From IMG/VR virus record IMGVR_UViG_3300045988_098105, positions 1 through 64,000 of that record: a DNA stretch of 64,000 bases; one strand, given 5' to 3'. This DNA comes from a virus. Numbering within the stretch: the stretch's first letter is position 1; each line of letters opens with the position of its first letter. A model generated the notes under the pieces. The model worked only from the letters and a program-made list of their open reading frames with translations, did not search any database and was not told where the DNA came from. The translations under genes were made by a program, and so were the position numbers. This document shows, piece by piece, positions 1-64,000 of this stretch.

Positions 1-783
1 CAACCCAGACTTCCGTTTCAGTATTTCCCCAAGCAACAATGTACTTTACTTGTTCGTTATCAATCGTAAATACTGTTGTCTGTTCTTCGCCAGTGAAATC
101 AACAAGTGCAATAGGATTGCTACCTTGATTGTCGGAATATCCCCAAACTGCCTTAAATATTCCCTTAGCATACTTGCCATGATAGGTATACTTTTCACCT
201 TGACTTACTGGTATATAATCTGTGCAGTAGTTTTTGTTACTAGCAGAGCCTTGTTGAATGATACCATTTACATCAATGTAGCGGTTGATGGTAGCTTGAA
301 ATGGAGCATTATTTATTGAAGCGATAATTGATAAGTCGCTGAGTTTATTACTAACGGCTTTCTGAGACATCACCTTATCTTCTGCATTGCCTGTTTCCTG
401 AGCAACACTCTCCTTGTCGAACTTCTTAACAAGTTCAGCGTTGACCCTTGTCTGCCCTGTCTGCATCTGATAAGTGACATCAGCAGCATTGGCTTTCTTG
501 GAAATCTCTGCATCCTGCGAAGCATTCTTTACTGCAAGTTCATCAATGGCTCCTTGGGCTGTGACTGCGGTCATACCACTAGTGCTATTGCTATAAGAGA
601 CGGCATTGGCTGTAGAGGCTCCACCAGTTGCGGTGATGTCCTTGACGGCATCCTCTAGCTGATGGGTCTTGTCACCTATCTGCTGCAAGTTCTCTTGGTC
701 TCCATCAAGGAAAATCTGCTTGGCGGCTCCAAGTTTGCCTTTCTTGGTTTTGACATCAATTTCGTCTGTTAAATTTATGCTCA
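1..783 (-). CDS. tail fibre protein, N-terminal 261 codons (ORF continues past the left window edge)
   Basis: ATG at 783 (cat 781-783 on +) and the frame stays open to nt 1. It is absent from the ORF track because it has no stop in the window. The translation starts MSINLTDEIDVKTKKGKL and contains SGMTAVTAQGAIDELAVK and DKVMSQKAVSNKL, signatures I associate with phage tail fibres. It lies directly behind another fibre-like gene. Confidence 0.6.
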
Positions 784-804
784 TATTATATAATCTTTAT
801 ACGT

Positions 805-2049
805 TTATGATATTACTAAACTCCATGTAGCTGCGGTGAGAGGATTAGCGGTTCTGTATGCCTTGAAACTTCCTAGATTATTGGTGATAGTCTGAGGAGA
901 AGCAAGGGTTACATCAAATCCTGCACTGGTTACACGGCTGATAGAGAGATAACTAGGTACTACTAGCCAGATGTAATCATTATCCTTGGTTGTTACTTTT
1001 GGATTGAATGATACTCCTGTAGCTGATACCTTGCTGAGAGTATTGAGGATTTCAGCGGTCATGGTGGCTGCTGAGTTTCCTCCATAATAGCAGAGGTAGC
1101 GAGTCTGAGATATGCTTTTGCCCGTTCTGCCTTTCTTGGTTACTGCATACTTGAAGATTTCTCTTGCTCCTTCAATTGTGGTAGATAGGGTTCCACCTGA
1201 TGATGGAGTATCTGAGAGATTATTTGGGGTATTGTCGTTAACCTGCTTGCTGATGATTGAGGTGTCAGGCACAAGTGGCTTATTGTCGCTTGATACAGAA
1301 TAGCGAATCTCTGTCTGCATCGTACCTACATTCGGGGTGATGGTGAAGCCCAAGATGATTGGATATACCGTATCATTCAGCTTGGCTAGATTCTCATCAA
1401 CGTCCTGAATCATTTCTACAAGTTCATCAGGAAGACCAGTTGCAGATTCTATCGCCTTACGAAGCTCAGGGTCTAGTTTTTCCTTTTTCAACGTTCCGTC
1501 AGCAATCTTATCGTTCGTGATAGACTTCCTTGCTACCTTTTCTGTTGTTACAGACTCGTTGGCAAAATGCTTGGTTTCCAAGGATGCCTCACGGACTACT
1601 CTACCATCTACAGACTGATCTCCCAACTTCGGGTTGGTGATAGCTTTCTCCTCTACCTTCTCTGTGGTTACAGCCCGATCGTTGAGCTTCTCGGTGATGA
1701 TTGCCTTATTCTTAACCTTATCGTAGGTGACTGCCTCAGATGAAAGTTTGGAGTTATCTACCGACTGGTCGGCGATTTTCTCCTTGGTTACATTCTGATC
1801 AGCAATCTTTGAAGTTGATACGGCTCCATCGGCAAGCTTGCTTGTCGTAACGTTCTCGTCGGCTATCTTTTCTGTCTTGATGGCTCCATCGGGAAGCTTG
1901 TCTGTGCTTACCGCACCTTCTGCCAACTTCTCGGTCGTAATATTACCGTCACGAATTTTGTCTTTCGTGATGGCTTGGTCATTGATGTCGTCTGTTTTCA
2001 TCATCGGCACCATACCGCCTATTTTTGTATCGTCTCTAAATGTAGGCAT
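805..2049 (-). CDS. tail fibre / receptor-binding-like protein with tandem decapeptide repeats
   Basis: Track ORF 805..2178. I placed the start at ATG 2049 ([12 protein letters not shown]), a 14-nt overlap with the upstream ORF stop. The N-terminal half is 17 consecutive 10-residue units and the C-terminal half is non-repetitive. Confidence 0.65.
1474..1980 (-). repeat. 30-nt periodic in-frame coding repeat, about 17 units
   Basis: The translation reads [80 protein letters not shown] ... [19 protein letters not shown]. The units have diverged at the DNA level. Confidence 0.8.
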
Positions 2050-2323
2050 ATTTAATTTCTTTTGGTTCTGATGAAGTGAATATCTGAATCTTTGCGGTCT
2101 CTGGGACAACTCGCATACGAAGATAGAACTTATCTGTGTTCTTGTGGACACGGATGGGAACACGAGGTTTCTTGCCATCGCCTTTATCTTGCCGGATGAT
2201 GAGTTTGCCCGGGTGTTTGAGCGTAATCATCAGGTAGATGTCACGATGCAGAATAATCTCTGGTGATACCCATGCAAGTTCTTCCTCATTATAATTCGTT
2301 GATACATACTCCATTTTGTTCAA
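2036..2323 (-). CDS. hypothetical virion-module protein (95 aa)
   Basis: Track ORF, tightly packed in the minus-strand structural operon. No motif recognised. Confidence 0.5.
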
Positions 2324-2364
2324 TTGATAATTAATAATTTATATTTAATAGCTTCCCTATCCTA

Positions 2365-3021
2365 CTACTTTGTGCTAACGCCTAGCTGCTGCAAGGCTAT
2401 CGTGTACATCTGATTTGCCTTGGTATCATCGTAGGCTGAGAGGAGGAGGAAGGCGAGATAGTAGATGAAGGCATTCGAAAGTTTATCGGGGATGGCTACA
2501 TCGGTTGTATCTGATGTTATGCTCACATTCTTTGGAACGCCTACAAAGGAAATGACGGCGTTGTCTGGTATTGGCTGCAAGAGGATGCAGATAGGATCCT
2601 CTCGCATGATTGTTGCCAAAGGACGATCTGCAGTTCCCTTTGCTGTATCATCGTACATCATAAGAGCCTCATCGTCGGTATCTTCTACTGGCGTTACTGC
2701 CTTGAACCAGCCTTCGCCACGAACTCGGGAGATATTGATAACCTCGGTATCGCTAGGCATCGTAATTGCTCCTATGCCTCTTGTTTCGTCAAAGCTTTCT
2801 ACCTTAATGGTTGAAGTAGTCGTTGCATCTACCTTCTTGGAGTCGGATAAGACGGGAGAAGATGCAGCAGTAATGGCTATCCAATGCAGCGCATCGTTTA
2901 TCTTCGACTTGATGATGTTGTCCATATACAAATCATCCTTCTCATCGGTGATTTCCGATGTATTGTTGGATTCCTCGTCTATGCACCAACGTACTGCCTT
3001 TATAATGTCTTCTACCTTCAT
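2365..3021 (-). CDS. hypothetical virion-module protein (218 aa)
   Basis: Track ORF in the structural operon. The + strand ORF 2465..3193 opposite it looks like a shadow. Confidence 0.55.
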   Translation of the reverse strand: MKVEDIIKAVRWCIDEESNNTSEITDEKDDLYMDNIIKSKINDALHWIAITAASSPVLSDSKKVDATTTSTIKVESFDETRGIGAITMPSDTEVINISRVRGEGWFKAVTPVEDTDDEALMMYDDTAKGTADRPLATIMREDPICILLQPIPDNAVISFVGVPKNVSITSDTTDVAIPDKLSNAFIYYLAFLLLSAYDDTKANQMYTIALQQLGVSTK

Positions 3022-3040
3022 TTACACCTTATTATATATA

Positions 3041-3457
3041 TTACTCCTTGCCGTAATCTGGGAAAATAAGACCAGCCTTGTCTGCATGTTTCATAGCAGT
3101 TTCAAGAGTTCTGCAATCCTTGTCAAAACGGTTGTTTATGTAATTAATAACTTCTTCCGCTGTACGGATGCCTGCTACCTCCTCTTTCTGTGACTTTTTT
3201 GTAGTCTTCTTTGCCGGTTCATCTACAATATCAGATTCCTCCAAAGTAGTACGAATCAAACTTACTTTTCCTTTGGAGAATAACTCATGAGACTCCAAAA
3301 GGTCTTGCGCATACTTATTTCGAAGTGTTATCTCAGGATATTTGTTTCCAGCGATATTTCCATGAGTAAAGTCGTATCGCATAGAATTTCCGCTGGGGGC
3401 ATTCAAAATATGGCTTGCACTATTGCATAATACATTATATCTATATGTCTTAATCAT
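3041..3457 (-). CDS. hypothetical protein (138 aa)
   Basis: Track ORF 3041..3562. I moved the start to ATG 3457 (MIKTYRYNVL) so that it no longer overlaps the end of the capsid gene at 3537. Confidence 0.5.
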   Translation of the reverse strand: MIKTYRYNVLCNSASHILNAPSGNSMRYDFTHGNIAGNKYPEITLRNKYAQDLLESHELFSKGKVSLIRTTLEESDIVDEPAKKTTKKSQKEEVAGIRTAEEVINYINNRFDKDCRTLETAMKHADKAGLIFPDYGKE

Positions 3458-3536
3458 AACTTTTTGTTTTAACAAAGGGACAGGGCTTTCAACTCCTGCC
3501 CCTCTGCGTGAATTATATATTGATGAAAAAAAACCT

Positions 3537-5237
3537 TTACGCTGCAATATCAGCTCCAGCATAGAGTTCCCACTTGGTTCCGTTGTAAACGTAAACCTTG
3601 CCCTTCTCGTACTTGGTAGAAGTATCAGAGTCTGTATAGTCGGCAGTCAATGCGAACTTAGCACCCTTGGCTGCTACCTTAGGAAGCTCTGCTACAGAAG
3701 TGATAGTTGTCGTAATTCCAGATACGCCCAAGTGAGTAATGAAAGCAGTAGGACCTACCAAGATAGAGTTGTAGCCACGGAGAGCGATACAATCTGCCTC
3801 GATGTGCATATATCGCTTAGCCTCTCTTGGGTCGTGACCGTCCTTGCTCATGTCGTTGGTCTTATCCTTGCCCTTCTCCTTCACGTAGTGGCGAGCACTC
3901 TTGAAGTCTGCACCAACCATGCAGTCCTCCATGTCCATGAAGTCGAGCGTCTGATCCCAAACGAAGTCAATAGTACCGTAGTTGTCCTTGTAGCGTGTGA
4001 ACGTAATATCAATCTCCTTGTGGGTTGTAAGAACCTCGGTGCGACCCTTAGGAATCTCGATGTTCATCAGTCGCTTGATGGCATTCTTGCCACAGAACAT
4101 AAAGATGTGGTCTGACTCAGCAAAGTCTGTGAACATAGCCATAGAGATAGCTGTCAAATCCTCGTACTTGTAGACGTCACCGATGCCATACTGGGTAGTA
4201 ATCTGATTCAAGACACCTTCGGAGAAGTAAGTATATTCAGCTGCACCATCCTCAGTAAGGGAGTGGATTCGACGCTGAACGCCAAGCCAATAAGAACGCT
4301 CTGCACGCAAGAGGAACTTGCTGAGGCCATCTGCCTTCATGTCTGAAACCTTATGAGGAATCTTCTTTTCAATCTTCTCGAAATCATCGGTGAAGACGAT
4401 TGAGAATGCTTTCTTCTGAAGATAAACCTCCTTAGAACGAGGCTGATAGTTCTCTGTAGGAACTTTCATCTGTGACTCAGACAGAGCGGTAGCACCACAA
4501 AGGAACGTTGTGCCGACAGGGATAGCTGGACACAACATATTCTCCAGATACTCGCAATCTGCACCTTCCTCTACCGCCTTACCATTTACTGCCTGCAAAG
4601 TTACCTCGGTGCGAGTCTCATTCGTACCAGTAACCAAAAGCATCAGGCGGTCTTCTGTCTGGGTGGTTGAACCAATCTTATAACCTGCCACTTTTGGTGC
4701 GAAAACTGTAGAACCCTTATAGAAAGGCTTCAATGAACCAGAGAAATTGGCGCGAGTCAACTTGATCGTTGCACCCTCAGGAATATTGGCAGTAACCTCA
4801 CCATCCAAAGTTTCACCACCAAAGCGAGCATGTTTCTTCTTGTAGCCCTTACAACCAACAGTTGTAGTGAACTTGCGAACAATGGAGAGCATAGGGTTTC
4901 GATAAGGATGGAACTTGGTGACCTCAGTATCCCAGTCTTCCTCTTCGAGTCCACCTTTGTCAATCTGCGTAGCAGAAGCCTGCGTATTGGTCAAGTCCTG
5001 ACCTGCATTGTCACCACCAGGCGCCAATAAATCCTCTTTATCCTCGTCAACAATCTCAGCACCAGCTACCTCTTCCTTTGTAGCAGGACGAGAACCCGGC
5101 TCATCCAGTTCAGGTTCTACCTTGTCAGCCATAGCCAGTACGCCGCCGCCAGTAACCACGGCAAGAAGCATCAGAATCATCTTCATGATGAACTGACCGC
5201 TTGAAAAATAATTTGAAATTTTCTTCATTTTATACAT
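3537..5237 (-). CDS. putative major capsid protein (566 aa)
   Basis: Largest ORF on the capsid side, immediately downstream of a scaffold-like protein and divergent from the portal operon. The call rests on size and position only. No fold-diagnostic motif can be verified by eye. Alternative starts exist at 5228 and further in. Confidence 0.55.
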   Translation of the reverse strand: MYKMKKISNYFSSGQFIMKMILMLLAVVTGGGVLAMADKVEPELDEPGSRPATKEEVAGAEIVDEDKEDLLAPGGDNAGQDLTNTQASATQIDKGGLEEEDWDTEVTKFHPYRNPMLSIVRKFTTTVGCKGYKKKHARFGGETLDGEVTANIPEGATIKLTRANFSGSLKPFYKGSTVFAPKVAGYKIGSTTQTEDRLMLLVTGTNETRTEVTLQAVNGKAVEEGADCEYLENMLCPAIPVGTTFLCGATALSESQMKVPTENYQPRSKEVYLQKKAFSIVFTDDFEKIEKKIPHKVSDMKADGLSKFLLRAERSYWLGVQRRIHSLTEDGAAEYTYFSEGVLNQITTQYGIGDVYKYEDLTAISMAMFTDFAESDHIFMFCGKNAIKRLMNIEIPKGRTEVLTTHKEIDITFTRYKDNYGTIDFVWDQTLDFMDMEDCMVGADFKSARHYVKEKGKDKTNDMSKDGHDPREAKRYMHIEADCIALRGYNSILVGPTAFITHLGVSGITTTITSVAELPKVAAKGAKFALTADYTDSDTSTKYEKGKVYVYNGTKWELYAGADIAA

Positions 5238-5254
5238 ATATTTATGGATTAATA

Positions 5255-6046
5255 TTAATAAGTGATACCTTCGAAGAATCCGCTCTTTGGTTTCTTCTCT
5301 TTTTTTGCCGGCTTATTTCCAGCGCCTGAACTAGAAAGTGAAGGAGGAATACCCTCGTTTGCGGAAGAGCGAACCTTATTCTGAATCTTCTCGTTTCGGG
5401 CCTGCATAGCCGCCTCGTCGCGCGCCGAAGTGATGTCAGAATCATAGTTGTTGGCATTGTGGAGCATCTTCCAAATATCATCTGAAATATCACCACTCTC
5501 TACCTTGTCGTGAATCTCGTAAATCTGGGACCACATATCCTGTGCATCATCGGGATAGAGCTTCATCAGGCGTTCAAGCGACTTGCGCATGTTGGCAGTA
5601 ACCTTCTCGGTAGCCTCGTTCTGTTCAGCCACGTCCTCGTTGTGCTTGGCGAGAATCTCAGCGAGTTTCTTGCCGCCTTCGGGATCATCAAGCAACGTCT
5701 TTACATCAATACCCAAGCGAGCCATCGCATCAAACGGATTGTCGTCCGGATTTTTCTCCATATCCATCGCCAGAGCAGCGAGCCACTTGTGCTTATCGAA
5801 TACTTTAGATAATGCCTTACCGCTCTGTTCGTACTGTCCGAGCAAATCAGCATCATCATTCATTGCCGCATAACGAGCTTCCTTGTCTTCGAAGTCGATG
5901 TCAGAATGGCGATTAGAGAAGCGCTTGGAGAAAGCTGTACGATTAGGGCGCTCATCTACAGACGTTTCATCCGTAGCAGCCTCAGCAGGTGGAGCCTGTT
6001 GAGCACCACCTTCCTCATTCATCTGTGCTAATTCTTCTTTTGTCAT
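5255..6046 (-). CDS. putative scaffolding protein (264 aa)
   Basis: Track ORF 5255..6226 trimmed to ATG 6046 (MTKEELAQMNEEGG), because the late promoter motif lies upstream of it. The protein is acidic and helix-prone with a Lys-rich C-terminus (KPAKKEKKPKSGFFEGITY), and it sits directly upstream of the capsid gene. Confidence 0.45.
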   Translation of the reverse strand: MTKEELAQMNEEGGAQQAPPAEAATDETSVDERPNRTAFSKRFSNRHSDIDFEDKEARYAAMNDDADLLGQYEQSGKALSKVFDKHKWLAALAMDMEKNPDDNPFDAMARLGIDVKTLLDDPEGGKKLAEILAKHNEDVAEQNEATEKVTANMRKSLERLMKLYPDDAQDMWSQIYEIHDKVESGDISDDIWKMLHNANNYDSDITSARDEAAMQARNEKIQNKVRSSANEGIPPSLSSSGAGNKPAKKEKKPKSGFFEGITY

Positions 6047-6073
6047 ATCTCTATACTGTTTGAAACTTTTCGG

Positions 6074-6115
6074 CAAAAATGCAAATAATTTGAAGAAGTT
6101 TTGCCGTGCTCCAAC
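6074..6115 (-). promoter_or_regulatory. late-promoter candidate for the capsid/tail operon
   Basis: The reverse complement of 6100..6115 is GTTGGAGCACGGCAAA, then an 18-nt spacer, then CATTTTTG (rc of 6074..6081). The ATG at 6046 lies 27 nt further on. Confidence 0.55.
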
Positions 6116-6132
6116 CTTGCGCTTGGTGGTTG

Positions 6133-6174
6133 GTTGGAACACGGCAAAGAAAGCCATGTTTTTGTCTATTTTTG
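6133..6174 (+). promoter_or_regulatory. late-promoter candidate for the portal/terminase operon
   Basis: GTTGGAACACGGCAAA at 6133..6148, an 18-nt spacer, then TATTTTTG at 6167..6174 (TAnnTTTG). It forms an inverted repeat with the copy at 6100..6115. Confidence 0.6.
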
Positions 6175-6189
6175 CGCCTATAATTAATA

Positions 6190-8220
6190 ATGTATAAGAA
6201 AATGGTAAAGGCAAGAATACTGACACTTAGCAAAGTGATGCCTCAACATAAGTATGACTCGGTTAAGGCTCGCAAGCGAAGACAAGAACACGGCAAGGAC
6301 GAGGAGTTACTCAGCCGATGCAGAAATGCTTGGAATAACCTGAGCGGTGTGCGAGAAACGAGGGCGAGAACGATGCGCTACTGCATGGGCGACCAATGGA
6401 GCGACACCATCAGAGTATACCATCATGGTTACTGGGAGGAAATGACGGAGCGCACCTATATGGAGAAGCGCAACCAGACACCTATGAGCAACAACATCAT
6501 GGTGAGCATACTGGAATCTATTGCCGGTCTTTATGCCAAGCAGGGAACAGAACCGGTATGCTTTGCCAGAGACAGCGACTCCCGACAACTGAGCGACATG
6601 ATGAGTGCCACGATGCAATGCAACTGGCAGACAACGTACATGCAAGATGTGCTGAACCACGCTATTAAAGACTACCTGATGGGCGGTCAGATGTTTGTCA
6701 GAGAGAGTTGGGAGGCGAAGGAGCTTGAAATGCCCGACTCATGGACAGATGCGATGGAACCCGACCACATGTTTTTTGAATGCGGCAGCGACCCTCGGCA
6801 CAACGACGTGAGTCTTATCGGAGTGCTGCATGACGTGAGCCGAGAAGACTTGTATCAGAAATTTGCCAAAAAGGAATATGGGCTTACAGAAGATGATCTG
6901 AATGCTATCTTTGATATTTATCCTTCGGACGATAACAGCTACGGCTATGAGTTTAACGAAGAGAAGGCGTTGGAGAATCTCAGTTTTGACCATAGCAACA
7001 AGGGAAGACATTACTCTAGAGTGATTGAGGTGTGGACCACGGAAACCAAACCAATGCTGCAATGCTTTGACCCTATTGCTCAAAATGTAAATGATGCTTA
7101 TTTTAGGGTAGATCGTAATGATACGGCTATGATACAAAAGCTGATAGATTTAAACAATAGGCGTAAAGAGCAGTATGACGAGGCTGGTGTGCCGGAGGAA
7201 GATAGGGCGTATATCACCAGCGAAGATACTTCCAGTAAGTACTGGTATTATACCTACATGGCTCCAGACGGAACTATCCTCTGCCAGGGCGAAACTCCAT
7301 ACGACTATAAGAGCCATCCTTTCACGATGAAACTCTATCCGTATATCAACGGAGAGATTCATCCATTCCTTGCCAACATCATAGACCAACAGCGATACAT
7401 CAACCGACTGATTGTGATGAACGACATGGCTATCAGGAGCAGTTTCAAGGGATTCAAGATGATTCCTACAAATGTGCTTAACGGCAGGACACCAGAACAG
7501 TTTATGGAAGAGGCGGTAGAGTATGACGGATGGATATTCTACAAGCCATCGGTGAAGACACCGAATGTAAAGCCAGAAATTATTACATCGAATGCCGTGA
7601 ACATCGGTACGAATGAACTCTTGCAGATAGAGCTGAACCTGATTAGAGAGGTTACCAACGTGAGCGGTGCTTTGCAGGGTAAGACCCCATCGGCAGGAAC
7701 TTCGGCAGCCAGATATGCACAGGAAAGTCAGAATGCAACCACGTCTCTGTATACCATCCTTGCCGACATGGACGTGTTCACGGAGAAGCTGGCAACCAAG
7801 AAGTGCATGACTATACAGCAGTATTACGAAGACGGAAGAAGGGTTTACGACCGGAACTTCAATACGGTTTACAAGTACGACCGCCTTTCGGCAAGAGATA
7901 TTCACTTCAAGATCAGCATCAAGAATGCAGCAGCTACGGCAGCCTTCAACACGATGCAAAACGATACGCTTGACAAGCTTCTTGATATGGGCGGTATCAA
8001 CATCATCCAGTATCTACAGAACCTCAACGCACCATTTGCAGACAAGTTGCTTGCCAGCGTACAGGAGCAGCAGGCTCAGCTTGAACAGATGTATCAGCAG
8101 CAACAGGCAATGGCTATGCAGCAAGGCGGTGGTCAGGTAGAAAACGGAATTGTGCAGGGTGCAGACCAGAATGCGGTAGCACAGGCACAGAGTGCATTAG
8201 GATATAACAGAGCAGCATAA
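6190..8220 (+). CDS. putative portal protein (676 aa)
   Basis: First large gene of the operon that also contains the terminase. The size is right and it has a Gln-rich C-terminal tail (EQQAQLEQMYQQQQAMAMQQGGGQ). ATG 6202 is an equally good start, because it gives the same 27-nt box-to-ATG distance as the other late operons. Confidence 0.6.
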   Translation: MYKKMVKARILTLSKVMPQHKYDSVKARKRRQEHGKDEELLSRCRNAWNNLSGVRETRARTMRYCMGDQWSDTIRVYHHGYWEEMTERTYMEKRNQTPMSNNIMVSILESIAGLYAKQGTEPVCFARDSDSRQLSDMMSATMQCNWQTTYMQDVLNHAIKDYLMGGQMFVRESWEAKELEMPDSWTDAMEPDHMFFECGSDPRHNDVSLIGVLHDVSREDLYQKFAKKEYGLTEDDLNAIFDIYPSDDNSYGYEFNEEKALENLSFDHSNKGRHYSRVIEVWTTETKPMLQCFDPIAQNVNDAYFRVDRNDTAMIQKLIDLNNRRKEQYDEAGVPEEDRAYITSEDTSSKYWYYTYMAPDGTILCQGETPYDYKSHPFTMKLYPYINGEIHPFLANIIDQQRYINRLIVMNDMAIRSSFKGFKMIPTNVLNGRTPEQFMEEAVEYDGWIFYKPSVKTPNVKPEIITSNAVNIGTNELLQIELNLIREVTNVSGALQGKTPSAGTSAARYAQESQNATTSLYTILADMDVFTEKLATKKCMTIQQYYEDGRRVYDRNFNTVYKYDRLSARDIHFKISIKNAAATAAFNTMQNDTLDKLLDMGGINIIQYLQNLNAPFADKLLASVQEQQAQLEQMYQQQQAMAMQQGGGQVENGIVQGADQNAVAQAQSALGYNRAA

Positions 8221-8223
8221 GAT

Positions 8224-8715
8224 ATGGAAGTACAGATAACGATAGAAATGGAGAAGGTGATGAGTGAGGTGAACAAACACTTCGCTCTCATCGGAAAACG
8301 CCTGAAAGACAAGAACGGCGATACGATGTTTGCCAAGACCACTCTATCTTCGGAAGAGAAAGGTATCATGAAGCAGTATATCAACGCTGCGGCAGAAACA
8401 TTTGTAGCAGAGCTGGCACCACAAGTAACCTATTACAAGAACGGAGACGCGATGGTGATTAAGTTTGAGAACAGCAGATGGGCAGACGTAGAAAACGGCA
8501 TTACCGTCCCATTTGAAGGCAACTTCATCGGGTATGTGATAGCCTATGTATCGAATGCAGTGTTGGGAATGACAGAAGCAGACCTAGCCAAGAAGTATGC
8601 GGAGGACATGGCTAATCATATAGCAGCTGCCATTAAGCTGATTTATCATAAGACTCCACCGGCAAGCAGCAACATGAGTCTGGCAGATATGACAGGAGAA
8701 GTAATCATTGACTAA
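8224..8715 (+). CDS. hypothetical head-module protein (163 aa)
   Basis: Track ORF, 3 nt after the portal stop. Confidence 0.55.
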   Translation: MEVQITIEMEKVMSEVNKHFALIGKRLKDKNGDTMFAKTTLSSEEKGIMKQYINAAAETFVAELAPQVTYYKNGDAMVIKFENSRWADVENGITVPFEGNFIGYVIAYVSNAVLGMTEADLAKKYAEDMANHIAAAIKLIYHKTPPASSNMSLADMTGEVIID

Positions 8716-8727
8716 AAAGGAAAAGAT

Positions 8728-9519
8728 ATGATCATAAAATTTCAAATCATCAAATCGGTAGTGATTGAAGCGGTAAAGGCAACAACCTACCTGAAAGCAA
8801 AGATAGATACTGCGGCAGACAACAATGCTGCAAAAGTAGGCTTTAACGAGGCTGCTGGCGACGACCAAGTACACGAAAGAGTGCTGACGCATGACTTCGA
8901 TACTTCGCTGGAGATTGTGAAGACGATTCTTGCCGAGTATCTTGTGCCGAACGCACAGACCATAGGAGACAACATCATCTATTACGACAACAAGACGGAT
9001 GATGTGGTAGAGTTTATCATCAACGCTTCACGAAGATGCAACGGAACGCTGACCGATACACTTGCCCGACTGGTGGCAAAGTATGTGGAAGACTACATGA
9101 CCTTCCAATGGTGGACGAGAACCACGAATCTGAAACAGGCTGAGATTTACCAAGCATCACTCGCCATTGATGAGCAGAGCATCAGAAGATGTTTCGTTCT
9201 GAGTGGTCCGGCAGTTCCTACTGTTCCTTACACACAACATCTGACCGCCAAGGTGGACGGAAGCGAAGAGGACGGAGCAGTAACCATACGTGTTGACGAT
9301 ATGAAAGTTACCCTATCCTACTCTATTGACGAAGGAACCATTGATGATATTGAGGCAAGAAGCAGCGACACTAGTATACTGGAAGTACACAGAAATCAGG
9401 AGCCACATGCTTTCTGGCTGAAACCTATCAATACAGGTGTAGCAATCATCACTCTGTTCTCCAGACACAGCGATAAACTGAAAGTGGAAGTGGAAGCAAC
9501 TGTAGCAAAGGAGGTATAA
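8728..9519 (+). CDS. hypothetical head-module protein with possible C-terminal Ig-like domain (263 aa)
   Basis: The C-terminal segment ILEVHRNQEPHAFWLKPINTGVAIITLFSRHSDKLKVEVEATV resembles bacterial Ig-like (Big_2-type) domains seen on phage decoration proteins. Confidence 0.5.
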   Translation: MIIKFQIIKSVVIEAVKATTYLKAKIDTAADNNAAKVGFNEAAGDDQVHERVLTHDFDTSLEIVKTILAEYLVPNAQTIGDNIIYYDNKTDDVVEFIINASRRCNGTLTDTLARLVAKYVEDYMTFQWWTRTTNLKQAEIYQASLAIDEQSIRRCFVLSGPAVPTVPYTQHLTAKVDGSEEDGAVTIRVDDMKVTLSYSIDEGTIDDIEARSSDTSILEVHRNQEPHAFWLKPINTGVAIITLFSRHSDKLKVEVEATVAKEV

Positions 9520-9520
9520 G

Positions 9521-10129
9521 ATGGAGTTCAATAAATTACATCCAACACATTTTATCCGAGAGAGAGGATGGAAGCCCGAGCCAAATCCTTTCTTGCCGAA
9601 GCCACGAAGAGCAGGGCACGGCTATTGGGATAAACACATCTTTATCTATGCCACACAACTCTGGTATGATATAGATGCAAATACCAACATGGTAGGACGA
9701 GCAAGACGGAACATGAAGGATGCGCAAGGCGAAGACATTCCGACAAACGAGAACGATAAGGAACGTCCACTTTTCTACCGATGGTTTGACAAGTATATTA
9801 ATAAGGTGGAAGCGAATCTGTCTGCCTATGTAATGAAACCAGAAGGAAGGGTAAGAGATAATGCCCTGAAAGAATGGGATGAGAAGGAGATATGGCTGAA
9901 ATTTCCCGACTACTGGGATGATACCAAATATGATGCACTCGTCAAGCTGATACACGACTATATCGTGACCGGTGCGCTATACGAATACTTTATGCGCACA
10001 TTGACAAGCAAGGACCCTCTGACGATAGACCAGATGAACCAACTGGACGAACTGGAGATAGACATCATAGACTGCGCCAACTCTACCAAGCCGGGCAGCA
10101 TGATTCATACTCTGAAACCCTTCGGATAA
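9521..10129 (+). CDS. hypothetical protein (202 aa)
   Basis: Track ORF that starts 1 nt after the preceding stop. Confidence 0.55.
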   Translation: MEFNKLHPTHFIRERGWKPEPNPFLPKPRRAGHGYWDKHIFIYATQLWYDIDANTNMVGRARRNMKDAQGEDIPTNENDKERPLFYRWFDKYINKVEANLSAYVMKPEGRVRDNALKEWDEKEIWLKFPDYWDDTKYDALVKLIHDYIVTGALYEYFMRTLTSKDPLTIDQMNQLDELEIDIIDCANSTKPGSMIHTLKPFG

Positions 10130-10144
10130 TAAAAAAGCGAGCGT

Positions 10145-10558
10145 ATGGAAGATTTTGAAATGGATGGATTTAAGTCTGTAAGGGAGATACAGAAAGAGAA
10201 GAAGGAGAAGGTAAAGAAACTTCTCCCTGCAAGGAAGAGTGCCCAAAAGGAATATATACGTGACTGGCTAGCAAGGAGCCAAGAGCAGTTTGAGGATTGT
10301 ATGAACCAACTGGCAGAGTATGATCCTAAGACATACGTCACCATCTACAAAGACCTTACCAAGCACATGATACCAAAGCAGACAGAAGTAAGCGTTACCC
10401 ACGGAATAGATGCAGACTTCAAGCAGCTTATGGCACTCGGTATGACTACCGTAGAGGATGAAGACGAGGCAGACGTACTGGATATAAGCAAAGCACCCGA
10501 GATACAGGATGCAGATTTTGAGGAACTAAACGATTTGACGGATGGCTCTAGTAACTGA
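10145..10558 (+). CDS. hypothetical protein, possible small terminase subunit (137 aa)
   Basis: Basic N-terminus and acidic C-terminus, overlapping the TerL start by 17 nt. The function is guessed from position only. Confidence 0.4.
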   Translation: MEDFEMDGFKSVREIQKEKKEKVKKLLPARKSAQKEYIRDWLARSQEQFEDCMNQLAEYDPKTYVTIYKDLTKHMIPKQTEVSVTHGIDADFKQLMALGMTTVEDEDEADVLDISKAPEIQDADFEELNDLTDGSSN

Positions 10559-12659
10559 ACAGGAAATAGATAATCTCGTAGCGGAAAATCAGAAGCGATA
10601 CGATGAGGTTTATGGCACCTACGACCCTATGACGGGCGAAGGTTGCTATAACTTTGAGCATCGTGTGAAGATAGAGCTATCCGATTTCTTCATTCCTAAG
10701 ATGTGGGTTCCGAAGAAGACTGCCAAATCTGTTCTGTTCAGAGGTCTGAGAAAGATGGGTAGCCTGAAAGACTACATCAACTATGTGTTGCACCAGAAGG
10801 ATGATGCCCAGCATTTCCAGATGCTTACCTTTGCCATCTGTAGAGTGAGGTTCATGGAAGACCCCGAGTTTGCCCTATACGTGACCGATAAGATTGAGGA
10901 CAAGAAGACCGGTAAGATGATTCCTTTCAAGCTGAACTATCCTCAGAGAAAGCTACTGAAAATTATGGAAGACCTGCGGAATGCCCACAAACCGGTGTTC
11001 GTGGTTATTCTGAAGGCACGTCAGTGGGGCGGCTCTACCCTATCACAGCTTTATATCAAATGGATTCAGGACTATAGGCGCGATGGTTGGAATGCTATTG
11101 TGCTTGCCCAACAGAAGAATACCGCCAAGAAGATTAAGGCCATGTACCGAAAAGCTTTGGAGCGGCAACCGGGGTGGACCGTGGGGCATCAGGGCGCAAA
11201 ACTCCAGTTCTCGCCATACGAAAATTCTCCAGACGACTTCCAAGTAACGGATGGAGTGAAGGCAATCAGACGAAGTACGCTGACCGTAGCATCCTTCGAG
11301 AACTTCGATTCGGTGCGTGGTAGTAACTTCCACTGCGCCCACTATTCGGAGGTGGCCTATTGGAAGAAGACGCCAGAGCATGATCCTGAGGGTGTGATTT
11401 CTTCTATATCCGGTGGTATCGACCCATTGGAAGACAACGTGGAGATATTCGAGAGTACCGGTAGAGGTAATTCTGGCTTCTTCTACGACAAGTGCCAGTT
11501 GGCAATGGACCCAAAGAATAATGATGCTTATTCGTTCCTCTTTATTCCTTGTTTCTTCATCGAAAAGGATATGACTCCTGTAGAGAACAGAAGAGCATTT
11601 GCCAAGTGGCTTTTGCAGAACAGAGACCGAAGCACCTGTCCGAAGGGCTATCGTGAGACCGGAAAGTTCTTCTGGCGAATGTGGCAGAAGGGTGCTTGCT
11701 TTGAGGCGATAGAATGGTACAGAAACTACAGAAACAAGTTTACCACCCATGCGGCATGTGCTACCGAGGCTCCTATTGATGAGGAAGATGCGTTCAGAAA
11801 CTCTGGCAGGCTGGTATTCAATCCTTATTCTATAGACGACATGCAGGCTTTGTATAAGCAAGATCCTAAGTTTACTGCCGACATCGTGGTGAACATCAGC
11901 GTGAAGGATGATAACACCATTCCGAACTCGAAGGTGAAGCTGAGAGACGATGGCGAGGGAGACTTGAAGATTTGGGCTGTGCCAAACTGCCTGCAAGTGG
12001 AGAACAGATATTTGGTGAGCGTGGATATTGGCGGTAAGAGTACGACATCGGACTATACCGTTATGACCGTGATAGACCGATTCGGTATGATTCCTACCGT
12101 GAAGGGCAAGCCAAAGGTGGTAGCGAGATACAGGGGACATGTCAGGCATGATAAGCTGGCATGGATGGCTGCTGCCCTAGCCCATTATTATGATGATGCG
12201 CTGCTGGTGATAGAGAGTAATACTGCCGACCGAGAGAAGAACAATAACACGGAGGGTGATCACTTTCTGACCATTCTGCAGGAGATTGCCGACTACTACG
12301 ATAATCTGTATCAGAGAACGAGCAGTTCGGAGAATGTGGAAGATAACGTACTGGCGAAGTATGGTTTCCAAACCAACAAGCTGACGAAGCAGCAGGTGAT
12401 TGATAACTTGGAAGAGTTTATTGATGATAATCTGTATGAGGAGCCAGACAAGGAAATGTATCATGAGTTGCGCATCTATGAGCGACATGATGATGGCAGT
12501 TTGGGTAACATCGTTGGTAACGGAAACCATGATGATGTGGTAATGAGTACCGGCATCGGTCTCTTTGTGAGTCTTACGGACATGGAGAAGCCTAGCTGGA
12601 AGAAAGCGGAAAGAAGAAGCCGTGGTGGCGATGGTGTTCATACGGCGGCGAAAATTTAA
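10542..12659 (+). CDS. terL: terminase large subunit
   Basis: ATPase Walker A-like VVILKARQWGGSTLS. The nuclease half carries SVDIGGKSTTSDYTVMTVIDR and GNGNHDDVVMSTGIGL, typical of the TerL RNaseH-fold nuclease. 705 aa. Confidence 0.85.
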   Translation: MALVTEQEIDNLVAENQKRYDEVYGTYDPMTGEGCYNFEHRVKIELSDFFIPKMWVPKKTAKSVLFRGLRKMGSLKDYINYVLHQKDDAQHFQMLTFAICRVRFMEDPEFALYVTDKIEDKKTGKMIPFKLNYPQRKLLKIMEDLRNAHKPVFVVILKARQWGGSTLSQLYIKWIQDYRRDGWNAIVLAQQKNTAKKIKAMYRKALERQPGWTVGHQGAKLQFSPYENSPDDFQVTDGVKAIRRSTLTVASFENFDSVRGSNFHCAHYSEVAYWKKTPEHDPEGVISSISGGIDPLEDNVEIFESTGRGNSGFFYDKCQLAMDPKNNDAYSFLFIPCFFIEKDMTPVENRRAFAKWLLQNRDRSTCPKGYRETGKFFWRMWQKGACFEAIEWYRNYRNKFTTHAACATEAPIDEEDAFRNSGRLVFNPYSIDDMQALYKQDPKFTADIVVNISVKDDNTIPNSKVKLRDDGEGDLKIWAVPNCLQVENRYLVSVDIGGKSTTSDYTVMTVIDRFGMIPTVKGKPKVVARYRGHVRHDKLAWMAAALAHYYDDALLVIESNTADREKNNNTEGDHFLTILQEIADYYDNLYQRTSSSENVEDNVLAKYGFQTNKLTKQQVIDNLEEFIDDNLYEEPDKEMYHELRIYERHDDGSLGNIVGNGNHDDVVMSTGIGLFVSLTDMEKPSWKKAERRSRGGDGVHTAAKI

Positions 12660-12683
12660 GTCAATGTTAAATGTTGAATTATT

Positions 12684-15437
12684 ATGGAAAGAAACTTAGA
12701 AAGACAAACTTTGAGCTTTAGCAAGGGCATGACGAATGTACCTAGCGACTTGCTTTCAGATGATTCTGAACTGCTGGAGAGTGACGGATTTATCTTTAAG
12801 GATGGGGAAATGAAGGCGGTGCAGAAGGGGGTACGTATCGGCAACGTTCCTTATAAGATAATGTACGTTCACAAGATGGCTGACTATGAGAATATCATTG
12901 CTTATGATGGGACGGCGAATATATACTGGTATACAAAAGATACCAGTGGGAACATCGCAAGCCCTGCTGATGGGGTAACGAAAAGTTTCAATGTAGGAAC
13001 GGTTTATGATGTAAAAAGTATTGGTAATACTTTGGTTTGCGCCACTAGCGAAGGACTTCACTATTTACTTTTCAAAGGAAACAAATATAAAGATTTGGGT
13101 AAAGATCTGCCTCGTTTAGAATATGATTTTACTTTTGAGCGACCGACGGGCAACTATACCCAGGAAGAAAGCGGAAGAACATTATGTAATGCCGAGAATG
13201 CTATCGAGACAAAACAAGGAGAAAGCTATTTTAATCCATTAAACCATACGTTCATTCAGGCAGGAGGCGTAAAACCCGATGGCAGCGAAACCAAATCATA
13301 TACAATGTTTAGCATTAAGGTATCATCAGATTCAAAATATGAGAATGAGTTTCAAGAAACCATTCAAGGGCATGTAGCGCAAGCAATAAACTGGGCAAAG
13401 AGCAAGAATATGTTTGCTTTTCCTTTCTTTCTAAGATGCGCTTTCCGCATGTTTGATGGTTCATACTGCAGAATAACTACGCCTATAGTATGCTATCCAA
13501 CAGTAAATAAAAACTGTATGTTCAGTTCTGCTGTTTTTGATAGTACACACAACACCTATATGGATTTACATCAGATGGGGGGTGCAGGAAGTATGTTCTA
13601 CTTTATAGAATACAGGGAGCTGCTATTCAGATTTGAATCAATATCTAACGACTGGAGCGACATCATCAAAGAGATAGTTGTTTTTGCGTCAGATCAAGTA
13701 GTGCCATTCTATATAGATAAAGGTTGGCATTTTGAAAGTCCGAATGGCTTGCATAAGAAATATGCTTATGCTAATTTTGGGTATAAAACTTACGAAGAAA
13801 AGCTCTTGAATTATGACGTGGATGGCTCGACAAGCACAGATACAACTAAAGAACCATATACCAGAGCGGTACATGACGAACTTTTACCAAAATACAAGAG
13901 TGATGATCAGATTATATCCGAATTACTCTCGAAAACAGTTTTTTACAAATTATTCACAGTTCCAATAAGTGGCAGTCATATTGGTGGTAGCAATTATCAT
14001 TACACCGTTACCGGCAAGGGTGGAGAACCGGCATTTATTAGTGATGGGACATTGGAGAACCTTCTGGAGCAGGAGCAACTGAATGTGGATGATTACTACG
14101 GATGGGCTTCTTTGAGTGCCGAATCCATTTACAATTACAATGGCAGACTGAATCTTATTGGAACAAAACGAACTCCTTTTGCAGGTTTCGCCAAATTTGT
14201 AGGAAAAGACAGGTTTGAGGATGACGCATTTTTGATGTATACGCACATCGTTTCAGATAAATGTGATACATGGATTGAAAGAAGTGTTACTGCCGATGAA
14301 GATTTTCTGCAAGGATGGCTGTTTTATCCAGACCCGAATGCTACGGAGGTTATTTTTTACTCTGCAGGGAAATATATCAGAATTAATCTAAAGGCACATC
14401 CTAGATTAAATGGTGCTTATACGTTTCCTGTACTTCCACCAAATAAGCCAAAGAAGTTTACAGAAATCAGTGAAAGCGAATTGCTAAAGATTGTAACAAG
14501 CGTAAATGATAAAGAAAATTTGAACTCTCAGATTTTCACTTCTTTAGTCAACAATCCATTTGTATTTGAGGCATCGGGAGATAATACAGTTGGAACCGGA
14601 AAGATACTCGGAATTATTGCCAACACAGAGGCGGTAAGCCAAGGTCAGTTCGGTCAATACCCATTGATGGTATTTACGGACGAAGGTATCTACGGCTTGT
14701 CGGTTAACTCTGAAGGTCTCTATAGCAGAGCCTATCCAATATCAAGAGAGGTATGTAATGAGGATTCGCCACTGGTGCCGACGGACAGGCTTGTATTCTT
14801 TGCTTCAAAGAAAGGGCTGATGGCGGCAAGCGGTGGAAGCGTAGCCTGTATGAGCGAACAGATGAGGGGAAGAGTACCAAGGAACTTTGCGACCTTCGGG
14901 GAAAGCAAGTTCCTGGATTTTCTGAAAGACTGCTTTATCGCCTACGATTACAGAGACTCCATATTGAGAATATTCAGCAAGGGGAAATCATACCAATACA
15001 TATATAATATGGTAGACAAGACCTTCTCTATGGTGAATAGCGGCATAGAGGCACAGGCGGTAGTGAATGATTATCCGGATAATCTGATACAAGATACTGA
15101 AGGAAACGTCTATTCACTCACATCAAAACCAGACATCAATGAAGATACAGAAAGCTATAGCGGCTCATTTACTACCAGACCTTTGAAGATGGGCGGCAGC
15201 ATGACGTTGAAATCGCTGAGAGCGGTGAAGCATCTGTTTGATTCGGACGAAGGTACGATTGGGCTGGAGATATACGGAAGTAACGACTGCAAGCACTGGT
15301 GCAAGCTGCCAAGCTTGGCTGGCAAGCCTTGGAAATATTTTACTTTCAAGTATACGCTGCAGAACTTCAAGGCTGCTGATTCCTTTGCTGGCAGTATAGT
15401 AGAGGTACAAAGCAGACGAGAAGACAAAATGAGATAA
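12684..15437 (+). CDS. large virion-associated protein of unknown function (917 aa)
   Basis: Last gene of the portal/terminase operon. It is a long clean ORF with only short shadow ORFs opposite. No motif recognised. Confidence 0.6.
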   Translation: MERNLERQTLSFSKGMTNVPSDLLSDDSELLESDGFIFKDGEMKAVQKGVRIGNVPYKIMYVHKMADYENIIAYDGTANIYWYTKDTSGNIASPADGVTKSFNVGTVYDVKSIGNTLVCATSEGLHYLLFKGNKYKDLGKDLPRLEYDFTFERPTGNYTQEESGRTLCNAENAIETKQGESYFNPLNHTFIQAGGVKPDGSETKSYTMFSIKVSSDSKYENEFQETIQGHVAQAINWAKSKNMFAFPFFLRCAFRMFDGSYCRITTPIVCYPTVNKNCMFSSAVFDSTHNTYMDLHQMGGAGSMFYFIEYRELLFRFESISNDWSDIIKEIVVFASDQVVPFYIDKGWHFESPNGLHKKYAYANFGYKTYEEKLLNYDVDGSTSTDTTKEPYTRAVHDELLPKYKSDDQIISELLSKTVFYKLFTVPISGSHIGGSNYHYTVTGKGGEPAFISDGTLENLLEQEQLNVDDYYGWASLSAESIYNYNGRLNLIGTKRTPFAGFAKFVGKDRFEDDAFLMYTHIVSDKCDTWIERSVTADEDFLQGWLFYPDPNATEVIFYSAGKYIRINLKAHPRLNGAYTFPVLPPNKPKKFTEISESELLKIVTSVNDKENLNSQIFTSLVNNPFVFEASGDNTVGTGKILGIIANTEAVSQGQFGQYPLMVFTDEGIYGLSVNSEGLYSRAYPISREVCNEDSPLVPTDRLVFFASKKGLMAASGGSVACMSEQMRGRVPRNFATFGESKFLDFLKDCFIAYDYRDSILRIFSKGKSYQYIYNMVDKTFSMVNSGIEAQAVVNDYPDNLIQDTEGNVYSLTSKPDINEDTESYSGSFTTRPLKMGGSMTLKSLRAVKHLFDSDEGTIGLEIYGSNDCKHWCKLPSLAGKPWKYFTFKYTLQNFKAADSFAGSIVEVQSRREDKMR

Positions 15438-15472
15438 TTCTTTCATACGCGCTAATTTATGATAACATGAAA

Positions 15473-15504
15473 AAGGCGACTGCTCATCACGAGTGTCCGC
15501 CTTT
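15473..15504. terminator. imperfect hairpin between convergent genes
   Basis: AAGGCGACTGCTC-ATCAC-GAGTGTCCGCCTTT, an imperfect long stem with A/T runs on both sides. It lies between the 917-aa gene (+) and the rhomboid gene (-). Confidence 0.4.
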
Positions 15505-15557
15505 AAAATTAGTTATGAAAAACATTTTTTAAAAACATGATTCTATTTATATGTGTG

Positions 15558-16040
15558 TTATCTGATTTTGATATTATTTATGCAATACGCTACGATGTAG
15601 CCTAATACGAAGCACCAAAGATGCAGAAGTCCGTTGACATTCGGCACGGCCATGGTGCAAATAATGAATGGCATCGCTTTCTTTAATGCCTCTTTCCATC
15701 GCCCTGTCCTACCCCACATCAAACCAAAAGATGAGAACAGGAAACCGGAAAGCCCCATTGTAGGCTGACTAACATACATGGGCAGCAGACTAGCGACATA
15801 GGCAACAGCCAGAGAAGTGACTGGTTTCATATCGTTCTTTATCTGCCAAAGCACCAGAAGGTTTACGGCAAGATGAAAGCCGTTGACATGGAAGAAGCTA
15901 TACAGGATATGATTCTGCCAAGGACAACCGGGATAGAAACCGACGTGCCAAGTACACAGAACGAGGCAGATGATGCTAAGCACCAGCTTTGTTCGAAAGT
16001 TTCTTCTTACGAAGGTCCATTTCTCTGTAATTTTTTCCAT
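15558..16040 (-). CDS. rhomboid-family intramembrane serine protease (160 aa)
   Basis: Start placed at ATG 16040 (MEKITEKW). There are six hydrophobic segments. HLAVN matches the HxxxN motif of TM2, MGLSGFLFSSFG matches the catalytic GxSG of TM4, and LLHLWCFVLGYIV supplies the catalytic His of TM6. Compare E. coli GlpG. Confidence 0.75.
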   Translation of the reverse strand: MEKITEKWTFVRRNFRTKLVLSIICLVLCTWHVGFYPGCPWQNHILYSFFHVNGFHLAVNLLVLWQIKNDMKPVTSLAVAYVASLLPMYVSQPTMGLSGFLFSSFGLMWGRTGRWKEALKKAMPFIICTMAVPNVNGLLHLWCFVLGYIVAYCINNIKIR

Positions 16041-16431
16041 ACTTCTTATAGTAAGCGAAAATAAACTTGAGATTACTTGGCTGGATAAAGAACTCGGGAG
16101 CAGGCTCAGAAACAAGGAACTGGCAGATAAACCATAAAGATTTGCCTACGAACTCCTTTCGCTGCGTCATTTCGTTCATCCTGTTGAACAGCGTATAGTA
16201 TAACTTCTGCCGAATCGGCTTCATACTATCCACCTTAGAGAAGTCGCCGACTGCCATTCTGCGGAGAATATCCCAAGCTCTTTTGGGAGAAACGTAGTAT
16301 CTCGGAGCAGGAGAATGGACCACCTTTTCCCAAGCCTCCTGTTGGGAATGGCAATTAGGAGCTATCTCCCGATACGCCTTCATCAGATCATCCCTCTGTC
16401 TGTCAATCAATTCGTAATTTGCTCTTGCCAT
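15976..16431 (-). CDS. hypothetical protein (151 aa), co-oriented with and overlapping the rhomboid gene
   Basis: Track ORF with its own -7 box upstream. It overlaps the rhomboid start by 65 nt. Confidence 0.55.
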   Translation of the reverse strand: MARANYELIDRQRDDLMKAYREIAPNCHSQQEAWEKVVHSPAPRYYVSPKRAWDILRRMAVGDFSKVDSMKPIRQKLYYTLFNRMNEMTQRKEFVGKSLWFICQFLVSEPAPEFFIQPSNLKFIFAYYKKYGKNYREMDLRKKKLSNKAGA

Positions 16432-16454
16432 ATAAATGCTGCATTAAGATGCTG

Positions 16455-16462
16455 CAAATATA
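16455..16462 (-). promoter_or_regulatory. -7 box TATATTTG (Bacteroidota type) for the rhomboid cassette
   Basis: The + strand reads CAAATATA, so the reverse complement is TATATTTG, 24 nt upstream of ATG 16431. Confidence 0.4.
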
Positions 16463-16632
16463 CATATTATTTAGAATATGACCAAATAAGTGCATAAAGA
16501 TTTAAATAAGTTTAATATTAGGCTGGCTTTCATGGCATTACGAAAGAAAAAGCTTAATTTTGCAACAAAATGAGATGTAAATCTCAGAAACAGTTAGCAA
16601 AATGTAAAACCGAACCATAAAATCGTAACAAA

Positions 16633-16803
16633 ATGAGAACAAAACAGGAATCGCCTCTCTCGAAAGAGGAGGAAGCCTTAGTAATGGAAGGCTTATTGAG
16701 TAGGAAGATTTGGAGGTTCTATGAACTTCTATCAAAGTGGGCACCCATACCATTGATGTTAGGTCACTGGTACGGCGTATGGGACTATGGGCACTATCCC
16801 TAG
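16633..16803 (+). CDS. small hypothetical ORF (56 aa)
   Basis: ATG 16633 to TAG 16801-16803, found by hand because it is below the track cutoff. TAATTTTG box at 16555..16562. Confidence 0.25.
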   Translation: MRTKQESPLSKEEEALVMEGLLSRKIWRFYELLSKWAPIPLMLGHWYGVWDYGHYP

Positions 16804-17119
16804 ACCAACAGTTGTAGATACCAATCTCAACGGGAACTGCATCATCTGGATTTATGTACTGGCATACATTTATATGCCACTGACCATGATACCGGTAAGT
16901 TTCTTCTTCAGATACTGCTGGATTTTCCGTATTCCGTTCTTTTATTTTTTCGGTATCAACGCTATCAGACTATACTATCGGCACTGGCTCATCACTCCCG
17001 AGCAGTTGGAGATGCACCATGTGTTTATCATATTCACTTTAATGCTTTACGCTTATGGATTTATCAAAATCGCTCTATCGAATAGCAGAATCTGCCTTTG
17101 GGATGCTAAGAAACGATGA
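16787..17119 (+). CDS. hypothetical aromatic-rich membrane protein (110 aa)
   Basis: Track ORF with about 3 hydrophobic segments rich in F/Y/W/I. It is the only sizeable ORF in an otherwise empty 600-nt stretch. Confidence 0.3.
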   Translation: MGTIPRPTVVDTNLNGNCIIWIYVLAYIYMPLTMIPVSFFFRYCWIFRIPFFYFFGINAIRLYYRHWLITPEQLEMHHVFIIFTLMLYAYGFIKIALSNSRICLWDAKKR

Positions 17120-17516
17120 ATGTGGGTTTACAGAGGAAGAAGAGAGGATTGTGCAGAGGAATCTTCTTTACTGGATGGAAAGGAAGCATCACTTTGACGA
17201 GCAACTGGGCAGAGCCTGCATCGCCAACATTTATTATTTTGATGATGATGTTCACAAGAAGTATGCTCCTTACTTCGGGTTTGATGAGTTGAAGGAGGAC
17301 TATGAAAGGTTATCATGGAACATACCGGACTACAACTTCTGGGATTTTGCGGTAACGATGAATAAGATGTATGCTGACCATATAGACGTGGTGGGCAAAT
17401 GGTCGAAGAACAAAGATACCACTAGAAAAAGGATCTCAGAACTGGCTATCAGTTTTCTCTGTGACGAATCGACAAACCACCCTACAGATAAAATCTGGTG
17501 GTACATGAATAGCTAA
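17055..17516 (+). CDS. hypothetical protein (153 aa)
   Basis: Track ORF with an alternative start at ATG 17103. Confidence 0.5.
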   Translation: MDLSKSLYRIAESAFGMLRNDECGFTEEEERIVQRNLLYWMERKHHFDEQLGRACIANIYYFDDDVHKKYAPYFGFDELKEDYERLSWNIPDYNFWDFAVTMNKMYADHIDVVGKWSKNKDTTRKRISELAISFLCDESTNHPTDKIWWYMNS

Positions 17517-17558
17517 GTTGGAACACGGCAAAAGCTATTGAAAAGCCTTTTATATTTG
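17517..17558 (+). promoter_or_regulatory. late-promoter candidate for the lysis cassette
   Basis: GTTGGAACACGGCAAA at 17517..17532, an 18-nt spacer, then TATATTTG at 17551..17558. ATG 17585 lies 26 nt further on. Confidence 0.6.
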
Positions 17559-17584
17559 TAGCTATTAATCATAAATAATGATAT

Positions 17585-18028
17585 ATGGCAGAGATAGTAC
17601 ATACATTTTTACAAGAGCACCTGTACAGATCGGCATTGGTTATTGCCATCTGCATGGGTGCTCTTATCATTTCTATGGGCGTGGACCTATTCTTCGGAAT
17701 CAAAAAAGCAAAGGAGAACGGACTGGCTACGACAAGTACAGGATTCAAGAAGACTTGCGACAAGGCGAGGAAATACTTCTCTCCCTTCATGGTAACGGTC
17801 TGCATAGACCTGATAGCCTGTACGGTTCTCCCCTTCCCTGTCTTCTCTATGATATGGGCAGGATATTGCGTGTTCTGTGAATTTGTAAGCGTAAGAGAGA
17901 AGAGCTGGCAGAAGGCTGAGATACGGAAGCAGGAGAAGACGGTAAGCATTCTTCTGGAGAACAAAGAAGACTTGGCTAGGGCTTTTGCTGAGATTATGAA
18001 GGAGCAGGGAAAGGAGGAGAAGAAATGA
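17585..18028 (+). CDS. holin-like membrane protein (147 aa)
   Basis: Three hydrophobic segments followed by a charged tail (KEQGKEEKK). It lies immediately upstream of, and overlaps by 4 nt, the endolysin gene. Confidence 0.65.
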   Translation: MAEIVHTFLQEHLYRSALVIAICMGALIISMGVDLFFGIKKAKENGLATTSTGFKKTCDKARKYFSPFMVTVCIDLIACTVLPFPVFSMIWAGYCVFCEFVSVREKSWQKAEIRKQEKTVSILLENKEDLARAFAEIMKEQGKEEKK

Positions 18029-18468
18029 GACTGATTAAGAGAATTTTTGTTCATTGCAGTGCCTCTTCTCAGAAATGGGGTGTGAAGGAACTTTGGGATG
18101 AGTTTAAGCGCAAAGGCTGGAACAACCCCGGCTACCATTACGTGATTACTGCTGATGGTGGGATTCACCAGATGCTGCCGGTAGAAATGGTTAGCAACGG
18201 CGTGAAGGGATATAATGCTACGGCTATCAATGTAGCTTACGTTGGCGGCATCAACAAGAAGGGAAAGGCGGTAGACAACAGAACTGAGGAGCAAAAGAAA
18301 TCGCTTATCACTCTGCTCACTCAGCTGAAGAAGAAATATCCGGATGCTGAAATCTTAGGGCACAGGGATATTTCGCCCGACAAGAACCATAATGGCGTGG
18401 TGGATGCTTGGGAGAGAATCAAGGAGTGTCCTTGCTTTGACGCTAAAGTTGAATACAAAGAGATATAG
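18025..18468 (+). CDS. N-acetylmuramoyl-L-alanine amidase endolysin (Amidase_2 / T7-lysozyme-like)
   Basis: IFVHCSAS, GYHYVITADG, GYNATAINVAYVGG, ILGHRD and KECPCFD match the T7 lysozyme/PGRP amidase pattern. Confidence 0.85.
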   Translation: MRLIKRIFVHCSASSQKWGVKELWDEFKRKGWNNPGYHYVITADGGIHQMLPVEMVSNGVKGYNATAINVAYVGGINKKGKAVDNRTEEQKKSLITLLTQLKKKYPDAEILGHRDISPDKNHNGVVDAWERIKECPCFDAKVEYKEI

Positions 18469-18471
18469 CTT

Positions 18472-18912
18472 ATGAAATGGTATGACATAAGGTTTTGGAA
18501 ATGGGCTTGCATCGGGCTGGTGATTGTGGCTATCCTATTGGCATTTACTGGATGCAAGACGAAGGAGTATATCAATGTTCCTTCTGTTAGAACTGAATAC
18601 GTATGCAGAACTGATACTTTTGCTAAGTTGGATAGTATCTACATGAAGGATTCGGTGTATGTTTTTCAGAAAGGTGATACGGTTTTCCATAACAAGGTGG
18701 TTTATCGGGACCGGTATCATAATATATATAAGGTGAAGACGGACACGATCATCAAGAGGGATTCTGTCGCCGTGCCTTATCCTATAGAGCGACAACTGAC
18801 GAAGAACGAGCAAAGGCTGATGTCGCTGGGCAGATGCTATATCGCCTTTCTATTCATACTGGCGGTTTGCGCGATAGGGTTTACTCTCTGGTACAGAAAC
18901 AAAAAGTGCTAG
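18472..18912 (+). CDS. unimolecular-spanin candidate (lipoprotein signal plus C-terminal TM)
   Basis: N-terminal signal with lipobox-like LLAFTGC and a C-terminal hydrophobic helix CYIAFLFILAVCAIGFTLWY. It sits directly after the endolysin. Confidence 0.5.
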   Translation: MKWYDIRFWKWACIGLVIVAILLAFTGCKTKEYINVPSVRTEYVCRTDTFAKLDSIYMKDSVYVFQKGDTVFHNKVVYRDRYHNIYKVKTDTIIKRDSVAVPYPIERQLTKNEQRLMSLGRCYIAFLFILAVCAIGFTLWYRNKKC

Positions 18913-18915
18913 CTT

Positions 18916-19227
18916 ATGGCGAAGATTAGCGAAGAACTGCAGATGATTGATTCGCTCCTGATGGAATTTCATGAGCGGATTCAGAGCGGAAGATGCTTAA
19001 CTAACAAACAGCAAAATGCTTTCATGTTAGATTTTCTGCACCGCATCGCCAATAAGGACGAACCTATCAGTAAGGCTGAGGCATGCGGCTACGTTCATGT
19101 TTCCAGGGCTACCTTTGACCGGCTTGTGAAAGAAGGCAGGCTTCCAAAGGGTAAAAAGCGGAAAGGATGGACCGAGCTAGTTTGGTACGAAAAGGATTTA
19201 GATGAATATATAGATAGATTGGTATAG
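18916..19227 (+). CDS. HTH DNA-binding protein (excisionase/MerR-like HTH_17 type)
   Basis: ISKAEACGYVHVSRATFDRLVKEGRLPKGKK...W matches the short winged-HTH of excisionase-family proteins. Confidence 0.5.
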   Translation: MAKISEELQMIDSLLMEFHERIQSGRCLTNKQQNAFMLDFLHRIANKDEPISKAEACGYVHVSRATFDRLVKEGRLPKGKKRKGWTELVWYEKDLDEYIDRLV

Positions 19228-19296
19228 ATTTTACTTTTTTATTTTTAGTTAGTTGTATTAATTAGGTTTTAAGTAGATTGTTTCATTGCAAAAAGA

Positions 19297-19331
19297 AATC
19301 CCCACTCGGCTGTGATAGCTGGGTGGGGATT
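19297..19331 (-). terminator. intrinsic terminator between convergent genes
   Basis: AATCCCCAC ... GTGGGGATT stem. On the minus strand it is followed by TCTTTTT, directly after the methyltransferase stop. Confidence 0.6.
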
Positions 19332-19340
19332 GTTGGTTAT

Positions 19341-19808
19341 TTATTTCATGAATGCCATCCAAATAGTTTGGTTCTTGATGGTGGTACGGTGTCCGGATAT
19401 AGGTTTGTAATCGGTGATTGCCTTTAGTACATCACTAACCTTTATCTGTTGCTCGTTCCACTTAAAAATGAGTGTTCCGTTTGTTTTCAGCACCCTCATG
19501 CCCTCATGGATAGAATCGTTGATGAATGCTTGCCAATTTTCTGGCAGCTTACCATATTTCTTGCATAGCCAAGAGTTCTGTCCTACTTTTAGCAGATGAG
19601 GAGGGTCGAAAACTACCATATTGAATGTTTCATCTTCGAATGGCAGATTAGTACAATCGGCTATCATATCGGGCTGTACGTCTAATTTGCGTCCATCACA
19701 TAATGTATCGTGATATTCTCTTATGTCGGTAAAAAGAACCTGTTGGTCATGCTTGTCGAAATAAAACATACGAGATCCACAACACATATCTAAAATTCTT
19801 TGTTTCAT
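19341..19808 (-). CDS. small SAM-dependent methyltransferase, probably DNA N6-adenine/N4-cytosine type (155 aa)
   Basis: Motif I-like ILDMCCGSRMF, then motif IV VVFDPPHL ((D/N/S)PP(Y/F/H)). Confidence 0.65.
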   Translation of the reverse strand: MKQRILDMCCGSRMFYFDKHDQQVLFTDIREYHDTLCDGRKLDVQPDMIADCTNLPFEDETFNMVVFDPPHLLKVGQNSWLCKKYGKLPENWQAFINDSIHEGMRVLKTNGTLIFKWNEQQIKVSDVLKAITDYKPISGHRTTIKNQTIWMAFMK

Positions 19809-19811
19809 ACG

Positions 19812-19964
19812 CTATCTTTTTGTTAGTTTAATTGCCTTTATAAGGCGATGATCGCCTGCTATTTTACCGGAATCTTTCTTACCATGGTAATAACCAAATC
19901 TATAAGCCCAATATCGGGTTTTATAGACTTGCTTTATTATCTTCTTAGCTAATCTAATCTTCAT
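19812..19964 (-). CDS. small basic hypothetical protein (50 aa)
   Basis: Found by hand: MKIRLAKKIIKQVYKTRYWAYRFGYYHGKKDSGKIAGDHRLIKAIKLTKR. The stop is TAG followed by CGTATG of the next gene. Confidence 0.35.
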   Translation of the reverse strand: MKIRLAKKIIKQVYKTRYWAYRFGYYHGKKDSGKIAGDHRLIKAIKLTKR

Positions 19965-20031
19965 ATCACTCTTATTTAAGTTTTTACAATAAATCCCAAA
20001 AGTGCTTATTTTATGTTTTGTGTTTCATTGA

Positions 20032-21051
20032 TTATAGCTTGATTTTCTCATTGATAGATATTTCTTTCTTGTCTAAGCCAGAGACCTTGATAAACTCCTC
20101 TAAGGTGAGGTCGCAATATTCGTCTATCCAGTCGGCTATATAATATAGGTTGCGTGAACCATTAATCATACCAAAAAGAATTGGGTCTGACTTCTTACGT
20201 CTGATTCTCTCCTCTTCCTCCTTCGTCAGCTTGTATGATTTCAGGTCTGGGTCGTAGTATAGGACACAATAATTGTCGAATACAAGAACAGAGTCTGCCT
20301 TTGTTTTCTTCTCATAGACTTCATCTGGAATGTTATGTGTAAAGTTCTTGATGTAATCAAGTCTCACTCCCTTTTCTGTCTTCTTAACGAAAGATACAAG
20401 CTGTTCCTCGGAAATCTTGTAATTAAACCCCTCTGCCTGAAGTATGCTCTCATACTTGTTGTTGAAGATTTGGGCAGAGAGTTGGTCGGCAAGGGCGGTC
20501 TGTCCCATATCGTTGGCTCTTTTAAGGGCTATCATATATGGCTTAATACGTTCTACGTAGTTCTTAGCACTCTCCTTAGAGGTTAGCTTTACCTGCTCGA
20601 AAAACTTGATAATATCTAGTTCATAAACAGTCTCTTCTTTCTTCTCCCGCTTCTCGTTGGTGAAGACTCTGATTAACTTCTTGATGATGTCAGGTTCCTT
20701 TTTCTTACTTTCTCTTGATGAAACGCTGTCACCTATAGGGGTAAGCATATTTTTGAATTTATCGGAATCGTTATAGACTCTGTCGGCAAGAGACTTACCA
20801 ATATAGATATTGAAGTCTTTCTTATCTAGATTGATGAAATCTAGAATTGATATTTGCTGGCGGTTGTCGTTGGCTGTTGGTGAAAATGGTTCTAAAGCCT
20901 CGCCTAAGGAACTACCACTTGCTTTTTTAGAAAGAGAATCCTTGTTGTCTTCTGTGATTTTGCTCCACTTAGGGAGATTTCTGTCAATCAGAAAATTCTC
21001 AGTAAAAATTCTGAGATAGCTTTCGCTACGGTCTAAAATATTACTTTTCAT
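20032..21051 (-). CDS. hypothetical protein (339 aa)
   Basis: Track ORF, Lys/Glu-rich. No motif recognised. Confidence 0.6.
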   Translation of the reverse strand: MKSNILDRSESYLRIFTENFLIDRNLPKWSKITEDNKDSLSKKASGSSLGEALEPFSPTANDNRQQISILDFINLDKKDFNIYIGKSLADRVYNDSDKFKNMLTPIGDSVSSRESKKKEPDIIKKLIRVFTNEKREKKEETVYELDIIKFFEQVKLTSKESAKNYVERIKPYMIALKRANDMGQTALADQLSAQIFNNKYESILQAEGFNYKISEEQLVSFVKKTEKGVRLDYIKNFTHNIPDEVYEKKTKADSVLVFDNYCVLYYDPDLKSYKLTKEEEERIRRKKSDPILFGMINGSRNLYYIADWIDEYCDLTLEEFIKVSGLDKKEISINEKIKL

Positions 21052-21069
21052 TGCTATTTTTATTAAATT

Positions 21070-21408
21070 TTACTTTCCTAACAAATCCTTGATTTTCTTT
21101 TCGATGAACTCATCGGAAGTTAGTTCCTTAATAAGTTCATCTATATCAGGTAACTTTGCATCAACTCCGTCTTGGTTTTTGGAGGAAACATATTCCTTTA
21201 GTACTTTCACCCAAGAACCATTAGCCATATCTGCCAATGAATCCTTTTGAAGCTCATAGGCTTTCTTTAACTCTCCGTTATCACGGAAATATCTGAGCAC
21301 TTCCGTCAATGCTGCAACAAAGTTCTTGTCAGACATCGGGTTGCTCTTTGCCTCTTCCTGTTTAAGCATTAGGAAGAGTAATGATGAATGTAAATTTGTT
21401 TTATCCAT
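21070..21408 (-). CDS. hypothetical protein (112 aa)
   Basis: Track ORF in the operon. Confidence 0.55.
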   Translation of the reverse strand: MDKTNLHSSLLFLMLKQEEAKSNPMSDKNFVAALTEVLRYFRDNGELKKAYELQKDSLADMANGSWVKVLKEYVSSKNQDGVDAKLPDIDELIKELTSDEFIEKKIKDLLGK

Positions 21409-21410
21409 AA

Positions 21411-21692
21411 CTATTCTTCGTTACATAAAGTTTCTACTACCTTTGTTCTTGTGGTTTTTGTTGCAGGGTCATATTCGTCATGAAGAGCCTTTGCCACACC
21501 TTTTTTGTTGGTAAAATAAACCACTCTGCCACCATCATAGAAACGATATACGGTTATACCATCAACAACAAATAGTTTCTCTACTTTAATTTCATTAATA
21601 GAGTCTGATGTTGGAACATTAATTCCTTTGTTCTCGTCGCAAGAAACGAGCAGGAATATAACCGATACAAATAATAATATAATCTTCTTCAT
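21411..21692 (-). CDS. small lipoprotein (93 aa)
   Basis: Signal peptide MKKIILLFVSVIFLLVSC with a canonical lipobox L-V-S-C. Confidence 0.6.
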   Translation of the reverse strand: MKKIILLFVSVIFLLVSCDENKGINVPTSDSINEIKVEKLFVVDGITVYRFYDGGRVVYFTNKKGVAKALHDEYDPATKTTRTKVVETLCNEE

Positions 21693-21695
21693 ACG

Positions 21696-21863
21696 CTATA
21701 ATTGCTTTAATTTATTGAATATCTTGGCAAAGCGGTGCATGTAATCAAAGTTTACGCTTTCACCATGCTCACTCACCATTCTGTTATATAGCCAACGTAG
21801 ATGCTCCGCATCCTCGTGGAACTCTTTAATATCCTGTTCGTCTAAGACTATTTGTTTCTTCAT
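21696..21863 (-). CDS. small hypothetical protein (55 aa)
   Basis: Found by hand: MKKQIVLDEQDIKEFHEDAEHLRWLYNRMVSEHGESVNFDYMHRFAKIFNKLKQL. It is flanked by the AGCGTATGAA junction motif at both ends. Confidence 0.4.
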   Translation of the reverse strand: MKKQIVLDEQDIKEFHEDAEHLRWLYNRMVSEHGESVNFDYMHRFAKIFNKLKQL

Positions 21864-21875
21864 ACGCTTTACTCA

Positions 21876-22037
21876 TTAAAACATAATTCTATTGTCCTTA
21901 CCTTTCAGAGAAGGTTTCTTGCTGAGAATGAACTTCTCTAAATCTTCAAAGTCTATCGGGAAGAGCGCACAATATTTATACTTTAATGTACAGACAAATC
22001 TTCCGTCGAGCATTATATCAAATACAAATGTTTTCAT
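21876..22037 (-). CDS. small hypothetical protein (53 aa)
   Basis: Found by hand. ATGA start/stop overlap with the upstream gene at 22034-22037. Confidence 0.35.
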   Translation of the reverse strand: MKTFVFDIMLDGRFVCTLKYKYCALFPIDFEDLEKFILSKKPSLKGKDNRIMF

Positions 22038-22405
22038 TGATTTCCTCCTTCATTTGGAAACAAATCATCAAGATAAAGCCACTTTTCTATAGGTGCTCTC
22101 TCAATAAATCCTTTCCAAGACTTGAAGTCTTTTACTTGGGATAATGAATAATAGTCGCCTATATTATAGTGTAGCAATATTCCTTCATTATATCCTTCTG
22201 GCTCTTCGCCAGCAGGATGCCACAAGTTCTTTAAGAACTCTTCTAGCATCCACTTAGCACCTAGTCCAATAGCTTCTTTGATGTCCTCTTTGTAGAACAT
22301 TTCTTCCTTAGCATCATTATCGAAGACTACTTCTTCGCCATTTAACAGGAATCTATCTTCATAGATTCCTTCCTTTGCAGCTTCTATTTTCTTATCGTCT
22401 ATCAT
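22034..22405 (-). CDS. hypothetical protein (123 aa)
   Basis: Track ORF with a 4-nt overlap with the upstream gene. Confidence 0.55.
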   Translation of the reverse strand: MIDDKKIEAAKEGIYEDRFLLNGEEVVFDNDAKEEMFYKEDIKEAIGLGAKWMLEEFLKNLWHPAGEEPEGYNEGILLHYNIGDYYSLSQVKDFKSWKGFIERAPIEKWLYLDDLFPNEGGNQ

Positions 22406-22620
22406 AATCTACCCTTTCTTTTTCTAAGTTCTAACATTCTCCTAGTTCTGCGGCTTTCCTTGCCACTAGGAGGGTTGCCAACAAGTTTTACTTCTGAGAT
22501 TTCATAATTCTTATAGATGGAAGCTTCTTCATTGAGTGCCTTAACTACTTCTTCTGTCAAGGCTTCTTTAAGTGATACACCAGTTGGTGTTACAATTATC
22601 TTTGCATCGTCTCTAATCAT
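22402..22620 (-). CDS. hypothetical protein (72 aa)
   Basis: Track ORF, tightly coupled. Confidence 0.5.
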   Translation of the reverse strand: MIRDDAKIIVTPTGVSLKEALTEEVVKALNEEASIYKNYEISEVKLVGNPPSGKESRRTRRMLELRKRKGRL

Positions 22621-22622
22621 AC

Positions 22623-23012
22623 TTACTCCTCCTCTTTTGTTCCATACTCCTGTTGTAACTTCTTGACCTCGTTCACGAACTTGCTGACATCAATATCACA
22701 ATCAATTACCTCTTGGTTGTTTTTGATGGCATCTTCTATCAGATGGGTGCATTCTTCGGTAAAACCACAGATATGATCACCTTCGATGGTGTAGAGATAC
22801 TTGTGGATGTTGTAGTATGCACACTGGCAGAGAGTTAAGCCATCAGAATTGAGGAGACCTCTTACTTCGGAATTATTGATGCGAAGGACAACCATCTTAC
22901 CCTTGCTTGAATAGTAATTGTAGTATTTGATGTGGTCTGCAACGATGATTGCTATAGCTACCAACAACAGGATAGCTAGCACGATGATAACATCTATTTG
23001 AATTGTATTCAT
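22623..23012 (-). CDS. hypothetical protein with N-terminal TM helix (129 aa)
   Basis: IQIDVIIVLAILLLVAIAIIVA forms a hydrophobic anchor. Confidence 0.5.
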   Translation of the reverse strand: MNTIQIDVIIVLAILLLVAIAIIVADHIKYYNYYSSKGKMVVLRINNSEVRGLLNSDGLTLCQCAYYNIHKYLYTIEGDHICGFTEECTHLIEDAIKNNQEVIDCDIDVSKFVNEVKKLQQEYGTKEEE

Positions 23013-23034
23013 AACTTCATTTTTTATTGTTTGT

Positions 23035-23700
23035 TTATCTTAATTCGTCCATTCTTCCGGGATTTTGAATGTTCAGTTCCTTGTTGACATCGTGAAGGCT
23101 AGCGGATGGCAATGTATGCGTATCGGGGTCTAAACCCTTCGACTTGCAGTAGTTTCTCCATGCCTCTATGCCATGAGGTTTCTTTGCATCCTCTATCGCT
23201 TTCTGTCGCTCCTCTTCTTTTCTGCGCTCGTCCTCTACCCTTCCACGTTCAAGCAGAAGTTCTTTTTCGTATGAATCAAGTGCTACCATTAAATCTTGCG
23301 GATTGATAGTAGTGCTGCTAGACTTGTCTTCATATTCATGCTTATACTGATACAGTTTTCCATACTTACCTTCCATTATCCTAATAAAGGCATAATCGAG
23401 TTCTGTTGTAGTCCAATAATAGTACTTTGTGCATAATCTCGTTGCAAGCATCTGTACCTGAAACTCCGTGACTATATCGAAGACTCCAAGAAAAGTGAAT
23501 AGTTCTATCAGCCTTCCCTTTACCCATCCGACGAGTGAGCGCAAGCCACCTTGCTTCTGTACGCTAAGCAAGGTGGTTGTACTTTTACATATAGCACTCG
23601 TAAAGGAAGCTGGTCGGACATAGTTCGGCTTATCCTTAATAATCGGAACAAAGGATTCTTGCGGCCTTTGCTGTGAGATTGATAGCTCGTTGTTGTTCAT
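23035..23700 (-). CDS. hypothetical protein (221 aa)
   Basis: Track ORF with no internal Met for about 80 codons, so the start at 23700 and the 65-nt overlap look real. Confidence 0.55.
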   Translation of the reverse strand: MNNNELSISQQRPQESFVPIIKDKPNYVRPASFTSAICKSTTTLLSVQKQGGLRSLVGWVKGRLIELFTFLGVFDIVTEFQVQMLATRLCTKYYYWTTTELDYAFIRIMEGKYGKLYQYKHEYEDKSSSTTINPQDLMVALDSYEKELLLERGRVEDERRKEEERQKAIEDAKKPHGIEAWRNYCKSKGLDPDTHTLPSASLHDVNKELNIQNPGRMDELR

Positions 23701-24118
23701 AATCTTGCTTTTGAATTATTTCGTCATTCCAGCACTCGCCATTAAGATAAGTGAGTGGGTCTTTTCTGTATACTGGGTCGGGCGTGGATGCTACGTAAAT
23801 AGGAGTAGCTTTCATGCAAGCTACCTTATCGTTAAGGCTTAACTTCTTCCACTTAGCCTCTGCCTTCTTGCGTCCTCGTTTTTTGTTGTAGGCATTCCAC
23901 CATTCTTCAAAAGTTGGTTCGAAAACCAACATCTGTTTTTGCTCTTCTTCAACCTCTAAGTCTACCGTCTCCACTTCGGCTTTGTTGTCGAACAACTCAG
24001 AAGGTTTGTAATACTTACCCGTAAGCGCCCATCTTGCACCGGCTTCAAAAGCATCTTGAAGAGGTTCGCTTTCCGAATATTTATTTGCCTCCGAATGGAT
24101 TTCCTTTAACGTTTTCAT
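23636..24118 (-). CDS. hypothetical protein (160 aa)
   Basis: Track ORF containing FEEWWNAYNKKRGRKKAEAKWKKL, a pattern common in small phage replication-module proteins. The family is not verified. Confidence 0.55.
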   Translation of the reverse strand: MKTLKEIHSEANKYSESEPLQDAFEAGARWALTGKYYKPSELFDNKAEVETVDLEVEEEQKQMLVFEPTFEEWWNAYNKKRGRKKAEAKWKKLSLNDKVACMKATPIYVASTPDPVYRKDPLTYLNGECWNDEIIQKQDYEQQRAINLTAKAARILCSDY

Positions 24119-24139
24119 AAGCTATATGATTTTGATGAT

Positions 24140-24571
24140 TTATACCCAACCGGCACCCGAGTTTTCGAGTTCCCGCTTGCAATATTGCAAACTTACTTGG
24201 TCATCGGGTTCCGGAATCATGATGCTGCGGACATTTGCGTAATCTATCACGTTTCGGATAACGCTGCTAGCCTCCGCTGTATTTAGGGAAGTGAGAGGCT
24301 TATATTTGCGGTTGCCTGTCTTGTCTACCTCATCGGTATAGAAGATGTAGCTGCAAACGTTGCGCTGAATATCACGAAGCGTTTCGTAGAAGGTTTGCCC
24401 TAGTTTTAGGGCGAGATAGCTAATCATGAAGTGAAGATAACTGGACTGCTTGTCGGTCTGAATGGGGTGAAACTTCTTTAGTTCGATATTATACCCACAT
24501 TCTTTAGCTTTCTGAACAGCCTTTACGATAGCTAAATATTCACGAGGATCATTAGGATTGTATACACTCAT
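24140..24571 (-). CDS. hypothetical protein, possible NinB/Orf-like recombination mediator (143 aa)
   Basis: Weak by-eye resemblance to lambda NinB (QTDKQSSYLHFMISYLA; TSLNTAEASSVIRNVIDYA). Its position next to RecT supports the guess. Confidence 0.35.
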   Translation of the reverse strand: MSVYNPNDPREYLAIVKAVQKAKECGYNIELKKFHPIQTDKQSSYLHFMISYLALKLGQTFYETLRDIQRNVCSYIFYTDEVDKTGNRKYKPLTSLNTAEASSVIRNVIDYANVRSIMIPEPDDQVSLQYCKRELENSGAGWV

Positions 24572-24581
24572 ATTATTATAA

Positions 24582-25298
24582 TTACATTAGATTGATTACT
24601 AAACCCTTGCAAGCATAGTCGGTTGGAACACCGAGGACCTGCTGGAATTTGTTTACGGCAACATCGGGGTTAAGATGGCGTGCTGAACCATGAATGAGGA
24701 CGATGCGCTTGGCGGTATTGGCTGCCTTGCATTCGTTGAGATACTCGATAGAGTGAGACAGACTCATGTGGGAAAGACGGATGCGGTCGGCTTGGCTGAC
24801 TATCGTCTTGCCTTCGTTTACGGCTTTTTCGAGAAGAGAATCATCATAGTTGCATTCTGCCAAGAAGTACCGGCACCCTTGAACTACATTTTCCATATTG
24901 TAACAATCGGTGAAGAACATCATGGTTCCCATTTCCGGATGATGAATGAGGAAAGAGAAACAAGGCACATCGTGTTCTACCTTCATCGGGGTGATACTGA
25001 AAGCACCTAGATGATAGGTCTGTTCTTTAAGCATACCTTTTACTCCCTTGCATTTCTCGGATAACTCTTCGGTAGAGTATGCATCGATTCCTGCTCTCAG
25101 AAAGTCTTTGGCACTTTTTGCATGATCGCCGTGGGAGTGACTGATAATCACTCCCACGCATTTTGATGTTTTGAGGTTTGCAACTTTCTTTACTTCCTGC
25201 AACGGACGACCGGCCTCTATACAGAGCTGCTGACCATTACTATCCTCCAGTACGTAGGCATTGCCAAGACTATTGCTATTTACGACTATTAACTTCAT
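24582..25298 (-). CDS. metallo-beta-lactamase-fold hydrolase, probable nuclease
   Basis: HxHxDH motif in VIISHSHGDHAKS, with further His/Asp positions (KVEHD, LIHGS). 1 nt downstream of recT. Confidence 0.75.
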   Translation of the reverse strand: MKLIVVNSNSLGNAYVLEDSNGQQLCIEAGRPLQEVKKVANLKTSKCVGVIISHSHGDHAKSAKDFLRAGIDAYSTEELSEKCKGVKGMLKEQTYHLGAFSITPMKVEHDVPCFSFLIHHPEMGTMMFFTDCYNMENVVQGCRYFLAECNYDDSLLEKAVNEGKTIVSQADRIRLSHMSLSHSIEYLNECKAANTAKRIVLIHGSARHLNPDVAVNKFQQVLGVPTDYACKGLVINLM

Positions 25299-25299
25299 A

Positions 25300-26202
25300 T
25301 TAACTCAAACTAAACTTTTGAGCCTGTGGCTGCTCATCATGTACTTCTTCGGCATTCACGACTTCGCCGGTATCAGCATTGACCGTGATAACGTTCTTTG
25401 CCTCGGCAAACTCCTCATCACGCTGAACGATGGCAGAAGGAGCCTCATCAAGGTTCGTGATGTCATTTGATTCGATAGAGAGTTCTCCCCACTTCGACAG
25501 GAGTCTTCTGAGAACAGTCTTAATGGCCATACTTTCGAAATTGGAATACCATCCTACGCCTTCGCCACTTCCGTTGGCAGCCTGCGTGAGAGCTATTTCC
25601 TTCAGCTTCTCAGCATCAACCTTGTCGCTGAACTTGACGGTAGGACTATACTGCTTTGCATAGCGGCATACCTCATCAAGAGTCATGTAGAGAAGTTTGG
25701 TAAGGCCATCCTTCTTCTTGAAGTAGGCGAAGTAGCCGATTGGAGTATTTGAAATCTGAGCACCCGAAAGGTCAAGCTTTCCTGTAACCTTGTCGTAATG
25801 GTTGAACTCGCCTTCGTATACGACATCAGCGTTAATCGTCTCGTACTTGCCGGTACGCATAGCCAACTGGAGATAACCCTTTGTACCGATAACGAGCGTT
25901 GGAGTCATTACTCCTTTGTTCTTGAACGGAAGGAGATACGCCTGTCCTAACTGCTTATTGAGAGGCAAACGAAGGGAGGCTGCTTTCAGAGCCTCAGCCA
26001 TCAAATCATTCGGTTTGCACTGGAGCAACTTTTCATCAGATGAAAAGATTTCCATAAGTGAGGTGCAAAAAGCACCTTTGTTCTCCTTAAGGGAACTCTG
26101 CAACAGGCTTTGGTAATAACTATTGTTCATTACCGCCTGAAAATTCTTAACTGCTACTGCCTTCTGAGAAGGCTGTGCTTTTGCTACTGCTGTATCTGCC
26201 AT
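25300..26202 (-). CDS. recT: RecT-family single-strand annealing protein
   Basis: LLPFKNKGVMTPTLVIGTKGYLQLAMRTGKYETINADVVYEGEF matches the RecT core. Confidence 0.8.
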   Translation of the reverse strand: MADTAVAKAQPSQKAVAVKNFQAVMNNSYYQSLLQSSLKENKGAFCTSLMEIFSSDEKLLQCKPNDLMAEALKAASLRLPLNKQLGQAYLLPFKNKGVMTPTLVIGTKGYLQLAMRTGKYETINADVVYEGEFNHYDKVTGKLDLSGAQISNTPIGYFAYFKKKDGLTKLLYMTLDEVCRYAKQYSPTVKFSDKVDAEKLKEIALTQAANGSGEGVGWYSNFESMAIKTVLRRLLSKWGELSIESNDITNLDEAPSAIVQRDEEFAEAKNVITVNADTGEVVNAEEVHDEQPQAQKFSLS

Positions 26203-26204
26203 GA

Positions 26205-26456
26205 TTACTTCTCCTCTTCTTTATGATTGATTAATTCCTTAGCGATACCAGCCAAGGCTATTATTCCCAAAGCAAGGTTAATTTCACCACTTTCCGAGAA
26301 AAGTTCTTTCGGATCAACCTCTACGCTATCGTGGCTATCTAACCACTCCTTTATCCGGTTCGAATCCGTTTCGTCCTTCATGCCTCCTCCTAACGCTAGA
26401 GTACCCTTGATAAGGTCTTTGTCAACCAACATTTCTAATTTTAAAGTTTCTGCCAT
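26205..26456 (-). CDS. hypothetical protein (83 aa)
   Basis: Track ORF in the operon. Confidence 0.5.
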   Translation of the reverse strand: MAETLKLEMLVDKDLIKGTLALGGGMKDETDSNRIKEWLDSHDSVEVDPKELFSESGEINLALGIIALAGIAKELINHKEEEK

Positions 26457-26461
26457 GATTT

Positions 26462-26680
26462 TTATTTACTTATATGTTTGATTAATTCTTCTTTTGTTTT
26501 AAACACTTCGCTTTCTTTCCTTGTTGGGAAAACTGCGAACTTATACTGAATAGAGCAAGGTGCCTCGCCTATCTGCTGAAAGAATACACCTACGATGTTT
26601 GCACGTCGGATTTTGTACCCATCGAGCAGATAGACTGCATCACCTATATCGAACTTCGTCTTGATTTGCATGAGTTTCAA
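26462..26680 (-). CDS. hypothetical protein (72 aa)
   Basis: Track ORF with a 4-nt overlap with the upstream ATPase gene. Confidence 0.5.
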   Translation of the reverse strand: MKLMQIKTKFDIGDAVYLLDGYKIRRANIVGVFFQQIGEAPCSIQYKFAVFPTRKESEVFKTKEELIKHISK

Positions 26681-28677
26681 TCCATTGTGGCCAGAGCGAA
26701 ATACTCAACCTTCAGTTTATCATCCTTTGATACTACCAGACGGATTTGCTGACCGCCTGTGCTGAGCGGATGGTTAACACTTTCGCATTCATCGAGCACG
26801 ACAGGAACCGATACATCATAGAACTGACCGATAGTGCGCGCGATGTCGATTCCGGCATTCACCTTGGCAGCACCATTGAGGCGGCTGTAAGGCACACCAT
26901 TGTGATAACATTCGCAATAAGGCTTCTTCTCACCATCGAGTTTTGGAAGGAACAGACTCCATTTTACGAAACGGAAGTGCTGATTAACCTTATCTTCGAG
27001 AGCCTTGCAAGACAACTGATAGAACTCATTGGTGATGTTGAGTTTATCATCAATATCATCAAGCTGCTCCTGGAAGATGGCTTTATCCTTCTGTGCTGCT
27101 TCGATATGAGCCATTGTGTTATCGTAAGATGCTTTTGAGGCAAGGAGTTCGAGGACTTCATCGTATCTGTCAGCGAGCGGCTTTCGCTCTTCAGCGAGTG
27201 CTTGAAGTAACTTGTCGTTATCCTCGTTGCTATCTGATGGTTTGTCGAGTTCTGCCTGCAACTCATTAATCTCTTTCACTACCTGCTGATACTCTTCCTT
27301 GTAGGTAAGTATCTCCTCGTAGGTGCTAGGAACATCAGCATCAACATCTGCCTTATGCTTTTCAGCCTCTGCGAGGGCTTGGTGAGCCTTGACAAGCTGG
27401 TTCGCGGTGGTCTGACGATCATCATTCAGTTTATCCAACTCTTTGTTGAGTTCGGTGTATGCGCTCTGGAGTTTGGCAAACTCATTGTTGAGTTCCTTCA
27501 TATCCTCTGCCTTGCGAGAATTGAACCGGTTCTGAGATTCCTGTTTGATGAGCTGAACATCACCGAGAGGGAGAGCCTGACCGCAATGAGGACAGAAACC
27601 TTCCTTATCGTCCCATTCCCAAGTGCGCTTGGCAATCTCATCACTACGCTTGTTTAAGTCGCTAACCTTCTTCTTGCACTCTTCAATCTGAGCGTTTATC
27701 TGAACCTCGGTGGTAGGATAGCCACTCATGACAGCTTTGAGGTTATCAACCGTAGACTCTGCCTTATTGAAGGCTGCGTTGGCGTTGAGAACATCGCTTT
27801 GGTGCTTGGTCATGCTATCGGTAGACTCCTTGTCTGCGCCCTGCTCCATCATTCGCTTGCGCTTTTCTGCAAATTCAATCTTCTTGCGGATTCCGTCAAG
27901 GCGAACTCTGTCTGCTCCACCTGTGCGAATCTGCTGAATCTTGTTGTCTATCTCTACCAATGCTTCTTGGAGATAAGCCTTTTCTTTCTCTAGAGCCTCC
28001 CAATCCAACTTTGGTGGAAGGGTCTTGTCGAGTTCGGCGAGTCTGATAGGGACCGCATCGAGTTCTTTCTGAACTTCTGTGCGCTTGTGCTTGAGGTGGT
28101 GAAGGATGGCATCAATGTCTTTCTGTTTGAGAAGTTCAACAAGATAATCATACTTCTCTTCGCCATTCGTGATGTCTTCGACTGAAATGTCACCTGCCAA
28201 CGACTGAAGGAATGCACGCTGATTCTGCCAAGTCATACCAAGGAATAGATTAGGACAGATACACCACGCAAATGGGTCTTCTTGGAAGATTCCGTCAACT
28301 ACGTTGCTGAAATCTCCGGCGGTAGTCAATTCTCCATCAACATAGTACTTGAATGTGTTGGTGCATTTATCACCTTTCCACTTGTCGGTCAGAACTCGCT
28401 TGAACGAGATTTCATCACCATCTACCAACATAACCAACTCGGATGAATGCTCTATCTCCTTGATAATATTATGATTCTCATCGAAGGTTTTGATGTCGAG
28501 CTGCATGCCGTTGGTATCAGTACCGAATAATGTGTACATGATTCCTTCTGCTATACTTGTCTTCCCTGCTGCATTCTTACCTGAGATTACAGTTAAATCC
28601 TCTCCGAAGTCGAAGACTCCGGCTCGGATGCCACAGAAATTTTGCAGTTTAAGCGTCTTGAATAGGATCTTCTTCAT
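26677..28677 (-). CDS. Rad50/SbcC-like SMC-type ATPase with coiled coil and CxxC hook (666 aa)
   Basis: N-terminal LKLQNFCGI...VISGKNAAGKTSIAEGI (Walker A), a long Glu/Lys/Leu coiled-coil middle containing CPHCGQAL, and a C-terminal VPVVLDECESV (Walker B). Confidence 0.75.
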   Translation of the reverse strand: MKKILFKTLKLQNFCGIRAGVFDFGEDLTVISGKNAAGKTSIAEGIMYTLFGTDTNGMQLDIKTFDENHNIIKEIEHSSELVMLVDGDEISFKRVLTDKWKGDKCTNTFKYYVDGELTTAGDFSNVVDGIFQEDPFAWCICPNLFLGMTWQNQRAFLQSLAGDISVEDITNGEEKYDYLVELLKQKDIDAILHHLKHKRTEVQKELDAVPIRLAELDKTLPPKLDWEALEKEKAYLQEALVEIDNKIQQIRTGGADRVRLDGIRKKIEFAEKRKRMMEQGADKESTDSMTKHQSDVLNANAAFNKAESTVDNLKAVMSGYPTTEVQINAQIEECKKKVSDLNKRSDEIAKRTWEWDDKEGFCPHCGQALPLGDVQLIKQESQNRFNSRKAEDMKELNNEFAKLQSAYTELNKELDKLNDDRQTTANQLVKAHQALAEAEKHKADVDADVPSTYEEILTYKEEYQQVVKEINELQAELDKPSDSNEDNDKLLQALAEERKPLADRYDEVLELLASKASYDNTMAHIEAAQKDKAIFQEQLDDIDDKLNITNEFYQLSCKALEDKVNQHFRFVKWSLFLPKLDGEKKPYCECYHNGVPYSRLNGAAKVNAGIDIARTIGQFYDVSVPVVLDECESVNHPLSTGGQQIRLVVSKDDKLKVEYFALATMD

Positions 28678-28963
28678 TTTTATCTTTGTTTAAAGTTTTT
28701 TCTTTTTCTCTCAGTTCCTTATCGTATTCCTCGAATGCCCTTGCTGTAGCGTAGGTAAATTGGTCGCTATTGCGCATGGCATTCAAGATAAGATTTTTGA
28801 GGTCTTCGGGCGATGCGTGCATGAATGCGTATGCCTTCGGAATGGTTCTGTCACCCATGAGGACGATGCAACGGAAATGCTTTGCCTCATCCCCCATCTT
28901 GTCAACTACATCAAGTACCTTCTTGATATGATTGAAGAAATTCTGTCTGATATTCTTTTTCAT
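28649..28963 (-). CDS. hypothetical protein (104 aa)
   Basis: Track ORF that overlaps the ATPase start by 29 nt. Confidence 0.5.
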   Translation of the reverse strand: MKKNIRQNFFNHIKKVLDVVDKMGDEAKHFRCIVLMGDRTIPKAYAFMHASPEDLKNLILNAMRNSDQFTYATARAFEEYDKELREKEKTLNKDKNEEDPIQDA

Positions 28964-29035
28964 GATTTTGTTTTAAAACCTACCCATGCTCGGGTGTTAA
29001 CCGAGAAATGGGCAGGGAAAATATTAAACAACAAA

Positions 29036-29560
29036 CTAAGCCTTATCTGTTGATCCTAAACCGCTACGAGTGCCGGTTACTTTGCCAAGTTCCAAGTTTG
29101 TATCTGGAACGTAAGTGAAGGCGCCTTGGCAGATGCGTAGGGAATAAGGGATGATAAACTTGAAACCGAGCATACGCATGATGCGATGCTTTAACCTCCA
29201 TCTGCCCGACTTGACGATAGCATGGACTTCTTCACCATAGCCGCAATCAATCAAACCAAGAATCACGTCAAGATTTGCTCTGACCTTGCATAGATAGATG
29301 CCATGTAGGAGCCATGAAGGGCAATAAACATCTAACAACATTCCTTTGCCCGACATGCCACTACGTGGCTGAATCAGCAATTTCATATTTGATGGAAGTT
29401 GTATTTTAAACCCGAGCGGAACGTAAAAGCGTTTGTTTGGAATTACTTCCGTATCCTTGCTGCAATGAAGGTCGTAAGCGGCATCCGTTTCATACGACTT
29501 CGTAGGGAAACACCCATGTGTTACCAATTCTACATTGATTTTTGTTACTGATATACTCAT
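29036..29560 (-). CDS. dut: dUTPase (trimeric type) with extra loops
   Basis: Start at ATG 29560 (MSISVTK). Motifs are AAYDL, PRSGMSGKG, GLIDCGYGEE, RICQ and C-terminal TRSGLGSTD. The spacers between motifs 2-3 and 3-4 look longer than usual. Confidence 0.7.
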   Translation of the reverse strand: MSISVTKINVELVTHGCFPTKSYETDAAYDLHCSKDTEVIPNKRFYVPLGFKIQLPSNMKLLIQPRSGMSGKGMLLDVYCPSWLLHGIYLCKVRANLDVILGLIDCGYGEEVHAIVKSGRWRLKHRIMRMLGFKFIIPYSLRICQGAFTYVPDTNLELGKVTGTRSGLGSTDKA

Positions 29561-29571
29561 ATAATCTATTC

Positions 29572-30189
29572 TTATAAATGTTTCTGTTCTAAAAGTTTGT
29601 CTACTTCTTTCTGATAATCTTCTAAATACATCCACCTAAAGCCGTAAGCCGTTTTCATTTTACCTGTCAGACAACGCCTAACATTTGCCTCAGTCTTACC
29701 CGTCTGTCTTTGAAAATCACATGAACTTGCCCATTTCTTTACAAAAGTACCATCTAAGTTTAGCTGTACGATATGCTTTGCAAGCTTATTATCCCAACCT
29801 ACTGGGTGTTCTCTAGTCCTTTTCAAGACATTATAGGCATGCATCTGATTTTCAGAACGTGTTGCCCATTCTAAATTATCAACACGATTATTCCACTTGT
29901 TGCCATCAATATGATTTACATCTTTTTTGTGTAATGGATTCGGAATGAACGCTTGTGCAACCAAACGGTGTGCGTGTTCGTATTTCACAGTTCCGTTTCC
30001 TTGGTAAAGACAATAAAACAGATACCCGCTCTTTTTCTTTTTCACCCTAAGAAACCTTTCCTTGATATGCCTAATTCCTTTTCCCCAAGGAACTACCCTT
30101 TCCAAAGACTTTACACGACCACAATCAGATATTTGGTAAATACCTTCATATCCTTTTATGTCTCTCCACTCTTCACTTCCATTCGTCAT
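29572..30189 (-). CDS. HNH homing endonuclease (NUMOD4 + HNH_3)
   Basis: EEWRDIKGYEGIYQISDCGRVKS (NUMOD4) and VNHIDGNKWNNRVDNLEWATRSENQMH (HNH). Confidence 0.85.
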   Translation of the reverse strand: MTNGSEEWRDIKGYEGIYQISDCGRVKSLERVVPWGKGIRHIKERFLRVKKKKSGYLFYCLYQGNGTVKYEHAHRLVAQAFIPNPLHKKDVNHIDGNKWNNRVDNLEWATRSENQMHAYNVLKRTREHPVGWDNKLAKHIVQLNLDGTFVKKWASSCDFQRQTGKTEANVRRCLTGKMKTAYGFRWMYLEDYQKEVDKLLEQKHL

Positions 30190-30685
30190 AGTTCTTTTCT
30201 ATTTTAAGTTTTTCAACTTCCTTCTTGTAGAACTCTATAAGCTCTTGAAGCTCGAACAGAGACCAGTTCTTGGCTTGACGATGTTTCCATTCTAGCAGTT
30301 CCATCTTCTTTGAGCCAAGTTTCTTTTCTAGATACTTGCCTAAGTATATCAGATGAGAGCTGTTGAATCTGTTATCGTATTGGCATTCGATTGTCACGTT
30401 GTCCGGATCAAATCTCGTTGCCATGTGAATACGTCCCCAATAGTGACTCGCATCACCTTTAGAGAAAGGTAAGATACGCCTGCAAGTTGGGCACTGAAAC
30501 ACACCTTTATCGTTTACATCACGAAGTCTTATGTAGAGCGAAAACCACCTATCAAGCTTCTTGATGAGTGCTGGCTTGCTAAGTCCGGCTTTCGCCTTCT
30601 TCTTCTCTTGCTCCTTCTTGGCTTTATCCCAAGGAGTCTTCTTTATAGGTGTCCTCTTGAGAGGAGTTTTTCTTTTTAAACCCAT
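30173..30685 (-). CDS. NinG/Rap-like structure-specific endonuclease
   Basis: Start at ATG 30685 (MGLKRKTPLKR). Basic N-terminus, then WFSLYIRLRD...CPTC...DASHY...RFD as in lambda NinG. Confidence 0.65.
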   Translation of the reverse strand: MGLKRKTPLKRTPIKKTPWDKAKKEQEKKKAKAGLSKPALIKKLDRWFSLYIRLRDVNDKGVFQCPTCRRILPFSKGDASHYWGRIHMATRFDPDNVTIECQYDNRFNSSHLIYLGKYLEKKLGSKKMELLEWKHRQAKNWSLFELQELIEFYKKEVEKLKIEKNYDEWK

Positions 30686-30902
30686 ATTGCATGTAATTAT
30701 CATTTGTAGAGTTTGAATACTCGCCCTCGGGCTTTCCGATGTCTGAGGACACATTTTTAATTTTCGAGTTGAGGATATTTATTTTCCTCAGCTTTGACTC
30801 GAAGATTCTCAAGGGTGCCCAAGGGTTTCTTTCGAGTTCTCTGTATATTTCGAGAACCTTTCTCCGGTACTTGTGGAGAGTAGGTTCGGATAAATCTATC
30901 AT
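30624..30902 (-). CDS. hypothetical protein (92 aa)
   Basis: Track ORF and first gene after the gene-free region. It overlaps the NinG-like start by 62 nt. Confidence 0.45.
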   Translation of the reverse strand: MIDLSEPTLHKYRRKVLEIYRELERNPWAPLRIFESKLRKINILNSKIKNVSSDIGKPEGEYSNSTNDNYMQYGFKKKNSSQEDTYKEDSLG

Positions 30903-31015
30903 AAGCCATTGATTTTGAAGTTTAAGAAAACCTGCCTATCCTCACGGACGAGAAGGAAACTATTTGATTTTAAGTTGCTGCCGCTGCAGCGAACAATTAT
31001 ACACAACTTTTCTAG

Positions 31016-31116
31016 TCCACCTTAAGGATTCGGACCCAACTTCCCGATTTGATAAGAATGTATTAAGGATTTACACAATAAGTTTCGGGCGTGCTAACCA
31101 ACTACACCATCGGTGG
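31016..31116 (-). other. degenerate tRNA-like element (not a canonical tRNA)
   Basis: The minus strand reads CCACCGA-TG-GTGT-AGTTGGTTA-GCAC-G-CCCGA-[37 nt]-TCGGG-AAG-TTGGG-TCCGAAT-CCTTA-AGGTGGA. The D-arm is canonical (U8, A14, G18G19, A21). There is a 5-bp stem where the anticodon stem should be, but it closes a 37-nt loop. The T-loop is TCCGAAT, and the acceptor pairs only 5-6 of 7 with a 1-nt register conflict. Confidence 0.3.
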
Positions 31117-31583
31117 ATAACGGCATCATGCGCTACCATAAATTTAAGAGCCATGCTCACCGCTTTAGCTACCAGTCATAAAGACTGATGCTCGGGGATG
31201 CGGACTTATTGAAATAATAATCGCGCATTCCCTTATAATGACTTAACACTATTCGACTTTACACTTTTCCAATATGTCAAAGATCTTATGCCCGCAAACG
31301 GACAATGGGATTGTTCCGGAAACTGCTATATATAATAAGGTATAAAACGAAAGGTGCTGGTAGAATGCTCGACCACAACATTTCCTTATGGTTCGTGGCG
31401 CATGAATTCAACGCAAACAACTTATATTGCCACTGGGTCTATACCGCTCCACACCTAACAATTTCAAGAAATATTATAATAACAATATCCAAAACTATTT
31501 GGGGATTCGAGGCGAGTTGAACGCCTTTGCTCGGGTTTCCCCGCTCACTCCGAGTGAGCTAGCTCGATTCCCATGTTTCACTC

Positions 31584-31705
31584 CTATGCTCACGCACAAG
31601 AGTGAATTGTAACTAGTAACCAACTCTATCTATTGAAGATAGGTTTTGCAAATAAGAAAAAGAACTTTCTTAATTAAGCAATCGTTTAACTATGCTCACG
31701 CACAA
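31584..31705. repeat. perfect 16-nt direct repeat CTATGCTCACGCACAA (31584..31599 and 31690..31705)
   Basis: Read directly from the sequence. The copies are 106 nt apart, just downstream of the Cro-like gene. Confidence 0.9.
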
Positions 31706-31781
31706 CCAAATTTACAAACGCATATTGTCTGAATAACTAATCTAAAAGTTCAACAGCCAAATATTACACACTTAACACACT

Positions 31782-31982
31782 TTATCTGAGTTGTGGCACC
31801 TTTACAGGTTCTGCTCCGAATCGGTTCGTGGCACAGGAACGAATATCCTGAGCCTGTTTGCTATTACTCCGGTAAGCTAGAGCATTATGGACTGTACTCT
31901 TGCAACAACCAAAAATTTTCATGATTTTAGGAATTTTATCTTTATCAATCAAAATTTTTTCTATTTTTACTACCTTTTTCAT
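31782..31982 (-). CDS. Cro-like small HTH protein (66 aa)
   Basis: IMKIFGCCKSTVHNALAYRSNS is HTH-like. The gene is divergent from the CI-like gene. Confidence 0.5.
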   Translation of the reverse strand: MKKVVKIEKILIDKDKIPKIMKIFGCCKSTVHNALAYRSNSKQAQDIRSCATNRFGAEPVKVPQLR

Positions 31983-31993
31983 ATTATTTTTTG

Positions 31994-32088
31994 TATATTT
32001 GCACCATAAATCTGTTTAGAACGAGTTTTATTCTCGTTTACGGATGCAAAGATACATGTTTATAGACAAATATCCAAGGATATAGACA
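31994..32088. promoter_or_regulatory. lysis/lysogeny switch region with candidate boxes and operators
   Basis: TATATTTG at 31994..32001 (+). TATCTTTG as the rc of 32047..32054 (-). Hairpin AACGAG-N7-CTCGTT at about 32019..32037. TATAGACA at 32061..32068 and 32081..32088. Confidence 0.4.
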
Positions 32089-32137
32089 TATATTTATGGT
32101 TAATTTACGTATTTACACATTTATAAACACTAGCAGT

Positions 32138-32500
32138 ATGGAAGGATTAAGAGATAGAATCAACGAGATAAGAGACCATTACAGGCTGACTAACAGAGGG
32201 TTTGCAGACGCTATCGGGGCAAAACCTGCTGCTACGAACAACTATTTGAACGGCACAAAGGAGCCTTCGATGGAGTTTATAGACAGAATACTGACTACAT
32301 ACGTAGACATTTCAGCAGATTGGCTACTTTGTGGCAGAGGCAGTATGTTTTACGATGCAGACAAGCAGACGGACGAAAAATTGCTGAAAGAACTAGCAGA
32401 AACAAAAGTAAAGTTGCTAGTACAGGAAGGAGTGGTTAAGGAGTTAAAGCAAATCATCAGCGAGAAGATTGCTGAAAGAGACAAAAGCCTTGTTGGCTGA
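32138..32500 (+). CDS. CI-like HTH repressor (XRE family) with coiled-coil tail
   Basis: Start at ATG 32138 (MEGLRDRINEIRDHY). LTNRGFADAIGAKPAATNNYLNGTKEPS is an HTH_3 pattern, and ADWLLCGRGSM is typical of Bacteroidota phage repressors. Convergent with int. Confidence 0.7.
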   Translation: MEGLRDRINEIRDHYRLTNRGFADAIGAKPAATNNYLNGTKEPSMEFIDRILTTYVDISADWLLCGRGSMFYDADKQTDEKLLKELAETKVKLLVQEGVVKELKQIISEKIAERDKSLVG

Positions 32501-32544
32501 TACGATAAAGGGGAGCCTTCTTTGCGAAGACTCCCCTTGTTGTG

Positions 32545-33678
32545 TTACATCTTGCCTTCAAGGGCATCGAAAGCAGATTGTACGTCCTTATTTAATGTAC
32601 GTGCGTATCTAGTAGTCTGACGCAATGTAGTGTGTCCAAGCACCCTTGCCACGATGTTAATAGGCATTCCCTTCGACAGGAATAAGGTTGCCGCAGTCGC
32701 TCTACCCATGTGGGTATGCAGTCTGTCAACTCCGACCATCTGCCCGATCGCCTTCAAATAATCATTATACCTTTGATTCGACATCTTAGGCAGCTTGAAA
32801 TCATACTTCTGTAGTATCTCCAGGGCAGGTTTGAGAAGTTGGAAAACGAAATCTGTATCTGTTTTCGTTCTCTTTGCGTGATAGAACATTTTTCCTCCTA
32901 TCTCCTCGCAGTTGCCATAGTTGAACGATGCAAGGTCAGAATATGCAAGTCCGGTGTAGCATTGGAAGAGGAACAAATCTCTTGCATGGAGAATATGAGG
33001 TGTTGAGAGTTTCAGTTTCTTGATGGCAGCAAACTGCTCTTCTGTGACACAATCAACATACTGCTTTTCCCCCTTGCCAATATGAAACGGAAGAAACTTA
33101 TAAGGATTCTGCTCAATAAGTCCGTCTATCATCGCATCATTGATGAACAACTTGAGATACTTGTGATAGTCGTAGATTGTGCATTGAGCCTTATCCTGTC
33201 TGTGTAGATACTCATCCATCGCGCGCACCTTCGACACATTGCAGTCTTGGAACGATTTTATCTTTCCCCATGTTTTTAGGAATTTGATAAAGACATCATA
33301 GCGTTTCTTGGTATGCTCGCACACCTTGCGCTCATTTCGTCTTCTCTCGCAGTACTCGATGAAAGAAGTTCCTTCGTCTTCCCCGTTCATTAAGGAAATA
33401 ACGGCATTCAAATCATAGTTTCCTTCTTTCACCAACTTCTCAATGACCTCATGCGCTCTAGAAGTGTATGCAGTCAATAAGTTGTTGAGTTCATCTGCAT
33501 CCTTGCGCTTGATTATCTTCTTTGTGGTATCAGACCATTGATTTGTAGTCACCTTGATACCGGTAGAATAATACTTGCGCGTACCCTTCGTACTAAAGCA
33601 CAATTCGATAGAAACTTCCTTCTGAGAGGTCCCACGTTTCTGGCGATCGTGAAAAATACTTAAATTAATTTTTGCCAT
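32545..33678 (-). CDS. int: tyrosine site-specific integrase (Bacteroidota phage/ICE type)
   Basis: Start at ATG 33678 (MAKINLSIFHDRQ). Catalytic pattern HAKRTKTD ... HMGRATAAT ... LGHTTLRQTTRYA (R..HxxR..H..Y). Confidence 0.9.
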   Translation of the reverse strand: MAKINLSIFHDRQKRGTSQKEVSIELCFSTKGTRKYYSTGIKVTTNQWSDTTKKIIKRKDADELNNLLTAYTSRAHEVIEKLVKEGNYDLNAVISLMNGEDEGTSFIEYCERRRNERKVCEHTKKRYDVFIKFLKTWGKIKSFQDCNVSKVRAMDEYLHRQDKAQCTIYDYHKYLKLFINDAMIDGLIEQNPYKFLPFHIGKGEKQYVDCVTEEQFAAIKKLKLSTPHILHARDLFLFQCYTGLAYSDLASFNYGNCEEIGGKMFYHAKRTKTDTDFVFQLLKPALEILQKYDFKLPKMSNQRYNDYLKAIGQMVGVDRLHTHMGRATAATLFLSKGMPINIVARVLGHTTLRQTTRYARTLNKDVQSAFDALEGKM

Positions 33679-34266
33679 TTTGGTAACATAAATTTTGAAG
33701 GTTGGTATCATTTTTGTAACACTCACCTTCGTTTAACATTTTTCCAAATTTGGCTAAATCCCTCTAAATTAGAGTTTTACGGACATTATGTGTTTAAACT
33801 GGTTTAAAACGAGTTTAAGAAATCAATATTTATGACATAACACTTTTAAAAACTAAAAGCAGCTAACATAAATATCTGATATTCAGTACTTTATATTAGC
33901 TGCTTTAAACAAATTTTTCTTACTAAATGTAGCATTTTTATGCTTAAAAAGTGATTCCGTTGGGGTCACAACCAATTTCTCACAAAACTGTCTATATCAG
34001 CCACTTATCTTTCGTGTGCAAAGATAGTGATAACATTTTTATAACACAAATTTTTAATTACTTTTTAACTATATTTTGCAAAAGTTGAAATTTGGTGGTT
34101 TCAAATACTTTTCTTACTTTTGCACTCGTCAATACGGATTTTCACCTCTATCTTGTTGATACAACATTTGTGAAACTTCAATACTTTCAATAGGTATTAC
34201 AATATAGGGGATTGATTAAACCGATAGAAGAGGTGCGGTTTTTTCTTTCCCCAATTTTTGTTTGCT

Positions 34267-35070
34267 ATGCAGTATATAAACGTCACCATAGAACTCCTTA
34301 AGACATACTCTTCAAGCAAGAGCATGAAGGAACTTCTTGCGCTGGCGATATGGTTCAAAATGCAGCATAGCAATTCCGTGATTTGGAACGTAACAGAATA
34401 CAAATTGCGCAAAGGATTACGTATTGGAAGACCAAAAGCTCAAAGACTTATTCGAGACATGAAAGATAGCGACCTGTTTACTATAGATGGCAATAAGGTT
34501 GTTGTCTCCTCATTCCGTGACCATACAACAAAGTGGACTCGGAAGAACAAAGAGTATCATGGAGCAATGGTCTGTAAGTTTGAAGTGAAGGAGTACACGA
34601 TGAAGGAACTCTACAATCTCATAAACGAGAAACTTTTTGTCTATCCGATTTGTGCAGCCGAACACAAGGACTGTTGCATGAAAGCATCTGATGATGGAAA
34701 AGTCGGTGCCAAAGGTAAAGCTATCACGATTGGGCAGTTTAAAAAGGCGATCAATATGAGTAGTGGTGCTGTTTCTAAGTTGAAGAAGAAACTGATAGGA
34801 GAAGGGAAAATAAGTTCCACTCTTGCAGAAAAGCACTCCTTTGATGTTAGAAACGAAGAAGAGACGAAAAGGACATTAAAGAGGACTGGCAAGAAGAAAG
34901 CCGACTTTGTTGTTGGTACGCTCGGTTTCATAGTCCTTGCATGTTCTTACTCAATTACCGATAGAATGGTTTCTGATGGATTCAGACATCTCATCTACGG
35001 AAAGCAAAATGAAAAGGTGATACAGAAGGACATGAGCTTTGGAGGAATTCCTGATGGATTCTTCTGTTAA
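34267..35070 (+). CDS. hypothetical protein, possible DNA-binding/replication initiator (267 aa)
   Basis: The track ORF starts at TTG 34258, and the first ATG is 34267. A TACTTTTG box lies at 34115..34122. The function is a guess. Confidence 0.55.
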   Translation: MQYINVTIELLKTYSSSKSMKELLALAIWFKMQHSNSVIWNVTEYKLRKGLRIGRPKAQRLIRDMKDSDLFTIDGNKVVVSSFRDHTTKWTRKNKEYHGAMVCKFEVKEYTMKELYNLINEKLFVYPICAAEHKDCCMKASDDGKVGAKGKAITIGQFKKAINMSSGAVSKLKKKLIGEGKISSTLAEKHSFDVRNEEETKRTLKRTGKKKADFVVGTLGFIVLACSYSITDRMVSDGFRHLIYGKQNEKVIQKDMSFGGIPDGFFC

Positions 35071-35132
35071 ACTCTTCTGTGTTCATTTGTGGAACCTACA
35101 TTGAAAGAAAGAAAATTATAATATTGAAAGTT

Positions 35133-35447
35133 ATGAAGAATGAAACAAAATTAAACAAAGTAAAGGAGTTCCTTGATGGAAACAACATCAAGTACGTTAC
35201 TCCTAAGAATGCCGGAAAGAAAGGTCATAGTGACTTATTTCTGCCTTCATTCAGAATCTACATCAAACTTCAAGGTGAAGATGATGAGTTGTTCTATAAA
35301 ACCCATCACATAGGTGTGCATCCTATCTTCATCCGTGATGGTGAAACTCCTAAGTTTGTTCTTGAGAAAGTACAAAACACCATCATCAAGATAATGCAGA
35401 AGAAACAGGCAGCATTTGAGAAATGTAAAAAGAAGTCGTTGAACTAA
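35133..35447 (+). CDS. hypothetical protein (104 aa)
   Basis: Track ORF trimmed to ATG 35133 (MKNETKLNK). GHSDLFLP...RIYIKLQGEDD faintly resembles a PD-(D/E)xK nuclease core. Confidence 0.5.
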   Translation: MKNETKLNKVKEFLDGNNIKYVTPKNAGKKGHSDLFLPSFRIYIKLQGEDDELFYKTHHIGVHPIFIRDGETPKFVLEKVQNTIIKIMQKKQAAFEKCKKKSLN

Positions 35448-35459
35448 AAATTATAGTGT

Positions 35460-35708
35460 ATGAAAGAAGAAGATTTACAGAAAGCTATTCAGTTGAAGAG
35501 ACAACTTGATAGTAAAAGAGACCTTTTGCAGTTTGCAAGTAGCTATTATGTGGATTTAAAAGTTAATCTTGAAGAAAGATGCAACCACGAAATTCGCGAT
35601 ATAGGTTACCTTCTCGATGATAATGTTATCAAAGAACTGCAAGCGAAAGTTATCGCCAACATCGAGAAGAGAATTAATGACTTACAGGAAGAATTAGAAA
35701 AGTTGTAG
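35460..35708 (+). CDS. hypothetical coiled-coil protein (82 aa)
   Basis: Track ORF. Confidence 0.5.
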   Translation: MKEEDLQKAIQLKRQLDSKRDLLQFASSYYVDLKVNLEERCNHEIRDIGYLLDDNVIKELQAKVIANIEKRINDLQEELEKL

Positions 35709-35712
35709 GCTT

Positions 35713-35925
35713 ATGGGAAGTTTTATAAAAGATCGTCTTATTTATGCACGCTGCTGGACGCATTCGACAGGTAGATGTAAGGATTGTACTTGTTGTTACA
35801 CCTTCAAGAAATGTAAGGACTTCGTAAATTCTTTTTGGAAGATACACCGCTACAGGCATTATCACAAGACGAAAGCGAAATATCCATGTACGCTTGTTGA
35901 GTTCAGAAAAAGAGTTAATCGTTAA
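35713..35925 (+). CDS. hypothetical Cys/His-rich protein (70 aa)
   Basis: CWTHSTGRCKDCTCCYTFKKC suggests a metal-binding cluster. Confidence 0.45.
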   Translation: MGSFIKDRLIYARCWTHSTGRCKDCTCCYTFKKCKDFVNSFWKIHRYRHYHKTKAKYPCTLVEFRKRVNR

Positions 35926-35937
35926 AATTTATAGCTT

Positions 35938-36216
35938 ATGGAATTTGAAAGATATTATTATGCAGTAGCATCCTTCATGTGTAAGAATGGCTCAATTAGT
36001 GTTAATTCGGTTACGTGTAGTGTTAGAGAGGAAAAGTTCTATCCTCTCATGAACATCATCACTGATGTGGAAGAGAAATTCGGGTATAATTTGGCTAGAG
36101 GAACAGTAATCGTCCAGAGTGTTATTGAGATTAGTAAACAAGACTACGATGCTTACAATGAACGCATCGCTAAAATGAACGAGAAGAATGGAAAGGTTGA
36201 CAAAGGTAATGGATAA
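35938..36216 (+). CDS. hypothetical protein (92 aa)
   Basis: Track ORF. Confidence 0.5.
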   Translation: MEFERYYYAVASFMCKNGSISVNSVTCSVREEKFYPLMNIITDVEEKFGYNLARGTVIVQSVIEISKQDYDAYNERIAKMNEKNGKVDKGNG

Positions 36217-36595
36217 GTACTTGAAGAAAGCTGTCGCTGATTGGGATAAGAAGAAAGTTCTGACCCTTGTTGTTAGCAAGGAATGGTTCGATAAAATCGC
36301 ATCGGGCGAGAAGACGGAAGAGTATCGGGAGATAAAGCCGTATTGGGCTTCCCGACTGGTGAACCAACAAGCCGAAAGCGGTGAGGTGCTTTTCGATGAG
36401 TTTGGCGGTTATTGTCGCGTGATAGGCAAGCTGGAATATAAACCATACACTCATGTCCTCTTCATCAACGGCTACCGCAAGGATAGTCCACGTATCGAAA
36501 AGGAGATTGAGAGTATCACCATCGGCAAACCTAAAAAAGGCTTATGCCCCGAAAAATGGCTTGGTACTGAGTTTTTTATAATTAAGTTTAAGTAG
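36209..36595 (+). CDS. ASCH-domain protein
   Basis: LTLVVSKEWFDKIASGEKTEEYREIKPYWASRL ... HVLFINGYRKDSPRIEKEIESITIG fits the ASCH (PUA-like) pattern. An alternative start is at 36188. Confidence 0.55.
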   Translation: MDKYLKKAVADWDKKKVLTLVVSKEWFDKIASGEKTEEYREIKPYWASRLVNQQAESGEVLFDEFGGYCRVIGKLEYKPYTHVLFINGYRKDSPRIEKEIESITIGKPKKGLCPEKWLGTEFFIIKFK

Positions 36596-36598
36596 CGT

Positions 36599-36766
36599 AT
36601 GAAGAAGGTAAGTTTTAGTTTCAAATATCTTATAACAAAATACGATAGTTGCTTTTATCTCATGCCGACTTTAATCGTATGGACTCCCCGAAGAGTTATC
36701 TATGAAATTAGTATAAACTTTTTGTTTTGGGAACTTAATGTTAGAATAAGAACAAGAAAGGAGTAG
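36599..36766 (+). CDS. small hypothetical protein (55 aa)
   Basis: Found by hand, bounded by two copies of TAGCGTATGAA. Confidence 0.35.
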   Translation: MKKVSFSFKYLITKYDSCFYLMPTLIVWTPRRVIYEISINFLFWELNVRIRTRKE

Positions 36767-36769
36767 CGT

Positions 36770-37021
36770 ATGAAAAGAAGATTCTTTGGAAATTTCAAGG
36801 CTCGCATTCCTCGCAAGCTAAAGAAGGCTGCTAGGTATGGTATTGAAAGACGTGTATACCCAACGACACAAGAGACGGAAACCGCCTATGGTCATGTGTA
36901 CTTCCATGATGAAAGGATTGAGTTTGCAATAATAGGGAGACAAACCAAGTGGAAAGTAAAGGCACGTTTGGCTTGTATAAAAGAATTAAAGAGACAACTT
37001 GCCTATAATTGGTATGTATAA
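36770..37021 (+). CDS. hypothetical basic protein (83 aa)
   Basis: Track ORF and last gene of the + operon. Confidence 0.5.
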   Translation: MKRRFFGNFKARIPRKLKKAARYGIERRVYPTTQETETAYGHVYFHDERIEFAIIGRQTKWKVKARLACIKELKRQLAYNWYV

Positions 37022-37050
37022 AGTAACAGAACGATAATGTGGTAAACAGA

Positions 37051-37078
37051 AAAATCAGAGCCTAGTGCTCTGCTTTTT
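37051..37078 (+). terminator. bidirectional intrinsic terminator
   Basis: AAAAT-CAGAGC-CTAGT-GCTCTG-CTTTTT. The loop contains the stop codon of the convergent minus-strand gene. Confidence 0.65.
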
Positions 37079-37478
37079 CCTTGTCTTCACGTTCTCGTTT
37101 CTCGGCTATAGCCTGTCTGAGCCACGCGCCTTTGTTGCGTCCTAGGGATTCACAAAACTCAAACGTTTCTTCGTTTACATGCGTCACAACCCTGTAGATG
37201 AGGGCAGCTGCGCCCTTGCTCGGTGCTCCGGCTCGCTCTCTGCGGCCACCCCACCCTGGATGCTGACTGACCTTGCATTGCTGAACCTTGCCCTTGCTAT
37301 TGATGCGGAACTTCATTTTCAGCCGGTCATTTACCCAAACTTCAGCAATTACCGCATCGGGCGTCTGCTGAAGGGTAGATTTGGCAATACCGATAAGATA
37401 GGATTTATCCTTGAAGAAGGTCTCTGTCTCATCGAGTATCGCCCAATCATCGTAGATTATGATTCTTGCCTTTTCCAT
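37062..37478 (-). CDS. hypothetical protein with possible C-terminal ribbon-helix-helix (138 aa)
   Basis: GGRRERAGAPSKGAAALIYRVVTHVNEETFEFCESLGRNKGAWLRQAIAEK looks like a strand-helix-helix arrangement. Confidence 0.5.
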   Translation of the reverse strand: MEKARIIIYDDWAILDETETFFKDKSYLIGIAKSTLQQTPDAVIAEVWVNDRLKMKFRINSKGKVQQCKVSQHPGWGGRRERAGAPSKGAAALIYRVVTHVNEETFEFCESLGRNKGAWLRQAIAEKREREDKEKAEH

Positions 37479-37547
37479 ATCCTCAACCTAATATTGCCAT
37501 CAGTATCGTGAATAAGAAGATAAAGAGCACGAACCATTCCTGTTTAC

Positions 37548-37718
37548 TCATAGCTTAACCTCCTTTCTTCTACTCTTGCGATGATAAATTTGAAGTGCTT
37601 TAACAACTCTGTGGTCTTCTTTCCAACCAAAAGAAGCTTTAATCACTCGTTTCAGCCAATACATATTTTTACCCTTGTCGGGTCCGAGAAGTATCTTCTT
37701 TACAAATCTTGCTTTCAT
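37548..37718 (-). CDS. small basic hypothetical protein (56 aa)
   Basis: Found by hand, with ATGA overlaps at both ends. Confidence 0.35.
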   Translation of the reverse strand: MKARFVKKILLGPDKGKNMYWLKRVIKASFGWKEDHRVVKALQIYHRKSRRKEVKL

Positions 37719-38098
37719 TTCTCACCTCCTTTCTTATCGAATTTATTGCCAACAACTTTTAGTCGGCTATTACGCAACATACCCCCTAAAGTATTTGGAT
37801 AGAGAACAGGGTATTCTGTATTCACTAAACTAAAACTAGTGTTGCCTTGATGCCAGACTACTTCATAGATACTGCCTGTCTTCTCGTATCTGAGCAAATC
37901 ATGCTCATAGATGGAAGTTCCGTCACAATCCTGTGCACCTGTAAATTGGCAGACTGTAGAAGAGTTGACATCAATACCAAAATACTCATCTAATGGAACG
38001 ATAACAACCTCTTTGTCTGTAATGTTCATAAAGTCACCAAACTCCCATTCTCCGTTATCAAGACGTCTAGCCTTGAACTTGATATTTCCGATTTTCAT
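37715..38098 (-). CDS. YopX-family protein
   Basis: IKFKARRLDNGEW ... STVCQFTGAQDCDGTSIYEHDLL ... YEVVWHQGNTSF matches the YopX pattern (KFRAW ... QYTGLKDKNGKEIYEGDI). Confidence 0.7.
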   Translation of the reverse strand: MKIGNIKFKARRLDNGEWEFGDFMNITDKEVVIVPLDEYFGIDVNSSTVCQFTGAQDCDGTSIYEHDLLRYEKTGSIYEVVWHQGNTSFSLVNTEYPVLYPNTLGGMLRNSRLKVVGNKFDKKGGEK

Positions 38099-38367
38099 TT
38101 CTCCCCTCCTTCCTCGATTACTCCTATCGGTTTGATGTCGTTCACACTTTCATCCTCGGTGAAGAAGGAAACCTTCATCGTGTCGCTCACGTAGGCCATG
38201 GCCACAACATCTTCATGTGCGTTCTTGATGATACAGATGTCTCCTCTTACCTCGTTCTGCATTTTCAGATACTTCACGGCTGCATCCTTCACCGCCAAAG
38301 GATTCATTTTCTTTGTTATCGTCTCCCCCGACTGAGGAAAGACGAAGATAAATTCTTGCTTATTCAT
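38095..38367 (-). CDS. hypothetical protein (90 aa)
   Basis: Track ORF with a 4-nt overlap. Confidence 0.5.
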   Translation of the reverse strand: MNKQEFIFVFPQSGETITKKMNPLAVKDAAVKYLKMQNEVRGDICIIKNAHEDVVAMAYVSDTMKVSFFTEDESVNDIKPIGVIEEGGEK

Positions 38368-38368
38368 A

Positions 38369-38638
38369 TTAATCTAATTCACTTTCTGTTATTAACAACT
38401 CATCAAACATAATACTATCCTTGCATGAACAGCTCCATGATGATTCGTCCTTGTCTTCAGACACCTCATAGTTATCGGGATATTCCTCCTTGTAGAAGTC
38501 TAGGATATTATCCTCCTCTTCTGCCATCCGCTCCTTGGCTGCGGTCTTGGTGGAGTAAACTCCGATAACATTAACGCCCGAATAATCTTGATTGTCTGCT
38601 CCGTGCTTAATCAACACAAATACTTTCTGTTTCTTCAT
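38369..38638 (-). CDS. hypothetical acidic protein (89 aa)
   Basis: Track ORF. Confidence 0.5.
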   Translation of the reverse strand: MKKQKVFVLIKHGADNQDYSGVNVIGVYSTKTAAKERMAEEEDNILDFYKEEYPDNYEVSEDKDESSWSCSCKDSIMFDELLITESELD

Positions 38639-38648
38639 CTTACACCTC

Positions 38649-38948
38649 CTATTTTTGTTTATCAGTAATCAACTTGCGTTGTTTAGATATAACCTCACCT
38701 GCGTTCTTATCATGCACTCCTTCGTAAAGTCCAAGGTTCATCATAATGATGTTTAGTGCTGGGTCATCTATTTCAATAGCCCTTTCTGCGAGTATTCCAA
38801 GTACACGCATCAAAATAGTAAAAGTCACAGGATAAGGAGTGCTTTTTGAACACTCAGATATCTCTTTCAAGAGCCTTGGTAAATCAACCTTCCACACCAT
38901 ATCGTTCATGACATAATTCTGAACATTCTTACTTTTGATTTTCTTCAT
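38649..38948 (-). CDS. hypothetical protein (99 aa)
   Basis: Track ORF. Confidence 0.5.
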   Translation of the reverse strand: MKKIKSKNVQNYVMNDMVWKVDLPRLLKEISECSKSTPYPVTFTILMRVLGILAERAIEIDDPALNIIMMNLGLYEGVHDKNAGEVISKQRKLITDKQK

Positions 38949-38949
38949 C

Positions 38950-39123
38950 TTACTCGTCCTCCTTCTCTTCTACATCAAATGAAACACTTTCCAACTCGCC
39001 ATTCTCCAAGCAACCCAAATCGTATAAACGTCTTGTGGCATTCTCTGCGTCTTCGGATGATGCTGCGTCTAGCGGTACCTCGTAGGTGATTTTCTCTACG
39101 ATTTCTACTACATACCTTTTCAT
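38950..39123 (-). CDS. hypothetical acidic protein (57 aa)
   Basis: Track ORF 38950..39204 trimmed to ATG 39123 (MKRYVVEIVEK). Confidence 0.4.
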   Translation of the reverse strand: MKRYVVEIVEKITYEVPLDAASSEDAENATRRLYDLGCLENGELESVSFDVEEKEDE

Positions 39124-39233
39124 AATCAAATCCTTTCTTTTAAAAATTAATACTAGTGGACGGATGGTACGTTGCAACCATCTGTAGCGGCTTGAATACC
39201 GCATTCGCCCTATATATAAAACAACAACAACTT

Positions 39234-39428
39234 CTATTTTATCTTCTTACTTATCTTCTCATTTATCTTCTCAAGACAAGTGTGCTTGTCTACTTGCATT
39301 CCGTTCGGGAGGAAGAACCTCTCGGCAAATGGGGTCTGCTTGATGATGAACGTTGTACGTGCCCTGTATCTCTGTCCGAACTTGTCAACATGTATGGCTC
39401 CCTTGAAATATTTGATGATTATCGTCAT
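39234..39428 (-). CDS. hypothetical protein (64 aa)
   Basis: Track ORF. Confidence 0.4.
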   Translation of the reverse strand: MTIIIKYFKGAIHVDKFGQRYRARTTFIIKQTPFAERFFLPNGMQVDKHTCLEKINEKISKKIK

Positions 39429-39444
39429 ATTGCTTACATCTCCT

Positions 39445-39681
39445 CTACAATATCTTCAAAACTCTTTTCTCAATCTCCATAGAAATCAGACTTGCTATGT
39501 CTAAGACTTTCGTTTCCTTGTACTCTCTGGACGTATCGTCATGGATATATATACAGAAACTATCTATCTCGTATCTGTCGCTATCGAACAGAGTATAGCT
39601 TGATGTAGGAAAGCGGAAAATAATTCTGCTCCAATCCTTTTTATCCAACAGATTTTTAACAACTGAATTAGTCATACTCAA
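39445..39681 (-). CDS. hypothetical protein (78 aa)
   Basis: Track ORF. Confidence 0.45.
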   Translation of the reverse strand: MSMTNSVVKNLLDKKDWSRIIFRFPTSSYTLFDSDRYEIDSFCIYIHDDTSREYKETKVLDIASLISMEIEKRVLKIL

Positions 39682-39720
39682 AATGGTTTGTGAGGGAGAT
39701 TTCTCTCCCTCGGGTTAAAC

Positions 39721-40215
39721 TTACTCCTTCATCAGGCTTTCTACAAGTTCTTCCTTGGTGGCAAAGACGTCTACGCCCTTGGTGTATACATCATCATGTC
39801 TTAACAAAACCTTGCAGACTTCCTTGTCTGCATTCTTCTCAATGATGATGCGAGAAATAGTCTTCTCAGCTATCTTGTTATCACGCAGAAGGAAAACCTG
39901 CTGACCAACATAGAAGTTGGTTGTAAGATGCGTCTTTGCTCGTTCCTGTACTTCCCAATCAGACGATAATTCCATACATGCGTACACTTCCTTACCTTCT
40001 GAGAGGTCTTTGGTGATGTGCTCGAAGATTTCCTGTTCTGTTGGCTCTCGCTCTTCTCCGGTCTCTTCATCATCGATGGTGTAAATACTATATTCCCAAC
40101 CTTCCTTGTCTACAAGTTTGAGTCCGGCTGCCTGTGCCTTTACTACGTCTTGTATGGTGTTAATCTCAACTCCTACAAAATTGTCACTCAATCTAACTGC
40201 CTTAGTTGTCTTCAT
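39721..40215 (-). CDS. hypothetical protein (164 aa)
   Basis: Track ORF. Confidence 0.55.
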   Translation of the reverse strand: MKTTKAVRLSDNFVGVEINTIQDVVKAQAAGLKLVDKEGWEYSIYTIDDEETGEEREPTEQEIFEHITKDLSEGKEVYACMELSSDWEVQERAKTHLTTNFYVGQQVFLLRDNKIAEKTISRIIIEKNADKEVCKVLLRHDDVYTKGVDVFATKEELVESLMKE

Positions 40216-40242
40216 AATTTTATCTCCTATAATTTAAATTTG

Positions 40243-40428
40243 TTACTTATTATTGTTCAATTTCTTTATGGTCCCATGCTCTACCGAGTTTTCATAAAAC
40301 TCTTGTGTGAGAAGATTTATTGAACCATAGTACCGAAATATTGTATCTAATGCCTGTTCTGTTGGCATTGCTAGCAATTCACTTTTCAAGTAGTTGTGTA
40401 TTGCTAGTTTAAACTCCTTATCGTCCAT
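40243..40428 (-). CDS. hypothetical protein (61 aa)
   Basis: Track ORF. Confidence 0.4.
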   Translation of the reverse strand: MDDKEFKLAIHNYLKSELLAMPTEQALDTIFRYYGSINLLTQEFYENSVEHGTIKKLNNNK

Positions 40429-40738
40429 AAGTCATTCTTGCATCATAAGTTCTGCCGATAATTTTGTCTATCTTTGCTTGCTGCTGATAATCTGTGCAGT
40501 CGGCAAAGTTCTCCTGTTCCTCATAGAAACGTGCTGCATTCTTCAGCTCATGGAGTGTTGCTTGGGTGTAGTCCTTGTTAGGATCAACTTGCCTAAGGTT
40601 CTCACATGTCTTGCAATACTCGATGAAGTCTACTAGCAAAGATTTCTCCTCGCTCTTGGTCTGCTGCATTCCGGCTCCCATAAGAGGTAGGGCAACTATC
40701 GTTGCCACTACCAAAACTATCTTAATTCTCTTTTTCAT
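40418..40738 (-). CDS. secreted hypothetical protein (106 aa)
   Basis: Signal-like N-terminus MKKRIKIVLVVATIVALPLMGAG with no lipobox Cys. Confidence 0.5.
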   Translation of the reverse strand: MKKRIKIVLVVATIVALPLMGAGMQQTKSEEKSLLVDFIEYCKTCENLRQVDPNKDYTQATLHELKNAARFYEEQENFADCTDYQQQAKIDKIIGRTYDARMTYGR

Positions 40739-40796
40739 ATCTTTACGGATTTAATTTCTTGTTTATCTCTTCTAATGTCTTGTATGTCTCCGGAAA

Positions 40797-40928
40797 CTAC
40801 TCCAAATGTGCTGCCATGAAGACTGCGCAACCAACTGCCTTTGCATAGGCTGATGTTGTTGTTTGATAGAGTAACGCCCTAAGTGCGTCATACTCCTTGT
40901 CTGTAAGTTCTAACTTATTCTTCTTCAT
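40797..40928 (-). CDS. small hypothetical protein (43 aa)
   Basis: Found by hand: MKKNKLELTDKEYDALRALLYQ... It is coupled to the upstream mini-ORF by a TAATG overlap. Confidence 0.3.
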   Translation of the reverse strand: MKKNKLELTDKEYDALRALLYQTTTSAYAKAVGCAVFMAAHLE

Positions 40929-41017
40929 TACTCATCCTCCATGTCTTTTGCTGCTCTCAGTCTGTAGCCTATAAGACTGCCAACTAAGAAGATTAATACA
41001 TAAATTGTGATGTCCAT
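40928..41017 (-). CDS. mini-ORF encoding a single TM helix (29 aa)
   Basis: Found by hand: MDITIYVLIFLVGSLIGYRLRAAKDMEDE. Confidence 0.25.
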   Translation of the reverse strand: MDITIYVLIFLVGSLIGYRLRAAKDMEDE

Positions 41018-41030
41018 AACTTAACCCTCC

Positions 41031-41261
41031 TTAATATCTTAAAATCTTTCTGATTACTGCGGCTGCGAGAACATCGTTAGCGGTTATAGGTCTCGGCTCT
41101 GTTATGCTTTCTGCCCATGCTGCACCGCCAAAACACCAATGGTCTCTTCTCCATTCCTCACAAAACTTCTCGGCCTCCCAACGTGTAGGAAACTCCTTTT
41201 CTCTCATTTCCGAGTGTGGTCTTCTGCCATACTCGTAATGCGCTACGTGATGTACTTTCAT
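41031..41261 (-). CDS. hypothetical protein (76 aa)
   Basis: Track ORF. Confidence 0.45.
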   Translation of the reverse strand: MKVHHVAHYEYGRRPHSEMREKEFPTRWEAEKFCEEWRRDHWCFGGAAWAESITEPRPITANDVLAAAVIRKILRY

Positions 41262-41284
41262 ATCAATTTCCTTTCTTTTAATTG

Positions 41285-41479
41285 TTATGAATTATAAAAA
41301 TTAATAGGCTCATAATCTCTGTTTCTGCAATCGTTTCCTTCCTCATGATAAGGGCATTTATTGTCTTTCTTATAGTAACTGCCAAGGCGGTCATTCATAC
41401 CCATACTAGATACTACAAGTCGATTGCATTTGCCATTTCTGAATGCAAATCTGCAAGATAAACAAATATTCTTTTCCAT
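41285..41479 (-). CDS. hypothetical Cys-rich zinc-finger-like protein (64 aa)
   Basis: CLSC...C and C..H....C spacing. Confidence 0.45.
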   Translation of the reverse strand: MEKNICLSCRFAFRNGKCNRLVVSSMGMNDRLGSYYKKDNKCPYHEEGNDCRNRDYEPINFYNS

Positions 41480-41563
41480 TTCTGTTTCTTTATTAATTGA
41501 TTTAACTTGTGCGGTCTCTAGGCTTGAACTAGATGTGCTCCTCTATTCGCTGACCGCTCCATG

Positions 41564-41689
41564 TTACTTCTTGCCAAAGTTGAAGATTCTAACGAACTGA
41601 TAGAATTGTTTCTTGTCGCAAAGGTGGAAGATGTCTTCCATAATGTATTCCTTACATTCCTTTGTGCCTTCCCTGCAGGTCTCTTGCAT
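41564..41689 (-). CDS. small ORF (41 aa from the first ATG; the open frame extends to 41842 without a start codon)
   Basis: Stop-to-stop frame 41564..41842 is in frame with the TAA of the upstream gene. The first ATG is at 41689 and the first TTG at about 41728. Confidence 0.3.
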   Translation of the reverse strand: MQETCREGTKECKEYIMEDIFHLCDKKQFYQFVRIFNFGKK

Positions 41690-41814
41690 GGCTGCTGCGG
41701 TCTCGTTACCGCATTCGAGCCAATACAAGAAGATAGCTCCTAAACTCTCATAGTCGTTGTACTCGTCATAGTACTTCTTCTGCTGCTCGTAAGTTTTGTT
41801 CTTTTGTAGTATTG

Positions 41815-41836
41815 TGGTGGGGATTGCTCCCCACCA
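41815..41836 (-). other. 9-bp GC-rich hairpin with GNRA loop, 6 nt after a stop codon
   Basis: The minus strand reads TGGTGGGGA-GCAA-TCCCCACCA. No U-tract follows. Confidence 0.7.
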
Positions 41837-41842
41837 AGTTAG

Positions 41843-42079
41843 TTATTCTTCTTCCTCCTCTTCCTCTTCGTCCTCATCGTCATAAGGTCGGGTTTCATCT
41901 ACTTCGCCTTCATAGCTTAAATAAATATCTTCGTCCTTTGCGATAAGTTCAACGTAATCGGCTAGTTCGCTTGTGCCGATAAACTGATACAGGCTATCTA
42001 ACATTCTGCTATCTCCTAATGCTAGGCGCAAGTTGTCAAATGCGTTGCAAACTTCCTTGTAATCTCTTTTTACTGCCAT
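41843..42079 (-). CDS. hypothetical protein with poly-Glu C-terminus (78 aa)
   Basis: Track ORF that ends DDEDEEEEEEEE-TAA. Confidence 0.5.
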   Translation of the reverse strand: MAVKRDYKEVCNAFDNLRLALGDSRMLDSLYQFIGTSELADYVELIAKDEDIYLSYEGEVDETRPYDDEDEEEEEEEE

Positions 42080-42096
42080 ATCCTATTCTCCTATCT

Positions 42097-42279
42097 TTAA
42101 TATTCTATACCATTTAATTTAAGGGCGATTGCCTTTAAGTTCTCTATTCTCTGTTGCGCATTTGGTGTGAGTTCCGCACCGCAAATAAGAACTGCTTGTG
42201 AAAGGTTCATTACCTTATCGTATATAGCGAGAGTGATGCTTGAAATCTCATCGCTTGTAAGTGTTATTGTCTTTTCCAT
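42097..42279 (-). CDS. hypothetical protein (60 aa)
   Basis: Track ORF. Confidence 0.4.
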   Translation of the reverse strand: MEKTITLTSDEISSITLAIYDKVMNLSQAVLICGAELTPNAQQRIENLKAIALKLNGIEY

Positions 42280-42302
42280 TGTCTTAATTGTTTAATGGTT
42301 CA

Positions 42303-42434
42303 TTACTCTTTCCACCAATCGGAAACGTCACTTCTCTTGAGGTGTCTCATTTCCAAAAACTCTTTGAGGGTGCTGCAATAGGTGTTCATAGAATAGCAAT
42401 CACCCTTCAATATAACATGTACTTCCTTAGCCAT
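42303..42434 (-). CDS. small hypothetical protein (43 aa)
   Basis: Found by hand: MAKEVHVILKGDCYSMNTYCSTLKEFLEMRHLKRSDVSDWWKE. Confidence 0.3.
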   Translation of the reverse strand: MAKEVHVILKGDCYSMNTYCSTLKEFLEMRHLKRSDVSDWWKE

Positions 42435-42452
42435 AATCTTATTTTAATGTTG

Positions 42453-42692
42453 TTATTGTAATTCTTGAAATTTTGATGATACCCAAAGAGCCTTTAGTTC
42501 ATAAGTTGTGTAGCAGTTGCCGTGTTCGTCCTTACTGCGTCCTACGCACTTGTAACCAAATGATTTTAGGTCACTTTTAAACCTGTCCATCATCTCATCA
42601 TTATAGCTTTTTGATGTATGTATAGGGCTCATTCTTACTCTGCCGTCTGCAAATCTTTCGATTTTGCGGAAATCTACCAAATATTTTTCCAT
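42453..42692 (-). CDS. hypothetical protein (79 aa)
   Basis: Track ORF. Confidence 0.45.
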   Translation of the reverse strand: MEKYLVDFRKIERFADGRVRMSPIHTSKSYNDEMMDRFKSDLKSFGYKCVGRSKDEHGNCYTTYELKALWVSSKFQELQ

Positions 42693-42705
42693 AATCTTTT
42701 TTCTG

Positions 42706-42765
42706 TTAGGCGTGGGGAGGGGCGTTAGCCCCGCGGGGGCGCTGCCCCCTTATCTCCCCACATTG
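42706..42765. repeat. GC-rich double-hairpin element A
   Basis: GGGGC-GTTA-GCCCC and GGGGGC-GCT-GCCCCC hairpins. The 25-nt core GGGGGCGCTGCCCCCTTATCTCCCC at 42735..42759 is identical to 44442..44466. Confidence 0.85.
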
Positions 42766-43158
42766 TTACTTACTCATTTCATACACCCAACATAAACCTT
42801 CATGCTCTAAGGAGTACTCTTCTGCCTTTTCTCTAGTATCGAATTGTGCGACGACTTCGGGTTTCCTGTCGGGTTCGCAAATGTATTCTTTTACTACGAT
42901 GTAGTACTTCATGCACTCGCCTTCATCTTTGAACACTCCAAAGTATTGTTCGTAATCTTTGAACACAAGCACATCAACAAGTTTACCTCTGTACATTACA
43001 GGAAACTTCCCGATAAACGGATATTCTCCCCAAAACTCTTTGATGTACTCATCATTGTCTTCATATATGTTAGGGCGAACCTCATCTTCGTCTGCAATTA
43101 CGTAACCTTCTTTGGTGTAGAGAAGGTCGCAAATGTAATAATCTGCTAACTTTGCCAT
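42766..43158 (-). CDS. hypothetical protein (130 aa)
   Basis: Track ORF. Its stop abuts GC element A. Confidence 0.55.
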   Translation of the reverse strand: MAKLADYYICDLLYTKEGYVIADEDEVRPNIYEDNDEYIKEFWGEYPFIGKFPVMYRGKLVDVLVFKDYEQYFGVFKDEGECMKYYIVVKEYICEPDRKPEVVAQFDTREKAEEYSLEHEGLCWVYEMSK

Positions 43159-43171
43159 AGTCTTTAATATT

Positions 43172-43366
43172 TTAGTCGTACAACTGAGTGAGTACGTTAT
43201 CGTACAGGTCTCTTGTCTTCTTAACGCTGCTACCCTTCCAATTAAATGGATTCTCGTTTGCAGTTCTTCTAAGCATGTTGGCTATTACCATAGCCTCAGC
43301 CTTAGTCAATTCTAATAAACACATCTTTGTTGTTTCCATTGTCGTTGTTGTTAAAATGTTATACAT
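43172..43366 (-). CDS. hypothetical protein (64 aa)
   Basis: Track ORF and first gene of the long minus-strand early operon. Confidence 0.45.
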   Translation of the reverse strand: MYNILTTTTMETTKMCLLELTKAEAMVIANMLRRTANENPFNWKGSSVKKTRDLYDNVLTQLYD

Positions 43367-43669
43367 ACAAAGTGCAGGTGTACGTTTGTGCCCAACGTCT
43401 GCAAGTTTTATGCAGCCTAACTCCCTTCGTTTAACGTCCGTGGGTTGACGTGTTTCGATGTTTCTCTAGTCTAACACGACTAGCGTTTTTACATCTTGCG
43501 TGATGAGTGTTTGAGACTTCTTTGTCTTGTTGCTTTGAGAGTGCAACTAACTCGGTGTACGATGTCCTCGGTGTTTGTCCTGTGTCTACCTCAGTGTTTT
43601 GCCTACTTAACCTATTTGTATAGCGTTCGTTACTAGCCAAAATATCTCTAAATATGCCATTGCTACGCT

Positions 43670-43704
43670 GAAATCAAACTAACTTGATTTCGGGTGCAAA
43701 TGTA
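43670..43704 (-). promoter_or_regulatory. early promoter candidate with overlapping operator-like inverted repeat
   Basis: GAAATCAA-ACTAAC-TTGATTTC at 43670..43691. TACATTTG (TAnnTTTG) is the rc of 43697..43704. Confidence 0.45.
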
Positions 43705-43858
43705 ATGCTTTATTGTTACACTGCAAAATTTTTATGTAGTATTTTAACACTTCAAGCCTACATTTTAACACAATTAACATAATGTTACACGAAAACCGGC
43801 TAATTAGTGTTTTGATATTACTTTTCTTAAAAGATTTGGTAGTATCAAAATATTTATG

Positions 43859-43866
43859 TAACTTTG
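43859..43866 (+). promoter_or_regulatory. -7 box TAACTTTG for the second HTH gene
   Basis: 33 nt upstream of ATG 43899. Confidence 0.4.
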
Positions 43867-43898
43867 CAGCCAATATTATAACATTACATTGGATATTT

Positions 43899-44195
43899 AT
43901 GGATATAGCTAAGATAATAAAACGAAAGGGGTTTACACAAAAACAAGTGTCTGACGCCCTCGGCATTAATAGGGTAAACCTAAATAATATGATTAATGGC
44001 AACCCAACGTATAAGACTATGCGTCAAGTTGCCGACGTGATAGGTGCGAACGTAAGTGAGTTCTTCGAGGATGAAGTAAAGAGACCTAACGAGGACTTTG
44101 CTAGCTATGTGCGCTACAAAGGCATCCATTATACTGCCGATACATTGGAGGAGTTCTTCAAGCAAGTTGATGAGTTAAGGATTATAGCGAAATGA
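43899..44195 (+). CDS. XRE-family HTH regulator (98 aa)
   Basis: Start at ATG 43899. FTQKQVSDALGINRVNLNNMINGNPTYKTMRQVADVIGANVSEFF is a clear HTH_3 pattern. Confidence 0.7.
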   Translation: MDIAKIIKRKGFTQKQVSDALGINRVNLNNMINGNPTYKTMRQVADVIGANVSEFFEDEVKRPNEDFASYVRYKGIHYTADTLEEFFKQVDELRIIAK

Positions 44196-44398
44196 TTATA
44201 GTTCAAATTATCATGTGGCTCGCCTTCGGTGCAGTTTCACTCGTTTGTATAGCCTATCTCTTTTATGTGTTCGGGAAGGTGGAGGAACATAAGAAACCAT
44301 CCATGAAGTATGCTGAGTGGCTCTTGCAACTGCTCATCGTGGTGTGCTACCTGTATTCGGTGTACACCTTCGGCAAGTGTCTGCAAGGCTTGTGGTGA
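44192..44398 (+). CDS. small two-TM membrane protein (68 aa)
   Basis: ATGA overlap with the HTH gene. IIVQIIMWLAFGAVSLVCIAYLFYVF and LLQLLIVVCYLYSVYTF are hydrophobic helices. Confidence 0.5.
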   Translation: MIIVQIIMWLAFGAVSLVCIAYLFYVFGKVEEHKKPSMKYAEWLLQLLIVVCYLYSVYTFGKCLQGLW

Positions 44399-44468
44399 GG
44401 GCGTCAGCCCCACAGGGCATGGGGAGGGCGCTTGCGCCCGTGGGGGCGCTGCCCCCTTATCTCCCCCG
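44399..44468. repeat. GC-rich triple-hairpin element B
   Basis: GGGC-GTCA-GCCC, GGGCGC-TT-GCGCCC and GGGGGC-GCT-GCCCCC. The 25-nt core at 44442..44466 is identical to element A and in the same orientation. Confidence 0.85.
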
Positions 44469-44510
44469 AGGATTCTTCACTCTCACCCATAAGAGGTAGA
44501 AACACACACA

Positions 44511-44555
44511 AGAGAGAGAAGAGAGAACAGAGAGAGTACAGGGAGAGAAAACAAG
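44511..44555 (+). repeat. A/G-rich (polypurine) tract
   Basis: AGAGAGAGAAGAGAGAACAGAGAGAGTACAGGGAGAGAAAACAAG. Confidence 0.8.
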
Positions 44556-45141
44556 TTCCCTAACTAGGAAAAAATATTTCTCCAACTAGGAAAACCAAAA
44601 CCGCCTAAATCATATTCTAAAAGCCTTAATCCTAGATGAGCACATTATCCGGCACAAAACCATGAAATCTACGAAAAACCCACAAAATCGGCTCTAATCT
44701 GCTTGCAAATGGCTCTTAAACGGCTCAAAACTCACGAATTTGGGAGAAATCCCGACCAACTGCCCGAAAATCGCAAAAATCGGCAGAAATGGGCGGTTTT
44801 AGCGTTGATTATGGGTGAAAACAATTCAAGAAGGCTGAATACGGCTAGTTAAAGTTTGCTAACGAACTCCTTGCATGCGTGCGTACCTATTAATGCAAAA
44901 CCCCTTTTTTGTTTGCAAAGAATCTTCTTTTATGAAATAAGAACTTTCTTTACATTATTGCTTTATTTATCCTCGGGAGTGATTGAAACTAACTTGCTTA
45001 TAATTAACCACTTGTCTTTTCTTTACAATAATCACGTTTTCTTACAAAATTGGTATTCTAGAGGGCGAAATGGGAGGAGGAAAAGGGGTGAGTTGCGCCC
45101 CGAGAAAGAAATTGGTGGGATTTTGGGCGATTTTGAACGAG

Positions 45142-45183
45142 GTTGGAACATGGCAAAACCGAACTTCAAATATTATATATTTG
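45142..45183 (+). promoter_or_regulatory. late-promoter candidate for the cargo/giant-ORF operon
   Basis: GTTGGAACATGGCAAA at 45142..45157, an 18-nt spacer, then TATATTTG at 45176..45183. ATG 45211 lies 27 nt further on. Confidence 0.6.
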
Positions 45184-45210
45184 CCCTCGAAACATCAAAT
45201 AATTGCAATT

Positions 45211-45975
45211 ATGACGGAAATATTATCAAAAATCCCAAAGCATTTGACCTCTTGCCCTGTACTCACGGACAAAAAGGAGTGGATATTGGGTGCTGCTGCC
45301 TTGGCTCTTGGCGTTGGCTCTTCTCTCTTCGGTGCTAACAAGGCTAAGAAGGCAGCTAGAAGGGCACAAGCGGAGAACACGTACAGAACGAACGCTGAGA
45401 AGGCTTGGTACGACAAGAACTACAACACGGACTACCTTGACACAAAAGCAGGTCAGAACCTCATGAGGAGGGCGAAGGAAGTACAGGACGAGTACGTCCG
45501 CAAGGCTGATGGTGCTGCTGCCGTTGGCGGTGGAACTGCTGCAAGTGTGGCAATGGCGAAGGAGGCAGCTAACAAGGCTATGGGCGACACGATAGCCAAC
45601 GTAGCGGCACAGGACACGGCTCGCAAGCAACATGTGGAGGATGCTCACCTTCAGAACACTCAGCAGTTGTCTAGAGAGCGTCAGCAAATCGAGCAGCAGA
45701 AGGCGCAGAACACTAGCGATGCGGCTCAAAATGCGTCAAATGCTATGTTCAATTTCGGTGTGAACCAATTGGGGTCAGAACTCGAAAGTGCTAAGGTGGT
45801 GAAAACCAACACTTTAGACTCAAACGGAAAGCCAATTGATAACACAATTGTAACACAACAAGACAAAACCGCTCATTCTGCTGCCACAGACCACTTGGCT
45901 GAGAGCATGATGTCTCCCGAGGAGAAGAACCAATACCGCTTGAAGAAGGCAGTTGGCTTGTCGGGGCTTGGGTAG
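45211..45975 (+). CDS. hypothetical virion-internal-like protein with one TM helix and Gln/Ala-rich region (254 aa)
   Basis: Track ORF 45070..45975 trimmed to ATG 45211 because the promoter lies inside the upstream part. WILGAAALALGVGSSLFGA is a hydrophobic helix. Confidence 0.55.
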   Translation: MTEILSKIPKHLTSCPVLTDKKEWILGAAALALGVGSSLFGANKAKKAARRAQAENTYRTNAEKAWYDKNYNTDYLDTKAGQNLMRRAKEVQDEYVRKADGAAAVGGGTAASVAMAKEAANKAMGDTIANVAAQDTARKQHVEDAHLQNTQQLSRERQQIEQQKAQNTSDAAQNASNAMFNFGVNQLGSELESAKVVKTNTLDSNGKPIDNTIVTQQDKTAHSAATDHLAESMMSPEEKNQYRLKKAVGLSGLG

Positions 45976-46054
45976 CAGCTAGAAGGTGGAGCGGACGAGC
46001 GACAGGTAAGGACGGCAAGGCAAGGTGGACGATGCGTAACAGGCGACCCCAAGA

Positions 46055-46168
46055 CCCCCACCCCCTTTGACCACCGTTGCAAATTATAGTAGAATAATAC
46101 AAATAAAGAAATTCTGCCTCCCCCCACCCCCTTTTTCTGGATTTCGGTTTTCCGATTTTCCCCACCCC
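46055..46168 (+). repeat. three C-rich boxes (CCCCCACCCCC-type) in an intra-operon spacer
   Basis: CCCCCACCCCCTTTG at 46055..46069, CCCCCCACCCCCTTTTT at 46120..46136 and CCCCACCCC at 46160..46168. Confidence 0.8.
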
Positions 46169-46220
46169 TGAATTTTCGGGAAGTGTTAATGAAGTTAAAA
46201 CATTAAAACAAAAATAGATT

Positions 46221-47144
46221 ATGACATTTGAAGAAGCAAAAAAGATATTGAAGAAAGAAGGTTACTGTCTGATTAAAGTCTCAAAAGGTTTTGAATTCTC
46301 AGAATTGCCAGTAATGAAGAAGCAAGAAGTCATTGAAGCAACAAGAGTTGTCAACGAGAATAGTTTTGCTGTATCAATGACTGAAGCTGAACGGATTGAT
46401 CGTCAAGAGCGTTTGAAGAAGGAGTATGAAAAGAACACCAGGACTCTTGGTCCTGGTGAAGAACAGCCAAAGGAAGGCAACCCTGCCCTTAAAGAAGCAG
46501 CCTCCCGGTTCAACGATGCCTTGCTGGATGAGCAGGCGAAGAAGATTGAAGAGCTTACCAAGGAGAAAACAAATCTGGAGGATCAGATTACGATTTTGAA
46601 TGCTTGCAAAGAGTATAACGAGAACGCTGGCAGAAAACATATTAAGCGTCTCGGCAAGGAGATTTCCAAATTGAACAGCATCATCCATGACAAGAACGCT
46701 GTTTTGGCTGACGTTGCAGAGGAACTTCGCCTTTCAAAGATTCGTGAGAAGAATCTTGCCGAGTTAGGTCTGAAATATGTTGGGGAGAATGAGGAGTTGA
46801 AGAAGGAGCTTGCCAATAAGGTTGTTGACAAGATTGATGCTCAGGCTTTGAAGAGTGCCGAGAGTGCTCTCGCTTATAAGGATAAGGTGATTGCCGACTT
46901 GACAAAGAAATTGAATGTTAAGCACAAGAAGTATGTATATTACAATGGCACAATCGTAGCAGTTCAGCGGCTTGTCAACACCCTTGCAGGTTACGCAGCA
47001 AAGCGTTATTATAAGGAATTATGCGACCAGATGGTTGGGACTGATATTGCAGAGGAAGGCGCAGACCTTTCTGGCGTATTTGTATTGTGTGGCAAGGATT
47101 TTATTGATGCACTAAAGAAAGCAAAAGACGTATGGCAGGAGTAA
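46221..47144 (+). CDS. hypothetical coiled-coil protein (307 aa)
   Basis: Track ORF, Lys/Glu/Leu-rich. Confidence 0.55.
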   Translation: MTFEEAKKILKKEGYCLIKVSKGFEFSELPVMKKQEVIEATRVVNENSFAVSMTEAERIDRQERLKKEYEKNTRTLGPGEEQPKEGNPALKEAASRFNDALLDEQAKKIEELTKEKTNLEDQITILNACKEYNENAGRKHIKRLGKEISKLNSIIHDKNAVLADVAEELRLSKIREKNLAELGLKYVGENEELKKELANKVVDKIDAQALKSAESALAYKDKVIADLTKKLNVKHKKYVYYNGTIVAVQRLVNTLAGYAAKRYYKELCDQMVGTDIAEEGADLSGVFVLCGKDFIDALKKAKDVWQE

Positions 47145-48553
47145 ATAATCAGAATACGCAGCAGCCTAGGAAGAAGCCGGTAACTATCGGCGGCTATCCT
47201 GAGGCTGTGCATGACCTGATGAGGGCGAAATATCCCGATTATGATCAGGTGATGAATGGAGGCAACGGAGGGGCCGCGGTGGTTAATGGCGGTGCCTCGG
47301 GCGTTAACTTCTTCGGGAATGGGGGCGGTGCTACCGGTAAGTTTGAGGCTCAGACTGTTCAGACTGGCGCAGCACCTATTACAGACTTCACCCAGATGCC
47401 TAAGCAGGAAGAGTTTGTTCCGCAGGGAAGCGGTAATGCTAACCCTGCCTTGGGACCAGTACAGACTCCTTACATGGGCGATGCAGCGTTGAATACTCCC
47501 CAGCCTCAGAGCAACTTTGAGGGAATGCCGCAGCCTTCTACTGGTTGGAATGCTGACGGAACACCTCGCTATGATACGCTTTCTACTGCTTTGAGCGGAT
47601 TTCAGATGCCGCAGGAACAGCAGGTTCCAGAGTTTGAGGCTGACCCTAAACAGAGGGATGGCGGGTTTTTCAGTTGGCTCGGCAAGGTTATGCCGAAGAG
47701 CAGACCGGGAATGCGTGAGGGCGAGACACCTGACGAATATGACCGCAGAATCACTACCAACCGTGAGAATATCGCTGCCTTTGCTGATGCTATTCGCCAC
47801 ATGGGAAACATCGTGAATACGTCGAAGGGTGCGCCTCTGCAGGTGTTCAACGACCCTACTGCCATGATGGAACAGGGTTATCAGAACCGCAAGGCTCAGA
47901 GACAGAAACAGGCTGCTCTTGATGCGGATGCTGCCTATAAGCAGGCAAATCTCGACCTAGATAACCGAAAAGCACAGGCTGATCAGGTTTATAAGGAGTA
48001 TCTTATGGGGCTTCGTGGTGAAGGTAATCAGCTTGCCAAGGATAAGTTTGAGTACCGAAAGGGAAAGGATGAGGCTGCTGCCCAGTATAAGAAGGACAAG
48101 GATAAGCGTGACTTTGAGTATAAGAAGGAACGTGACAAGGTGAAGGATGAGCAGGCTAGGCAGCGTCTGGCTATTCAGCAGTACAACGCAACCCATAAGG
48201 GGCGTGGCGGCGGTGGCCGGTCAGGCAAGAGTGGTAGCGGCTCGGGTGCAAAGTACTGGTTTGAGGATAAGAACGGCAAGATGCGCTATCAGCCTAACAA
48301 GACCATGTGGGAACAGGAGTACTATCGTGAATACGGCAAGCTTCCGCAGGGCGAGACTTCTACTTCTACCAGTACAAAGACTATCAATCCGAAGACTGGC
48401 GCAGAGGTAACGACCACCACAAGAAGAAAGGGCGCATCCGTTACCAGTCAGGCAGCAGCTTCGCAGAATGCGGCTAGGAATGCGAGAAACAGACCGAAGC
48501 CTGCCGGCAAATCGAAGAACGGATATAAGAATACAAAGAAACTTGGTTTATAA
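47132..48553 (+). CDS. hypothetical low-complexity Gly/Gln/Lys-rich protein (473 aa)
   Basis: Track ORF containing GGNGGAAVVNGGASGVNFFGNGGGATG and KGRGGGGRSGKSGSGSGAKYW. The composition is typical of ejected internal proteins. Confidence 0.55.
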   Translation: MAGVNNQNTQQPRKKPVTIGGYPEAVHDLMRAKYPDYDQVMNGGNGGAAVVNGGASGVNFFGNGGGATGKFEAQTVQTGAAPITDFTQMPKQEEFVPQGSGNANPALGPVQTPYMGDAALNTPQPQSNFEGMPQPSTGWNADGTPRYDTLSTALSGFQMPQEQQVPEFEADPKQRDGGFFSWLGKVMPKSRPGMREGETPDEYDRRITTNRENIAAFADAIRHMGNIVNTSKGAPLQVFNDPTAMMEQGYQNRKAQRQKQAALDADAAYKQANLDLDNRKAQADQVYKEYLMGLRGEGNQLAKDKFEYRKGKDEAAAQYKKDKDKRDFEYKKERDKVKDEQARQRLAIQQYNATHKGRGGGGRSGKSGSGSGAKYWFEDKNGKMRYQPNKTMWEQEYYREYGKLPQGETSTSTSTKTINPKTGAEVTTTTRRKGASVTSQAAASQNAARNARNRPKPAGKSKNGYKNTKKLGL

Positions 48554-48570
48554 ACATTAATATATAATAT

Positions 48571-51500
48571 ATGGCTGGAGATAAATTTGACCAACTTTAC
48601 AACGCCTTGAAAGCCGATGGCGCAGTTTCAGGAACTAGAGAACATTTCAGACAGTTCGTGTATGCGCCGGGCAAGCAGGGCTATCATAACAGAAAGCAGC
48701 TCTATGATGCGCTTCACGCAGACGGTGCTGTTTCCAGTAATTCGTATGAGGAGTTTGCGCAGCGGCTCGGACTTCATGCAGTAAATCCGAAGCCTCAGCA
48801 GCAGAAGCCAGTTCAGCCTGTCAAGAAGCAGACTATGAAGCAGAGAGCGCAGGAAGTCGCAGCTCAGTATCAGAAGTCAAGGCAGCAGAAGGCTCAGCAG
48901 CCTAGAACGGCTACTACTTCTGGTACGGACTACATGCAGAACTGGAAGTTGATGCACATGCGTAACGACCAAATGAACCCGATGCAGCAGGCTCAGGCTA
49001 GTAATGCGCGCGCACGCATGCAAAGAGCACAAGAGCAGTCGGCACGTCAGGAACAGCAGAGAGCTACCCCTATCAGCAGAAGCAGGATAACCCCTACTGC
49101 CAAGAACTTCAATGAGACAATGCAGCAGCTTTCTACTCCAGAGGCTAGACAGGCTAGAGCCAAGCAGCAGCGAGAGGACGATGCAAGAGCACTTGCCCAG
49201 TATGAGGTTGAGGGTAACAAGTTCGTAAGGAATGACGGCAAGACCGAAGGTATTTTGGGTAATGATCTTCTCAGTCTGGTTGACTCTTCCATGAACGAGG
49301 CGCAGGAGTTGACACGTCAGCAGTATCAGCAGAACCTTGACAAGATGGGTGGCATCTATGCGCCTCAGTCGGTAAAGGAACAGGCTTTCCGTGATGCTCA
49401 GACGCAGGAGCAGGTGAACCGTCAGAACGTTCTGATGAACAATCTCAGCAGCAAAATCAACGAGATTTATTCGCAGAAGGGAATGCAGCGCCATATTGCC
49501 GAGAGCGCAGAGAAACTGAACATGAGTGTGGAGGAATACGTGGACAAATACGTTACACCAGAGATTATGAACTATGCTCAGAAGGCTCTGACGATGCGTA
49601 ATCAGGAGGAAATCATGCCTCATGGTGCGCTTGACTATATTGCCAAGAACCTCAGTAACTCTATTATCGGTATGGTGGTGGCTCCTTCCGTGATGTCTAG
49701 AGATACACGACAGAGATTGCAGGAAGGTATTGCTATTGCAGATGGTGATACGGAAATTCAGAAGGTTGCCGGCCACAAGGACGAAACCTATCGCTCGGGC
49801 ATCGGTACGAGATTCGCATCTACTGCCGTAAACATGGCTGCTGATTCTGGTCCGCTTGCCGTAATCGGTGCCGGCGCAAGTGCTGCCGTGAATACTGGAA
49901 CCCGAGTTCTGACTAACGGACTGGTGAAGGCTGGCGTGATGAAGGCGGCACAGAAGCTTACCGCCCAGCAGATGGCTTTCAAGGTGGCCAACATGACTAC
50001 GGCACAGAAGATCATGTCGGGATTGGGAACCAGAACAGCAACAGGTGCGCTGAACCTTGCAGGATATTCGGGTATAACTGCTGCCTTGAATCAGGCTTCT
50101 ACTGGCGATGATACTTCGCTGCAGGCTATCGGCGAGGCTGGTCTGAAAGGTGCTGAGCATGGTGCGGTAACGGGTGCGATGTTTGGAGTTTCGGGCGCAA
50201 TCATGTTGCCTTGGGTTTCCAAGTTCGGAATCACCGGCATGGAGAAGAGTACTGGCGAGCGATTGCTTCATGGCGCGCAGAAGTTTGGTGCTACGGCTGC
50301 CGGTCTGGGCGTTGAGGCTGGAACCATGATGGTAGCTGACAACGTGACCGGTGATAAGGATATTTCCTTTGGTACTTGGTTGGAAGATGTTGTGATGGTT
50401 GGCGCATTCAAGGCTGGAGAGCCTAGCAACTTCGTGAAGATGGGCAACATTCTGCATCATCTTACCCATAATAGCGGTGGTAATTTCGTGATTGGAAAGA
50501 ATGCCAACGGCTCCCCTATTGCCGTGGATATTCGTCTGACTCCTGACGAGAAGAATGAATTGATTTCTTCTGCATCGGGCAAGAATCTGATGGATGCTTT
50601 CGTGAAGGTGGACCGTGCATCGAAGACCGCCCCAAGAGATCCGAAGTACAAAACAGCATACACGGATTTTATGAACGACCCAGAGGTTTCTCAGAGCACC
50701 AAAGAGAAGGTGAATGCGGCCATGGGACTATTTAACACGACAAGAGGCAAAAGCTACCGCAGCGTGAACGACGTGAAGAACAAACAGATTCTTGAATACA
50801 CCAAGAACGGAACGCTGCTTACACGTACATCTTATAAGAATGCCGATGAGCGCAGAGCTATTCTTTACAAGCAGAAGCTTTATCGTGATAATGACGATAT
50901 GATGTCGCTGATGGGCTACGCAAGGATGAAGGATATGCAGTTCTTAGATGATGATGGAAATGTCACTAATTTAGCATTTAGATTCCTTAAAGAAAACGGA
51001 TATGATGAGAATAAGGATATTACAGACCCGAATAATGCCCGACTGATTAATGAGTTGCGCAACCAGAAGAGTGCGCTCTATCTTGACTGGGAAAAGTATG
51101 CGGACAAAAACGGCTTGCTTGGCTACCTCAGATCAGAAAGCAAAGGTTATACTAATAACTTCATGGCTTCTATCAAAGAACTTCTTGGTAAAGAAGGAAG
51201 CATTGTTATTGATATTGACAAAATCATGCGCAAGGACCCAATGAAGCGTACCGATGAGGAGAACAGAATCTTCTATCATGTGAAGAGAGCACTCGAAGAT
51301 GAGCTTTTCCCTAGCTGGAGACCACACGCAGACCAGTCTGCCAGCCAAGGTAAGACAGTTGCCGAGGAGCATAGTCTGGGAACGGATAACCCGGATAGCG
51401 GCGTGGTAGTTGATGAGTTGCGCAACCTTCGCAACGCAGAGCAAGCCCTTGATGCAGCGATGGATAGCAACGATGTGTTCAAGCAAACCTTTGAGCAATT

Positions 51501-54500
51501 ACACCAGCAGGGCTTGACACCGGCACAGATTTACGATGCACTCATTCAGAATGGATTGCTCCAAGAAGAGTTAACCCCACTTGCCCAATATATTAATGCG
51601 AACGCTAGAGTGCAGGGTATGCAGCAGGCTACTGCTGATGCTATAGAGGAAAACGTGAAGAGCTTTATTTCTGATTGGAGCTATCACGGAACATTGAACG
51701 GTCAGGCGATGAATGGCGAGCAGGCTCTGTACGTTCAGGACAACAGCGGAAGAACACTTCTTGTTGGTTCGGGTGATGTTGCCTTCGACCAGACTTCAGG
51801 TAGAGCCAAGGAAGGCAGCGGTGATATGCTTGTCTGTCTAGACCCTAATACCAAGGGATTGGTTTATGTGAAGGCAGACGATGTTACTCTGGTTCTAAAC
51901 CAGCCTATCGACCAGTTTGCTGCAGAATATCGTCAGAGATTACAGATGAAGAACTCTGAGCCTTACAATCAGGCAGCACAGGAGCAGGCGATGCAGGATG
52001 CTGCAAAGCCTCAGCCAAAGGAGCAAGAGGCACCACAAGATAATACCACAAAATCGGAAGATAGTACCACAAAAGAGGGTGATTTAACAAAAGTTGATAC
52101 CACTTTAACAAAAGTTGATACCACATCGGGCGAAGATAATACCACAAATGAGAACTTAGCACCACAAGAGCAGCCTCAGCAGACCCGAAAGTTTGCCGAT
52201 GGTTCCGATGTTCCTATGGCTACGGATAGCAAGGGAAGACCTACACCAGACTATGCTAGTATGACTCCTGAACAGAGTGCGGAGATTCTTACTGAGGACT
52301 TCGGGGATAATGCTGAGAAGGTGGTGGACGGACAGATTAAGAAAGCTGAGAATGCTTTGAAGGATGCCGAGAAGATGAAGGTGGACTATACCGCCGAACC
52401 TAACGACATCATGGAGCAGGAGGCTTTGAAGAACCAGACCATTGAAGCTGCCAAGAAACAGTTGGACCACGCTCAGAATATCAAGAAGGCTATGACTGCC
52501 AAGAAGGTTGCTGAGACCGTGGGTAAGACAGAACAGACTGAGGGCGCACATGAAGCTGGTAGCGTGGCTGCACAGAAGTTTGTGAATGCGCCTAGACTTG
52601 TAGGCAACAAGCGCACGCGAATGCTGCCTGACGGAGAGACTAAGATTAAGGGTCACTATGAGATTGTTCCGGCTGAAAGTCTTACTCCTTCTCATGATGT
52701 GAATAACGACTATAAAAAATCTGAGGGATTCCCTACCGATGCTGAGGGCAGAACCGTGAATGACCGTGACTATGAGCACGACAAGGCGGCTCAGCAGAAT
52801 ACGGGCCAGATTGCCCGAAAGTATAATGGTATGGCTATCGAGAATGTGCCAGTTGTATCTGACGAGGGTATCGTTTATGATGGCAACGGCAGAACGATGG
52901 CAGGACAGAAGGCAGCAAAGGAAGGTACGGACGCTGAATACATCAACGACCTTCTGGAGAATGCCGAGAACTTCGGCTTTACCAGAGAGCAGATTGAGCA
53001 GAGCGGAATCGAGCATCCTCGTCTGGTTATGGTGACTGATGAGAGACTGCCTTACGATGCAGCTACCTTCGCTAAGTTCAACCGAAACGAGAAGAAGACT
53101 CAGAGCAATACCGAACAGGCGGTTGCCAAGGCTAAGACTTTGACTTCTGACGAGGTAGGCGCGATTGTTGCCGAGATTGAGGGAAATGGTTCTCTTGATG
53201 CTTTCTTTAACAATTCCAAGGCAATAAATGACTTGGTAAAGACGTTAGTAGATAAAGGCATCATCGGACAGAACGAGGTGGCACAGATGATGGATAGTCC
53301 TGAGCGACTTTCTGCACAAGGCAGGGAGTATGTGAAGAACCTTCTGTTGGGTTCTATCTTTAAGCCAGAGACTATCAGAATGCTGGGCATCGACTCTACG
53401 GTAAAGAATAAGGCTATCAACGCTATCCGCTCGGTAATGGACAACATGAAGCTGGGCGAGTTCTCTCTTCGTGATGAGATTGATCAGGCTATTCAGTTGC
53501 TCTACGAGGCAAGACAGGGCGGCAATAAGGTTGATACGTTGCTGAGAACACCGGACATGTTCGGTGAGGATGCGGCTAAGCGTTACTCTTCTATCTCTCA
53601 GATGATGGCTTTGGCCTTGGAGGGCAAGGTTTCTGATTTCAGAGATTTGCTTGACGAATACAACCGCATCGCTAAGGCTAGAAATACTGGCGAGGGCAAT
53701 ATGTTTGAGGCAGCTCCTACCAAGGAAGAGTTAATTAACGAGTATTTGAACTTTAAAAAATGGCAAGATTATGGAACAGGACATTCAGAAAATGAAAGAG
53801 GCAATGATGTTTCAGGCGTTGAAGAACCTCAACAGGAAGCATCAGGAGGAAATGAACCAGCCGAAGCTGAGCGACCAAGAGTAGAAGAGGCTGACGACTT
53901 AGTAAACAAGGAACTCGAAAGTCGCATTGAGGTGACGGACGAGGAAACCGAGACCCCATCAAAGTACGGTCCTATCATGAAGCAAAAGATTCTGATTGAT
54001 GGAGACAAGGAGGTTATCAAGGTTGATGAGCCAAACGAGAAGGGAGAATACACCGGCTCATACTATGAGTATGATGGCAAGAAGTTTGGTGACCTGAATG
54101 AGGTTGTAGAGCATATTGACGAGGCGAATGCAGATAAGTTGACTGATGTAGAATCTGATTGGCAAAATAAAATTGACGATTATATCGCCGAGCACTACCC
54201 ACACCATAATGGTGTTCGTTCTCGCACGCCAGAAGAGCAAGCTGCATACGATGCTGAGACTGAGGCAATGAAGAATGATCCAGTTTTGGCACAGATGCGC
54301 AAGGATGCTGAAAATGCTTATAAGGAAGCAGAAGGTCCTCTCCCACTTCTTCCTAAAGAAGAGAAGCCAGACCCTACTTTTGACCCGATTGCAGCGGCTG
54401 CTGCTGAGTTTAAGAAGGAACATCCTTTGACCGAGGATGAGATTATGAAGGCTGACGTGGATGATTTATCCAAGGATATGGCTCTTGATTATCTGAACGG

Positions 54501-57500
54501 TGAGGTGACAGATGATTTGCATCGTGCTATCTACGAAAGCATCTTTGCCAAGACCAGAGGGCAGAAGACTGAACCAAAGGTTGAGACTTCTAAAACGGAA
54601 CCATCTGCTGACCCTATGGAAGGAATCAAGAATGCAGCAGAAGGATTCGAGAAGGAGAAGAAAGCAAAAATCGAAAAGAAGCCTCAGCAAACTGCTGACG
54701 ATGCAGCAGTAGCGGCTTCCAACAAGAAGGTTAATGACCTTTGGAATATGCTCAAAAATGCCGGCAATGATGAAATGTCCGCTTCGTTTATTGGTCTTAA
54801 CTCTAGACAGCTGGAAGTATTGCCTAAGCTGGTGAGCGCCATGGCAGAGAATGCTTATCTGAGAATCAAGAGAGGTATGCACAATCTTGAAGACGTGGTG
54901 AAGGAAATGCGCAAGGAGTTTGCTCCTGCTGCCAAGCTCTTTAAGAAGGAAGACGTGGATGCCATCTATGAGCAGATGATGAATATCCGCTATCGCGATG
55001 GCGAGCAGCGCATGAGCTTGAAGGATTGGGCTGACTACTACGAGAAGACTTCACCTAAGCATCAGGAGAATCTGGTGGGTGACTCCAAGAGTGCCGAGGA
55101 AAGAAAGATGGCCGAGAAGAAGTTTATTGATGTCGTGAACCTACAGTTGGGCTTCAAACATAAGTTTAACGGAATCGTTGAACTGAGAAAGATAGCAGAG
55201 AGACTCGGTTTGAAGGACATTAAAGACACAGACCTTCAGGAGCTTGCAGAAACAGCTATTGTTAAGCGAGCAAGAGGTATTGCTTCTTCGGAGTCTACCA
55301 ACGATGCGGTGAAGTTTGAACGCATCAAGACGCTCTATGAGAATCAGCCGAGCCTCAACCAGAGAGATTCTGAGCGAGTGATGAAGCAGCAGTACTCTAC
55401 CCCTGCCCCTTACGCTTTCCTTGCAGATATGTATGTGAAGGGCAACGGCAAGGTGATTGAGAGTGCTCTGGAGCCTAGTGCCGGCAACGGTATGCTTACC
55501 ATCGGCTTGCCAATGGATAAGGTACATGTGAACGATATTGATGCCCAGCGATTGGCTAACCTGAGAAGACAGGGCTTCAAGAACGTGACGAGTCAGGACG
55601 GAACCCAGCCTTTTGCAGACAAGGACGTTGACGTGGTGGTTACAAATCCACCATTCGGTAGTGCTACCACTAAGGAGTATGACGGCTACAAGATTTCTTC
55701 TTTGGAAGGACAGATGGCTATCAATGCCTTGGAGAGCATGAAGGACGATGGCCGTGCTGCCATTATCATCGGCGGCAAGACGGAATACGCCAAGAACGGA
55801 AGTCTGAATCCGAAAGATAAGGCTTTCCTTGGTTATCTCTATAGCCACTATAATGTGGAGGACGTGATTAATGTGGATGGAAGTCTCTATGCAAAACAGG
55901 GAACCAGCTACCCTACACGTATTATATTAATAAACGGAAGACGCTTGAACGAGAATGCCTTTCCACCAGTAAAGGATAAGGCTAGAGCGGAAGCCGTGAA
56001 AGATTATGACGAACTTTATAAACGAATTGAAGATGATATACTACGAGGTGAACGGATGGATTCTTCCATCGGAGGAGAAACAAGAAGTGCTCAACCAGAA
56101 CTTGATAAACAAGGCGCTACTGGTACTCCTAAAGAGAGAGTACGAACAGGAGAACGAGGAGGAAGCAAACCAGATGGTGAGCGAGAGTCTGACTTATTTG
56201 ACTCCACTTCCGTATCAGGAACCCATGATGACTTGGAAAATCAACGAGGAACCGAGCCAAGACAAGATGGAGGACTTTCTGATGGAGATAGTAGAACAGA
56301 CGGAACAGGGACAGAGCCTTCTACAAGCAAAGAACCAACCACTGGAACCAATGAGCAGCGAGGAAATGGATCGGGAGGAGCTGGACGGAATGACACTCAG
56401 CCAAGTGCTGATGAACCTGCCAGCACCGGGAGCGGAAGCGGACCACGGGGACAATTACAGCGGGTGGACAAATCCGTACGTGGACTAAGTACTGAGAAAG
56501 TTACTTACGCCCCTAAGAGTGAAAACCCATTCACTCTGAAAGCAGTTATGCCTGCCGATCAGCAGGAGGCGGTAAACAAGAACCTTGAAAAGTTGGGCGA
56601 TGCAGACCAGTTCCTTGTTGATGAACTGGGCTATAATGATAAGGATGATTTGTATTCTCATCTTGCCGCAGAGCAGGTTGACTCTGTAGCCCTTGCCTTG
56701 CAGCAGGCAAAGAAGGGTAACGCATTCATCATCGGCGATATGACTGGTATCGGTAAGGGAAGACAGGCTGCTTCGCTTATCAGATACGCCAAGAAGCAGG
56801 GTCAGGTCCCTGTATATTTCACCAAGACAGCAGGATTGCTGAGTGATGTTTATCGTGACTTGGTGGATATTGGCAGCCCAGACCTAAGACCATTTGTATT
56901 CGGTAGTGCAAAGGAAGCTGCCATTACCGACTCAGACGGAAATGTAGTATTCGCTTTGCCATCGAAGAGCGAGGTGAAGCGTGTGCTCGACTACATCGAA
57001 AAGAACGGAAAACTACCAGACGAATACGACTATGTATTGACTACTTACAGCCAAGTAAGCAATGGTGTGTATGAGTTTGACGAGAATGGTGCCCGAAAAG
57101 AGAAGAAACTTGCGAAGGGTAAGACATTCGGCGCTGCTGCCCTTAGCGGACAAAGAAGACGTGATGCTATTGAAAAACTGATGGGTAACGCCTATCTTAT
57201 CCTTGATGAAAGCCACACGGCTGGTGGCAATAGCGGTCAGGGTAACTACTTCCAACACATTATTCAGAAGGCAAAGAACGTTACCTTCTTCTCTGCAACC
57301 TTTGCCAAGAGACCTGACAACATGCCTATCTATGCTTTGCGTACTGCCATGAATGAGGGCGGTATGAAATCATCCGACTTGATTGATGCGGTAAAGCGTG
57401 GTGGTGCAACCTTGCAAGAAATCATGAGCCAGACCTTAACACAATGCGGTCAGATGATTCGCCGTGAGCGAGATATGACTGGCGTAACCATCGACTGGAA

Positions 57501-60500
57501 GGCGATTGATGATCCTGAGCGAGTACAGGAACAGCGAGAACAGTATGATAGTATCATCGGTTTGTTTAATGATATTATCAATTTCCAAAAGAAATACGTT
57601 TCAAGTTACGTGGATGAGCGTAATGACGAGTTGGCTGCCATTCAGTCTACCATTGGAATCAAGAAGGGAACGGCTGCCCTGGGTATCAAGAATCAGCCAT
57701 TTGCCAGCAAGGCGTTCAATACCGTTCAGCAGGTTCTTCTCTCTCTGAAAGCGAAGTCTGCTGCAGAACGTGCAATCGACTATTTGAAGCAGGGTATGAA
57801 GCCTGTGATTGCGTTGAATAATACCAACGAATCGCAGACTGGCAATCTTGCGCTTGGTGAGGAAATGGACGCACCAGACTTGGGCACATCTTTGAAAAAG
57901 GGTCTGGAGGGTACACTTCGCTATACTCAGAAGGACGCAAAGGATAATAGTGAAAGCGGCTACATCAAGCTTTCTGATTTGGGTGATGAGGCAGTTGAGG
58001 CTTATCACGAACTGGAAAAGAAGATTGAGCAGACAAGTACCGGTCTTTCACTCTCCCCTATTGATGTTATCAAGAACGAGTTGCAGAAGGCAGGTTATAA
58101 GGTTGGCGAGCTGACCGGTAGACAGACCGAGTTCGTTTATAACGACAACGGAACTGTTACCAAGGTGAAGCGTGCTGATACAGACAAGAAGAAACTCGCG
58201 CGCGACTTTAACGATGGCAAGATTGATGCGCTTATTCTCAACAAGAGTGCAGCAACCGGTATTTCCCTTCATGCTTCGAGCAAGTATAAGGACCAGAAGA
58301 AGCGTGTGATGATCGTGGCGCAGCAGCAGCTTGACGTAAACGATGAGGTTCAGATGCGTGGACGTATCGACCGAACCGGTCAGGTGGCTAGAGGTGCATA
58401 CGAGTATGTGGTTTCCCTTATCCCTGCCGAGCAGCGACTGCTGATGATGTTTAAGGCTAAGTTGAAGTCACTTGATGCCAACACTACTTCTTCTCAGAAG
58501 AGTAAGTTCAACGAAATGGAAGTTGCCGATATTACCAATAAATATGGTGATAAGGTAGTTCGTGAGTATATGGCAGAGCATCTTGACCTTTATGCTCGCA
58601 TGGCTGATCCATTCGGATGGGAAAAGAGTAATGGCGATGATTTGTCTAGAATCGACCCACAGACTCTTGTTGCAAGCGGTAGCGGTGTTGGCGATGGCGA
58701 AGCTGGTGCCGATGCAAGCAAGTTGCTTGGGCGTATGGCTCTGCTGAGAGTTTCAGAGCAGGAGAAGATGTTGCAGGAGATTGGCGAGCTTTATGCCAAC
58801 GAGATTCAGCGACTCAACGAAATGGGTGAGAATGACCTTGAAATTACCGAGCTGCCTCTGAAGGCTAAGACTCTCCACAAGGAAGTTTGGAAGCAGGGTG
58901 CAGAGCCGGGCGGCGATAACGCCTTTGCTGACAACACCTATATAGAAAAGGTGAACATGGCCATCTTGAAGAAACCGATGAAGGCTTCTGAGGTGAAGGC
59001 TTCGCAGGAAGGCTTGACTGGCGGCAAGACATGGGATGAATACAAGACCGAGAAGAAGGCTGCCGTGAAGGAGTACTTCGACCAGAAGATTGCGGACGAG
59101 ACTCAGAAGTATGAGGAACGTGCCGTGAAGGCTGCAACCAAGGCTAAGGAGAAATATATCAAGGACGCTAAGAAAGGTCAAAAGGATTCGGGCATGAGCG
59201 ATGAGCAGATTGAGAAGATGGCTGGCTATCAGTATGACAACATCTACAAGCAGGAGAAAGATAAGCTGAACGATGTGGTGAAGAACCTGAAAGCCAAGGC
59301 TGAAATGTTTGAGCGTGTGCTTGATACCTTCGATACAAACCAGACTTTCGTTCTGCCTACAGATATGAATAACCCTAACGAGTTGAGCGGATTCGGTAAC
59401 AGTTATGGTAGACTTATTGACATCAAGATTACTGATAACTTCTCGCCTAACGCCTCTTCCGTTTCCTTTGCTACCTTGGATGGCAGAAGAAAGATTACAT
59501 TCCCTATCGCGGGTAAGGTGGGTTCTGGTGAAAACAAGGTGGATATTATCGGTTCTATCGACCGCATGACTAAGCAGGCTGCCGGTATGGGCGATAATCA
59601 TATCAAGGTATTGAACCAAGACCTTAATAATTGGGATAGACTGACGAGTAACGAGAGCCGCAAGGATGGCTATATTGTAACTGGTAATCTGATGCAGGCT
59701 CTGGTTGACAGTAAGGATCAGGGCTTGGGCGGTCAGCTGGTGAAATATACAACTGATACTGGCGAGGTGAAGACTGGTATCTTGATGCCAGATAGATTCG
59801 ACCCTAAGGGCTTGACTACAGATGCGCCTATCAACAGCGTAACAGAGAAGTTTGAACTTTCTTCTTGGCATGGTGGTATTGACGAGGTTACTTCATCGGA
59901 TGGTGAAGTAAAGGTGAAGCGTATAGACAACAATCGTGGTTACTACTATGAACTTCGTGTACCGAAGAGCAAGGCGAAGGGCGGCAAGTACTTCATGGAT
60001 AATGACTTGCTGAAACTGGTTAATGGTAATAACTTCGAGACAAGAGGTAACAATATGCTTGCTGAGTTCAAGCCAGAGCAGTTGAAGCCAGTACTGGACC
60101 GCCTGTCTAAGATGGGCGTGAAGGTGCAGGAGGAGCGCAATACTTCTGAGGATGAAGGCACCCACTTCCGTGAGGACCGAGGCTTTCAGTATTCTAAAAC
60201 AGATACAAAAGATGTTAAGAAAGGTAGAATCATTCCGGAAGATGTAGATAAAAACGTATCTTCGCAGATTGAAAAGAGATTCGATGATGAGGTTGAAAGA
60301 CTTTATGGTAGCATTTCCGACCATCCAAACGTAAAGAGATATGCAGAATTGATGGCAAATAAGTTTGCTAACAATCAATACGTTGATACTTTCGATTATG
60401 ACAAGAAGATGCAGCCAACGAAAAAGCATGATGGTCTGAAAACTATCATTGATTCTCTTGATAACAAACTTAAAGATATTGAAAAGAAGTATGGAATCAA

Positions 60501-63500
60501 GCAAAGTGACAACATCCGAGATATTGAAAGAAGGGTCAAGGAAGGACAGAGTTTGTCCGAAGCCATCGACGACTCCCGTACAAATGGGGGCAATGGTAGA
60601 CTACGGAATCACGCCGGAGGAAGTGATACAGGAAGAGAAGGAACTGGCGGAAGCGGAGAAAGAAATGCTATTAGAACGCTTGAAGGACTCAGGGTGCTCG
60701 ATGAGTACAAGCGAGCAGCAATTGATAAAGCAGCGGCTGAAAGAGCTAGAGAGTATCTTATCGAACGCTTCAACGACTTCCGACACAAATACGGTCTTGA
60801 AGAAGGAGACTGGGCTAGTCAGGATCTGGCAGAAAGGATATTCAATGATAACAACAGCGATAAGGACGTTCAGAAGATCTTTGATCGTATTAGAGGATTA
60901 GTAGAAATTCTCGGAACAAAGCTAAGACACGGAGCCGAGTCTGAAAATAGAGTTAAGGGATATTACAACCATCCTGAAAACTTTATTCATATCGACTCTG
61001 ACTTCTTATCAGCCATTCGGTTTACTAAGCAAGACTTAGCATCTACAGTTTGTCATGAAATGTTGCATGTTGTAACATCTGACATAATCAACCTTTACCG
61101 AAAAGGATATGGTGACTTGCTTACTGAATCACAAAGAAAGGCAGCTAAAGAGGTAGTTGATTTGTATGACGAAATAAAGTCTTACTTTGATAAGCATATC
61201 GGTGGTACTGAGCCTTACGCACTAAAAAATCCTGCCGAAATGATAACTGAGTTGGCTAACCCAGAATGGAGAAAGATAGCAGCTCAGATTCCTGCTCAAA
61301 AAGGATGGTTCAGAAGAGTTTTCAATGCCATTAAAAAGATGCTTGGATTCCACGTTGACACAACGACCGATCTAGACAGACTTGACAAAGCATTGGAGAA
61401 CGTAATCAGAAATTTTGATTATGAAAGATTCCAAAAGGGAGCCGAATTAAACAACGAGATTGTTGAAAGTAAGGTTACTGACCCTGAGTTAATCAAGCGA
61501 CTTGAAGAGGAGCCTAAGATTAAGGTATATCGTGCCATGCAGGTTATTGACGGAAAGCTTTATCCACCTATGGCTGCTTCTGTGGGCGGTAAACTTGTTG
61601 AGGCTAACGAACTTGGGCAGTGGATTCGTGCCGACGAGAACCCAGACTTGGCTATCCCGGATATTGACCCTAAGACTGGCGAACAGAAGGTAGACAAGAA
61701 GACCGGCGAACTGAAATGGAAATTCAAGCTTGACAAGGGCGGCAGGGATGCTACCGGCAAGAAGGCAACAGATATAAATGCAGCCTACAATCCTTACTGG
61801 CACATGTCTCGCTCTCCATTGAACGACCAGTTTAAATCGGCTTGGATTCGTCCTAACATCGTTGTCGTGGAATGCGAAACACCAGTTAGTGAACTTTCTA
61901 GCGGCTACAAGGCAGATAGAGCCAAGGATGCTGTGGGCGAAGTTGACTGGAAGAGCGGTAGCGTGAGCGGAGAGGTGTTCAAACAGACTGGCAGGGCTAG
62001 AAAGGTTATCCTCTCTCGTTGGTGTAAGCCTGTTAGAGTGCTCGATGATGCAGAGGTGGCTCAGAAAGCGAAGGGGTTTATCGGCGATGCGAAGGTTGAG
62101 ATTCCTGAGAATGTACTGACTCCTAAGCAGAGAATAGCCTTTGAGGAGGCTGGCTTTAAGATTGGTGCTCCTGAGAAGGGCGTGAAGAAATCAGAGCAGA
62201 TTATGGAAGCTCTGGAGAAGGGATTGACTATTGACAATACTGTTCTTCCAGATGATGGCACCAAGTTCCGCACGGACCACGGCGATGGCAACTACCCTAC
62301 TTCATCGGTTGAAAACCATGTAGAGAAGGTGGCTCAGAAGACTGGTGCAAAGGTGAACATGGTTTCATCAGTTGATGAAATCAACAACAAGGCAGCGAAG
62401 GCTGCCATTGAGAAAGGTAGAAAGATAACCGGTTGGTATGATGAGAAGACTGGCGAGGTGCATCTTTATATGCCTAATATCCACGATAGATATACTGCCG
62501 AGAAGACTATCTGGCATGAGGTGGTTGGACACAAGGGAATGAGAGAGTTGTTTGGTGATGAACGATTCGACAAGTTCCTTCGTGAAGTATGGTACGACTT
62601 GGATAAGCCTGAGAATGCGGCTTTGAAGAAGCTGGTGGATGAGGAGAGAAAGTTCAACCCTCTGAATATCTATGATGCCATTGAGGAAGGTATCGCCCGA
62701 CTCGCCGAGGATGGCAAGGGTGAAGCTGGCTTTTGGAATGGTATCAAGAATAAGGTATCTGATTTCCTTCATGAAATCGGTTATCGTATTGCTCCTAATA
62801 CTAAAGATGTGAAGTATCTGCTCTGGTTGAGCAAGAACTTGCAGAAGAATCCAAATGATCCTTATTGGAAACTGAGAGCCGAGGCGGTGAAATACCGTCT
62901 CGACCATGAGCGTATGCCTGCTGTCGTGGCGCATGACGGTATGTTCTACGGAAATGACGGAAAGGTTAGAAGTATGGATAATCTTACCAAGGCTGAGTGG
63001 AATGAGGCTACAGATGGTGAGATCCACTTCCGTACTACCCCATCTGCCGGCACGGCACTTGACAGATACCACCGTTCGCTCGGTGAACATGGCTATATGT
63101 TCACCGAGAGCTATATGGACAATATGCTTTCGCTGAAGAAGTTGATGAATGCGATTGTTCCTGACAAGAAGATTGAGGATATTGCCTCTTCGGAGAATCC
63201 TTATATCTTGCAGAGCACCATGCAGGGCGCGATGAGCGATGCGGCTCAGATGTTTGAGCGCAACGTGATGAAACCTCTTGATAAGGCCATGGCCGGCGTA
63301 CTGGATGCTTTCGATGGCAAGAAGGATGATGAGAAGATAAGAAACTTCAATCTCTACATGATTACCAAGCACGGTTTGGAGCGAAACCGTATCTTGTATG
63401 TGCGTGATGCCTTGAAGTATATGCGCATGAACGAGAAGACCAAGAAGCTAGCTGATACTGTGGAGTTCGATTGGAACAACGAGAAGGCTACCCTTGACGA

Positions 63501-64000
63501 GAAATTGGAGCGTGGAGACATCGACTTGAAGACTTATTATGAGCGCATGGACGATTTCATCCGTACCTACGTGGATAGTGACAATAAGTTTGATGCTGGC
63601 GAACATGACTATTCGGGCATTCATGCTATACAGGAAGTGGCTAAGTCTTCTGATCCTTACGATGATGCTGAGGCTATCGCTAGCGTGATGGATTCAGAAG
63701 CAAAGATGGAGAGTATCAAGAAGGGGTCTGTTAAGGACTATTGGGATAAGGTGAAGGCTGCTACCCAGTATTCTATTGATACTGACTATAAGAATGGTCT
63801 TATCAGCAGAGAGCTTTACGGTCATGTGTCTGATATGTTCAACTGGTATGTGCCTTTGAGAAAGTATGATGAGGCTACTGCAGAAGATACTTATGGCTAC
63901 ATTACTGAGCAGGGCGACCCGAAGAGCTATATCGGAAGCACGATCATGAGAGCGAGAGGACACAAGTATCTGAGTGAGACAAACGTGCTGGCTCAGATTG
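48571..64000 (+). CDS. giant multi-domain (polyvalent-type) protein, at least 5,143 codons, 3' end beyond the window
   Basis: ATG at 48571. I read the frame codon by codon to 64000 without meeting a stop. The track lists no + ORF in this frame (pos mod 3 = 1), consistent with one open frame that lacks a stop in the window. Motifs are DGNGR, EPSAGNG, NPPF, GDMTGIGKGRQ, DESH, QMRGRIDRTGQ, HEMLH and HEVVGH (coordinates in findings). Confidence 0.85.
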   Translation, partial: MAGDKFDQLYNALKADGAVSGTREHFRQFVYAPGKQGYHNRKQLYDALHADGAVSSNSYEEFAQRLGLHAVNPKPQQQKPVQPVKKQTMKQRAQEVAAQYQKSRQQKAQQPRTATTSGTDYMQNWKLMHMRNDQMNPMQQAQASNARARMQRAQEQSARQEQQRATPISRSRITPTAKNFNETMQQLSTPEARQARAKQQREDDARALAQYEVEGNKFVRNDGKTEGILGNDLLSLVDSSMNEAQELTRQQYQQNLDKMGGIYAPQSVKEQAFRDAQTQEQVNRQNVLMNNLSSKINEIYSQKGMQRHIAESAEKLNMSVEEYVDKYVTPEIMNYAQKALTMRNQEEIMPHGALDYIAKNLSNSIIGMVVAPSVMSRDTRQRLQEGIAIADGDTEIQKVAGHKDETYRSGIGTRFASTAVNMAADSGPLAVIGAGASAAVNTGTRVLTNGLVKAGVMKAAQKLTAQQMAFKVANMTTAQKIMSGLGTRTATGALNLAGYSGITAALNQASTGDDTSLQAIGEAGLKGAEHGAVTGAMFGVSGAIMLPWVSKFGITGMEKSTGERLLHGAQKFGATAAGLGVEAGTMMVADNVTGDKDISFGTWLEDVVMVGAFKAGEPSNFVKMGNILHHLTHNSGGNFVIGKNANGSPIAVDIRLTPDEKNELISSASGKNLMDAFVKVDRASKTAPRDPKYKTAYTDFMNDPEVSQSTKEKVNAAMGLFNTTRGKSYRSVNDVKNKQILEYTKNGTLLTRTSYKNADERRAILYKQKLYRDNDDMMSLMGYARMKDMQFLDDDGNVTNLAFRFLKENGYDENKDITDPNNARLINELRNQKSALYLDWEKYADKNGLLGYLRSESKGYTNNFMASIKELLGKEGSIVIDIDKIMRKDPMKRTDEENRIFYHVKRALEDELFPSWRPHADQSASQGKTVAEEHSLGTDNPDSGVVVDELRNLRNAEQALDAAMDSNDVFKQTFEQLHQQGLTPAQIYDALIQNGLLQEELTPLAQYINANARVQGMQQATADAIEENVKSFISDWSYHGTLNGQAMNGEQALYVQDNSGRTLLVGSGDVAFDQTSGRAKEGSGDMLVCLDPNTKGLVYVKADDVTLVLNQPIDQFAAEYRQRLQMKNSEPYNQAAQEQAMQDAAKPQPKEQEAPQDNTTKSEDSTTKEGDLTKVDTTLTKVDTTSGEDNTTNENLAPQEQPQQTRKFADGSDVPMATDSKGRPTPDYASMTPEQSAEILTEDFGDNAEKVVDGQIKKAENALKDAEKMKVDYTAEPNDIMEQEALKNQTIEAAKKQLDHAQNIKKAMTAKKVAETVGKTEQTEGAHEAGSVAAQKFVNAPRLVGNKRTRMLPDGETKIKGHYEIVPAESLTPSHDVNNDYKKSEGFPTDAEGRTVNDRDYEHDKAAQQNTGQIARKYNGMAIENVPVVSDEGIVYDGNGRTMAGQKAAKEGTDAEYINDLLENAENFGFTREQIEQSGIEHPRLVMVTDERLPYDAATFAKFNRNEKKTQSNTEQAVAKAKTLTSDEVGAIVAEIEGNGSLDAFFNNSKAINDLVKTLVDKGIIGQNEVAQMMDSPERLSAQGREYVKNLLLGSIFKPETIRMLGIDSTVKNKAINAIRSVMDNMKLGEFSLRDEIDQAIQLLYEARQGGNKVDTLLRTPDMFGEDAAKRYSSISQMMALALEGKVSDFRDLLDEYNRIAKARNTGEGNMFEAAPTKEELINEYLNFKKWQDYGTGHSENERGNDVSGVEEPQQEASGGNEPAEAERPRVEEADDLVNKELESRIEVTDEETETPSKYGPIMKQKILIDGDKEVIKVDEPNEKGEYTGSYYEYDGKKFGDLNEVVEHIDEANADKLTDVESDWQNKIDDYIAEHYPHHNGVRSRTPEEQAAYDAETEAMKNDPVLAQMRKDAENAYKEAEGPLPLLPKEEKPDPTFDPIAAAAAEFKKEHPLTEDEIMKADVDDLSKDMALDYLNGEVTDDLHRAIYESIFAKTRGQKTEPKVETSKTEPSADPMEGIKNAAEGFEKEKKAKIEKKPQQTADDAAVAASNKKVNDLWNMLKNAGNDEMSASFIGLNSRQLEVLPKLVSAMAENAYLRIKRGMHNLEDVVKEMRKEFAPAAKLFKKEDVDAIYEQMMNIRYRDGEQRMSLKDWADYYEKTSPKHQENLVGDSKSAEERKMAEKKFIDVVNLQLGFKHKFNGIVELRKIAERLGLKDIKDTDLQELAETAIVKRARGIASSESTNDAVKFERIKTLYENQPSLNQRDSERVMKQQYSTPAPYAFLADMYVKGNGKVIESALEPSAGNGMLTIGLPMDKVHVNDIDAQRLANLRRQGFKNVTSQDGTQPFADKDVDVVVTNPPFGSATTKEYDGYKISSLEGQMAINALESMKDDGRAAIIIGGKTEYAKNGSLNPKDKAFLGYLYSHYNVEDVINVDGSLYAKQGTSYPTRIILINGRRLNENAFPPVKDKARAEAVKDYDELYKRIEDDILRGERMDSSIGGETRSAQPELDKQGATGTPKERVRTGERGGSKPDGERESDLFDSTSVSGTHDDLENQRGTEPRQDGGLSDGDSRTDGTGTEPSTSKEPTTGTNEQRGNGSGGAGRNDTQPSADEPASTGSGSGPRGQLQRVDKSVRGLSTEKVTYAPKSENPFTLKAVMPADQQEAVNKNLEKLGDADQFLVDELGYNDKDDLYSHLAAEQVDSVALALQQAKKGNAFIIGDMTGIGKGRQAASLIRYAKKQGQVPVYFTKTAGLLSDVYRDLVDIGSPDLRPFVFGSAKEAAITDSDGNVVFALPSKSEVKRVLDYIEKNGKLPDEYDYVLTTYSQVSNGVYEFDENGARKEKKLAKGKTFGAAALSGQRRRDAIEKLMGNAYLILDESHTAGGNSGQGNYFQHIIQKAKNVTFFSATFAKRPDNMPIYALRTAMNEGGMKSSDLIDAVKRGGATLQEIMSQTLTQCGQMIRRERDMTGVTIDWKAIDDPERVQEQREQYDSIIGLFNDIINFQKKYVSSYVDERNDELAAIQSTIGIKKGTAALGIKNQPFASKAFNTVQQVLLSLKAKSAAERAIDYLKQGMKPVIALNNTNESQTGNLALGEEMDAPDLGTSLKKGLEGTLRYTQKDAKDNSESGYIKLSDLGDEAVEAYHELEKKIEQTSTGLSLSPIDVIKNELQKAGYKVGELTGRQTEFVYNDNGTVTKVKRADTDKKKLARDFNDGKIDALILNKSAATGISLHASSKYKDQKKRVMIVAQQQLDVNDEVQMRGRIDRTGQVARGAYEYVVSLIPAEQRLLMMFKAKLKSLDANTTSSQKSKFNEMEVADITNKYGDKVVREYMAEHLDLYARMADPFGWEKSNGDDLSRIDPQTLVASGSGVGDGEAGADASKLLGRMALLRVSEQEKMLQEIGELYANEIQRLNEMGENDLEITELPLKAKTLHKEVWKQGAEPGGDNAFADNTYIEKVNMAILKKPMKASEVKASQEGLTGGKTWDEYKTEKKAAVKEYFDQKIADETQKYEERAVKAATKAKEKYIKDAKKGQKDSGMSDEQIEKMAGYQYDNIYKQEKDKLNDVVKNLKAKAEMFERVLDTFDTNQTFVLPTDMNNPNELSGFGNSYGRLIDIKITDNFSPNASSVSFATLDGRRKITFPIAGKVGSGENKVDIIGSIDRMTKQAAGMGDNHIKVLNQDLNNWDRLTSNESRKDGYIVTGNLMQALVDSKDQGLGGQLVKYTTDTGEVKTGILMPDRFDPKGLTTDAPINSVTEKFELSSWHGGIDEVTSSDGEVKVKRIDNNRGYYYELRVPKSKAKGGKYFMDNDLLKLVNGNNFETRGNNMLAEFKPEQLKPVLDRLSKMGVKVQEERNTSEDEGTHFREDRGFQYSKTDTKDVKKGRIIPEDVDKNVSSQIEKRFDDEVERLYGSISDHPNVKRYAELMANKFANNQYVDTFDYDKKMQPTKKHDGLKTIIDSLDNKLKDIEKKYGIKQSDNIRDIERRVKEGQSLSEAIDDSRTNGGNGRLRNHAGGSDTGREGTGGSGERNAIRTLEGLRVLDEYKRAAIDKAAAERAREYLIERFNDFRHKYGLEEGDWASQDLAERIFNDNNSDKDVQKIFDRIRGLVEILGTKLRHGAESENRVKGYYNHPENFIHIDSDFLSAIRFTKQDLASTVCHEMLHVVTSDIINLYRKGYGDLLTESQRKAAKEVVDLYDEIKSYFDKHIGGTEPYALKNPAEMITELANPEWRKIAAQIPAQKGWFRRVFNAIKKMLGFHVDTTTDLDRLDKALENVIRNFDYERFQKGAELNNEIVESKVTDPELIKRLEEEPKIKVYRAMQVIDGKLYPPMAASVGGKLVEANELGQWIRADENPDLAIPDIDPKTGEQKVDKKTGELKWKFKLDKGGRDATGKKATDINAAYNPYWHMSRSPLNDQFKSAWIRPNIVVVECETPVSELSSGYKADRAKDAVGEVDWKSGSVSGEVFKQTGRARKVILSRWCKPVRVLDDAEVAQKAKGFIGDAKVEIPENVLTPKQRIAFEEAGFKIGAPEKGVKKSEQIMEALEKGLTIDNTVLPDDGTKFRTDHGDGNYPTSSVENHVEKVAQKTGAKVNMVSSVDEINNKAAKAAIEKGRKITGWYDEKTGEVHLYMPNIHDRYTAEKTIWHEVVGHKGMRELFGDERFDKFLREVWYDLDKPENAALKKLVDEERKFNPLNIYDAIEEGIARLAEDGKGEAGFWNGIKNKVSDFLHEIGYRIAPNTKDVKYLLWLSKNLQKNPNDPYWKLRAEAVKYRLDHERMPAVVAHDGMFYGNDGKVRSMDNLTKAEWNEATDGEIHFRTTPSAGTALDRYHRSLGEHGYMFTESYMDNMLSLKKLMNAIVPDKKIEDIASSENPYILQSTMQGAMSDAAQMFERNVMKPLDKAMAGVLDAFDGKKDDEKIRNFNLYMITKHGLERNRILYVRDALKYMRMNEKTKKLADTVEFDWNNEKATLDEKLERGDIDLKTYYERMDDFIRTYVDSDNKFDAGEHDYSGIHAIQEVAKSSDPYDDAEAIASVMDSEAKMESIKKGSVKDYWDKVKAATQYSIDTDYKNGLISRELYGHVSDMFNWYVPLRKYDEATAEDTYGYITEQGDPKSYIGSTIMRARGHKYLSETNVLAQI
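52083..52124 (+). repeat. perfect 21-nt tandem duplication inside the giant ORF
   Basis: TTTAACAAAAGTTGATACCAC occurs twice (52083..52103 and 52104..52124). It is in frame and encodes LTKVDTT twice. Confidence 0.95.

Follow-up and report, generated by a model that had tools for sequence, protein, structure and literature searches.

How are the late genes of a temperate phage of the gut Bacteroidota switched on? To our knowledge, almost nothing is known about the timing of late genes in such phages. The question is raised here by the region between two divergent operons of a Segatella (Prevotella) copri temperate phage, of which a stretch of 64,000 nt, called the window below, was analysed. 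Two copies of a 16-bp element are present in this region as an inverted pair, each in front of a -7 box. The element P1 (6133-6148, plus strand) is a perfect copy of GTTGGAACACGGCAAA and belongs to the portal/terminase operon; its box TATTTTTG is located at 6167-6174 (+), with the portal ATG 6202 27 nt downstream. The element P2 (6100-6115, minus strand) has the sequence GTTGGAGCACGGCAAA, with one mismatch, and precedes the scaffold/capsid/tail operon; its box CATTTTTG occupies 6074-6081 (-), 27 nt from ATG 6046 (-). Two further copies are found elsewhere in the window. P3 (17517-17532, +) is perfect and stands before the lysis operon, with the box TATATTTG at 17551-17558 (+) and ATG 17585 26 nt downstream, while P4, GTTGGAACATGGCAAA (45142-45157, +; one mismatch), stands before the cargo operon ending in a giant DarB-like ORF, with the box TATATTTG at 45176-45183 (+) and ATG 45211 27 nt downstream. 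The spacer between element and box is exactly 18 nt at P1, P2, P3 and P4. An earlier note, made from the sequence alone, had described these four copies and their spacing, and all were found where it had placed them.

The composite GTTGGAACACGGCAAA-N18-YAnnTTTG occurs four times in the window, once for each late operon. When up to two mismatches are allowed in the 16-mer, the pattern search gives these 4 matches against 0.00 expected (100 shuffles), and the 16-mer alone with up to three mismatches gives 5 matches against 0.37 expected. The fifth match, at 29081-29096(-), has three mismatches, lies inside a dUTPase-like gene and is not followed by a box, and is thus attributed to chance. The same is probably true of the 11-nt partial copy at 6286-6296, which exists as the earlier note reported, but is located in the portal coding sequence and has no box 18 nt downstream. 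Neither the 16-mer search nor the composite search of the 64-kb window found a copy in front of early or lysogeny genes, in agreement with that note. The 16-mer is asymmetric, its symmetry being limited to TTG..CAA. A direct-repeat substructure with a period of 7-8 nt within the elements was not significant (P=0.07), and an Rfam search of the window found no RNA family.

The four operons were assigned by profile matches. The P2-driven operon (805-6046, -) contains scaffold-like, capsid-like, adaptor and tail fibre genes, and the P1-driven operon (6202-15437, +) runs from the portal to the large terminase and a 917-aa structural protein. The P3-driven lysis operon (17585-19227, +) includes an amidase, and its last gene is the excisionase-like HTH_17 gene 18916-19227. 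The P4-driven cargo operon (45211-64000, +) includes the giant ORF 48568->64000, which runs off the window; more than 5144 aa of it are present, with ddrB-ParB, AAA_34 and Helicase_C_4 domains. The profile matches to portal, terminase, tail fibre and amidase, together with the giant ORF, bear out the operon identities proposed earlier. It is from this gene content that the operons driven by P1-P4 are taken to be late. For the portal gene two start codons had been considered. The distance of 27 nt to ATG 6202 was retained, and the distance of 15 nt to the upstream ATG 6190 was not, since in related clades ATG 6190 does not share the portal reading frame, and ATG 6202 is conserved as the start. 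With this correction, 26-27 nt separate box and ATG at each of the late promoters P1-P4.

It is important to compare these promoters with the housekeeping promoters of the Bacteroidota, read by sigma ABfr, which consist of a -33 TTTG and a -7 TAnnTTTG. The -7 box is common to both. Its consensus TAnnTTTG (TAHHTTTG) is present at three late promoters (TATTTTTG, TATATTTG and TATATTTG), and the fourth has CATTTTTG. With the box positions taken as T-12..G-5, a geometry from PMC6847099, the element spans about -46 to -31, and the positions -36..-33, where the host -33 TTTG would be, are filled by GGCA of the 16-mer. In contrast to the housekeeping promoters, the late promoters have no TTTG: the interval 17-23 nt upstream of the -7 box lacks it in each case, which is in line with the earlier statement that the motif takes the place of the -33 element. 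Canonical promoters of the form TTTG-N19/20-TAnnTTTG are found in the same window at 34026(-), 34115(+), 43704(-), 43859(+) and 16462(-), and these five precede early or lysogeny genes or the gene 15976-16431, which is discussed below. The -33 element of F. johnsoniae is generally weak (PMC6847099), so a missing -33 alone is no proof of dependence on an activator. Short leaders are typical of Bacteroidota housekeeping promoters (PMC6847099), and the late promoters are alike in this respect.

The comparison with related phages is more informative. In at least 12 related lineages the architecture is kept while the sequence of the element is different. Each genome has a single variant, common to its portal, scaffold, lysis and cargo promoters. 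The variants are ACGGAAACACGG, (A/G)TGGAAACACGG, TTGGAACACCG, TTGGAATACGA, GTTAAATAACCG, TCGTGGTATCG, TCGTG(C/T)(A/T)ATGGG, TTATAGAACGG, TTGGAACACAA and TTGGAACAC(T/C)A. The spacer remains 18 nt long in the variants, in rare cases 19 nt, and they have the 3' (C)AAA in common. Three or four late promoters could be read per genome, and all of them carry the variant of their own lineage. At P1 the element is conserved in relatives, and in other lineages the variant of the clade stands in its place; the lysis promoter has a clade-specific variant in all lineages examined; and at the P4 site the perfect 16-mer is present in 50 of 56 relatives of the same class, other classes having their own variant. 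Among close relatives, which were aligned from the coding sequence and not from the motif, the element and the box are nearly invariant, and the variation is localized in the upstream flanks and in the first 7 nt of the spacer. No close annotated relative was obtained when 20 kb were compared by megablast with the phage collection. The architecture can be followed to the Bacteroides phages BKO1-TP3 and BS-TP4, with a portal only 35% identical, in which GTAAAwAGwTAAA-N23-TAnnTTyG precedes the cargo, portal, scaffold, lysis and structural operons (3-4 matches against 0.01-0.02 expected). Phage BF1-TP2 has a different arrangement with CCATAACGATAAA repeats, which could not be fitted to the element-N18-box rule, and in the regions read of two lineages (L399 and L400), both with a homologue of 15976-16431, no element/box architecture was found.

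The concerted change of the element at all late promoters of one genome suggests a co-evolving trans factor encoded by the phage, and the sequence comparison supports such a factor as the only easy explanation. This allows us to propose, with a probability of about 0.7, that the phage has a late promoter class of its own, in which the 16-bp element serves as the upstream recognition module for a phage-encoded activator. The TAnnTTTG -7 box would be read by RNA polymerase of the host carrying the primary sigma of the Bacteroidota. The asymmetric element, at its fixed 18-nt distance and orientation, would fill the positions from about -46 to -31 in place of the -33 TTTG, and a phage DNA-binding protein on it would recruit or reposition RNA polymerase. 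This protein may substitute for the contact of sigma region 4 with -33, in the manner of a class-II activator or of MotA. The structural, lysis and virion-cargo operons would fire only after the phage protein is made, and the specificity of element and protein would be particular to each phage lineage. Late timing, the start sites and binding of the element are predictions of this model, and so are an activating, not a repressing, effect and the choice of the factor.

The earlier note had left the choice between an activator and a sigma-like factor. The phage-specific late class with its own factor is strengthened by the concerted lineage variants; the sigma-like factor is not, as Pfam found no sigma. 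A phage alternative sigma with its region 4 on the 16-mer, reading element and box together, would account well for the fixed spacing and orientation of two promoter elements, because this is what a sigma imposes, and the window's element contains GGAAC, which is similar to the -35 core of ECF promoters. We nevertheless regard it as improbable. The downstream element is of the host type TAnnTTTG and is not a new -10, and the contiguous 16-bp element is far longer than a -35 hexamer. GGAAC is missing from most other element classes, and its distance to the box, 26 nt, is beyond ECF spacing; the combination of a GGAAC-type -35, a spacer of about 16-17 nt and a CGT-type -10 expected of an ECF-sigma promoter is not found, and no conserved CGT-type element is present. 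The search of about 85 ORFs with Pfam gave no Sigma70_r2/r4 or other sigma domain, which makes an activator or appropriator likelier than a sigma, even if very divergent phage sigmas, T4 gp55 for example, are missed by profile searches and could escape this one. Still less probable is that the element is the operator of a prophage or late-gene repressor, which would hold intrinsically active -7-only promoters off until late. Steric repression needs neither exact N18 phasing nor the same orientation throughout all promoters and lineages, and the asymmetry of the element differs from typical dimeric repressor operators. It is true that Bacteroidota promoters are workable with a weak -33 or none (PMC6847099), and that the CI-like XRE protein 32096-32500 is class-specific too in a limited set. 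However, the immunity/switch regions at 31.9-32.1 kb and 43.4-43.9 kb, where a protein of the CI/Cro type must bind, are without the element, and a second XRE protein, 43782-44195, has only 37-47% identity among phages with an identical element. Binding of the element by a host protein, or a non-transcriptional role in packaging or recombination, is hardly credible. The hosts of the different lineages are species of the Segatella copri complex and could differ in a host factor, but lineages with different elements have portal and terminase genes 83-96% identical and come from the same metagenome. In each genome there are four or five places where the element is tied base for base to a -7 box and an operon start, unlike a pac or att site, and Rfam found no RNA family at the element sites.

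If a phage-encoded activator reads the element, which protein could it be? The earlier note looked for it among the small early proteins, and here the analysis leads elsewhere: the best candidate for the specificity factor is an orphan 151-aa basic protein (15976-16431, -; pI 9.8) with two internal repeats, whose gene sits between late operons and has a canonical promoter of its own. We consider it the most likely cognate factor, at somewhat less than even odds. The protein is at least 97% identical in pairs of phages with the same element and at most 71% identical in pairs with different elements (Spearman -0.94), and it is the only one of 13 late-region proteins that separates cleanly by element class; this covariation is an exclusion test with only about 11 independent element classes, which any fast-evolving non-recombining gene passes. 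A variant 80% identical goes with the same core element, and variants 70-75% identical go with an element changed only in its central dinucleotide. A profile search found homologues in all three distant phages, BKO1-TP3, BS-TP4 and BF1-TP2, and a protein search with the family gave 119 clusters at 90% identity. The internal repeat was detected by hhalign with E=4e-5 and is seen in the AF2 model (pLDDT 91, two repeats); two repeats in one chain fit an asymmetric site. No match was found in Pfam, PHROG functions, NCBIfam or PDB sequences, nor by Foldseek with the model in PDB or BFVD at E<0.9, so that these searches gave neither a recognisable DNA-binding domain nor a structural neighbour. It is possible, and we put it forward tentatively, that the family is a transcription activator of a new kind, built as a single-chain pseudo-dimer of two repeats of about 67 aa (motif PAPxYYxxP) without a known fold. 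At the -7 promoters of Bacteroidota it would then take over the part of -33/sigma region-4 recognition. Dozens of protein/element specificities, orthogonal to one another, would have arisen within the family, and the entire late regulon of each phage would be under the control of one of them.

The promoter of this gene (16455-16486, -) consists of TTTG at 16486-16483, N20 and TATATTTG at 16462-16455, with 23 nt from the box to ATG 16431, and it is also kept in other element classes (L401, L404). To judge from these letters, the gene would be transcribed from its own TTTG-N20-TATATTTG promoter independently of the late element. A canonical and seemingly unregulated promoter on an activator gene would require silencing in lysogens, and no operator that explains such silencing was found.

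An exclusion test across relatives rejected most other genes as the factor, and the search of nearly all ORFs with Pfam, PHROGs and NCBIfam found no sigma, Mor/C, Ogr, Q, RinA/ArpU or MotA-like protein. The XRE protein 43782-44195, just upstream of P4, was rejected for its low identity (37-47%) among identical-element phages, and the excisionase-like HTH_17 protein 18916-19227 for a recognition helix almost unchanged across classes with unrelated elements. Accessory early genes at 19-29 kb and 34-37 kb were rejected too, being missing from many same-element phages. The CI/Cro-like proteins are unlikely, their own control region having no copy of the element; their covariation data are few and biased by retrieval through integrase. 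The protein 10145-10558 reaches 94% identity in pairs of phages whose elements differ. One of its homologues was named ArsR-family by JGI.

There remains the reading, which we think unlikely, that the mechanism is right and the factor is another phage protein, either an unrecognised small protein or the 138-aa protein 37062-37478 (-) from the last gene of an early operon, 15976-16431 being then a small terminase or a core function that tracks the lineage. The C-terminus of 37062-37478 is ribbon-helix-helix-like, as judged by eye. Of 53 loci of sufficient length, 52 contain the protein, with an identity of at least 92% within the element class of the window and of 53-69% in other classes, few of which were tested. 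However, the distant phages that share the promoter architecture have no homologue (E>2), and a 96% identical copy occurs in an S. copri chromosome, where neither phage genes nor the element were seen within 10 kb; the scan of the genome collection with this protein gave 5 loci only. One lineage (L396) has the ACGGAAACACGG element, yet its homologue shares no more than 64% identity with the one typical of that class, and the lineage with the element closest to that of the window has the most divergent RHH strand. The possibility of a small terminase comes from the neighbourhood of the genes. In BKO1-TP3, BS-TP4 and BF1-TP2 the homologue of 15976-16431 is located two genes upstream of the large terminase, with a rhomboid-like gene between, which is the classical place of a small terminase, and the model of the terminase-adjacent protein 10145-10558 (pLDDT 58) is too poor to assign it that function instead. 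In the window, 15976-16431 is not adjacent to TerL, and it is 10145-10558 that overlaps the TerL start. Foldseek gave no match of 15976-16431 to solved small terminases, and sequence and fold searches found no small-terminase family, but TerS proteins are diverse and 15976-16431 could still belong to them; its gene also has the canonical -33/-7 promoter, unlike the element-bearing late operons.

With the activator as the preferred reading, the rule [lineage element]-N18-TAnnTTTG predicts the starts of late operons in a large and abundant group of prophages of Segatella/Prevotella and Bacteroides, and 15976-16431 is a candidate regulator, from an unknown family, that can be tested directly. The element variants, at least 12 with matched candidate proteins, form a natural series. 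If the pairs are orthogonal, they could provide inducible promoter/activator parts for the Bacteroidota, where such parts are scarce. The system also bears on how the Bacteroidota sigma is redirected when its -33 contact is replaced.

Promoter-related searches of an open-access library found no prior description of a late promoter or activator for temperate phages of gut Bacteroidota. The nearest known phage systems are compared below. In temperate phages of the P2/186/P4 group (Ogr, B, Delta) and in P1 (Lpa), about four late operons each have one activator site upstream of the -10, and P1 packages the giant DarB protein from a late operon. The conserved site upstream of a -10-type element at each of about four late operons is shared with the present phage. 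However, sites of the Ogr type are TGT-N12-ACA dyads near -55 bound by a zinc finger, and there is no such dyad upstream of the boxes here; the P1 Lpa site, a 9-bp palindrome near -22, is also unlike the element, and Pfam found no Ogr_Delta or other such domain among the scanned ORFs. In the lambdoid phages a single phage regulator, Q, serves the lysis and morphogenesis genes, and Q/site pairs occur in several specificity types, as is proposed here for the late factor. Lambda Q acts by antitermination at one constitutive promoter, PR', with a pause site and a terminator downstream within the leader, whereas here there are four separate promoters with a leader of only about 21-23 nt before the ATG. 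The box-to-ATG distance leaves no room for a terminator, and this does not fit an antitermination design.

The late and middle promoters of Mu have a good -10-type element and no usable -35, and the small phage activators C and Mor recruit the host RNA polymerase from a site that overlaps the -35 region and is common to several late operons. The element, at about -46 to -31, likewise overlaps the -35 region of promoters without a -35. The C and Mor sites are dyad-symmetric and are bound by dimers through a C-terminal HTH, while the element is asymmetric; the core promoter also differs, being here of the Bacteroidota -7 TAnnTTTG type, and Pfam found no Mor/C homologue among about 85 ORFs. In the middle promoters of T4 the MotA box at -30 takes the place of the -35; the host -10-type element is intact and its distance from the box is fixed. 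This asymmetric box is read by a monomeric two-domain protein. A phage-specific asymmetric box in place of the -35, at a fixed distance from a -10-type element, is what is seen here as well. The MotA box has 9 bp against 16 bp for the element and depends on a co-factor, AsiA, by which sigma region 4 is remodelled, and no MotA or AsiA homologue was found by Pfam or PHROG. MotA serves middle genes, whereas the phage described here is temperate and the genes concerned are late, and the many specificity variants are not a feature of MotA. Taken at the level of sequence, the comparison points to a variant of the activator-dependent late promoters of phages, with an activator of a kind not previously described for phages of Bacteroidota.

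The 16-mer GTTGGAACACGGCAAA occurs without mismatch at 6133-6148(+), in front of the portal/terminase operon, and at 17517-17532(+), in front of the lysis operon. With one mismatch each it is found at 6100-6115(-), ahead of the scaffold/capsid/tail operon, and at 45142-45157(+), ahead of the cargo operon. When up to three mismatches are allowed, five matches are found in the window versus 0.37 expected, while the composite 16-mer-N18-YAnnTTTG, searched at a tolerance of two mismatches, recovers exactly these four promoter sites versus 0.00 expected, so that the copies listed in the earlier note are confirmed. The loose fifth match, 29081-29096(-), lies within a dUTPase-like gene. The 11-nt partial copy reported inside the portal gene is present at 6286-6296; neither has a box and both are treated as chance. 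An Rfam search of the whole window returned no RNA family.

In Flavobacterium johnsoniae the -7 box extends from T-12 to G-5, and RNA synthesis begins 4-5 nt past the box (PMC6847099). On this geometry the 16-mer is predicted to span approximately -46 to -31 (PMC6847099 numbering), with its GGCA filling the host -33 position (-36 to -33). No TTTG is found 17-23 nt upstream of the box at any of the four promoters, which bears out the proposal that the motif occupies the -33 region. Promoters of the form TTTG-N19/20-TAnnTTTG precede early or lysogeny genes at 34026(-), 34115(+), 43704(-) and 43859(+), and the gene 15976-16431 at 16462(-); a sixth match at 46216(-), antisense within the cargo operon, is probably due to chance. 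The leaders of the four element promoters, about 21-23 nt, have no space for a terminator, which excludes a design of the Q antitermination type. The box-to-ATG distances proposed earlier hold for three promoters (26-27 nt) but not for the portal, where 15 nt had been given, with 27 nt to the alternative ATG 6202. Since related clades have the upstream ATG out of frame, ATG 6202 is the conserved portal start, which gives every one of the four promoters a distance of 26-27 nt.

Profile searches place the portal (6202-8220), the large terminase (10542-12659) and a 917-aa structural protein on the plus strand, and scaffold-like, capsid-like, adaptor and tail fibre genes on the minus strand. They also place a lysis cassette including an amidase after 17585(+) and an internal-virion-protein-like gene after 45211(+), in the cargo operon. 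The last gene of the cargo operon is a giant ORF (48568-64000, plus strand; over 5144 aa), which continues past the window end and contains ddrB-ParB, AAA_34 and Helicase_C_4 (Strawberry-notch-type helicase C-terminal) domains. Homologues of 5000-5600 aa are found in the distant Bacteroides phages BKO1-TP3 and BS-TP4 and in metagenomic relatives; that of BKO1-TP3 is annotated as DarB-like, and the ORF itself is a DarB-like polyvalent protein. DarB of phage P1 is packaged in the virion, which makes late expression of the cargo operon plausible. The lysis operon is closed by an excisionase-like HTH_17 gene, 18916-19227(+), which is therefore probably expressed late and is strongly conserved across lineages. 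A transposase-like (PHROG) ORF of 339 aa, 20032-21051(-), is missing from all 80 related loci covering the region and is probably a recent insertion particular to this genome.

At least 119 stretches of IMG/VR contigs contain the 16-mer unaltered, nearly all of them corresponding to these four promoters in close relatives. A genome scan located relatives in Segatella copri and Candidatus Segatella violae, and many viral contigs terminate at the integrase; the phage is temperate, with the Prevotella/Segatella copri complex as its host group. Two XRE-type regulators, 43782-44195(+) and 32096-32500(+), are located at two separate divergent-promoter regions. The former is hypervariable, at 37-47% identity between phages that otherwise hardly differ, and resembles an immunity module, and the latter adjoins the integrase and is conserved within the element class, that is, among relatives with the same element version.

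Relatives were also fetched via the portal protein (81-99% identity), with the motif not used. The architecture of the divergent portal/scaffold promoter region is kept in all of them, and the 16-nt element is clade-dependent, with both inverted copies switching jointly. The lysis promoter on these contigs shares the clade-specific variant, as does the cargo promoter; all four promoters were recovered for the TCGTGGTATCG class. With the variants from contigs coding for diverged homologues of the 15976-16431 protein, at least 12 element versions were seen, always at a distance of 18 nt (rarely 19) from the box, in one orientation and with the 3' end (C)AAA. In close relatives aligned on the coding start, element and box are nearly invariant, in contrast to the freely varying flank and first seven bases of the spacer. 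In BKO1-TP3 and BS-TP4, with a portal 35% identical, the cargo, portal, scaffold, lysis and structural operons are preceded by TAnnTTyG with a 13-mer of unrelated sequence, GTAAAwAGwTAAA, 23 nt ahead of it (3-4 matches versus 0.01-0.02 expected). An element fixed in position, with its sequence altered at all late promoters together, points to a trans-acting specificity factor in the same genome. The earlier proposal of phage-specific late promoters read by a phage-encoded factor is supported and sharpened by this concerted change per genome.

Other layouts were seen further away. In BF1-TP2, a third distant Bacteroides phage, CCATAACGATAAA repeats lie at about 20816, 42663 and 42690, partly as an inverted pair around the -7 box of the cargo operon, and its regulatory layout differs from that of the other relatives. 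In the intergenic regions read of two more distant lineages, L399 and L400, both of which encode a homologue of the 15976-16431 protein, the element/-7 box design was not seen. Arrays of 10-nt GGCYYAGNAA units (L399, about 13870-14000 and 16140-16280; L400, about 13680-13800 and 15935-16070, there with 8-nt ATTCAACA repeats) stand before the terminase and a gene for about 900 aa.

Searches of nearly all ORFs with Pfam, PHROGs and NCBIfam turned up neither a sigma domain nor any known late activator or antiterminator; a phage sigma reading these promoters is less likely. Candidates were compared in mosaic relatives, the factor being required in every architecture-bearing genome and required to differ whenever the element differs, a test that only excludes and that a fast-evolving, rarely recombining gene would also pass. 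It removes the XRE protein 43782-44195, which is only 37-47% identical among identical-element phages, and the HTH_17 protein 18916-19227, with a recognition helix almost constant across unrelated element classes. Most genes of 19-29 kb and 34-37 kb are absent in many same-class phages, and the portal, the terminase, 10145-10558, 9521-10129 and 17055-17516 reach 84-96% identity between different-element phages. For proteins of the CI/Cro type, operators would be needed in the control region of the proteins themselves, where no element copy is found. The element as a repressor operator is less likely, as is its binding by a host factor.

The 151-aa product of 15976-16431(-) is the sole clean separator among 13 late-region proteins tested, with at least 97% identity for same-element pairs and at most 71% for different-element pairs (Spearman -0.94). 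The core element of the GTTAAATAACCG class is retained with a homologue at 80% identity to the protein of that class, and with homologues at 70-75% identity to the window protein TTGGAACAC is retained and the central dinucleotide alone is altered; these graded cases fit the role of candidate factor. The protein is basic (pI 9.8) and belongs to an orphan, very diversified family (119 clusters at 90% identity), for which the protein search gave no Pfam domain and no name. The family profile matches BKO1-TP3 gp49, BS-TP4 gp9 and BF1-TP2 gp58 (E 4e-17 to 3e-13). The AlphaFold model is confident (pLDDT 91) and all-helical, with two repeats of about 67 residues, each with a PAPxYY/FFxxP segment; the halves align in register (hhalign, E 4e-5, probability 70%), and Foldseek found no match in PDB or BFVD. 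The gene has its own canonical promoter, TTTG-N20-TATATTTG (23 nt from box to ATG), kept in other element classes, so that it can be expressed independently of the late element, as required of an activator. The -33 region of the homologue's promoter is overlapped, in BKO1-TP3 and BS-TP4, by the element that belongs to the divergent scaffold promoter, so that autoregulation would be possible. At 16440-16480(-) this promoter also has a 6-N6-6 palindrome (CATATTCTAAATAATATG) between -33 and -7, and a direct repeat of TGCAGCAT immediately downstream of the box; these are possible operators able to silence the gene in lysogens.

A serious alternative is that the 15976-16431 protein is the small terminase. 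A rhomboid-like membrane-protein gene, 15558-16040(-), lies directly downstream in a pairing constant in all relatives, and in the Bacteroides phages the large terminase comes after the rhomboid-like gene, which places the homologues near it. A likely candidate for the small terminase is 10145-10558(+), a small gene just upstream of the terminase and overlapping its start, with a poor AlphaFold model (pLDDT 58); a homologue 77% identical is named an ArsR-family regulator by JGI. The RHH-like protein 37062-37478 also tracks the element class in the four classes available. However, the distant phages lack a homologue of this protein, and it is only 64% identical between two phages both with the ACGGAAACACGG element. 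In addition, a 96% identical copy of its class-B homologue is found in the S. copri F3-48 chromosome (locus L395, 9992-10411), with the other phage genes and elements absent within 10 kb.

The most likely reading is activator-dependent late transcription by the host RNA polymerase. The host primary sigma would read the -7 box, and a phage protein at -46 to -31 would provide the missing upstream contact. The system can be regarded as a variant of activator-dependent regulation with a testable orphan candidate regulator; promoter-related searches of open-access literature found no description of these promoters or of the 15976-16431 family. Mu C/Mor and T4 MotA, the latter at middle promoters, are alike in working. 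However, the site here is asymmetric, the core promoter is Bacteroidota-type and there is no protein homologous to either, which places this element system outside both the Mu C/Mor and T4 MotA families.

Follow-up and report, generated by a model that had tools for sequence, protein, structure and literature searches.

The window analyzed here, a 64,000-nt stretch of DNA (positions 1 to 64,000 of IMG/VR virus record IMGVR_UViG_3300045988_098105), contains a pair of minus-strand genes encoding proteins of 160 and 151 aa. The flanking genes are all located on the plus strand, with the 705-aa and 917-aa genes ending by position 15437 and the lysis-side genes starting at position 16633. The features of the locus and its surroundings are:

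10542..12659, plus strand: gene for a 705-aa probable large terminase (phrog_24361 terminase, E 5e-8; Walker-A-like KARQWGGST)
15473..15504, minus strand: intrinsic-terminator-like hairpin with U-run where the rhomboid and 917-aa genes converge, conserved in relatives
15558..16040, minus strand: predicted mini-rhomboid intramembrane serine protease gene, 160 aa, six transmembrane (TM) segments, ATG at 16040 and stop at 15558-15560
15976..16040, minus strand: 65-nt overlap of the 151-aa and rhomboid genes, an overlap being kept in 96 of 96 codirectional loci
15976..16431, minus strand: gene for a conserved, soluble all-alpha protein of 151 aa (phrog_27246), directly upstream of the rhomboid gene (ORF list, PHROG, AF2)
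16455..16486, minus strand: Bacteroidetes-type promoter with -33 TTTG (16486-16483), a 20-nt spacer and -7 TATATTTG (16462-16455), conserved in position
16633-17119, lysis side: 4-TM protein
17585-18028, lysis side: holin-like protein
18472-18912, lysis side: unimolecular-spanin-like protein with a C-terminal TM segment
32545-33726, strand not stated: tyrosine integrase, which marks the phage as temperate

This layout had been outlined in a first-pass annotation of the same DNA and is confirmed. The 160-aa six-helix protein carries the motifs HLAVN (H56..N60), GLSG (G96-S98-G99) and LLHLWCFVLG (H140..G147), the 151-aa ORF overlaps its gene by 65 nt (15976-16040), both genes run against their two flanks, and a promoter box (16455-16462) and a hairpin (15473-15504) of their own are both present and conserved in relatives. 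The integrase likewise agrees with the temperate lifestyle that had been assumed. The window phage belongs to a clade of temperate Bacteroidales phages (Segatella/Bacteroides) with a P22-like portal, an SU10-like capsid protein and giant polyvalent proteins; the Segatella host assignment derives from MAG binning, in which one ‘Bacilli’ bin is probably mis-binned. The 705-aa protein is called a terminase from a weak PHROG match, the Walker-A-like motif and a GenBank note (‘Terminase_6C’ by structure), and it matched neither Pfam families nor PDB sequences. The capsid protein also gave no match among PDB sequences.

Both ORFs are real genes under purifying selection: compared with close relatives, dN/dS is 0.011 in the 151-aa gene and 0.15 in the rhomboid. 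The loci contribute 72 distinct, intact rhomboid sequences. Chance ORFs or motifs were considered and are ruled out by this selection and by the invariant catalytic residues.

The 160-aa protein is very probably a rhomboid, as judged from profiles, predicted structure and residue conservation. A search with PF01694 had been suggested as a check in the first-pass annotation, and matches are found with relatives and family profiles, but the window protein alone scores 18.4 bits (E 0.0027) against a Pfam gathering cut-off of 22.6, so that the rhomboid assignment rests on family-level and structural evidence. PF01694 is matched by 40 of the 46 close relatives at E ≤ 0.01 (best E 1.5e-8), and the family of relatives comprises at least 784 sequence clusters. 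When compared with the PDB, the family profile (A1) matches GlpG (E 0.003) in an alignment that pairs both the H..H...N and the GLSG motif, while a wider profile (A3) aligns with the GlpG core at an hhalign probability of 91.6 (E 8e-7). In the latter alignment, H51, H56, N60, G96, S98, H140 and G147 correspond to GlpG H145, H150, N154, G199, S201, H254 and G261, respectively. The AF2 model (pLDDT 89, pTM 0.83) comprises six TM helices and an L1 helix, and a Foldseek search with this model against the PDB gave GlpG at ranks 1-34 and iRhom1 at ranks 35-36, all with a probability of 1.00, the next match having E > 1. The predicted catalytic positions are:

15861..15890, minus strand: TM2 motif H51-x-N53-x-x-H56-x-x-x-N60, equivalent to GlpG H145/H150/N154 in the oxyanion-hole region, invariant or nearly so in the alignments
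15747..15749, minus strand: Ser98 codon (TCC) in G96-L-S-G99, predicted nucleophile equivalent to GlpG S201, invariant in A1 and A3
15621..15623, minus strand: His140 codon (CAT), predicted general base on TM6 equivalent to GlpG H254 (hhalign), invariant in A1 and A3

In an alignment of 46 sequences with 27% identity, S98, H140, G96 and H56 are invariant and G147 and N60 nearly so; the invariant positions are those of the GlpG catalytic set only. Family profiles, fold and invariant residues thus bear out the intact Ser-His dyad that had been proposed. TM6 also carries the packing motif H140...C143...G147. The WR motif of L1, which is common in rhomboids and not catalytic, is absent: GlpG W136-R137 align to Q42-N43 in columns that are not conserved in A3, and W41, one residue off this position, is kept in the window's subgroup only. 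The protein is therefore similar to GlpG (E. coli/H. influenzae; MEROPS S54; PDB 2ic8, 2nr9) in its six-TM core (TM-score ~0.6), the TM4 GxSG serine, the TM6 histidine with a glycine at +7, the TM2 H..H...N motif and the predicted periplasm-facing active site. It differs from GlpG in sequence (~19% identity), in size (160 versus 276 aa), in lacking both the cytoplasmic N-domain and the WR motif, in an L1 that is ~10 residues shorter, and in being phage-encoded and coupled to a separate soluble protein. Rhombosortase (TIGR03902), which is alike only as a small six-TM rhomboid of similar size, was rejected (E 0.3, 11 bits against a cut-off of 84).

The helices of the AF2 model leave 15 lysines and arginines in the N-tail, L2, L4 and C-tail and none in L1, L3 and L5. 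Under the positive-inside rule, a placement of Ser98 and His140 in the same periplasmic leaflet is supported by this charge pattern, which speaks against the refuting topology named in the first-pass annotation, with Ser and His in different leaflets.

The 151-aa protein has a confident AF2 model (pLDDT 90), yet it matches no PDB entry in sequence or fold; it has no Pfam or NCBIfam match either, and its only PHROG match is phrog_27246, annotated as ‘unknown’; a small terminase or a regulator would be conceivable identities. Its gene is more widely conserved among phages than the rhomboid gene. The overlap of the two genes measures 65 nt at 69 of the 96 codirectional loci; the others have 29 nt (13 loci), 35 nt (11 loci), 40 nt (two loci) and 4 nt (one locus). 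Such overlaps suggest translational coupling or co-expression.

The -7 element TATATTTG lies 23 nt before the ATG of the 151-aa gene, and the two elements fit the consensus of Bacteroides promoters. TAnnTTTG is found 76 times in the window against 48 expected (~0.12 per 200 nt per strand), and a single occurrence in the 200-nt spacer is not significant alone. The position of TTTG-N~20-TAnnTTTG is retained in all clades although the flanking sequence diverges. The same, host-type promoter precedes the portal and lysis genes. At the other end of the pair, the hairpin consists of an 8-bp GC-rich stem followed by U5, is conserved in four of the related clades examined and could act in both directions; the automatic terminator scan missed it because its loop exceeds 8 nt.

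Relatives are encoded on 333 IMG/VR contigs, and the rhomboid is present with the 151-aa gene in every relative examined, down to ~30% identity. A 192-kb contig also carries a relative. Nine further lineages with 27-40% identity (L016, L019, L103, L104, L112, L113, BKO1-TP3, BS-TP4, and BF1-TP2) encode the rhomboid along with a ~700-aa terminase-like gene; the 151-aa gene was confirmed beside the rhomboid in eight of these nine, the case of BS-TP4 being based on tblastn and synteny. Lineage L105 has the 151-aa gene and the rhomboid only, and L015 has the 151-aa gene with no rhomboid within 7.6 kb of sequence. An apparent absence in L018 was discarded, as the expected site is a run of N (scaffold gap). 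In most lineages, the pair is located between the scaffold/capsid operon and the terminase-like gene: homologues of the 705-aa gene adjoin the rhomboid in L016, L019, L020, L103, L104, L112, L113, and BF1-TP2, and in BKO1-TP3, BS-TP4, BF1-TP2, L103, L104, and L112 the pair and the scaffold/capsid operon diverge from a common control region. In the window's subgroup, the pair has shifted from the capsid/terminase junction to a site beside the lysis genes, so that synteny indicates no single partner. A scan of genome contigs yielded four MAG contigs only, with no clean example of a prophage in a chromosome among them.

Neither blastn of the region nor tblastn of the window rhomboid (at 1e-3) gave a match in 50,697 phage records. 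Cultured homologues were reached only via the 151-aa protein and then confirmed by profile. They are BF1-TP2 gp59, BKO1-TP3 gp50, and BS-TP4 gp8 (PQ571263, PQ571269, and PQ571277, respectively) of three cultured Bacteroides phages, and belong to the same family with ~31% identity (hhalign probability 98.8, E 7.6e-17; hmmsearch 5e-17). These phages have an upstream gene of the 151-aa family with a 40-43-nt overlap, and they share portal, terminase-like, capsid, scaffold and 917-aa homologues with the window phage. Their pair runs in the same direction as the terminase-like gene, which it immediately precedes, and diverges from scaffold/capsid, whereas the window pair is inverted and lies between the 917-aa gene and the lysis genes. 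The window phage and BKO1-TP3 have only 11 proteins in common, including the portal, terminase-like, capsid, scaffold, 151-aa and rhomboid proteins. In INPHARED, this capsid type occurs in three phages, and the rhomboid is present in each of them. The cultured-phage proteins are annotated as ‘rhomboid family intramembrane serine protease’ or ‘rhomboid domain-containing protein’, or mislabelled ‘glycoside hydrolase’; the paper describing the phages makes no mention of a rhomboid (Gut Microbes 2025, PMC12694917).

From this conservation, the pair appears with good confidence to be a vertically inherited core module of the phage clade and not a moron. The ‘two-gene moron’ of the first-pass annotation is correct as to the pair's own promoter and terminator. 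It fails in that the pair is not sporadic, has no atypical GC content (0.42-0.43 versus 0.36-0.47 in the flanks) and uses the promoter type of the portal and lysis genes.

The explanation that we favor, with a probability of roughly 0.55, is that the core module supplies an active rhomboid protease that works during virion production, our best guess being that it clips a membrane-inserted phage protein. Transcription of the pair would start at the host-sigma-type promoter and stop at the hairpin, and the 151-aa protein would be co-expressed, probably through translational coupling, with a predicted catalytically competent, minimal six-helix rhomboid intramembrane serine protease. The latter would reside in the host inner membrane with both termini in the cytoplasm and its Ser98-His140 dyad opening to the periplasmic leaflet, and would act in the productive cycle by releasing or inactivating its substrate. 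A phage protein as substrate is a tentative proposal, with chances somewhat short of even; candidates are the N-terminal hydrophobic segment of the capsid protein and the Gly-zipper protein heading the giant-protein operon. The host-type promoter, which is compatible with expression in lysogens, was counted against the favored explanation.

The capsid candidate leads to a more specific form of this idea, in which the rhomboid would be a morphogenetic protease: a capsid propeptide would anchor the protein in the membrane, assembly would take place at the inner membrane, cleavage would release the product, and the 151-aa protein would serve as a cytoplasmic adaptor. The major capsid protein has a hydrophobic, signal- or TM-like N-terminus and a 50-60-aa linker in eight of the eight rhomboid-carrying lineages examined. 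This N-terminus was counted in favor, along with the shared control region and the fact that the scan of head-module ORFs revealed no prohead protease of a conventional kind. The N-terminal segment has a charge of +3 before and -4 after it, which is an N-in pattern; it predicts an orientation that is wrong for a classical rhomboid substrate, and N-in insertion would export the capsid protein. This charge pattern was counted against the idea, as was the lack of a rhomboid-less phage of this capsid type for contrast, and we consider it distinctly unlikely. A model for such an action exists in Providencia stuartii AarA, described as cutting a short N-terminal piece from TatA, a protein anchored by an N-terminal TM segment with its bulk in the cytoplasm (PMC3712462). 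AarA is a larger cellular rhomboid, no TatA-like protein emerged as a substrate for the window rhomboid, and the N-tail of TatA is unlike the basic N-tail of the phage capsid protein. If true, the morphogenetic role would add a novel mode of capsid maturation and give a viral rhomboid its first defined substrate.

Three other explanations have to be weighed against the clipping of a phage protein in virion production. The pair might be a cassette for lysogenic conversion or superinfection exclusion, with a prophage-expressed rhomboid cleaving either a host envelope protein (a receptor, a Tat/Sec component or a signalling protein) or ejection proteins that incoming phages insert into the membrane. 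In favor are the integrase, which marks the phage as temperate, and the orientation of the pair opposite to its neighbors, with a host-type promoter and a terminator of its own. The rhomboid evolves ~14x faster than its partner at non-synonymous sites (dN/dS 0.15 versus 0.011) and has variant TM5/L5 segments among close relatives, as could be expected of a protein that faces the host or competitors. The known targets of bacterial rhomboids include host proteins such as TatA, MgtE and orphan complex subunits, and the rhomboids of Stenotrophomonas phages are listed as morons in the literature. We nevertheless regard such a cassette as rather unlikely, since the pair is clade-wide and not sporadic, lies within the head/packaging region of most lineages and shows no compositional anomaly, and since the rhomboid is kept where almost all accessory genes are replaced; PADLOC defence models matched neither the pair nor its neighbors.

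The position of the window pair beside the lysis genes would instead fit a lysis-timing device, in which cleavage of the holin-like, unimolecular-spanin-like or 4-TM protein triggers or delays lysis, a role close to the processing of a neighboring holin or spanin suggested in the first-pass annotation. In the window's subgroup, the pair and the lysis cassette diverge from a common 200-nt control region, the neighboring proteins have TM segments, and the spanin-like protein would adopt the N-out/C-in orientation preferred by rhomboids if its N-terminal signal- or lipobox-like segment directs export. This adjacency is limited to the window's subgroup: the endolysin region lies 13-15 kb from the rhomboid in BKO1-TP3 and BF1-TP2 (15 kb in BKO1-TP3), and the lysis enzymes are swapped between relatives (amidase versus GH19-like) while the rhomboid is constant, which makes this role quite improbable and speaks against the earlier suggestion. 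Finally, the rhomboid fold might be used without catalysis, as in a pseudoprotease, to thin the membrane as a chaperone or adaptor that serves assembly or the 151-aa protein. The protein resembles the iRhom/Derlin adaptors in being small, in lacking the WR motif and in its close coupling with a soluble protein, and iRhom1 is among the Foldseek matches. The serine, the histidine, the TM2 His/Asn and the GxSG glycine, which pseudoproteases lose, are invariant at 27% identity in the pattern of an active enzyme, and this alternative is very improbable indeed.

A minimal rhomboid of ~160 aa is a conserved core gene in an abundant group of human-gut Bacteroidales phages. Only for a few bacterial rhomboids have substrates and physiological roles been established. 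Its location in the head/packaging region would imply a membrane step in the productive cycle of tailed phages that is missing from current models; should it turn out to serve exclusion or host remodelling, it would represent a new class of phage-host interaction protein all the same. Since three members are cultured with their hosts (BF1-TP2 on B. fragilis BL19, BKO1-TP3 on B. koreensis HM3 and BS-TP4 on B. salyersiae BG8), genetics and virion proteomics can address the function directly, and the small size makes the protein an attractive minimal model for rhomboid mechanism.

We found no functional study of a phage rhomboid in the literature, in line with the first-pass annotation, which knew of no characterised example; annotated phage rhomboids already exist, though, in GenBank, IMG, UniProt and two papers on Stenotrophomonas phages. 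The latter phages, DLP5 (DLP05_096) and DLP3 (gp93), are temperate and also encode a small rhomboid (175-206 aa), considered a putative moron by the authors. These rhomboids are only remotely related to that of the window (hhalign probability 67, E 5e-5) and are found in siphoviruses of a proteobacterium, among sugar-modification genes and not in a head module, so they probably represent an independent acquisition. The best structural matches are the proteins annotated as ‘GlpG-like protein’ of the uncultivated Podoviridae sp. ctzXp5 and ctsfx1 (A0A8S5TE03 and A0A8S5QAB7; TM-scores of 0.75 and 0.67, respectively), which have the same size (155-160 aa) and 19-22% identity to the window rhomboid.

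The window is a tailed-phage genome, and the presence of an integrase indicates that the phage is temperate. The features that bear on the rhomboid locus are the following:

3537-5237, minus strand: SU10-like major capsid protein
5120-5237, minus strand: capsid N-terminus, a signal/TM-like segment MKKISNYFSSGQFIMKMILMLLAVVTGGGVLAMA followed by DKVEPELDEP... and then a long acidic linker
6190-8220: P22-like portal (Pfam, E = 1.7e-22)
15558-16040, minus strand: 160-aa ORF (ATG at 16040, stop at 15558)
15976-16431, minus strand: 151-aa ORF, overlapping the 160-aa ORF by 65 nt
18025-18468: Amidase_2 endolysin
32545-33726: tyrosine integrase with Bacteroidetes-type arm-binding domains

The positions of the two minus-strand ORFs and their overlap are exactly as in the first-pass annotation. 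In line with its statement that the pair is transcribed against both flanking late operons, the genes on either side are on the plus strand: a 705-aa and a 917-aa gene ending at 15437 on the left and, on the right, a cluster from 16633 (membrane protein/DUF7841/holin-like/amidase/spanin-like/HTH). Both ORFs are genes. Protein searches identified 86 relatives for the 160-aa protein and 119 for the 151-aa protein, the dN/dS values against close relatives are 0.15 and 0.011, respectively, and the loci encode 72 distinct sequences of the 160-aa protein, all intact. A scan of IMG/VR found a rhomboid relative encoded on 333 viral contigs, most of them 38-80 kb.

The assignment of the 160-aa protein to the rhomboids is supported by its family profiles, fold matches and invariant residues at the GlpG catalytic positions. 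The Pfam rhomboid profile (PF01694), proposed as a check, is matched at the level of the family, but the window protein alone, with 18.4 bits (E = 0.0027, 131 of 143 profile positions covered), falls just under the Pfam cut-off of 22.6 bits. The profile is matched by 40 of 46 relatives (best E = 1.5e-8), and a search of the PDB with the family profile reaches GlpG (E = 0.003), the H..H...N and GLSG motifs of both being in register. An exhaustive HMM search yielded 784 cluster representatives at E ≤ 1e-3 (293 at E ≤ 1e-10); nearly all of the 150 matches listed are 145-190 aa long. The 46-sequence alignment drawn from these representatives has a mean identity of 27%; apart from the start Met, H51, H56, G96, S98 and H140 are invariant in it, and N53, N60, G106, P133 and G147 nearly so. 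Compared by hhalign with the GlpG core (probability 91.6, E = 8e-7), its profile pairs the conserved phage residues with GlpG H145, H150, N154, G199, S201, H254 and G261. Both this match and the register of its motifs are consistent with the alignment to GlpG from the PDB search.

The confident AlphaFold model of the 160-aa protein (pLDDT 89, pTM 0.83) comprises six TM helices plus a short helix in L1. In a PDB fold search GlpG and iRhom1 account for all of the best 36 matches, and the match after these has E > 1. The 15 Lys/Arg residues are confined to the N- and C-tails and to the loops TM2-3 and TM4-5; L1, L3 and L5 contain none. From this distribution both termini are predicted to be cytoplasmic, with Ser98 and His140 on the same side, where TM4 and TM6 end at the periplasm, an arrangement shared with GlpG. 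The protein is predicted to possess everything needed for an active rhomboid. It differs from canonical rhomboids in having no extramembrane domain, an L1 about 10 residues shorter and no conserved WR motif. Within the close clade (loci L023-L074) the rhomboid is 91-99% identical and the overlapping upstream gene 96-100%. Rhomboid variation clusters in TM5/L5 (FIICTMAVPNVNG versus FILFTMILSNVNG) and, as a second variable part, in the C-terminal tail with its alternative endings, a pattern that may reflect recombination, or adaptation of the substrate gate.

Annotations of phage rhomboids already exist. A 97%-identical protein is named ‘membrane associated rhomboid family serine protease’ in IMG, and BF1-TP2 gp59 and BS-TP4 gp8 are named rhomboids in GenBank. 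The best fold matches to the window rhomboid are UniProt ‘GlpG-like proteins’ of uncultivated podoviruses (TM-scores 0.75 and 0.67). Two papers give a ‘rhomboid membrane protein’ of the Stenotrophomonas phages DLP5 and DLP3 as a putative moron; this protein is only remotely related to the window rhomboid and stands in another genomic context. The paper on the three cultured Bacteroides phages (PMC12694917) never mentions the gene, and we found no functional study of a phage rhomboid in the literature searched. Three points are new: minimal rhomboids are recognised here as a large family; in a clade of gut phages the rhomboid is one of the core genes, located in the morphogenesis region and coupled to a conserved partner; and a hydrophobic capsid N-terminus co-occurs with it. 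In BKO1-TP3 (PQ571269), the GenBank product of the rhomboid homologue gp50 (L020 in our locus set, 6351-6869) is ‘glycoside hydrolase’, a mis-annotation; the record's own secondary note reads ‘Rhomboid domain-containing’. The neighboring gp51 is terminase-like, yet named ‘tail spike protein’.

The pair had been interpreted as a moron, and comparison across loci argues against this. The two genes overlap in 96 of 96 loci in which both are codirectional (by 65, 35, 29, 40 or 4 nt). Searches with the 151-aa protein lead to the cultured temperate Bacteroides phages BKO1-TP3 and BS-TP4, where the gene following the 151-family gene overlaps it by 40 nt and encodes a 172-aa homologue of the window rhomboid (hhalign probability 98.8, E = 7.6e-17); in BF1-TP2 the pair is gp58/gp59. 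In these three phages and the metagenomic lineages L103, L104, L112 and L113, the rhomboid adjoins a ~700-aa homologue of the 705-aa protein, and most have the order 151-family gene, rhomboid, ~700-aa gene, with the portal nearby. Wherever flanking sequence is covered, the scaffold/capsid operon and the pair are transcribed divergently. L016 and L019 have the rhomboid immediately before the ~700-aa gene, with the 151-family gene convergent on it, and L105 has the pair with no terminase-like gene within the 8.8 kb examined. That the ~700-aa protein is the large terminase is probable, as indicated by a PHROG terminase match, a KARQWGGST Walker-A-like motif and a ‘Terminase_6C’ structural note in GenBank; it has no sequence match in Pfam or PDB. 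Only 11 proteins are still recognisably common to the window and BKO1-TP3: the portal, the terminase-like protein, the 917-aa protein, scaffold, capsid, a 263-aa protein, a 301-aa protein, a repressor-like protein, a methylase, the 151-aa protein and the rhomboid. The GC content of the pair (0.42-0.43) is that of its flanks. By these genomic comparisons the rhomboid is a core gene of the phage clade.

The box and the hairpin described for the pair were confirmed. The box TATATTTG lies at 16462-16455, 23 nt ahead of the ATG of the 151-aa gene, with TTTG 20 nt further upstream; together we take them to be the Bacteroides -33/-7 promoter consensus. A single box of this type is not significant alone. 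Of 64 distinct sequences upstream of the 151-aa gene, 62 have the arrangement TTTG-N~20-TAnnTTTG(CA) in this position, including clades with diverged flanking sequence. It says nothing on timing, because boxes of this type also stand before the portal gene, the holin-like gene and the lysis-side operon. The downstream hairpin (15473-15504, followed by U5) is conserved in four related clades among those examined. Between -33 and -7, the spacer (16463-16482, minus strand) carries TTCTA(A/G)AT, a near-palindrome (TCTAGA) kept across diverged clades and a possible operator.

The 151-aa protein is soluble and all-alpha in its predicted model (pLDDT 90). It has no relative in Pfam, NCBIfam, PADLOC or PDB (sequence or fold), its sole family match being PHROG 27246, ‘unknown function’. 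Its very low dN/dS and constant overlap with the rhomboid gene suggest co-expression and perhaps a complex. Its gene is more widely distributed than the rhomboid's, at least one lineage (L015) having it without an adjacent rhomboid. There (435-2632) a 540-aa PAP2-family membrane phosphatase precedes the 151-family gene and a soluble 139-aa protein follows. A second apparent case, L018, was rejected for a scaffold gap at the site. MAG contigs assigned to Segatella copri and Ca. Segatella violae carry relatives, and the distant cultured relatives have Bacteroides hosts.

The rhomboid persists together with head and packaging genes, whereas the accessory gene content changes. For this reason a phage protein produced during the productive cycle is a more likely substrate than a host protein attacked by the prophage-encoded enzyme. 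We give a virion-associated phage protein a probability of roughly 40%. A host or incoming-phage target, serving exclusion or conversion, is unlikely on the same grounds. Lysis control, with the adjoining lysis proteins as candidate substrates, seems less likely still: the position next to lysis genes, noted in the first-pass annotation, is peculiar to the window's subgroup, and the endolysin is 13-15 kb from the rhomboid in BKO1-TP3 and BF1-TP2. A non-catalytic role would be very surprising for a protein with an invariant Ser and His at the catalytic positions. Something else takes the remaining probability.

Two candidate substrates are virion proteins or probably so. The first ~35 residues of the capsid protein comprise a basic tail, ~20 hydrophobic residues, a Gly/Ala/Ser cluster and ..MA|D, and a 50-60-aa acidic or Gly-rich linker connects this segment to the conserved core. 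The layout is shared by 8 of 8 rhomboid-carrying lineages examined, including the three cultured phages, and is unusual for an HK97-fold capsid protein. The segment is possibly a propeptide or membrane anchor; its charges predict N-in, the wrong way round for a classical rhomboid substrate. The best predicted topology for a rhomboid substrate belongs to the 301-aa protein (45070-45975, plus strand), the homologue of BKO1-TP3 gp57 and probably an ejected or internal virion protein. Its Gly-zipper TM segment WILGAAALALGVGSSLFGA, after which the sequence is strongly basic, has the N-out/C-in charge pattern preferred by rhomboids. Rhomboid function is directly testable in the cultured phages.

The 301-aa gene is the first of an operon ending in a giant ORF (at least 5144 codons). 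This plus-strand frame (~48568-64000) continues beyond the window end and for that reason is absent from the ORF list; relatives encode polyvalent proteins of 5,100-6,500 aa with LPD/DarB-like/helicase domains. A 339-aa ORF (20032-21051, minus strand) matches a PHROG transposase family (E = 1e-15), and BF1-TP2 likewise has a transposase inside its structural region. Compared with the related locus L001 (3474-4019), the endolysin is a module swap in an otherwise syntenic lysis cassette, and a GH19-like enzyme takes the place of Amidase_2 in relatives at 59% identity. The 146-aa protein at 18472-18912 (plus strand), with no match in PHROG or Pfam, begins with a signal/lipobox-like segment (LLAFTGC) and has a TM helix at its C-terminus, and in this it resembles a unimolecular spanin. 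The plus-strand region 16633-17119 is homologous to an intact 159-aa four-TM protein (L001, 4929-5408) and is interrupted at 16787-16804 by CCC TAG A, with reading continuing in the +1 frame. The same break occurs in seven independent assemblies of the close clade and represents either a programmed +1 frameshift (CCC-to-CCU slip at the stop codon, RF2-like) or a split gene restarting at ATG 16787.

Follow-up and report, generated by a model that had tools for sequence, protein, structure and literature searches.

The virus analysed here encodes, from position 48571 to the end of the window (the whole 64,000-nucleotide stretch of IMG/VR record IMGVR_UViG_3300045988_098105 under study), a giant protein that falls among the phage-type polyvalent proteins described by Iyer et al. 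2017 (PMC5512222). As first proposed, it belongs to this class as a single very large chain that comprises at least six distinct domain types and is encoded by a phage with portal and terminase genes. Its open reading frame is one continuous, real gene rather than an assembly artefact, and the full product has 5,899 amino acids and a mass of about 658 kDa. The best explanation overall, and one that we consider reasonably probable, is that the protein is packaged into the virion, injected into the new host and protects the phage DNA in cis. We infer packaging and injection from synteny, from an extreme depletion of cysteine and from the conservation of the terminal modules.

The giant gene and its phage

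The giant ORF and the three genes directly ahead of it are arranged as follows, with positions referring to the window and the basis of each entry in brackets.

45070–45975, + strand: upstream gene 1, 301 aa (about 254 aa if ATG 45212 is the start), one hydrophobic segment (ORF list)
46221–47144, + strand: upstream gene 2, 307 aa, Lys/Glu-rich (ORF list)
47132–48553, + strand: upstream gene 3, 473 aa, Gly/Gln/Lys/Thr-rich (ORF list)
48571–64000, + strand: giant ORF, codons 1–5,143 of 5,899 (no in-frame stop; gene calls in near-identical contigs)

Translation confirms the claim that no stop interrupts the frame between ATG 48571 and position 64000 (5,143 open codons). The nearest in-frame stop on the upstream side lies one codon before this ATG, and the chance of so long an open frame at the given base composition is about 1e-136. 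Independent sequence does not split the frame either: five gut-metagenome assemblies from different samples are 99.9–100% identical to it at the nucleotide level across the first 3,327 codons and contain no stop. The end of the gene, which had been sought beyond the window, is found in three of these five assemblies (contigs L006, L008 and L009), where one 5,899-aa product is called; the ORF thus runs about 2.27 kb past the window end, and the last 756 aa, within which the LPD38 domain falls, are missing from the window. Exact matching of a 40-mer taken from the end of the window gave no hit in viral, genome or JGI metagenome contigs, and the sequence beyond the window was obtained via exact look-ups of neighbouring proteins in near-identical contigs. 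The long minus-strand ORFs opposite the gene had been regarded as shadows; they appear solely in the mechanical listing, and no relative has a gene call for any of them.

Among the relatives, the seeming gene breaks of L003 are 10-N scaffold gaps, and the draft NCBI contig L005 contains many frame changes in the giant gene. Relative L004 lacks aa 4040–4556 of the giant protein and carries one TGA in place of the window's TGG at Trp1728. Stop-codon recoding in L004 was considered and set aside, the lone TGG-to-TGA change being taken as a point mutation. Giant genes are probably under-reported because gene callers and assemblers often break them.

The element is a podovirus of roughly 72.8 kb whose probable host is Prevotella/Segatella copri, a bacterium dominant in the human gut; source names on close homologues point to this host. 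The genome encodes an SU10-type capsid and adaptor, a P22-type portal, a terminase, tail fibres and an integrase, and the presence of the latter marks the phage as temperate. The giant gene occupies 24% of the genome and lies close to a restriction-type gene (Mrr_cat). The three proteins ahead of it, noted from the outset as of low complexity, are encoded on the same strand and have no family match (for genes 1 and 2 in Pfam, PHROG and NCBIfam); residues 154–226 of the first match gp1 of the Bacteroides temperate phage BS-TP4 (E 5e-14). The first 13 nt of gene 3 lie within gene 2, and 17 nt separate its end from the giant ORF; its protein occurs in identical form on at least 23 metagenome contigs, in each case immediately ahead of the giant gene, and the element is therefore common.

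According to the original prediction, the giant gene closes an operon driven by a late promoter. The first part stands, because the next downstream gene converges on the giant gene in a 99.99%-identical genome, which makes the latter the last of its unit; the late promoter was not found. No match to a Bacteroidetes-type promoter is present directly upstream of the giant gene, and the nearest full match (43835–43866) precedes a gene for an HTH regulator at the early/lysogeny switch. The giant gene lies downstream of this regulator gene, on the same strand, at the early/lysogeny boundary and not adjoining the portal gene. A gene block is inverted between relatives, and no convincing inverted repeats were found to flank it.

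Modules of the giant protein

The modules recognised along the chain are listed below from the N-terminus onwards.

48583–48768, + strand: N-terminal tandem motif of about 30 aa (LYxALxADGAVS...F), aa 5–66 (translation)
49432–50934, + strand: N-terminal module, aa ~288–788 (hydropathy; recurrence in other giant proteins)
52639–53022, + strand: ddrB-type ParB/Srx domain, aa 1357–1484 (Pfam PF18763, E 4e-10, 40.4 bits, cut-off 27.6)
55393–55788, + strand: putative N6-adenine methyltransferase core, aa 2275–2406 (YSTP, EPSAGNG as motif I, NPPF as motif IV)
56050–56490, + strand: Gly/Ser/Glu/Arg-rich linker, aa ~2494–2640 (translation, composition)
56662–57549, + strand: strawberry-notch N-terminal ATPase lobe AAA_34, aa 2698–2993 (PF13872, E 1.5e-14, 54.1 bits, cut-off 27)
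58096–58848, + strand: strawberry-notch C-terminal domain Helicase_C_4, aa 3176–3426 (PF13871, E 4e-25, 89.5 bits, cut-off 30.5)
60733–61440, + strand: zincin-like block 1, aa ~4055–4290, HEMLH at aa 4162 (motif conservation)
61468–62244, + strand: conserved 260-aa module, aa 4300–4558 (shared by many large proteins)
62308–62910, + strand: zincin-like block 2, aa 4580–4780, HEVVGH (HExxxH) and a downstream Glu in AIEEGIA (conservation, model)
63058–64000, + strand: from aa 4830, first part of the conserved helical C-terminal module (homology; leads into LPD38 past the window)

Pfam profiles place ddrB-ParB, AAA_34 and Helicase_C_4 above threshold within the window and match LPD38 past the window end, so that the ParB-like and strawberry-notch helicase calls, originally made from motifs, now pass Pfam cut-offs. 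All motif positions were reproduced exactly (DGNGR at 52879, EPSAGNG at 55471, NPPF at 55645, GDMTGIGKGRQ at 56734, DESH at 57205, QMRGRIDRTGQ at 58351, HEMLH at 61054 and HEVVGH at 62515). Likewise, the string YEIVPAESLTPSHD of the ParB/Srx-like block begins at 52657, within the block as claimed, and DGNGR falls at aa 1437 of the protein, the hallmark of ParB/Srx domains being the conserved Arg of the GxxR pocket. The call of an N6-adenine methylase is backed by its conserved motifs, and the three typical of gamma-class N6-adenine DNA methyltransferases (motif I for SAM binding, motif IV NPP[YF] and a TP motif ahead of them) can all be located; the core matches Pfam MTS with E 1.3e-4 and 22.1 bits, just below the cut-off of 23, and PHROG methyltransferase families at E 1e-4. 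The methylase motifs (aa 2275–2362) are followed by the SF2 helicase lobes (aa 2698–3426), with the methylase on the N-terminal side. More than half of the protein had been described as unrecognisable, and about 85% of its length is indeed without a Pfam match. Pfam scans gave no match to LPD36, a domain that precedes the methylase in the P1 DarB family and for which Pfam may have no model, and a PDB sequence search with both halves of the protein returned nothing at E<=0.1.

Motif conservation points to two metallopeptidase-like blocks, in agreement with the two zincin motif blocks first reported. In block 1, every aligned homologue that covers the motif, down to about 21% identity, keeps the pattern HE[MLF][ILMV]H, and the Pfam SprT-like profile reaches E 0.12 at best. 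The zincin core consists of a helix, three strands and two helices, with an HExxH or HExxxH helix and a downstream Glu ligand. In block 2, H4649, E4650, H4654, G4662 and E4706 are the sole invariant columns among 19 homologues of 21–56% identity, and the predicted model has a helix and three strands followed by the motif helix, an order of elements that fits the zincin core. No Pfam match (also in the 19 homologues), no PDB-profile match and no Foldseek match was obtained for block 2; the fold search, which yielded nothing significant, used a 570-aa model that is of low confidence in part.

Between the two blocks lies the 260-aa module, which occurs in more than 30 otherwise different large proteins at 40–85% identity and forms 901 protein clusters among 1.84 billion representatives. 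Its predicted model is confident (pLDDT 82, pTM 0.80). The module has no Pfam match, its model has no Foldseek match in the PDB, and a viral library returned uncharacterised proteins only. Conserved polar residues include H4411, S4413, D4419, E4441, K4452, D4453 and R4483. An R-S-E type ADP-ribosyltransferase, suggested by YR...S...ExE-like strings, was rejected: the alignment shows variation at the Arg and at both Glu residues, and there is no match to a transferase family either.

Both ends of the protein recur elsewhere. The N-terminal 70 aa are found at the extreme N-terminus of the giant proteins P0143 (73% identity) and P0182 (42%), and the N-terminal module is present in about 10 of 141 other giant proteins, always near the N-terminus. 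It contains weakly hydrophobic Gly/Ala-rich segments at aa 353–375, 422–447 and 528–549, with hydropathy maxima of 1.16–1.44. The stretch described earlier as membrane-active does contain its Gly/Ala strings (at 49864 and 50296, within the range given for it), but it is too weakly hydrophobic for transmembrane helices to be called. The C-terminal module is common to BS-TP4 gp3, to gp55 of the Bacteroides phage BKO1-TP3 and to the proteins P0010, P0016, P0035 and P0101, and is present in 21–32 of the 141 giant proteins; the methylase–helicase pair is found in just one or two of them. LPD38 (PF18857) lies at residues 1703–1913 of P0001 and, in near-identical contigs, in the C-terminus that is missing from the window. 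MuF_C, a domain of head proteins, occurs in relatives of the C-terminal module; Pfam scans detected neither MuF nor another known head-attachment domain in the giant protein. In the remaining ORFs cysteine accounts for 1.42% of residues, in the giant protein for 0.10% (P about 2e-25).

Packaging, injection and the alternatives

In the explanation that we favour, the giant protein would be produced together with the three small upstream proteins and loaded into the capsid by means of its conserved C-terminal module, that is the HExxxH domain, the helical region and LPD38. It would then be threaded, unfolded, through the tail along with the DNA, a passage that the N-terminal module with its Gly/Ala-rich hydrophobic segments may assist. 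In the new host, adenines of the incoming DNA would be marked by the methylase as the ATPase travels along it, a marking proposed to guard that DNA in cis against restriction. The unassigned modules, like the ParB-like domain, may act on other host targets, and the peptidase-like domains may cut the polyprotein into its working pieces.

Delivery is favoured by the recurrence of the N- and C-terminal modules in other giant proteins, in which the methylase–helicase is rare, by the depletion of cysteine and by the presence of MuF_C in relatives of the C-terminal module. A phage context is given by the virion genes and integrase of the same genome, by the homology of upstream gene 1 to BS-TP4 gp1 and by the adjacency of the giant and portal genes in BS-TP4 and BKO1-TP3. 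Evidence on the other side includes the methylase score under the Pfam cut-off, zincin blocks that lack a profile or fold match, and hydrophobic segments too weak for a transmembrane call. The favoured explanation is further opposed by the position of the gene, away from the portal and behind a regulator gene on the same strand, by the lack of a MuF or known head-attachment domain in the protein itself and by the distribution of the methylase–helicase pair, which is far commoner on plasmids, where it is not packaged.

The position of the gene and the plasmid distribution also bear on an alternative that we regard as unlikely, namely that the protein remains unpackaged, is made in the cell early after infection or induction and, as a polyprotein with methylase–helicase, nuclease and protease parts, protects or processes the phage DNA during replication, much as the plasmid methylase–strawberry-notch proteins act after conjugation. 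The upstream HTH regulator gene with its promoter match and the distance from the portal would suit such an early role, as would the occurrence of the pair in 587 plasmid records and the fact that its two halves are separate, ordinary genes in Persicobacter pPP10. However, ddrB-ParB and LPD38 have been reported solely from phage-type polyvalent proteins beside virion genes, the giant gene does adjoin the portal gene in BS-TP4 and BKO1-TP3, and a cytoplasmic enzyme offers no obvious reason for the depletion of cysteine or for terminal modules that keep their positions.

It is very unlikely that the protein serves prophage defence or superinfection exclusion, as a restriction-modification-like fusion of a methylase, an SF2 translocase and a ParB-type nuclease directed against competing incoming DNA. 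The domain set does resemble single-chain restriction enzymes, the phage is temperate, another restriction-type gene is located nearby, and hosts may capture polyvalent proteins for defence (Iyer et al., PMC5512222). Yet PADLOC defence models gave no match at E<=0.001 in any of three overlapping tiles of the protein, a result that also counts for delivery, the NCBIfam search returned no match and no restriction family, and an offensive cargo accords better with the protein's size, with its peptidase blocks and LPD38, and with the virion-gene synteny seen in relatives. Equally improbable is a structural internal-core or ejection protein (like T7 gp14–16 or the P22 ejection proteins) with enzymatic passengers and an essential role in the DNA-delivery channel: this podovirus has no other recognised ejection candidates besides the three family-less upstream proteins, the N-terminal Gly/Ala-rich module is conserved and the gene order in BS-TP4 is small proteins, giant, portal, but the nonsense codon and the missing segment of the close relative L004 suggest that much of the protein is dispensable or modular, and the best structural match to T7 core proteins is not significant (E 0.45).

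An extension of the packaged and injected protein that we put forward only tentatively is a single-chain delivery vehicle, in which the N-terminal Gly/Ala module and the C-terminal HExxxH–LPD38 module would serve ejection and encapsidation, the cargo between them would be interchangeable among gut phages, and the 260-aa module would be a counter-defence enzyme with a new fold. With its 901 clusters, its confident model and no Pfam or PDB match, this module is a defined target for biochemistry. If injected, the giant protein would rank among the largest known to pass a phage tail and would constitute a natural system for the loading, delivery and processing of modular counter-defence cargo. Literature searches found no paper on phages of Prevotella/Segatella copri and no description of such giant genes in gut phages.

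Comparison with known polyvalent proteins

The giant protein is a large but not unprecedented polyvalent protein. Polyvalent proteins as a class include zincin-like peptidases, an adenine methylase–SF2 ATPase pair, DdrB-ParB, LPD38 and an HEXXXH variant; DdrB-ParB, LPD38 and the SF2 ATPase have counterparts here, the methylase and the peptidases putative ones, and both the HEXXXH peptidase clade and the methylase–helicase pair typified by DarB have been described in them (PMC5512222). Of the hub domains, ddrB-ParB and both helicase lobes exceed Pfam cut-offs, and the methylase and peptidase are recognised at the motif level only. Two domains known only from phage-type members, encoded beside virion genes (PMC5512222), are present: PF18763 in the window and PF18857 in the missing C-terminus. 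The giant protein differs in its size, 5,899 aa being far over the '>2,000 aa' cited for polyvalent proteins, in its strawberry-notch-type ATPase, which is reported 'in a few instances' only, and in its 260-aa module, for which there is no Pfam model (PMC5512222 for the class).

The nearest GenBank relatives are encoded by Bacteroides temperate phages, BS-TP4 gp3 (5,391 aa, PQ571277) and BKO1-TP3 gp55 (5,553 aa, PQ571269), which are similar in size and whose hosts belong to the same order. BS-TP4 gp3 shares the wider ParB block (aa 1193–1863, 24% identity), the methylase–helicase and downstream region (aa 2199–3855, 40%) and the C-terminal HExxxH module (aa 4615–5132, 28%), whereas in BKO1-TP3 gp55 the ParB block and the C-terminal module are matched and the strawberry-notch region is not. 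At the N-terminus the organisation is similar, with a Gly-rich hydrophobic region behind a short tandem motif. Neither of the two gave a match to the first 1,190 aa of the present protein, to its zincin block 1 or to its 260-aa module. Their genes lie directly before the portal gene, unlike that of the present phage. BKO1-TP3 gp55 is annotated as 'DarB-like antirestriction', and the giant genes are not discussed in the paper that describes the two phages.

The plasmid-encoded methylase–strawberry-notch proteins are 27–40% identical over up to 97% of the 1,200-aa methylase–helicase region; in contrast to the giant protein they measure about 1,100–2,000 aa and have no phage-type N- and C-terminal modules. 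P1 DarB is a head-packaged methylase–helicase fusion that protects DNA in cis from type I restriction, and P1 DdrB has a ParB-like domain and, at its C-terminus, a peptidase (PMC5512222); the giant protein joins both themes in one chain. The likeness to DarB that had been drawn extends to the methylase–helicase architecture but not to homology. A tblastn search with aa ~2144–3343 against 50,697 phage records (E<=1e-5), a collection that may lack P1, returned three records, none P1-like, with only BS-TP4 and one Acinetobacter phage matched, and the helicase is of the strawberry-notch type, a different family from that of DarB.

The virion RNA polymerase of N4, gp50, is a giant protein in a podovirus capsid with an N-terminal injection region, a central enzymatic cargo and a C-terminal portion of ~1,400 aa that contains a zincin-like domain and is needed for encapsidation (PMC5512222). 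Pfam and PHROG scans of the whole giant protein detected no RNA polymerase family; N4-type virion RNA polymerases have a central T7-like polymerase domain. In layout alone, the three-part logic of gp50 fits the module map of the giant protein, in which a conserved N-terminal module, a variable cargo of a different kind and a conserved C-terminal module may represent a parallel arrangement.

A single open frame of 5,899 codons

The giant gene begins at ATG 48571 and runs stop-free for 5,143 codons to the window edge at 64000. The sole in-frame stop on its 5' side is a single codon ahead of this ATG, and a frame this long has a chance probability of ~1e-136 at the base composition of the window. 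It is not an assembly artefact: an identical copy of the 473-aa upstream protein is found on at least 23 metagenome contigs, and in five of these, which come from different samples, codons 1-3,327 of the giant gene recur stop-free and at 99.9–100% identity to the window. In three of the five the gene is called at 5,899 aa, with the Pfam families ddrB-ParB, AAA_34, Helicase_C_4 and LPD38 assigned to it. Over those codons the uninterrupted frame of the original prediction is borne out in five assemblies; going by the gene calls, the window lacks the final 756 codons, and the stop lies that far past its edge. The missing codons were taken from P0001, the protein of a relative (locus L003, ~88% identity), and LPD38 falls within them; the composite of window part and P0001 C-terminus has a mass of ~658 kDa.

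Apparent splits of the gene in two related loci were rejected, the breaks being accounted for by two 10-N scaffold gaps in L003 and consisting of many frame changes in L005, a draft NCBI contig. In a third relative, the 80-kb contig L004, a single TGG-to-TGA change falls at Trp1728 (L004:15182-15184, corresponding to window 53752-53754) in a frame that is otherwise open and conserved; more than 3,300 codons beyond it are still open and ~90% conserved. The simplest reading of this TGA is a point mutation, or a split that is tolerated, but a TGA at a tryptophan position is also the expected appearance of TGA-to-Trp recoding.

Domains and modular layout of the giant protein

On rechecking, every motif of the original prediction lies at the nucleotide claimed, and the Pfam scan that it proposed yielded three domains above curated thresholds. 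They are listed together with the second zincin block:

aa 1357-1484, ddrB-ParB, Pfam above threshold
aa 2698-2993, AAA_34, Pfam above threshold
aa 3176-3426, Helicase_C_4, Pfam above threshold
aa 4580-4780, zincin block 2, motif conservation and predicted topology

Some 85% of the protein has no Pfam match, in keeping with the large unrecognised portion foreseen. The putative methylase retains the motifs YSTP, EPSAGNG and NPPF and is matched by PHROG methyltransferase families, but its Pfam MTS score falls one bit below the cut-off. The methylase-helicase region shows end-to-end similarity to proteins on 587 plasmids. The best plasmid match (40% identity), Persicobacter psychrovividus pPP10 (53 kb, labelled 'non-mobilizable plasmid'), covers two adjoining genes for a 340-aa hypothetical and a 1,285-aa strawberry-notch protein; given an amidase gene and numerous small hypothetical genes in the vicinity, pPP10 may be a phage-plasmid.

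Both predicted zincin motifs are invariant among the aligned homologues. Block 1 (HEMLH) keeps its HExxH in every aligned homologue spanning the motif, down to ~21% identity; its best Pfam match is SprT-like, at E 0.12 only. In an alignment of 19 block 2 homologues (21–56% identity), invariance is confined to H4649, E4650, H4654, G4662 and E4706, that is, the HExxxH motif and a downstream glutamate. The AlphaFold model (pLDDT ~80 for block 2) places three strands between a first helix and the motif helix, which more helices follow; a zincin-like peptidase core of this layout, including an HEXXXH clade, has been described (Iyer et al. 2017; PMC5512222). Because block 2 had no match in Pfam, PDB profiles or Foldseek, the zincin assignment draws on motif conservation and topology.

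Between the two motifs lies a 260-aa module (aa 4300-4558) present in more than 30 otherwise unlike large proteins at 40–85% identity. Its profile retrieves 901 clusters among 1.84 billion representatives, and the best 150 module-bearing clusters are mostly proteins of at least 3,000 aa (longest 7,283 aa). No Pfam family is common to 19 module members. The model is confident (pLDDT 82, pTM 0.80), finds no match in the PDB (best E 0.67, TM <=0.2) and only uncharacterised proteins in a viral structure library. L004 lacks the module and zincin block 1 together, so the module behaves as a mobile cassette; it may coincide with an unnamed "LPD" domain from Iyer et al. that was never taken into Pfam.

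When the composite was compared with 141 cassette-bearing representatives, the N-terminal module (aa ~288-788) was shared by ~10, near their own N-terminus every time; in two of the 141, the first 70 aa were matched at the very N-terminus. Between 21 and 32 had the C-terminal module (aa ~4600-5800), and just one or two the methylase-helicase. In some relatives, further effector domains (PBECR2, PBECR3, LPD3, MuF_C and a polyvalent-type kinase) sit inside the C-terminal module, immediately in front of it, or in another part of the protein. Cysteine is almost absent, with 5 in 5,143 residues (0.10%); in the remaining ORFs of the phage (>=100 aa) it makes up 1.42% (binomial P ~2e-25). The C-terminal 756 aa, taken from the relative, add 5 more.

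The phage genome and its transcription units

Judged by its gene content, the window is that of a tailed temperate phage:

805-2178, minus strand, tail fibre
2365-3021, minus strand, SU10-type adaptor
3537-5237, minus strand, SU10-type capsid protein
6190-8220, plus strand, P22-type portal
10542-12659, plus strand, terminase
32545-33726, minus strand, integrase

RecT, an SbcC-like protein and HNH and NinG/Rap-type endonucleases are also encoded; the window yielded no tRNA genes. The structural module (window 1-15437 and L011, a contig of a window-identical genome) joins an SU10-type capsid and adaptor to a P22-type portal in an integrase-bearing temperate phage. Source names of close homologues point to Prevotella/Segatella copri as host. 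Contig ERZ946814 k127_2662 contains a stretch with 99.99% identity to window 1-15237, and the geometry of this contig implies a ~72.8-kb genome, either circular or circularly permuted, 24% of which (17.7 kb) is the giant gene.

As predicted, the giant gene is the last of its transcription unit, since the next gene lies on the opposite strand. The 301-, 307- and 473-aa proteins encoded upstream on the same strand matched no Pfam, PHROG or NCBIfam family; the latter two are closely coupled to the giant gene, since they overlap each other by 13 nt and 17 nt separate the last from the giant ORF. The late promoter proposed for this operon was not confirmed by a scan for the Bacteroidetes-type motif TTTG-N17-21-TAnnTTTG (six matches in the window versus 1.4 expected by chance). 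The full plus-strand match closest to the operon, at 43835-43866, stands before an HTH regulator gene, and the first upstream gene has only a -7-like TATATTTG (45176-45183) ahead of its internal ATG at 45212. One divergent pair of matches (34019-34122) sits in the gap from the integrase to the plus-strand early genes, a second (43697-43866) at the HTH regulator gene. From the HTH/68-aa gene pair to the first upstream gene, ~670 nt (44400-45070) hold no convincing ORF; this stretch contains a GA-rich run agagagagaagagagaacagagagag (~44510-44540) and 'aaaatcg/aaaac' strings in repeated copies, and may serve in regulation or resemble an origin.

Shortly past the window edge, a block of five small genes (~297, 114, 166, 87 and 137 aa, the last DUF7841) lies between the giant gene's end and the tail-fibre genes. 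They share the giant gene's strand in L003 (16895-19858) and take the opposite one in L011 (18126-20684); N runs are absent from the L003 junction, and the block has no convincing inverted repeats on its flanks. Between this block and the tail-fibre genes, ~1.1–2.6 kb before window position 1 on the circular genome (L011:16337-17815), a 349-aa Mrr_cat restriction-endonuclease protein and a 102-aa partner, on a strand of their own, look like a phage-borne defence or accessory islet.

Probable role and relation to known systems

The giant protein is well supported as a phage-type polyvalent protein, and it is probably packaged and acts in counter-defence. We infer packaging and injection from its phage-only domains, from its cysteine depletion, from the position of the homologous giant genes, immediately ahead of the portal, in the cultured temperate Bacteroides phages BS-TP4 and BKO1-TP3, from an upstream gene 1 that is homologous to BS-TP4 gp1, and from conserved terminal modules that would parallel those parts of the N4 virion polymerase that serve injection and encapsidation (PMC5512222). 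Against packaging count the failure to find a head-attachment domain in the protein and the location of the gene here, which follows a regulator gene of early type and not the portal. An unpackaged intracellular role is unlikely. A mainly structural role in ejection is less probable still, as is a prophage defence role, for which no PADLOC model matched.

In reading it as a packaged counter-defence protein, the original prediction cited DarB of phage P1. The architecture is indeed alike, but the methylase-helicase region matched no P1-type record at BLAST level in the phage collection, and its ATPase is of the strawberry-notch type, of which Iyer et al. report only a few instances in polyvalent proteins (PMC5512222). 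Closer counterparts are already in GenBank from the two Bacteroides phages: BS-TP4 gp3 has three blocks in common with the giant protein and BKO1-TP3 gp55 two, and one is annotated "DarB-like antirestriction"; the paper describing these phages does not discuss the giant genes. The polyvalent class itself is known, and metagenomes commonly contain very large members; what merits follow-up here is the proposed three-part delivery layout and the 260-aa module that has no match.
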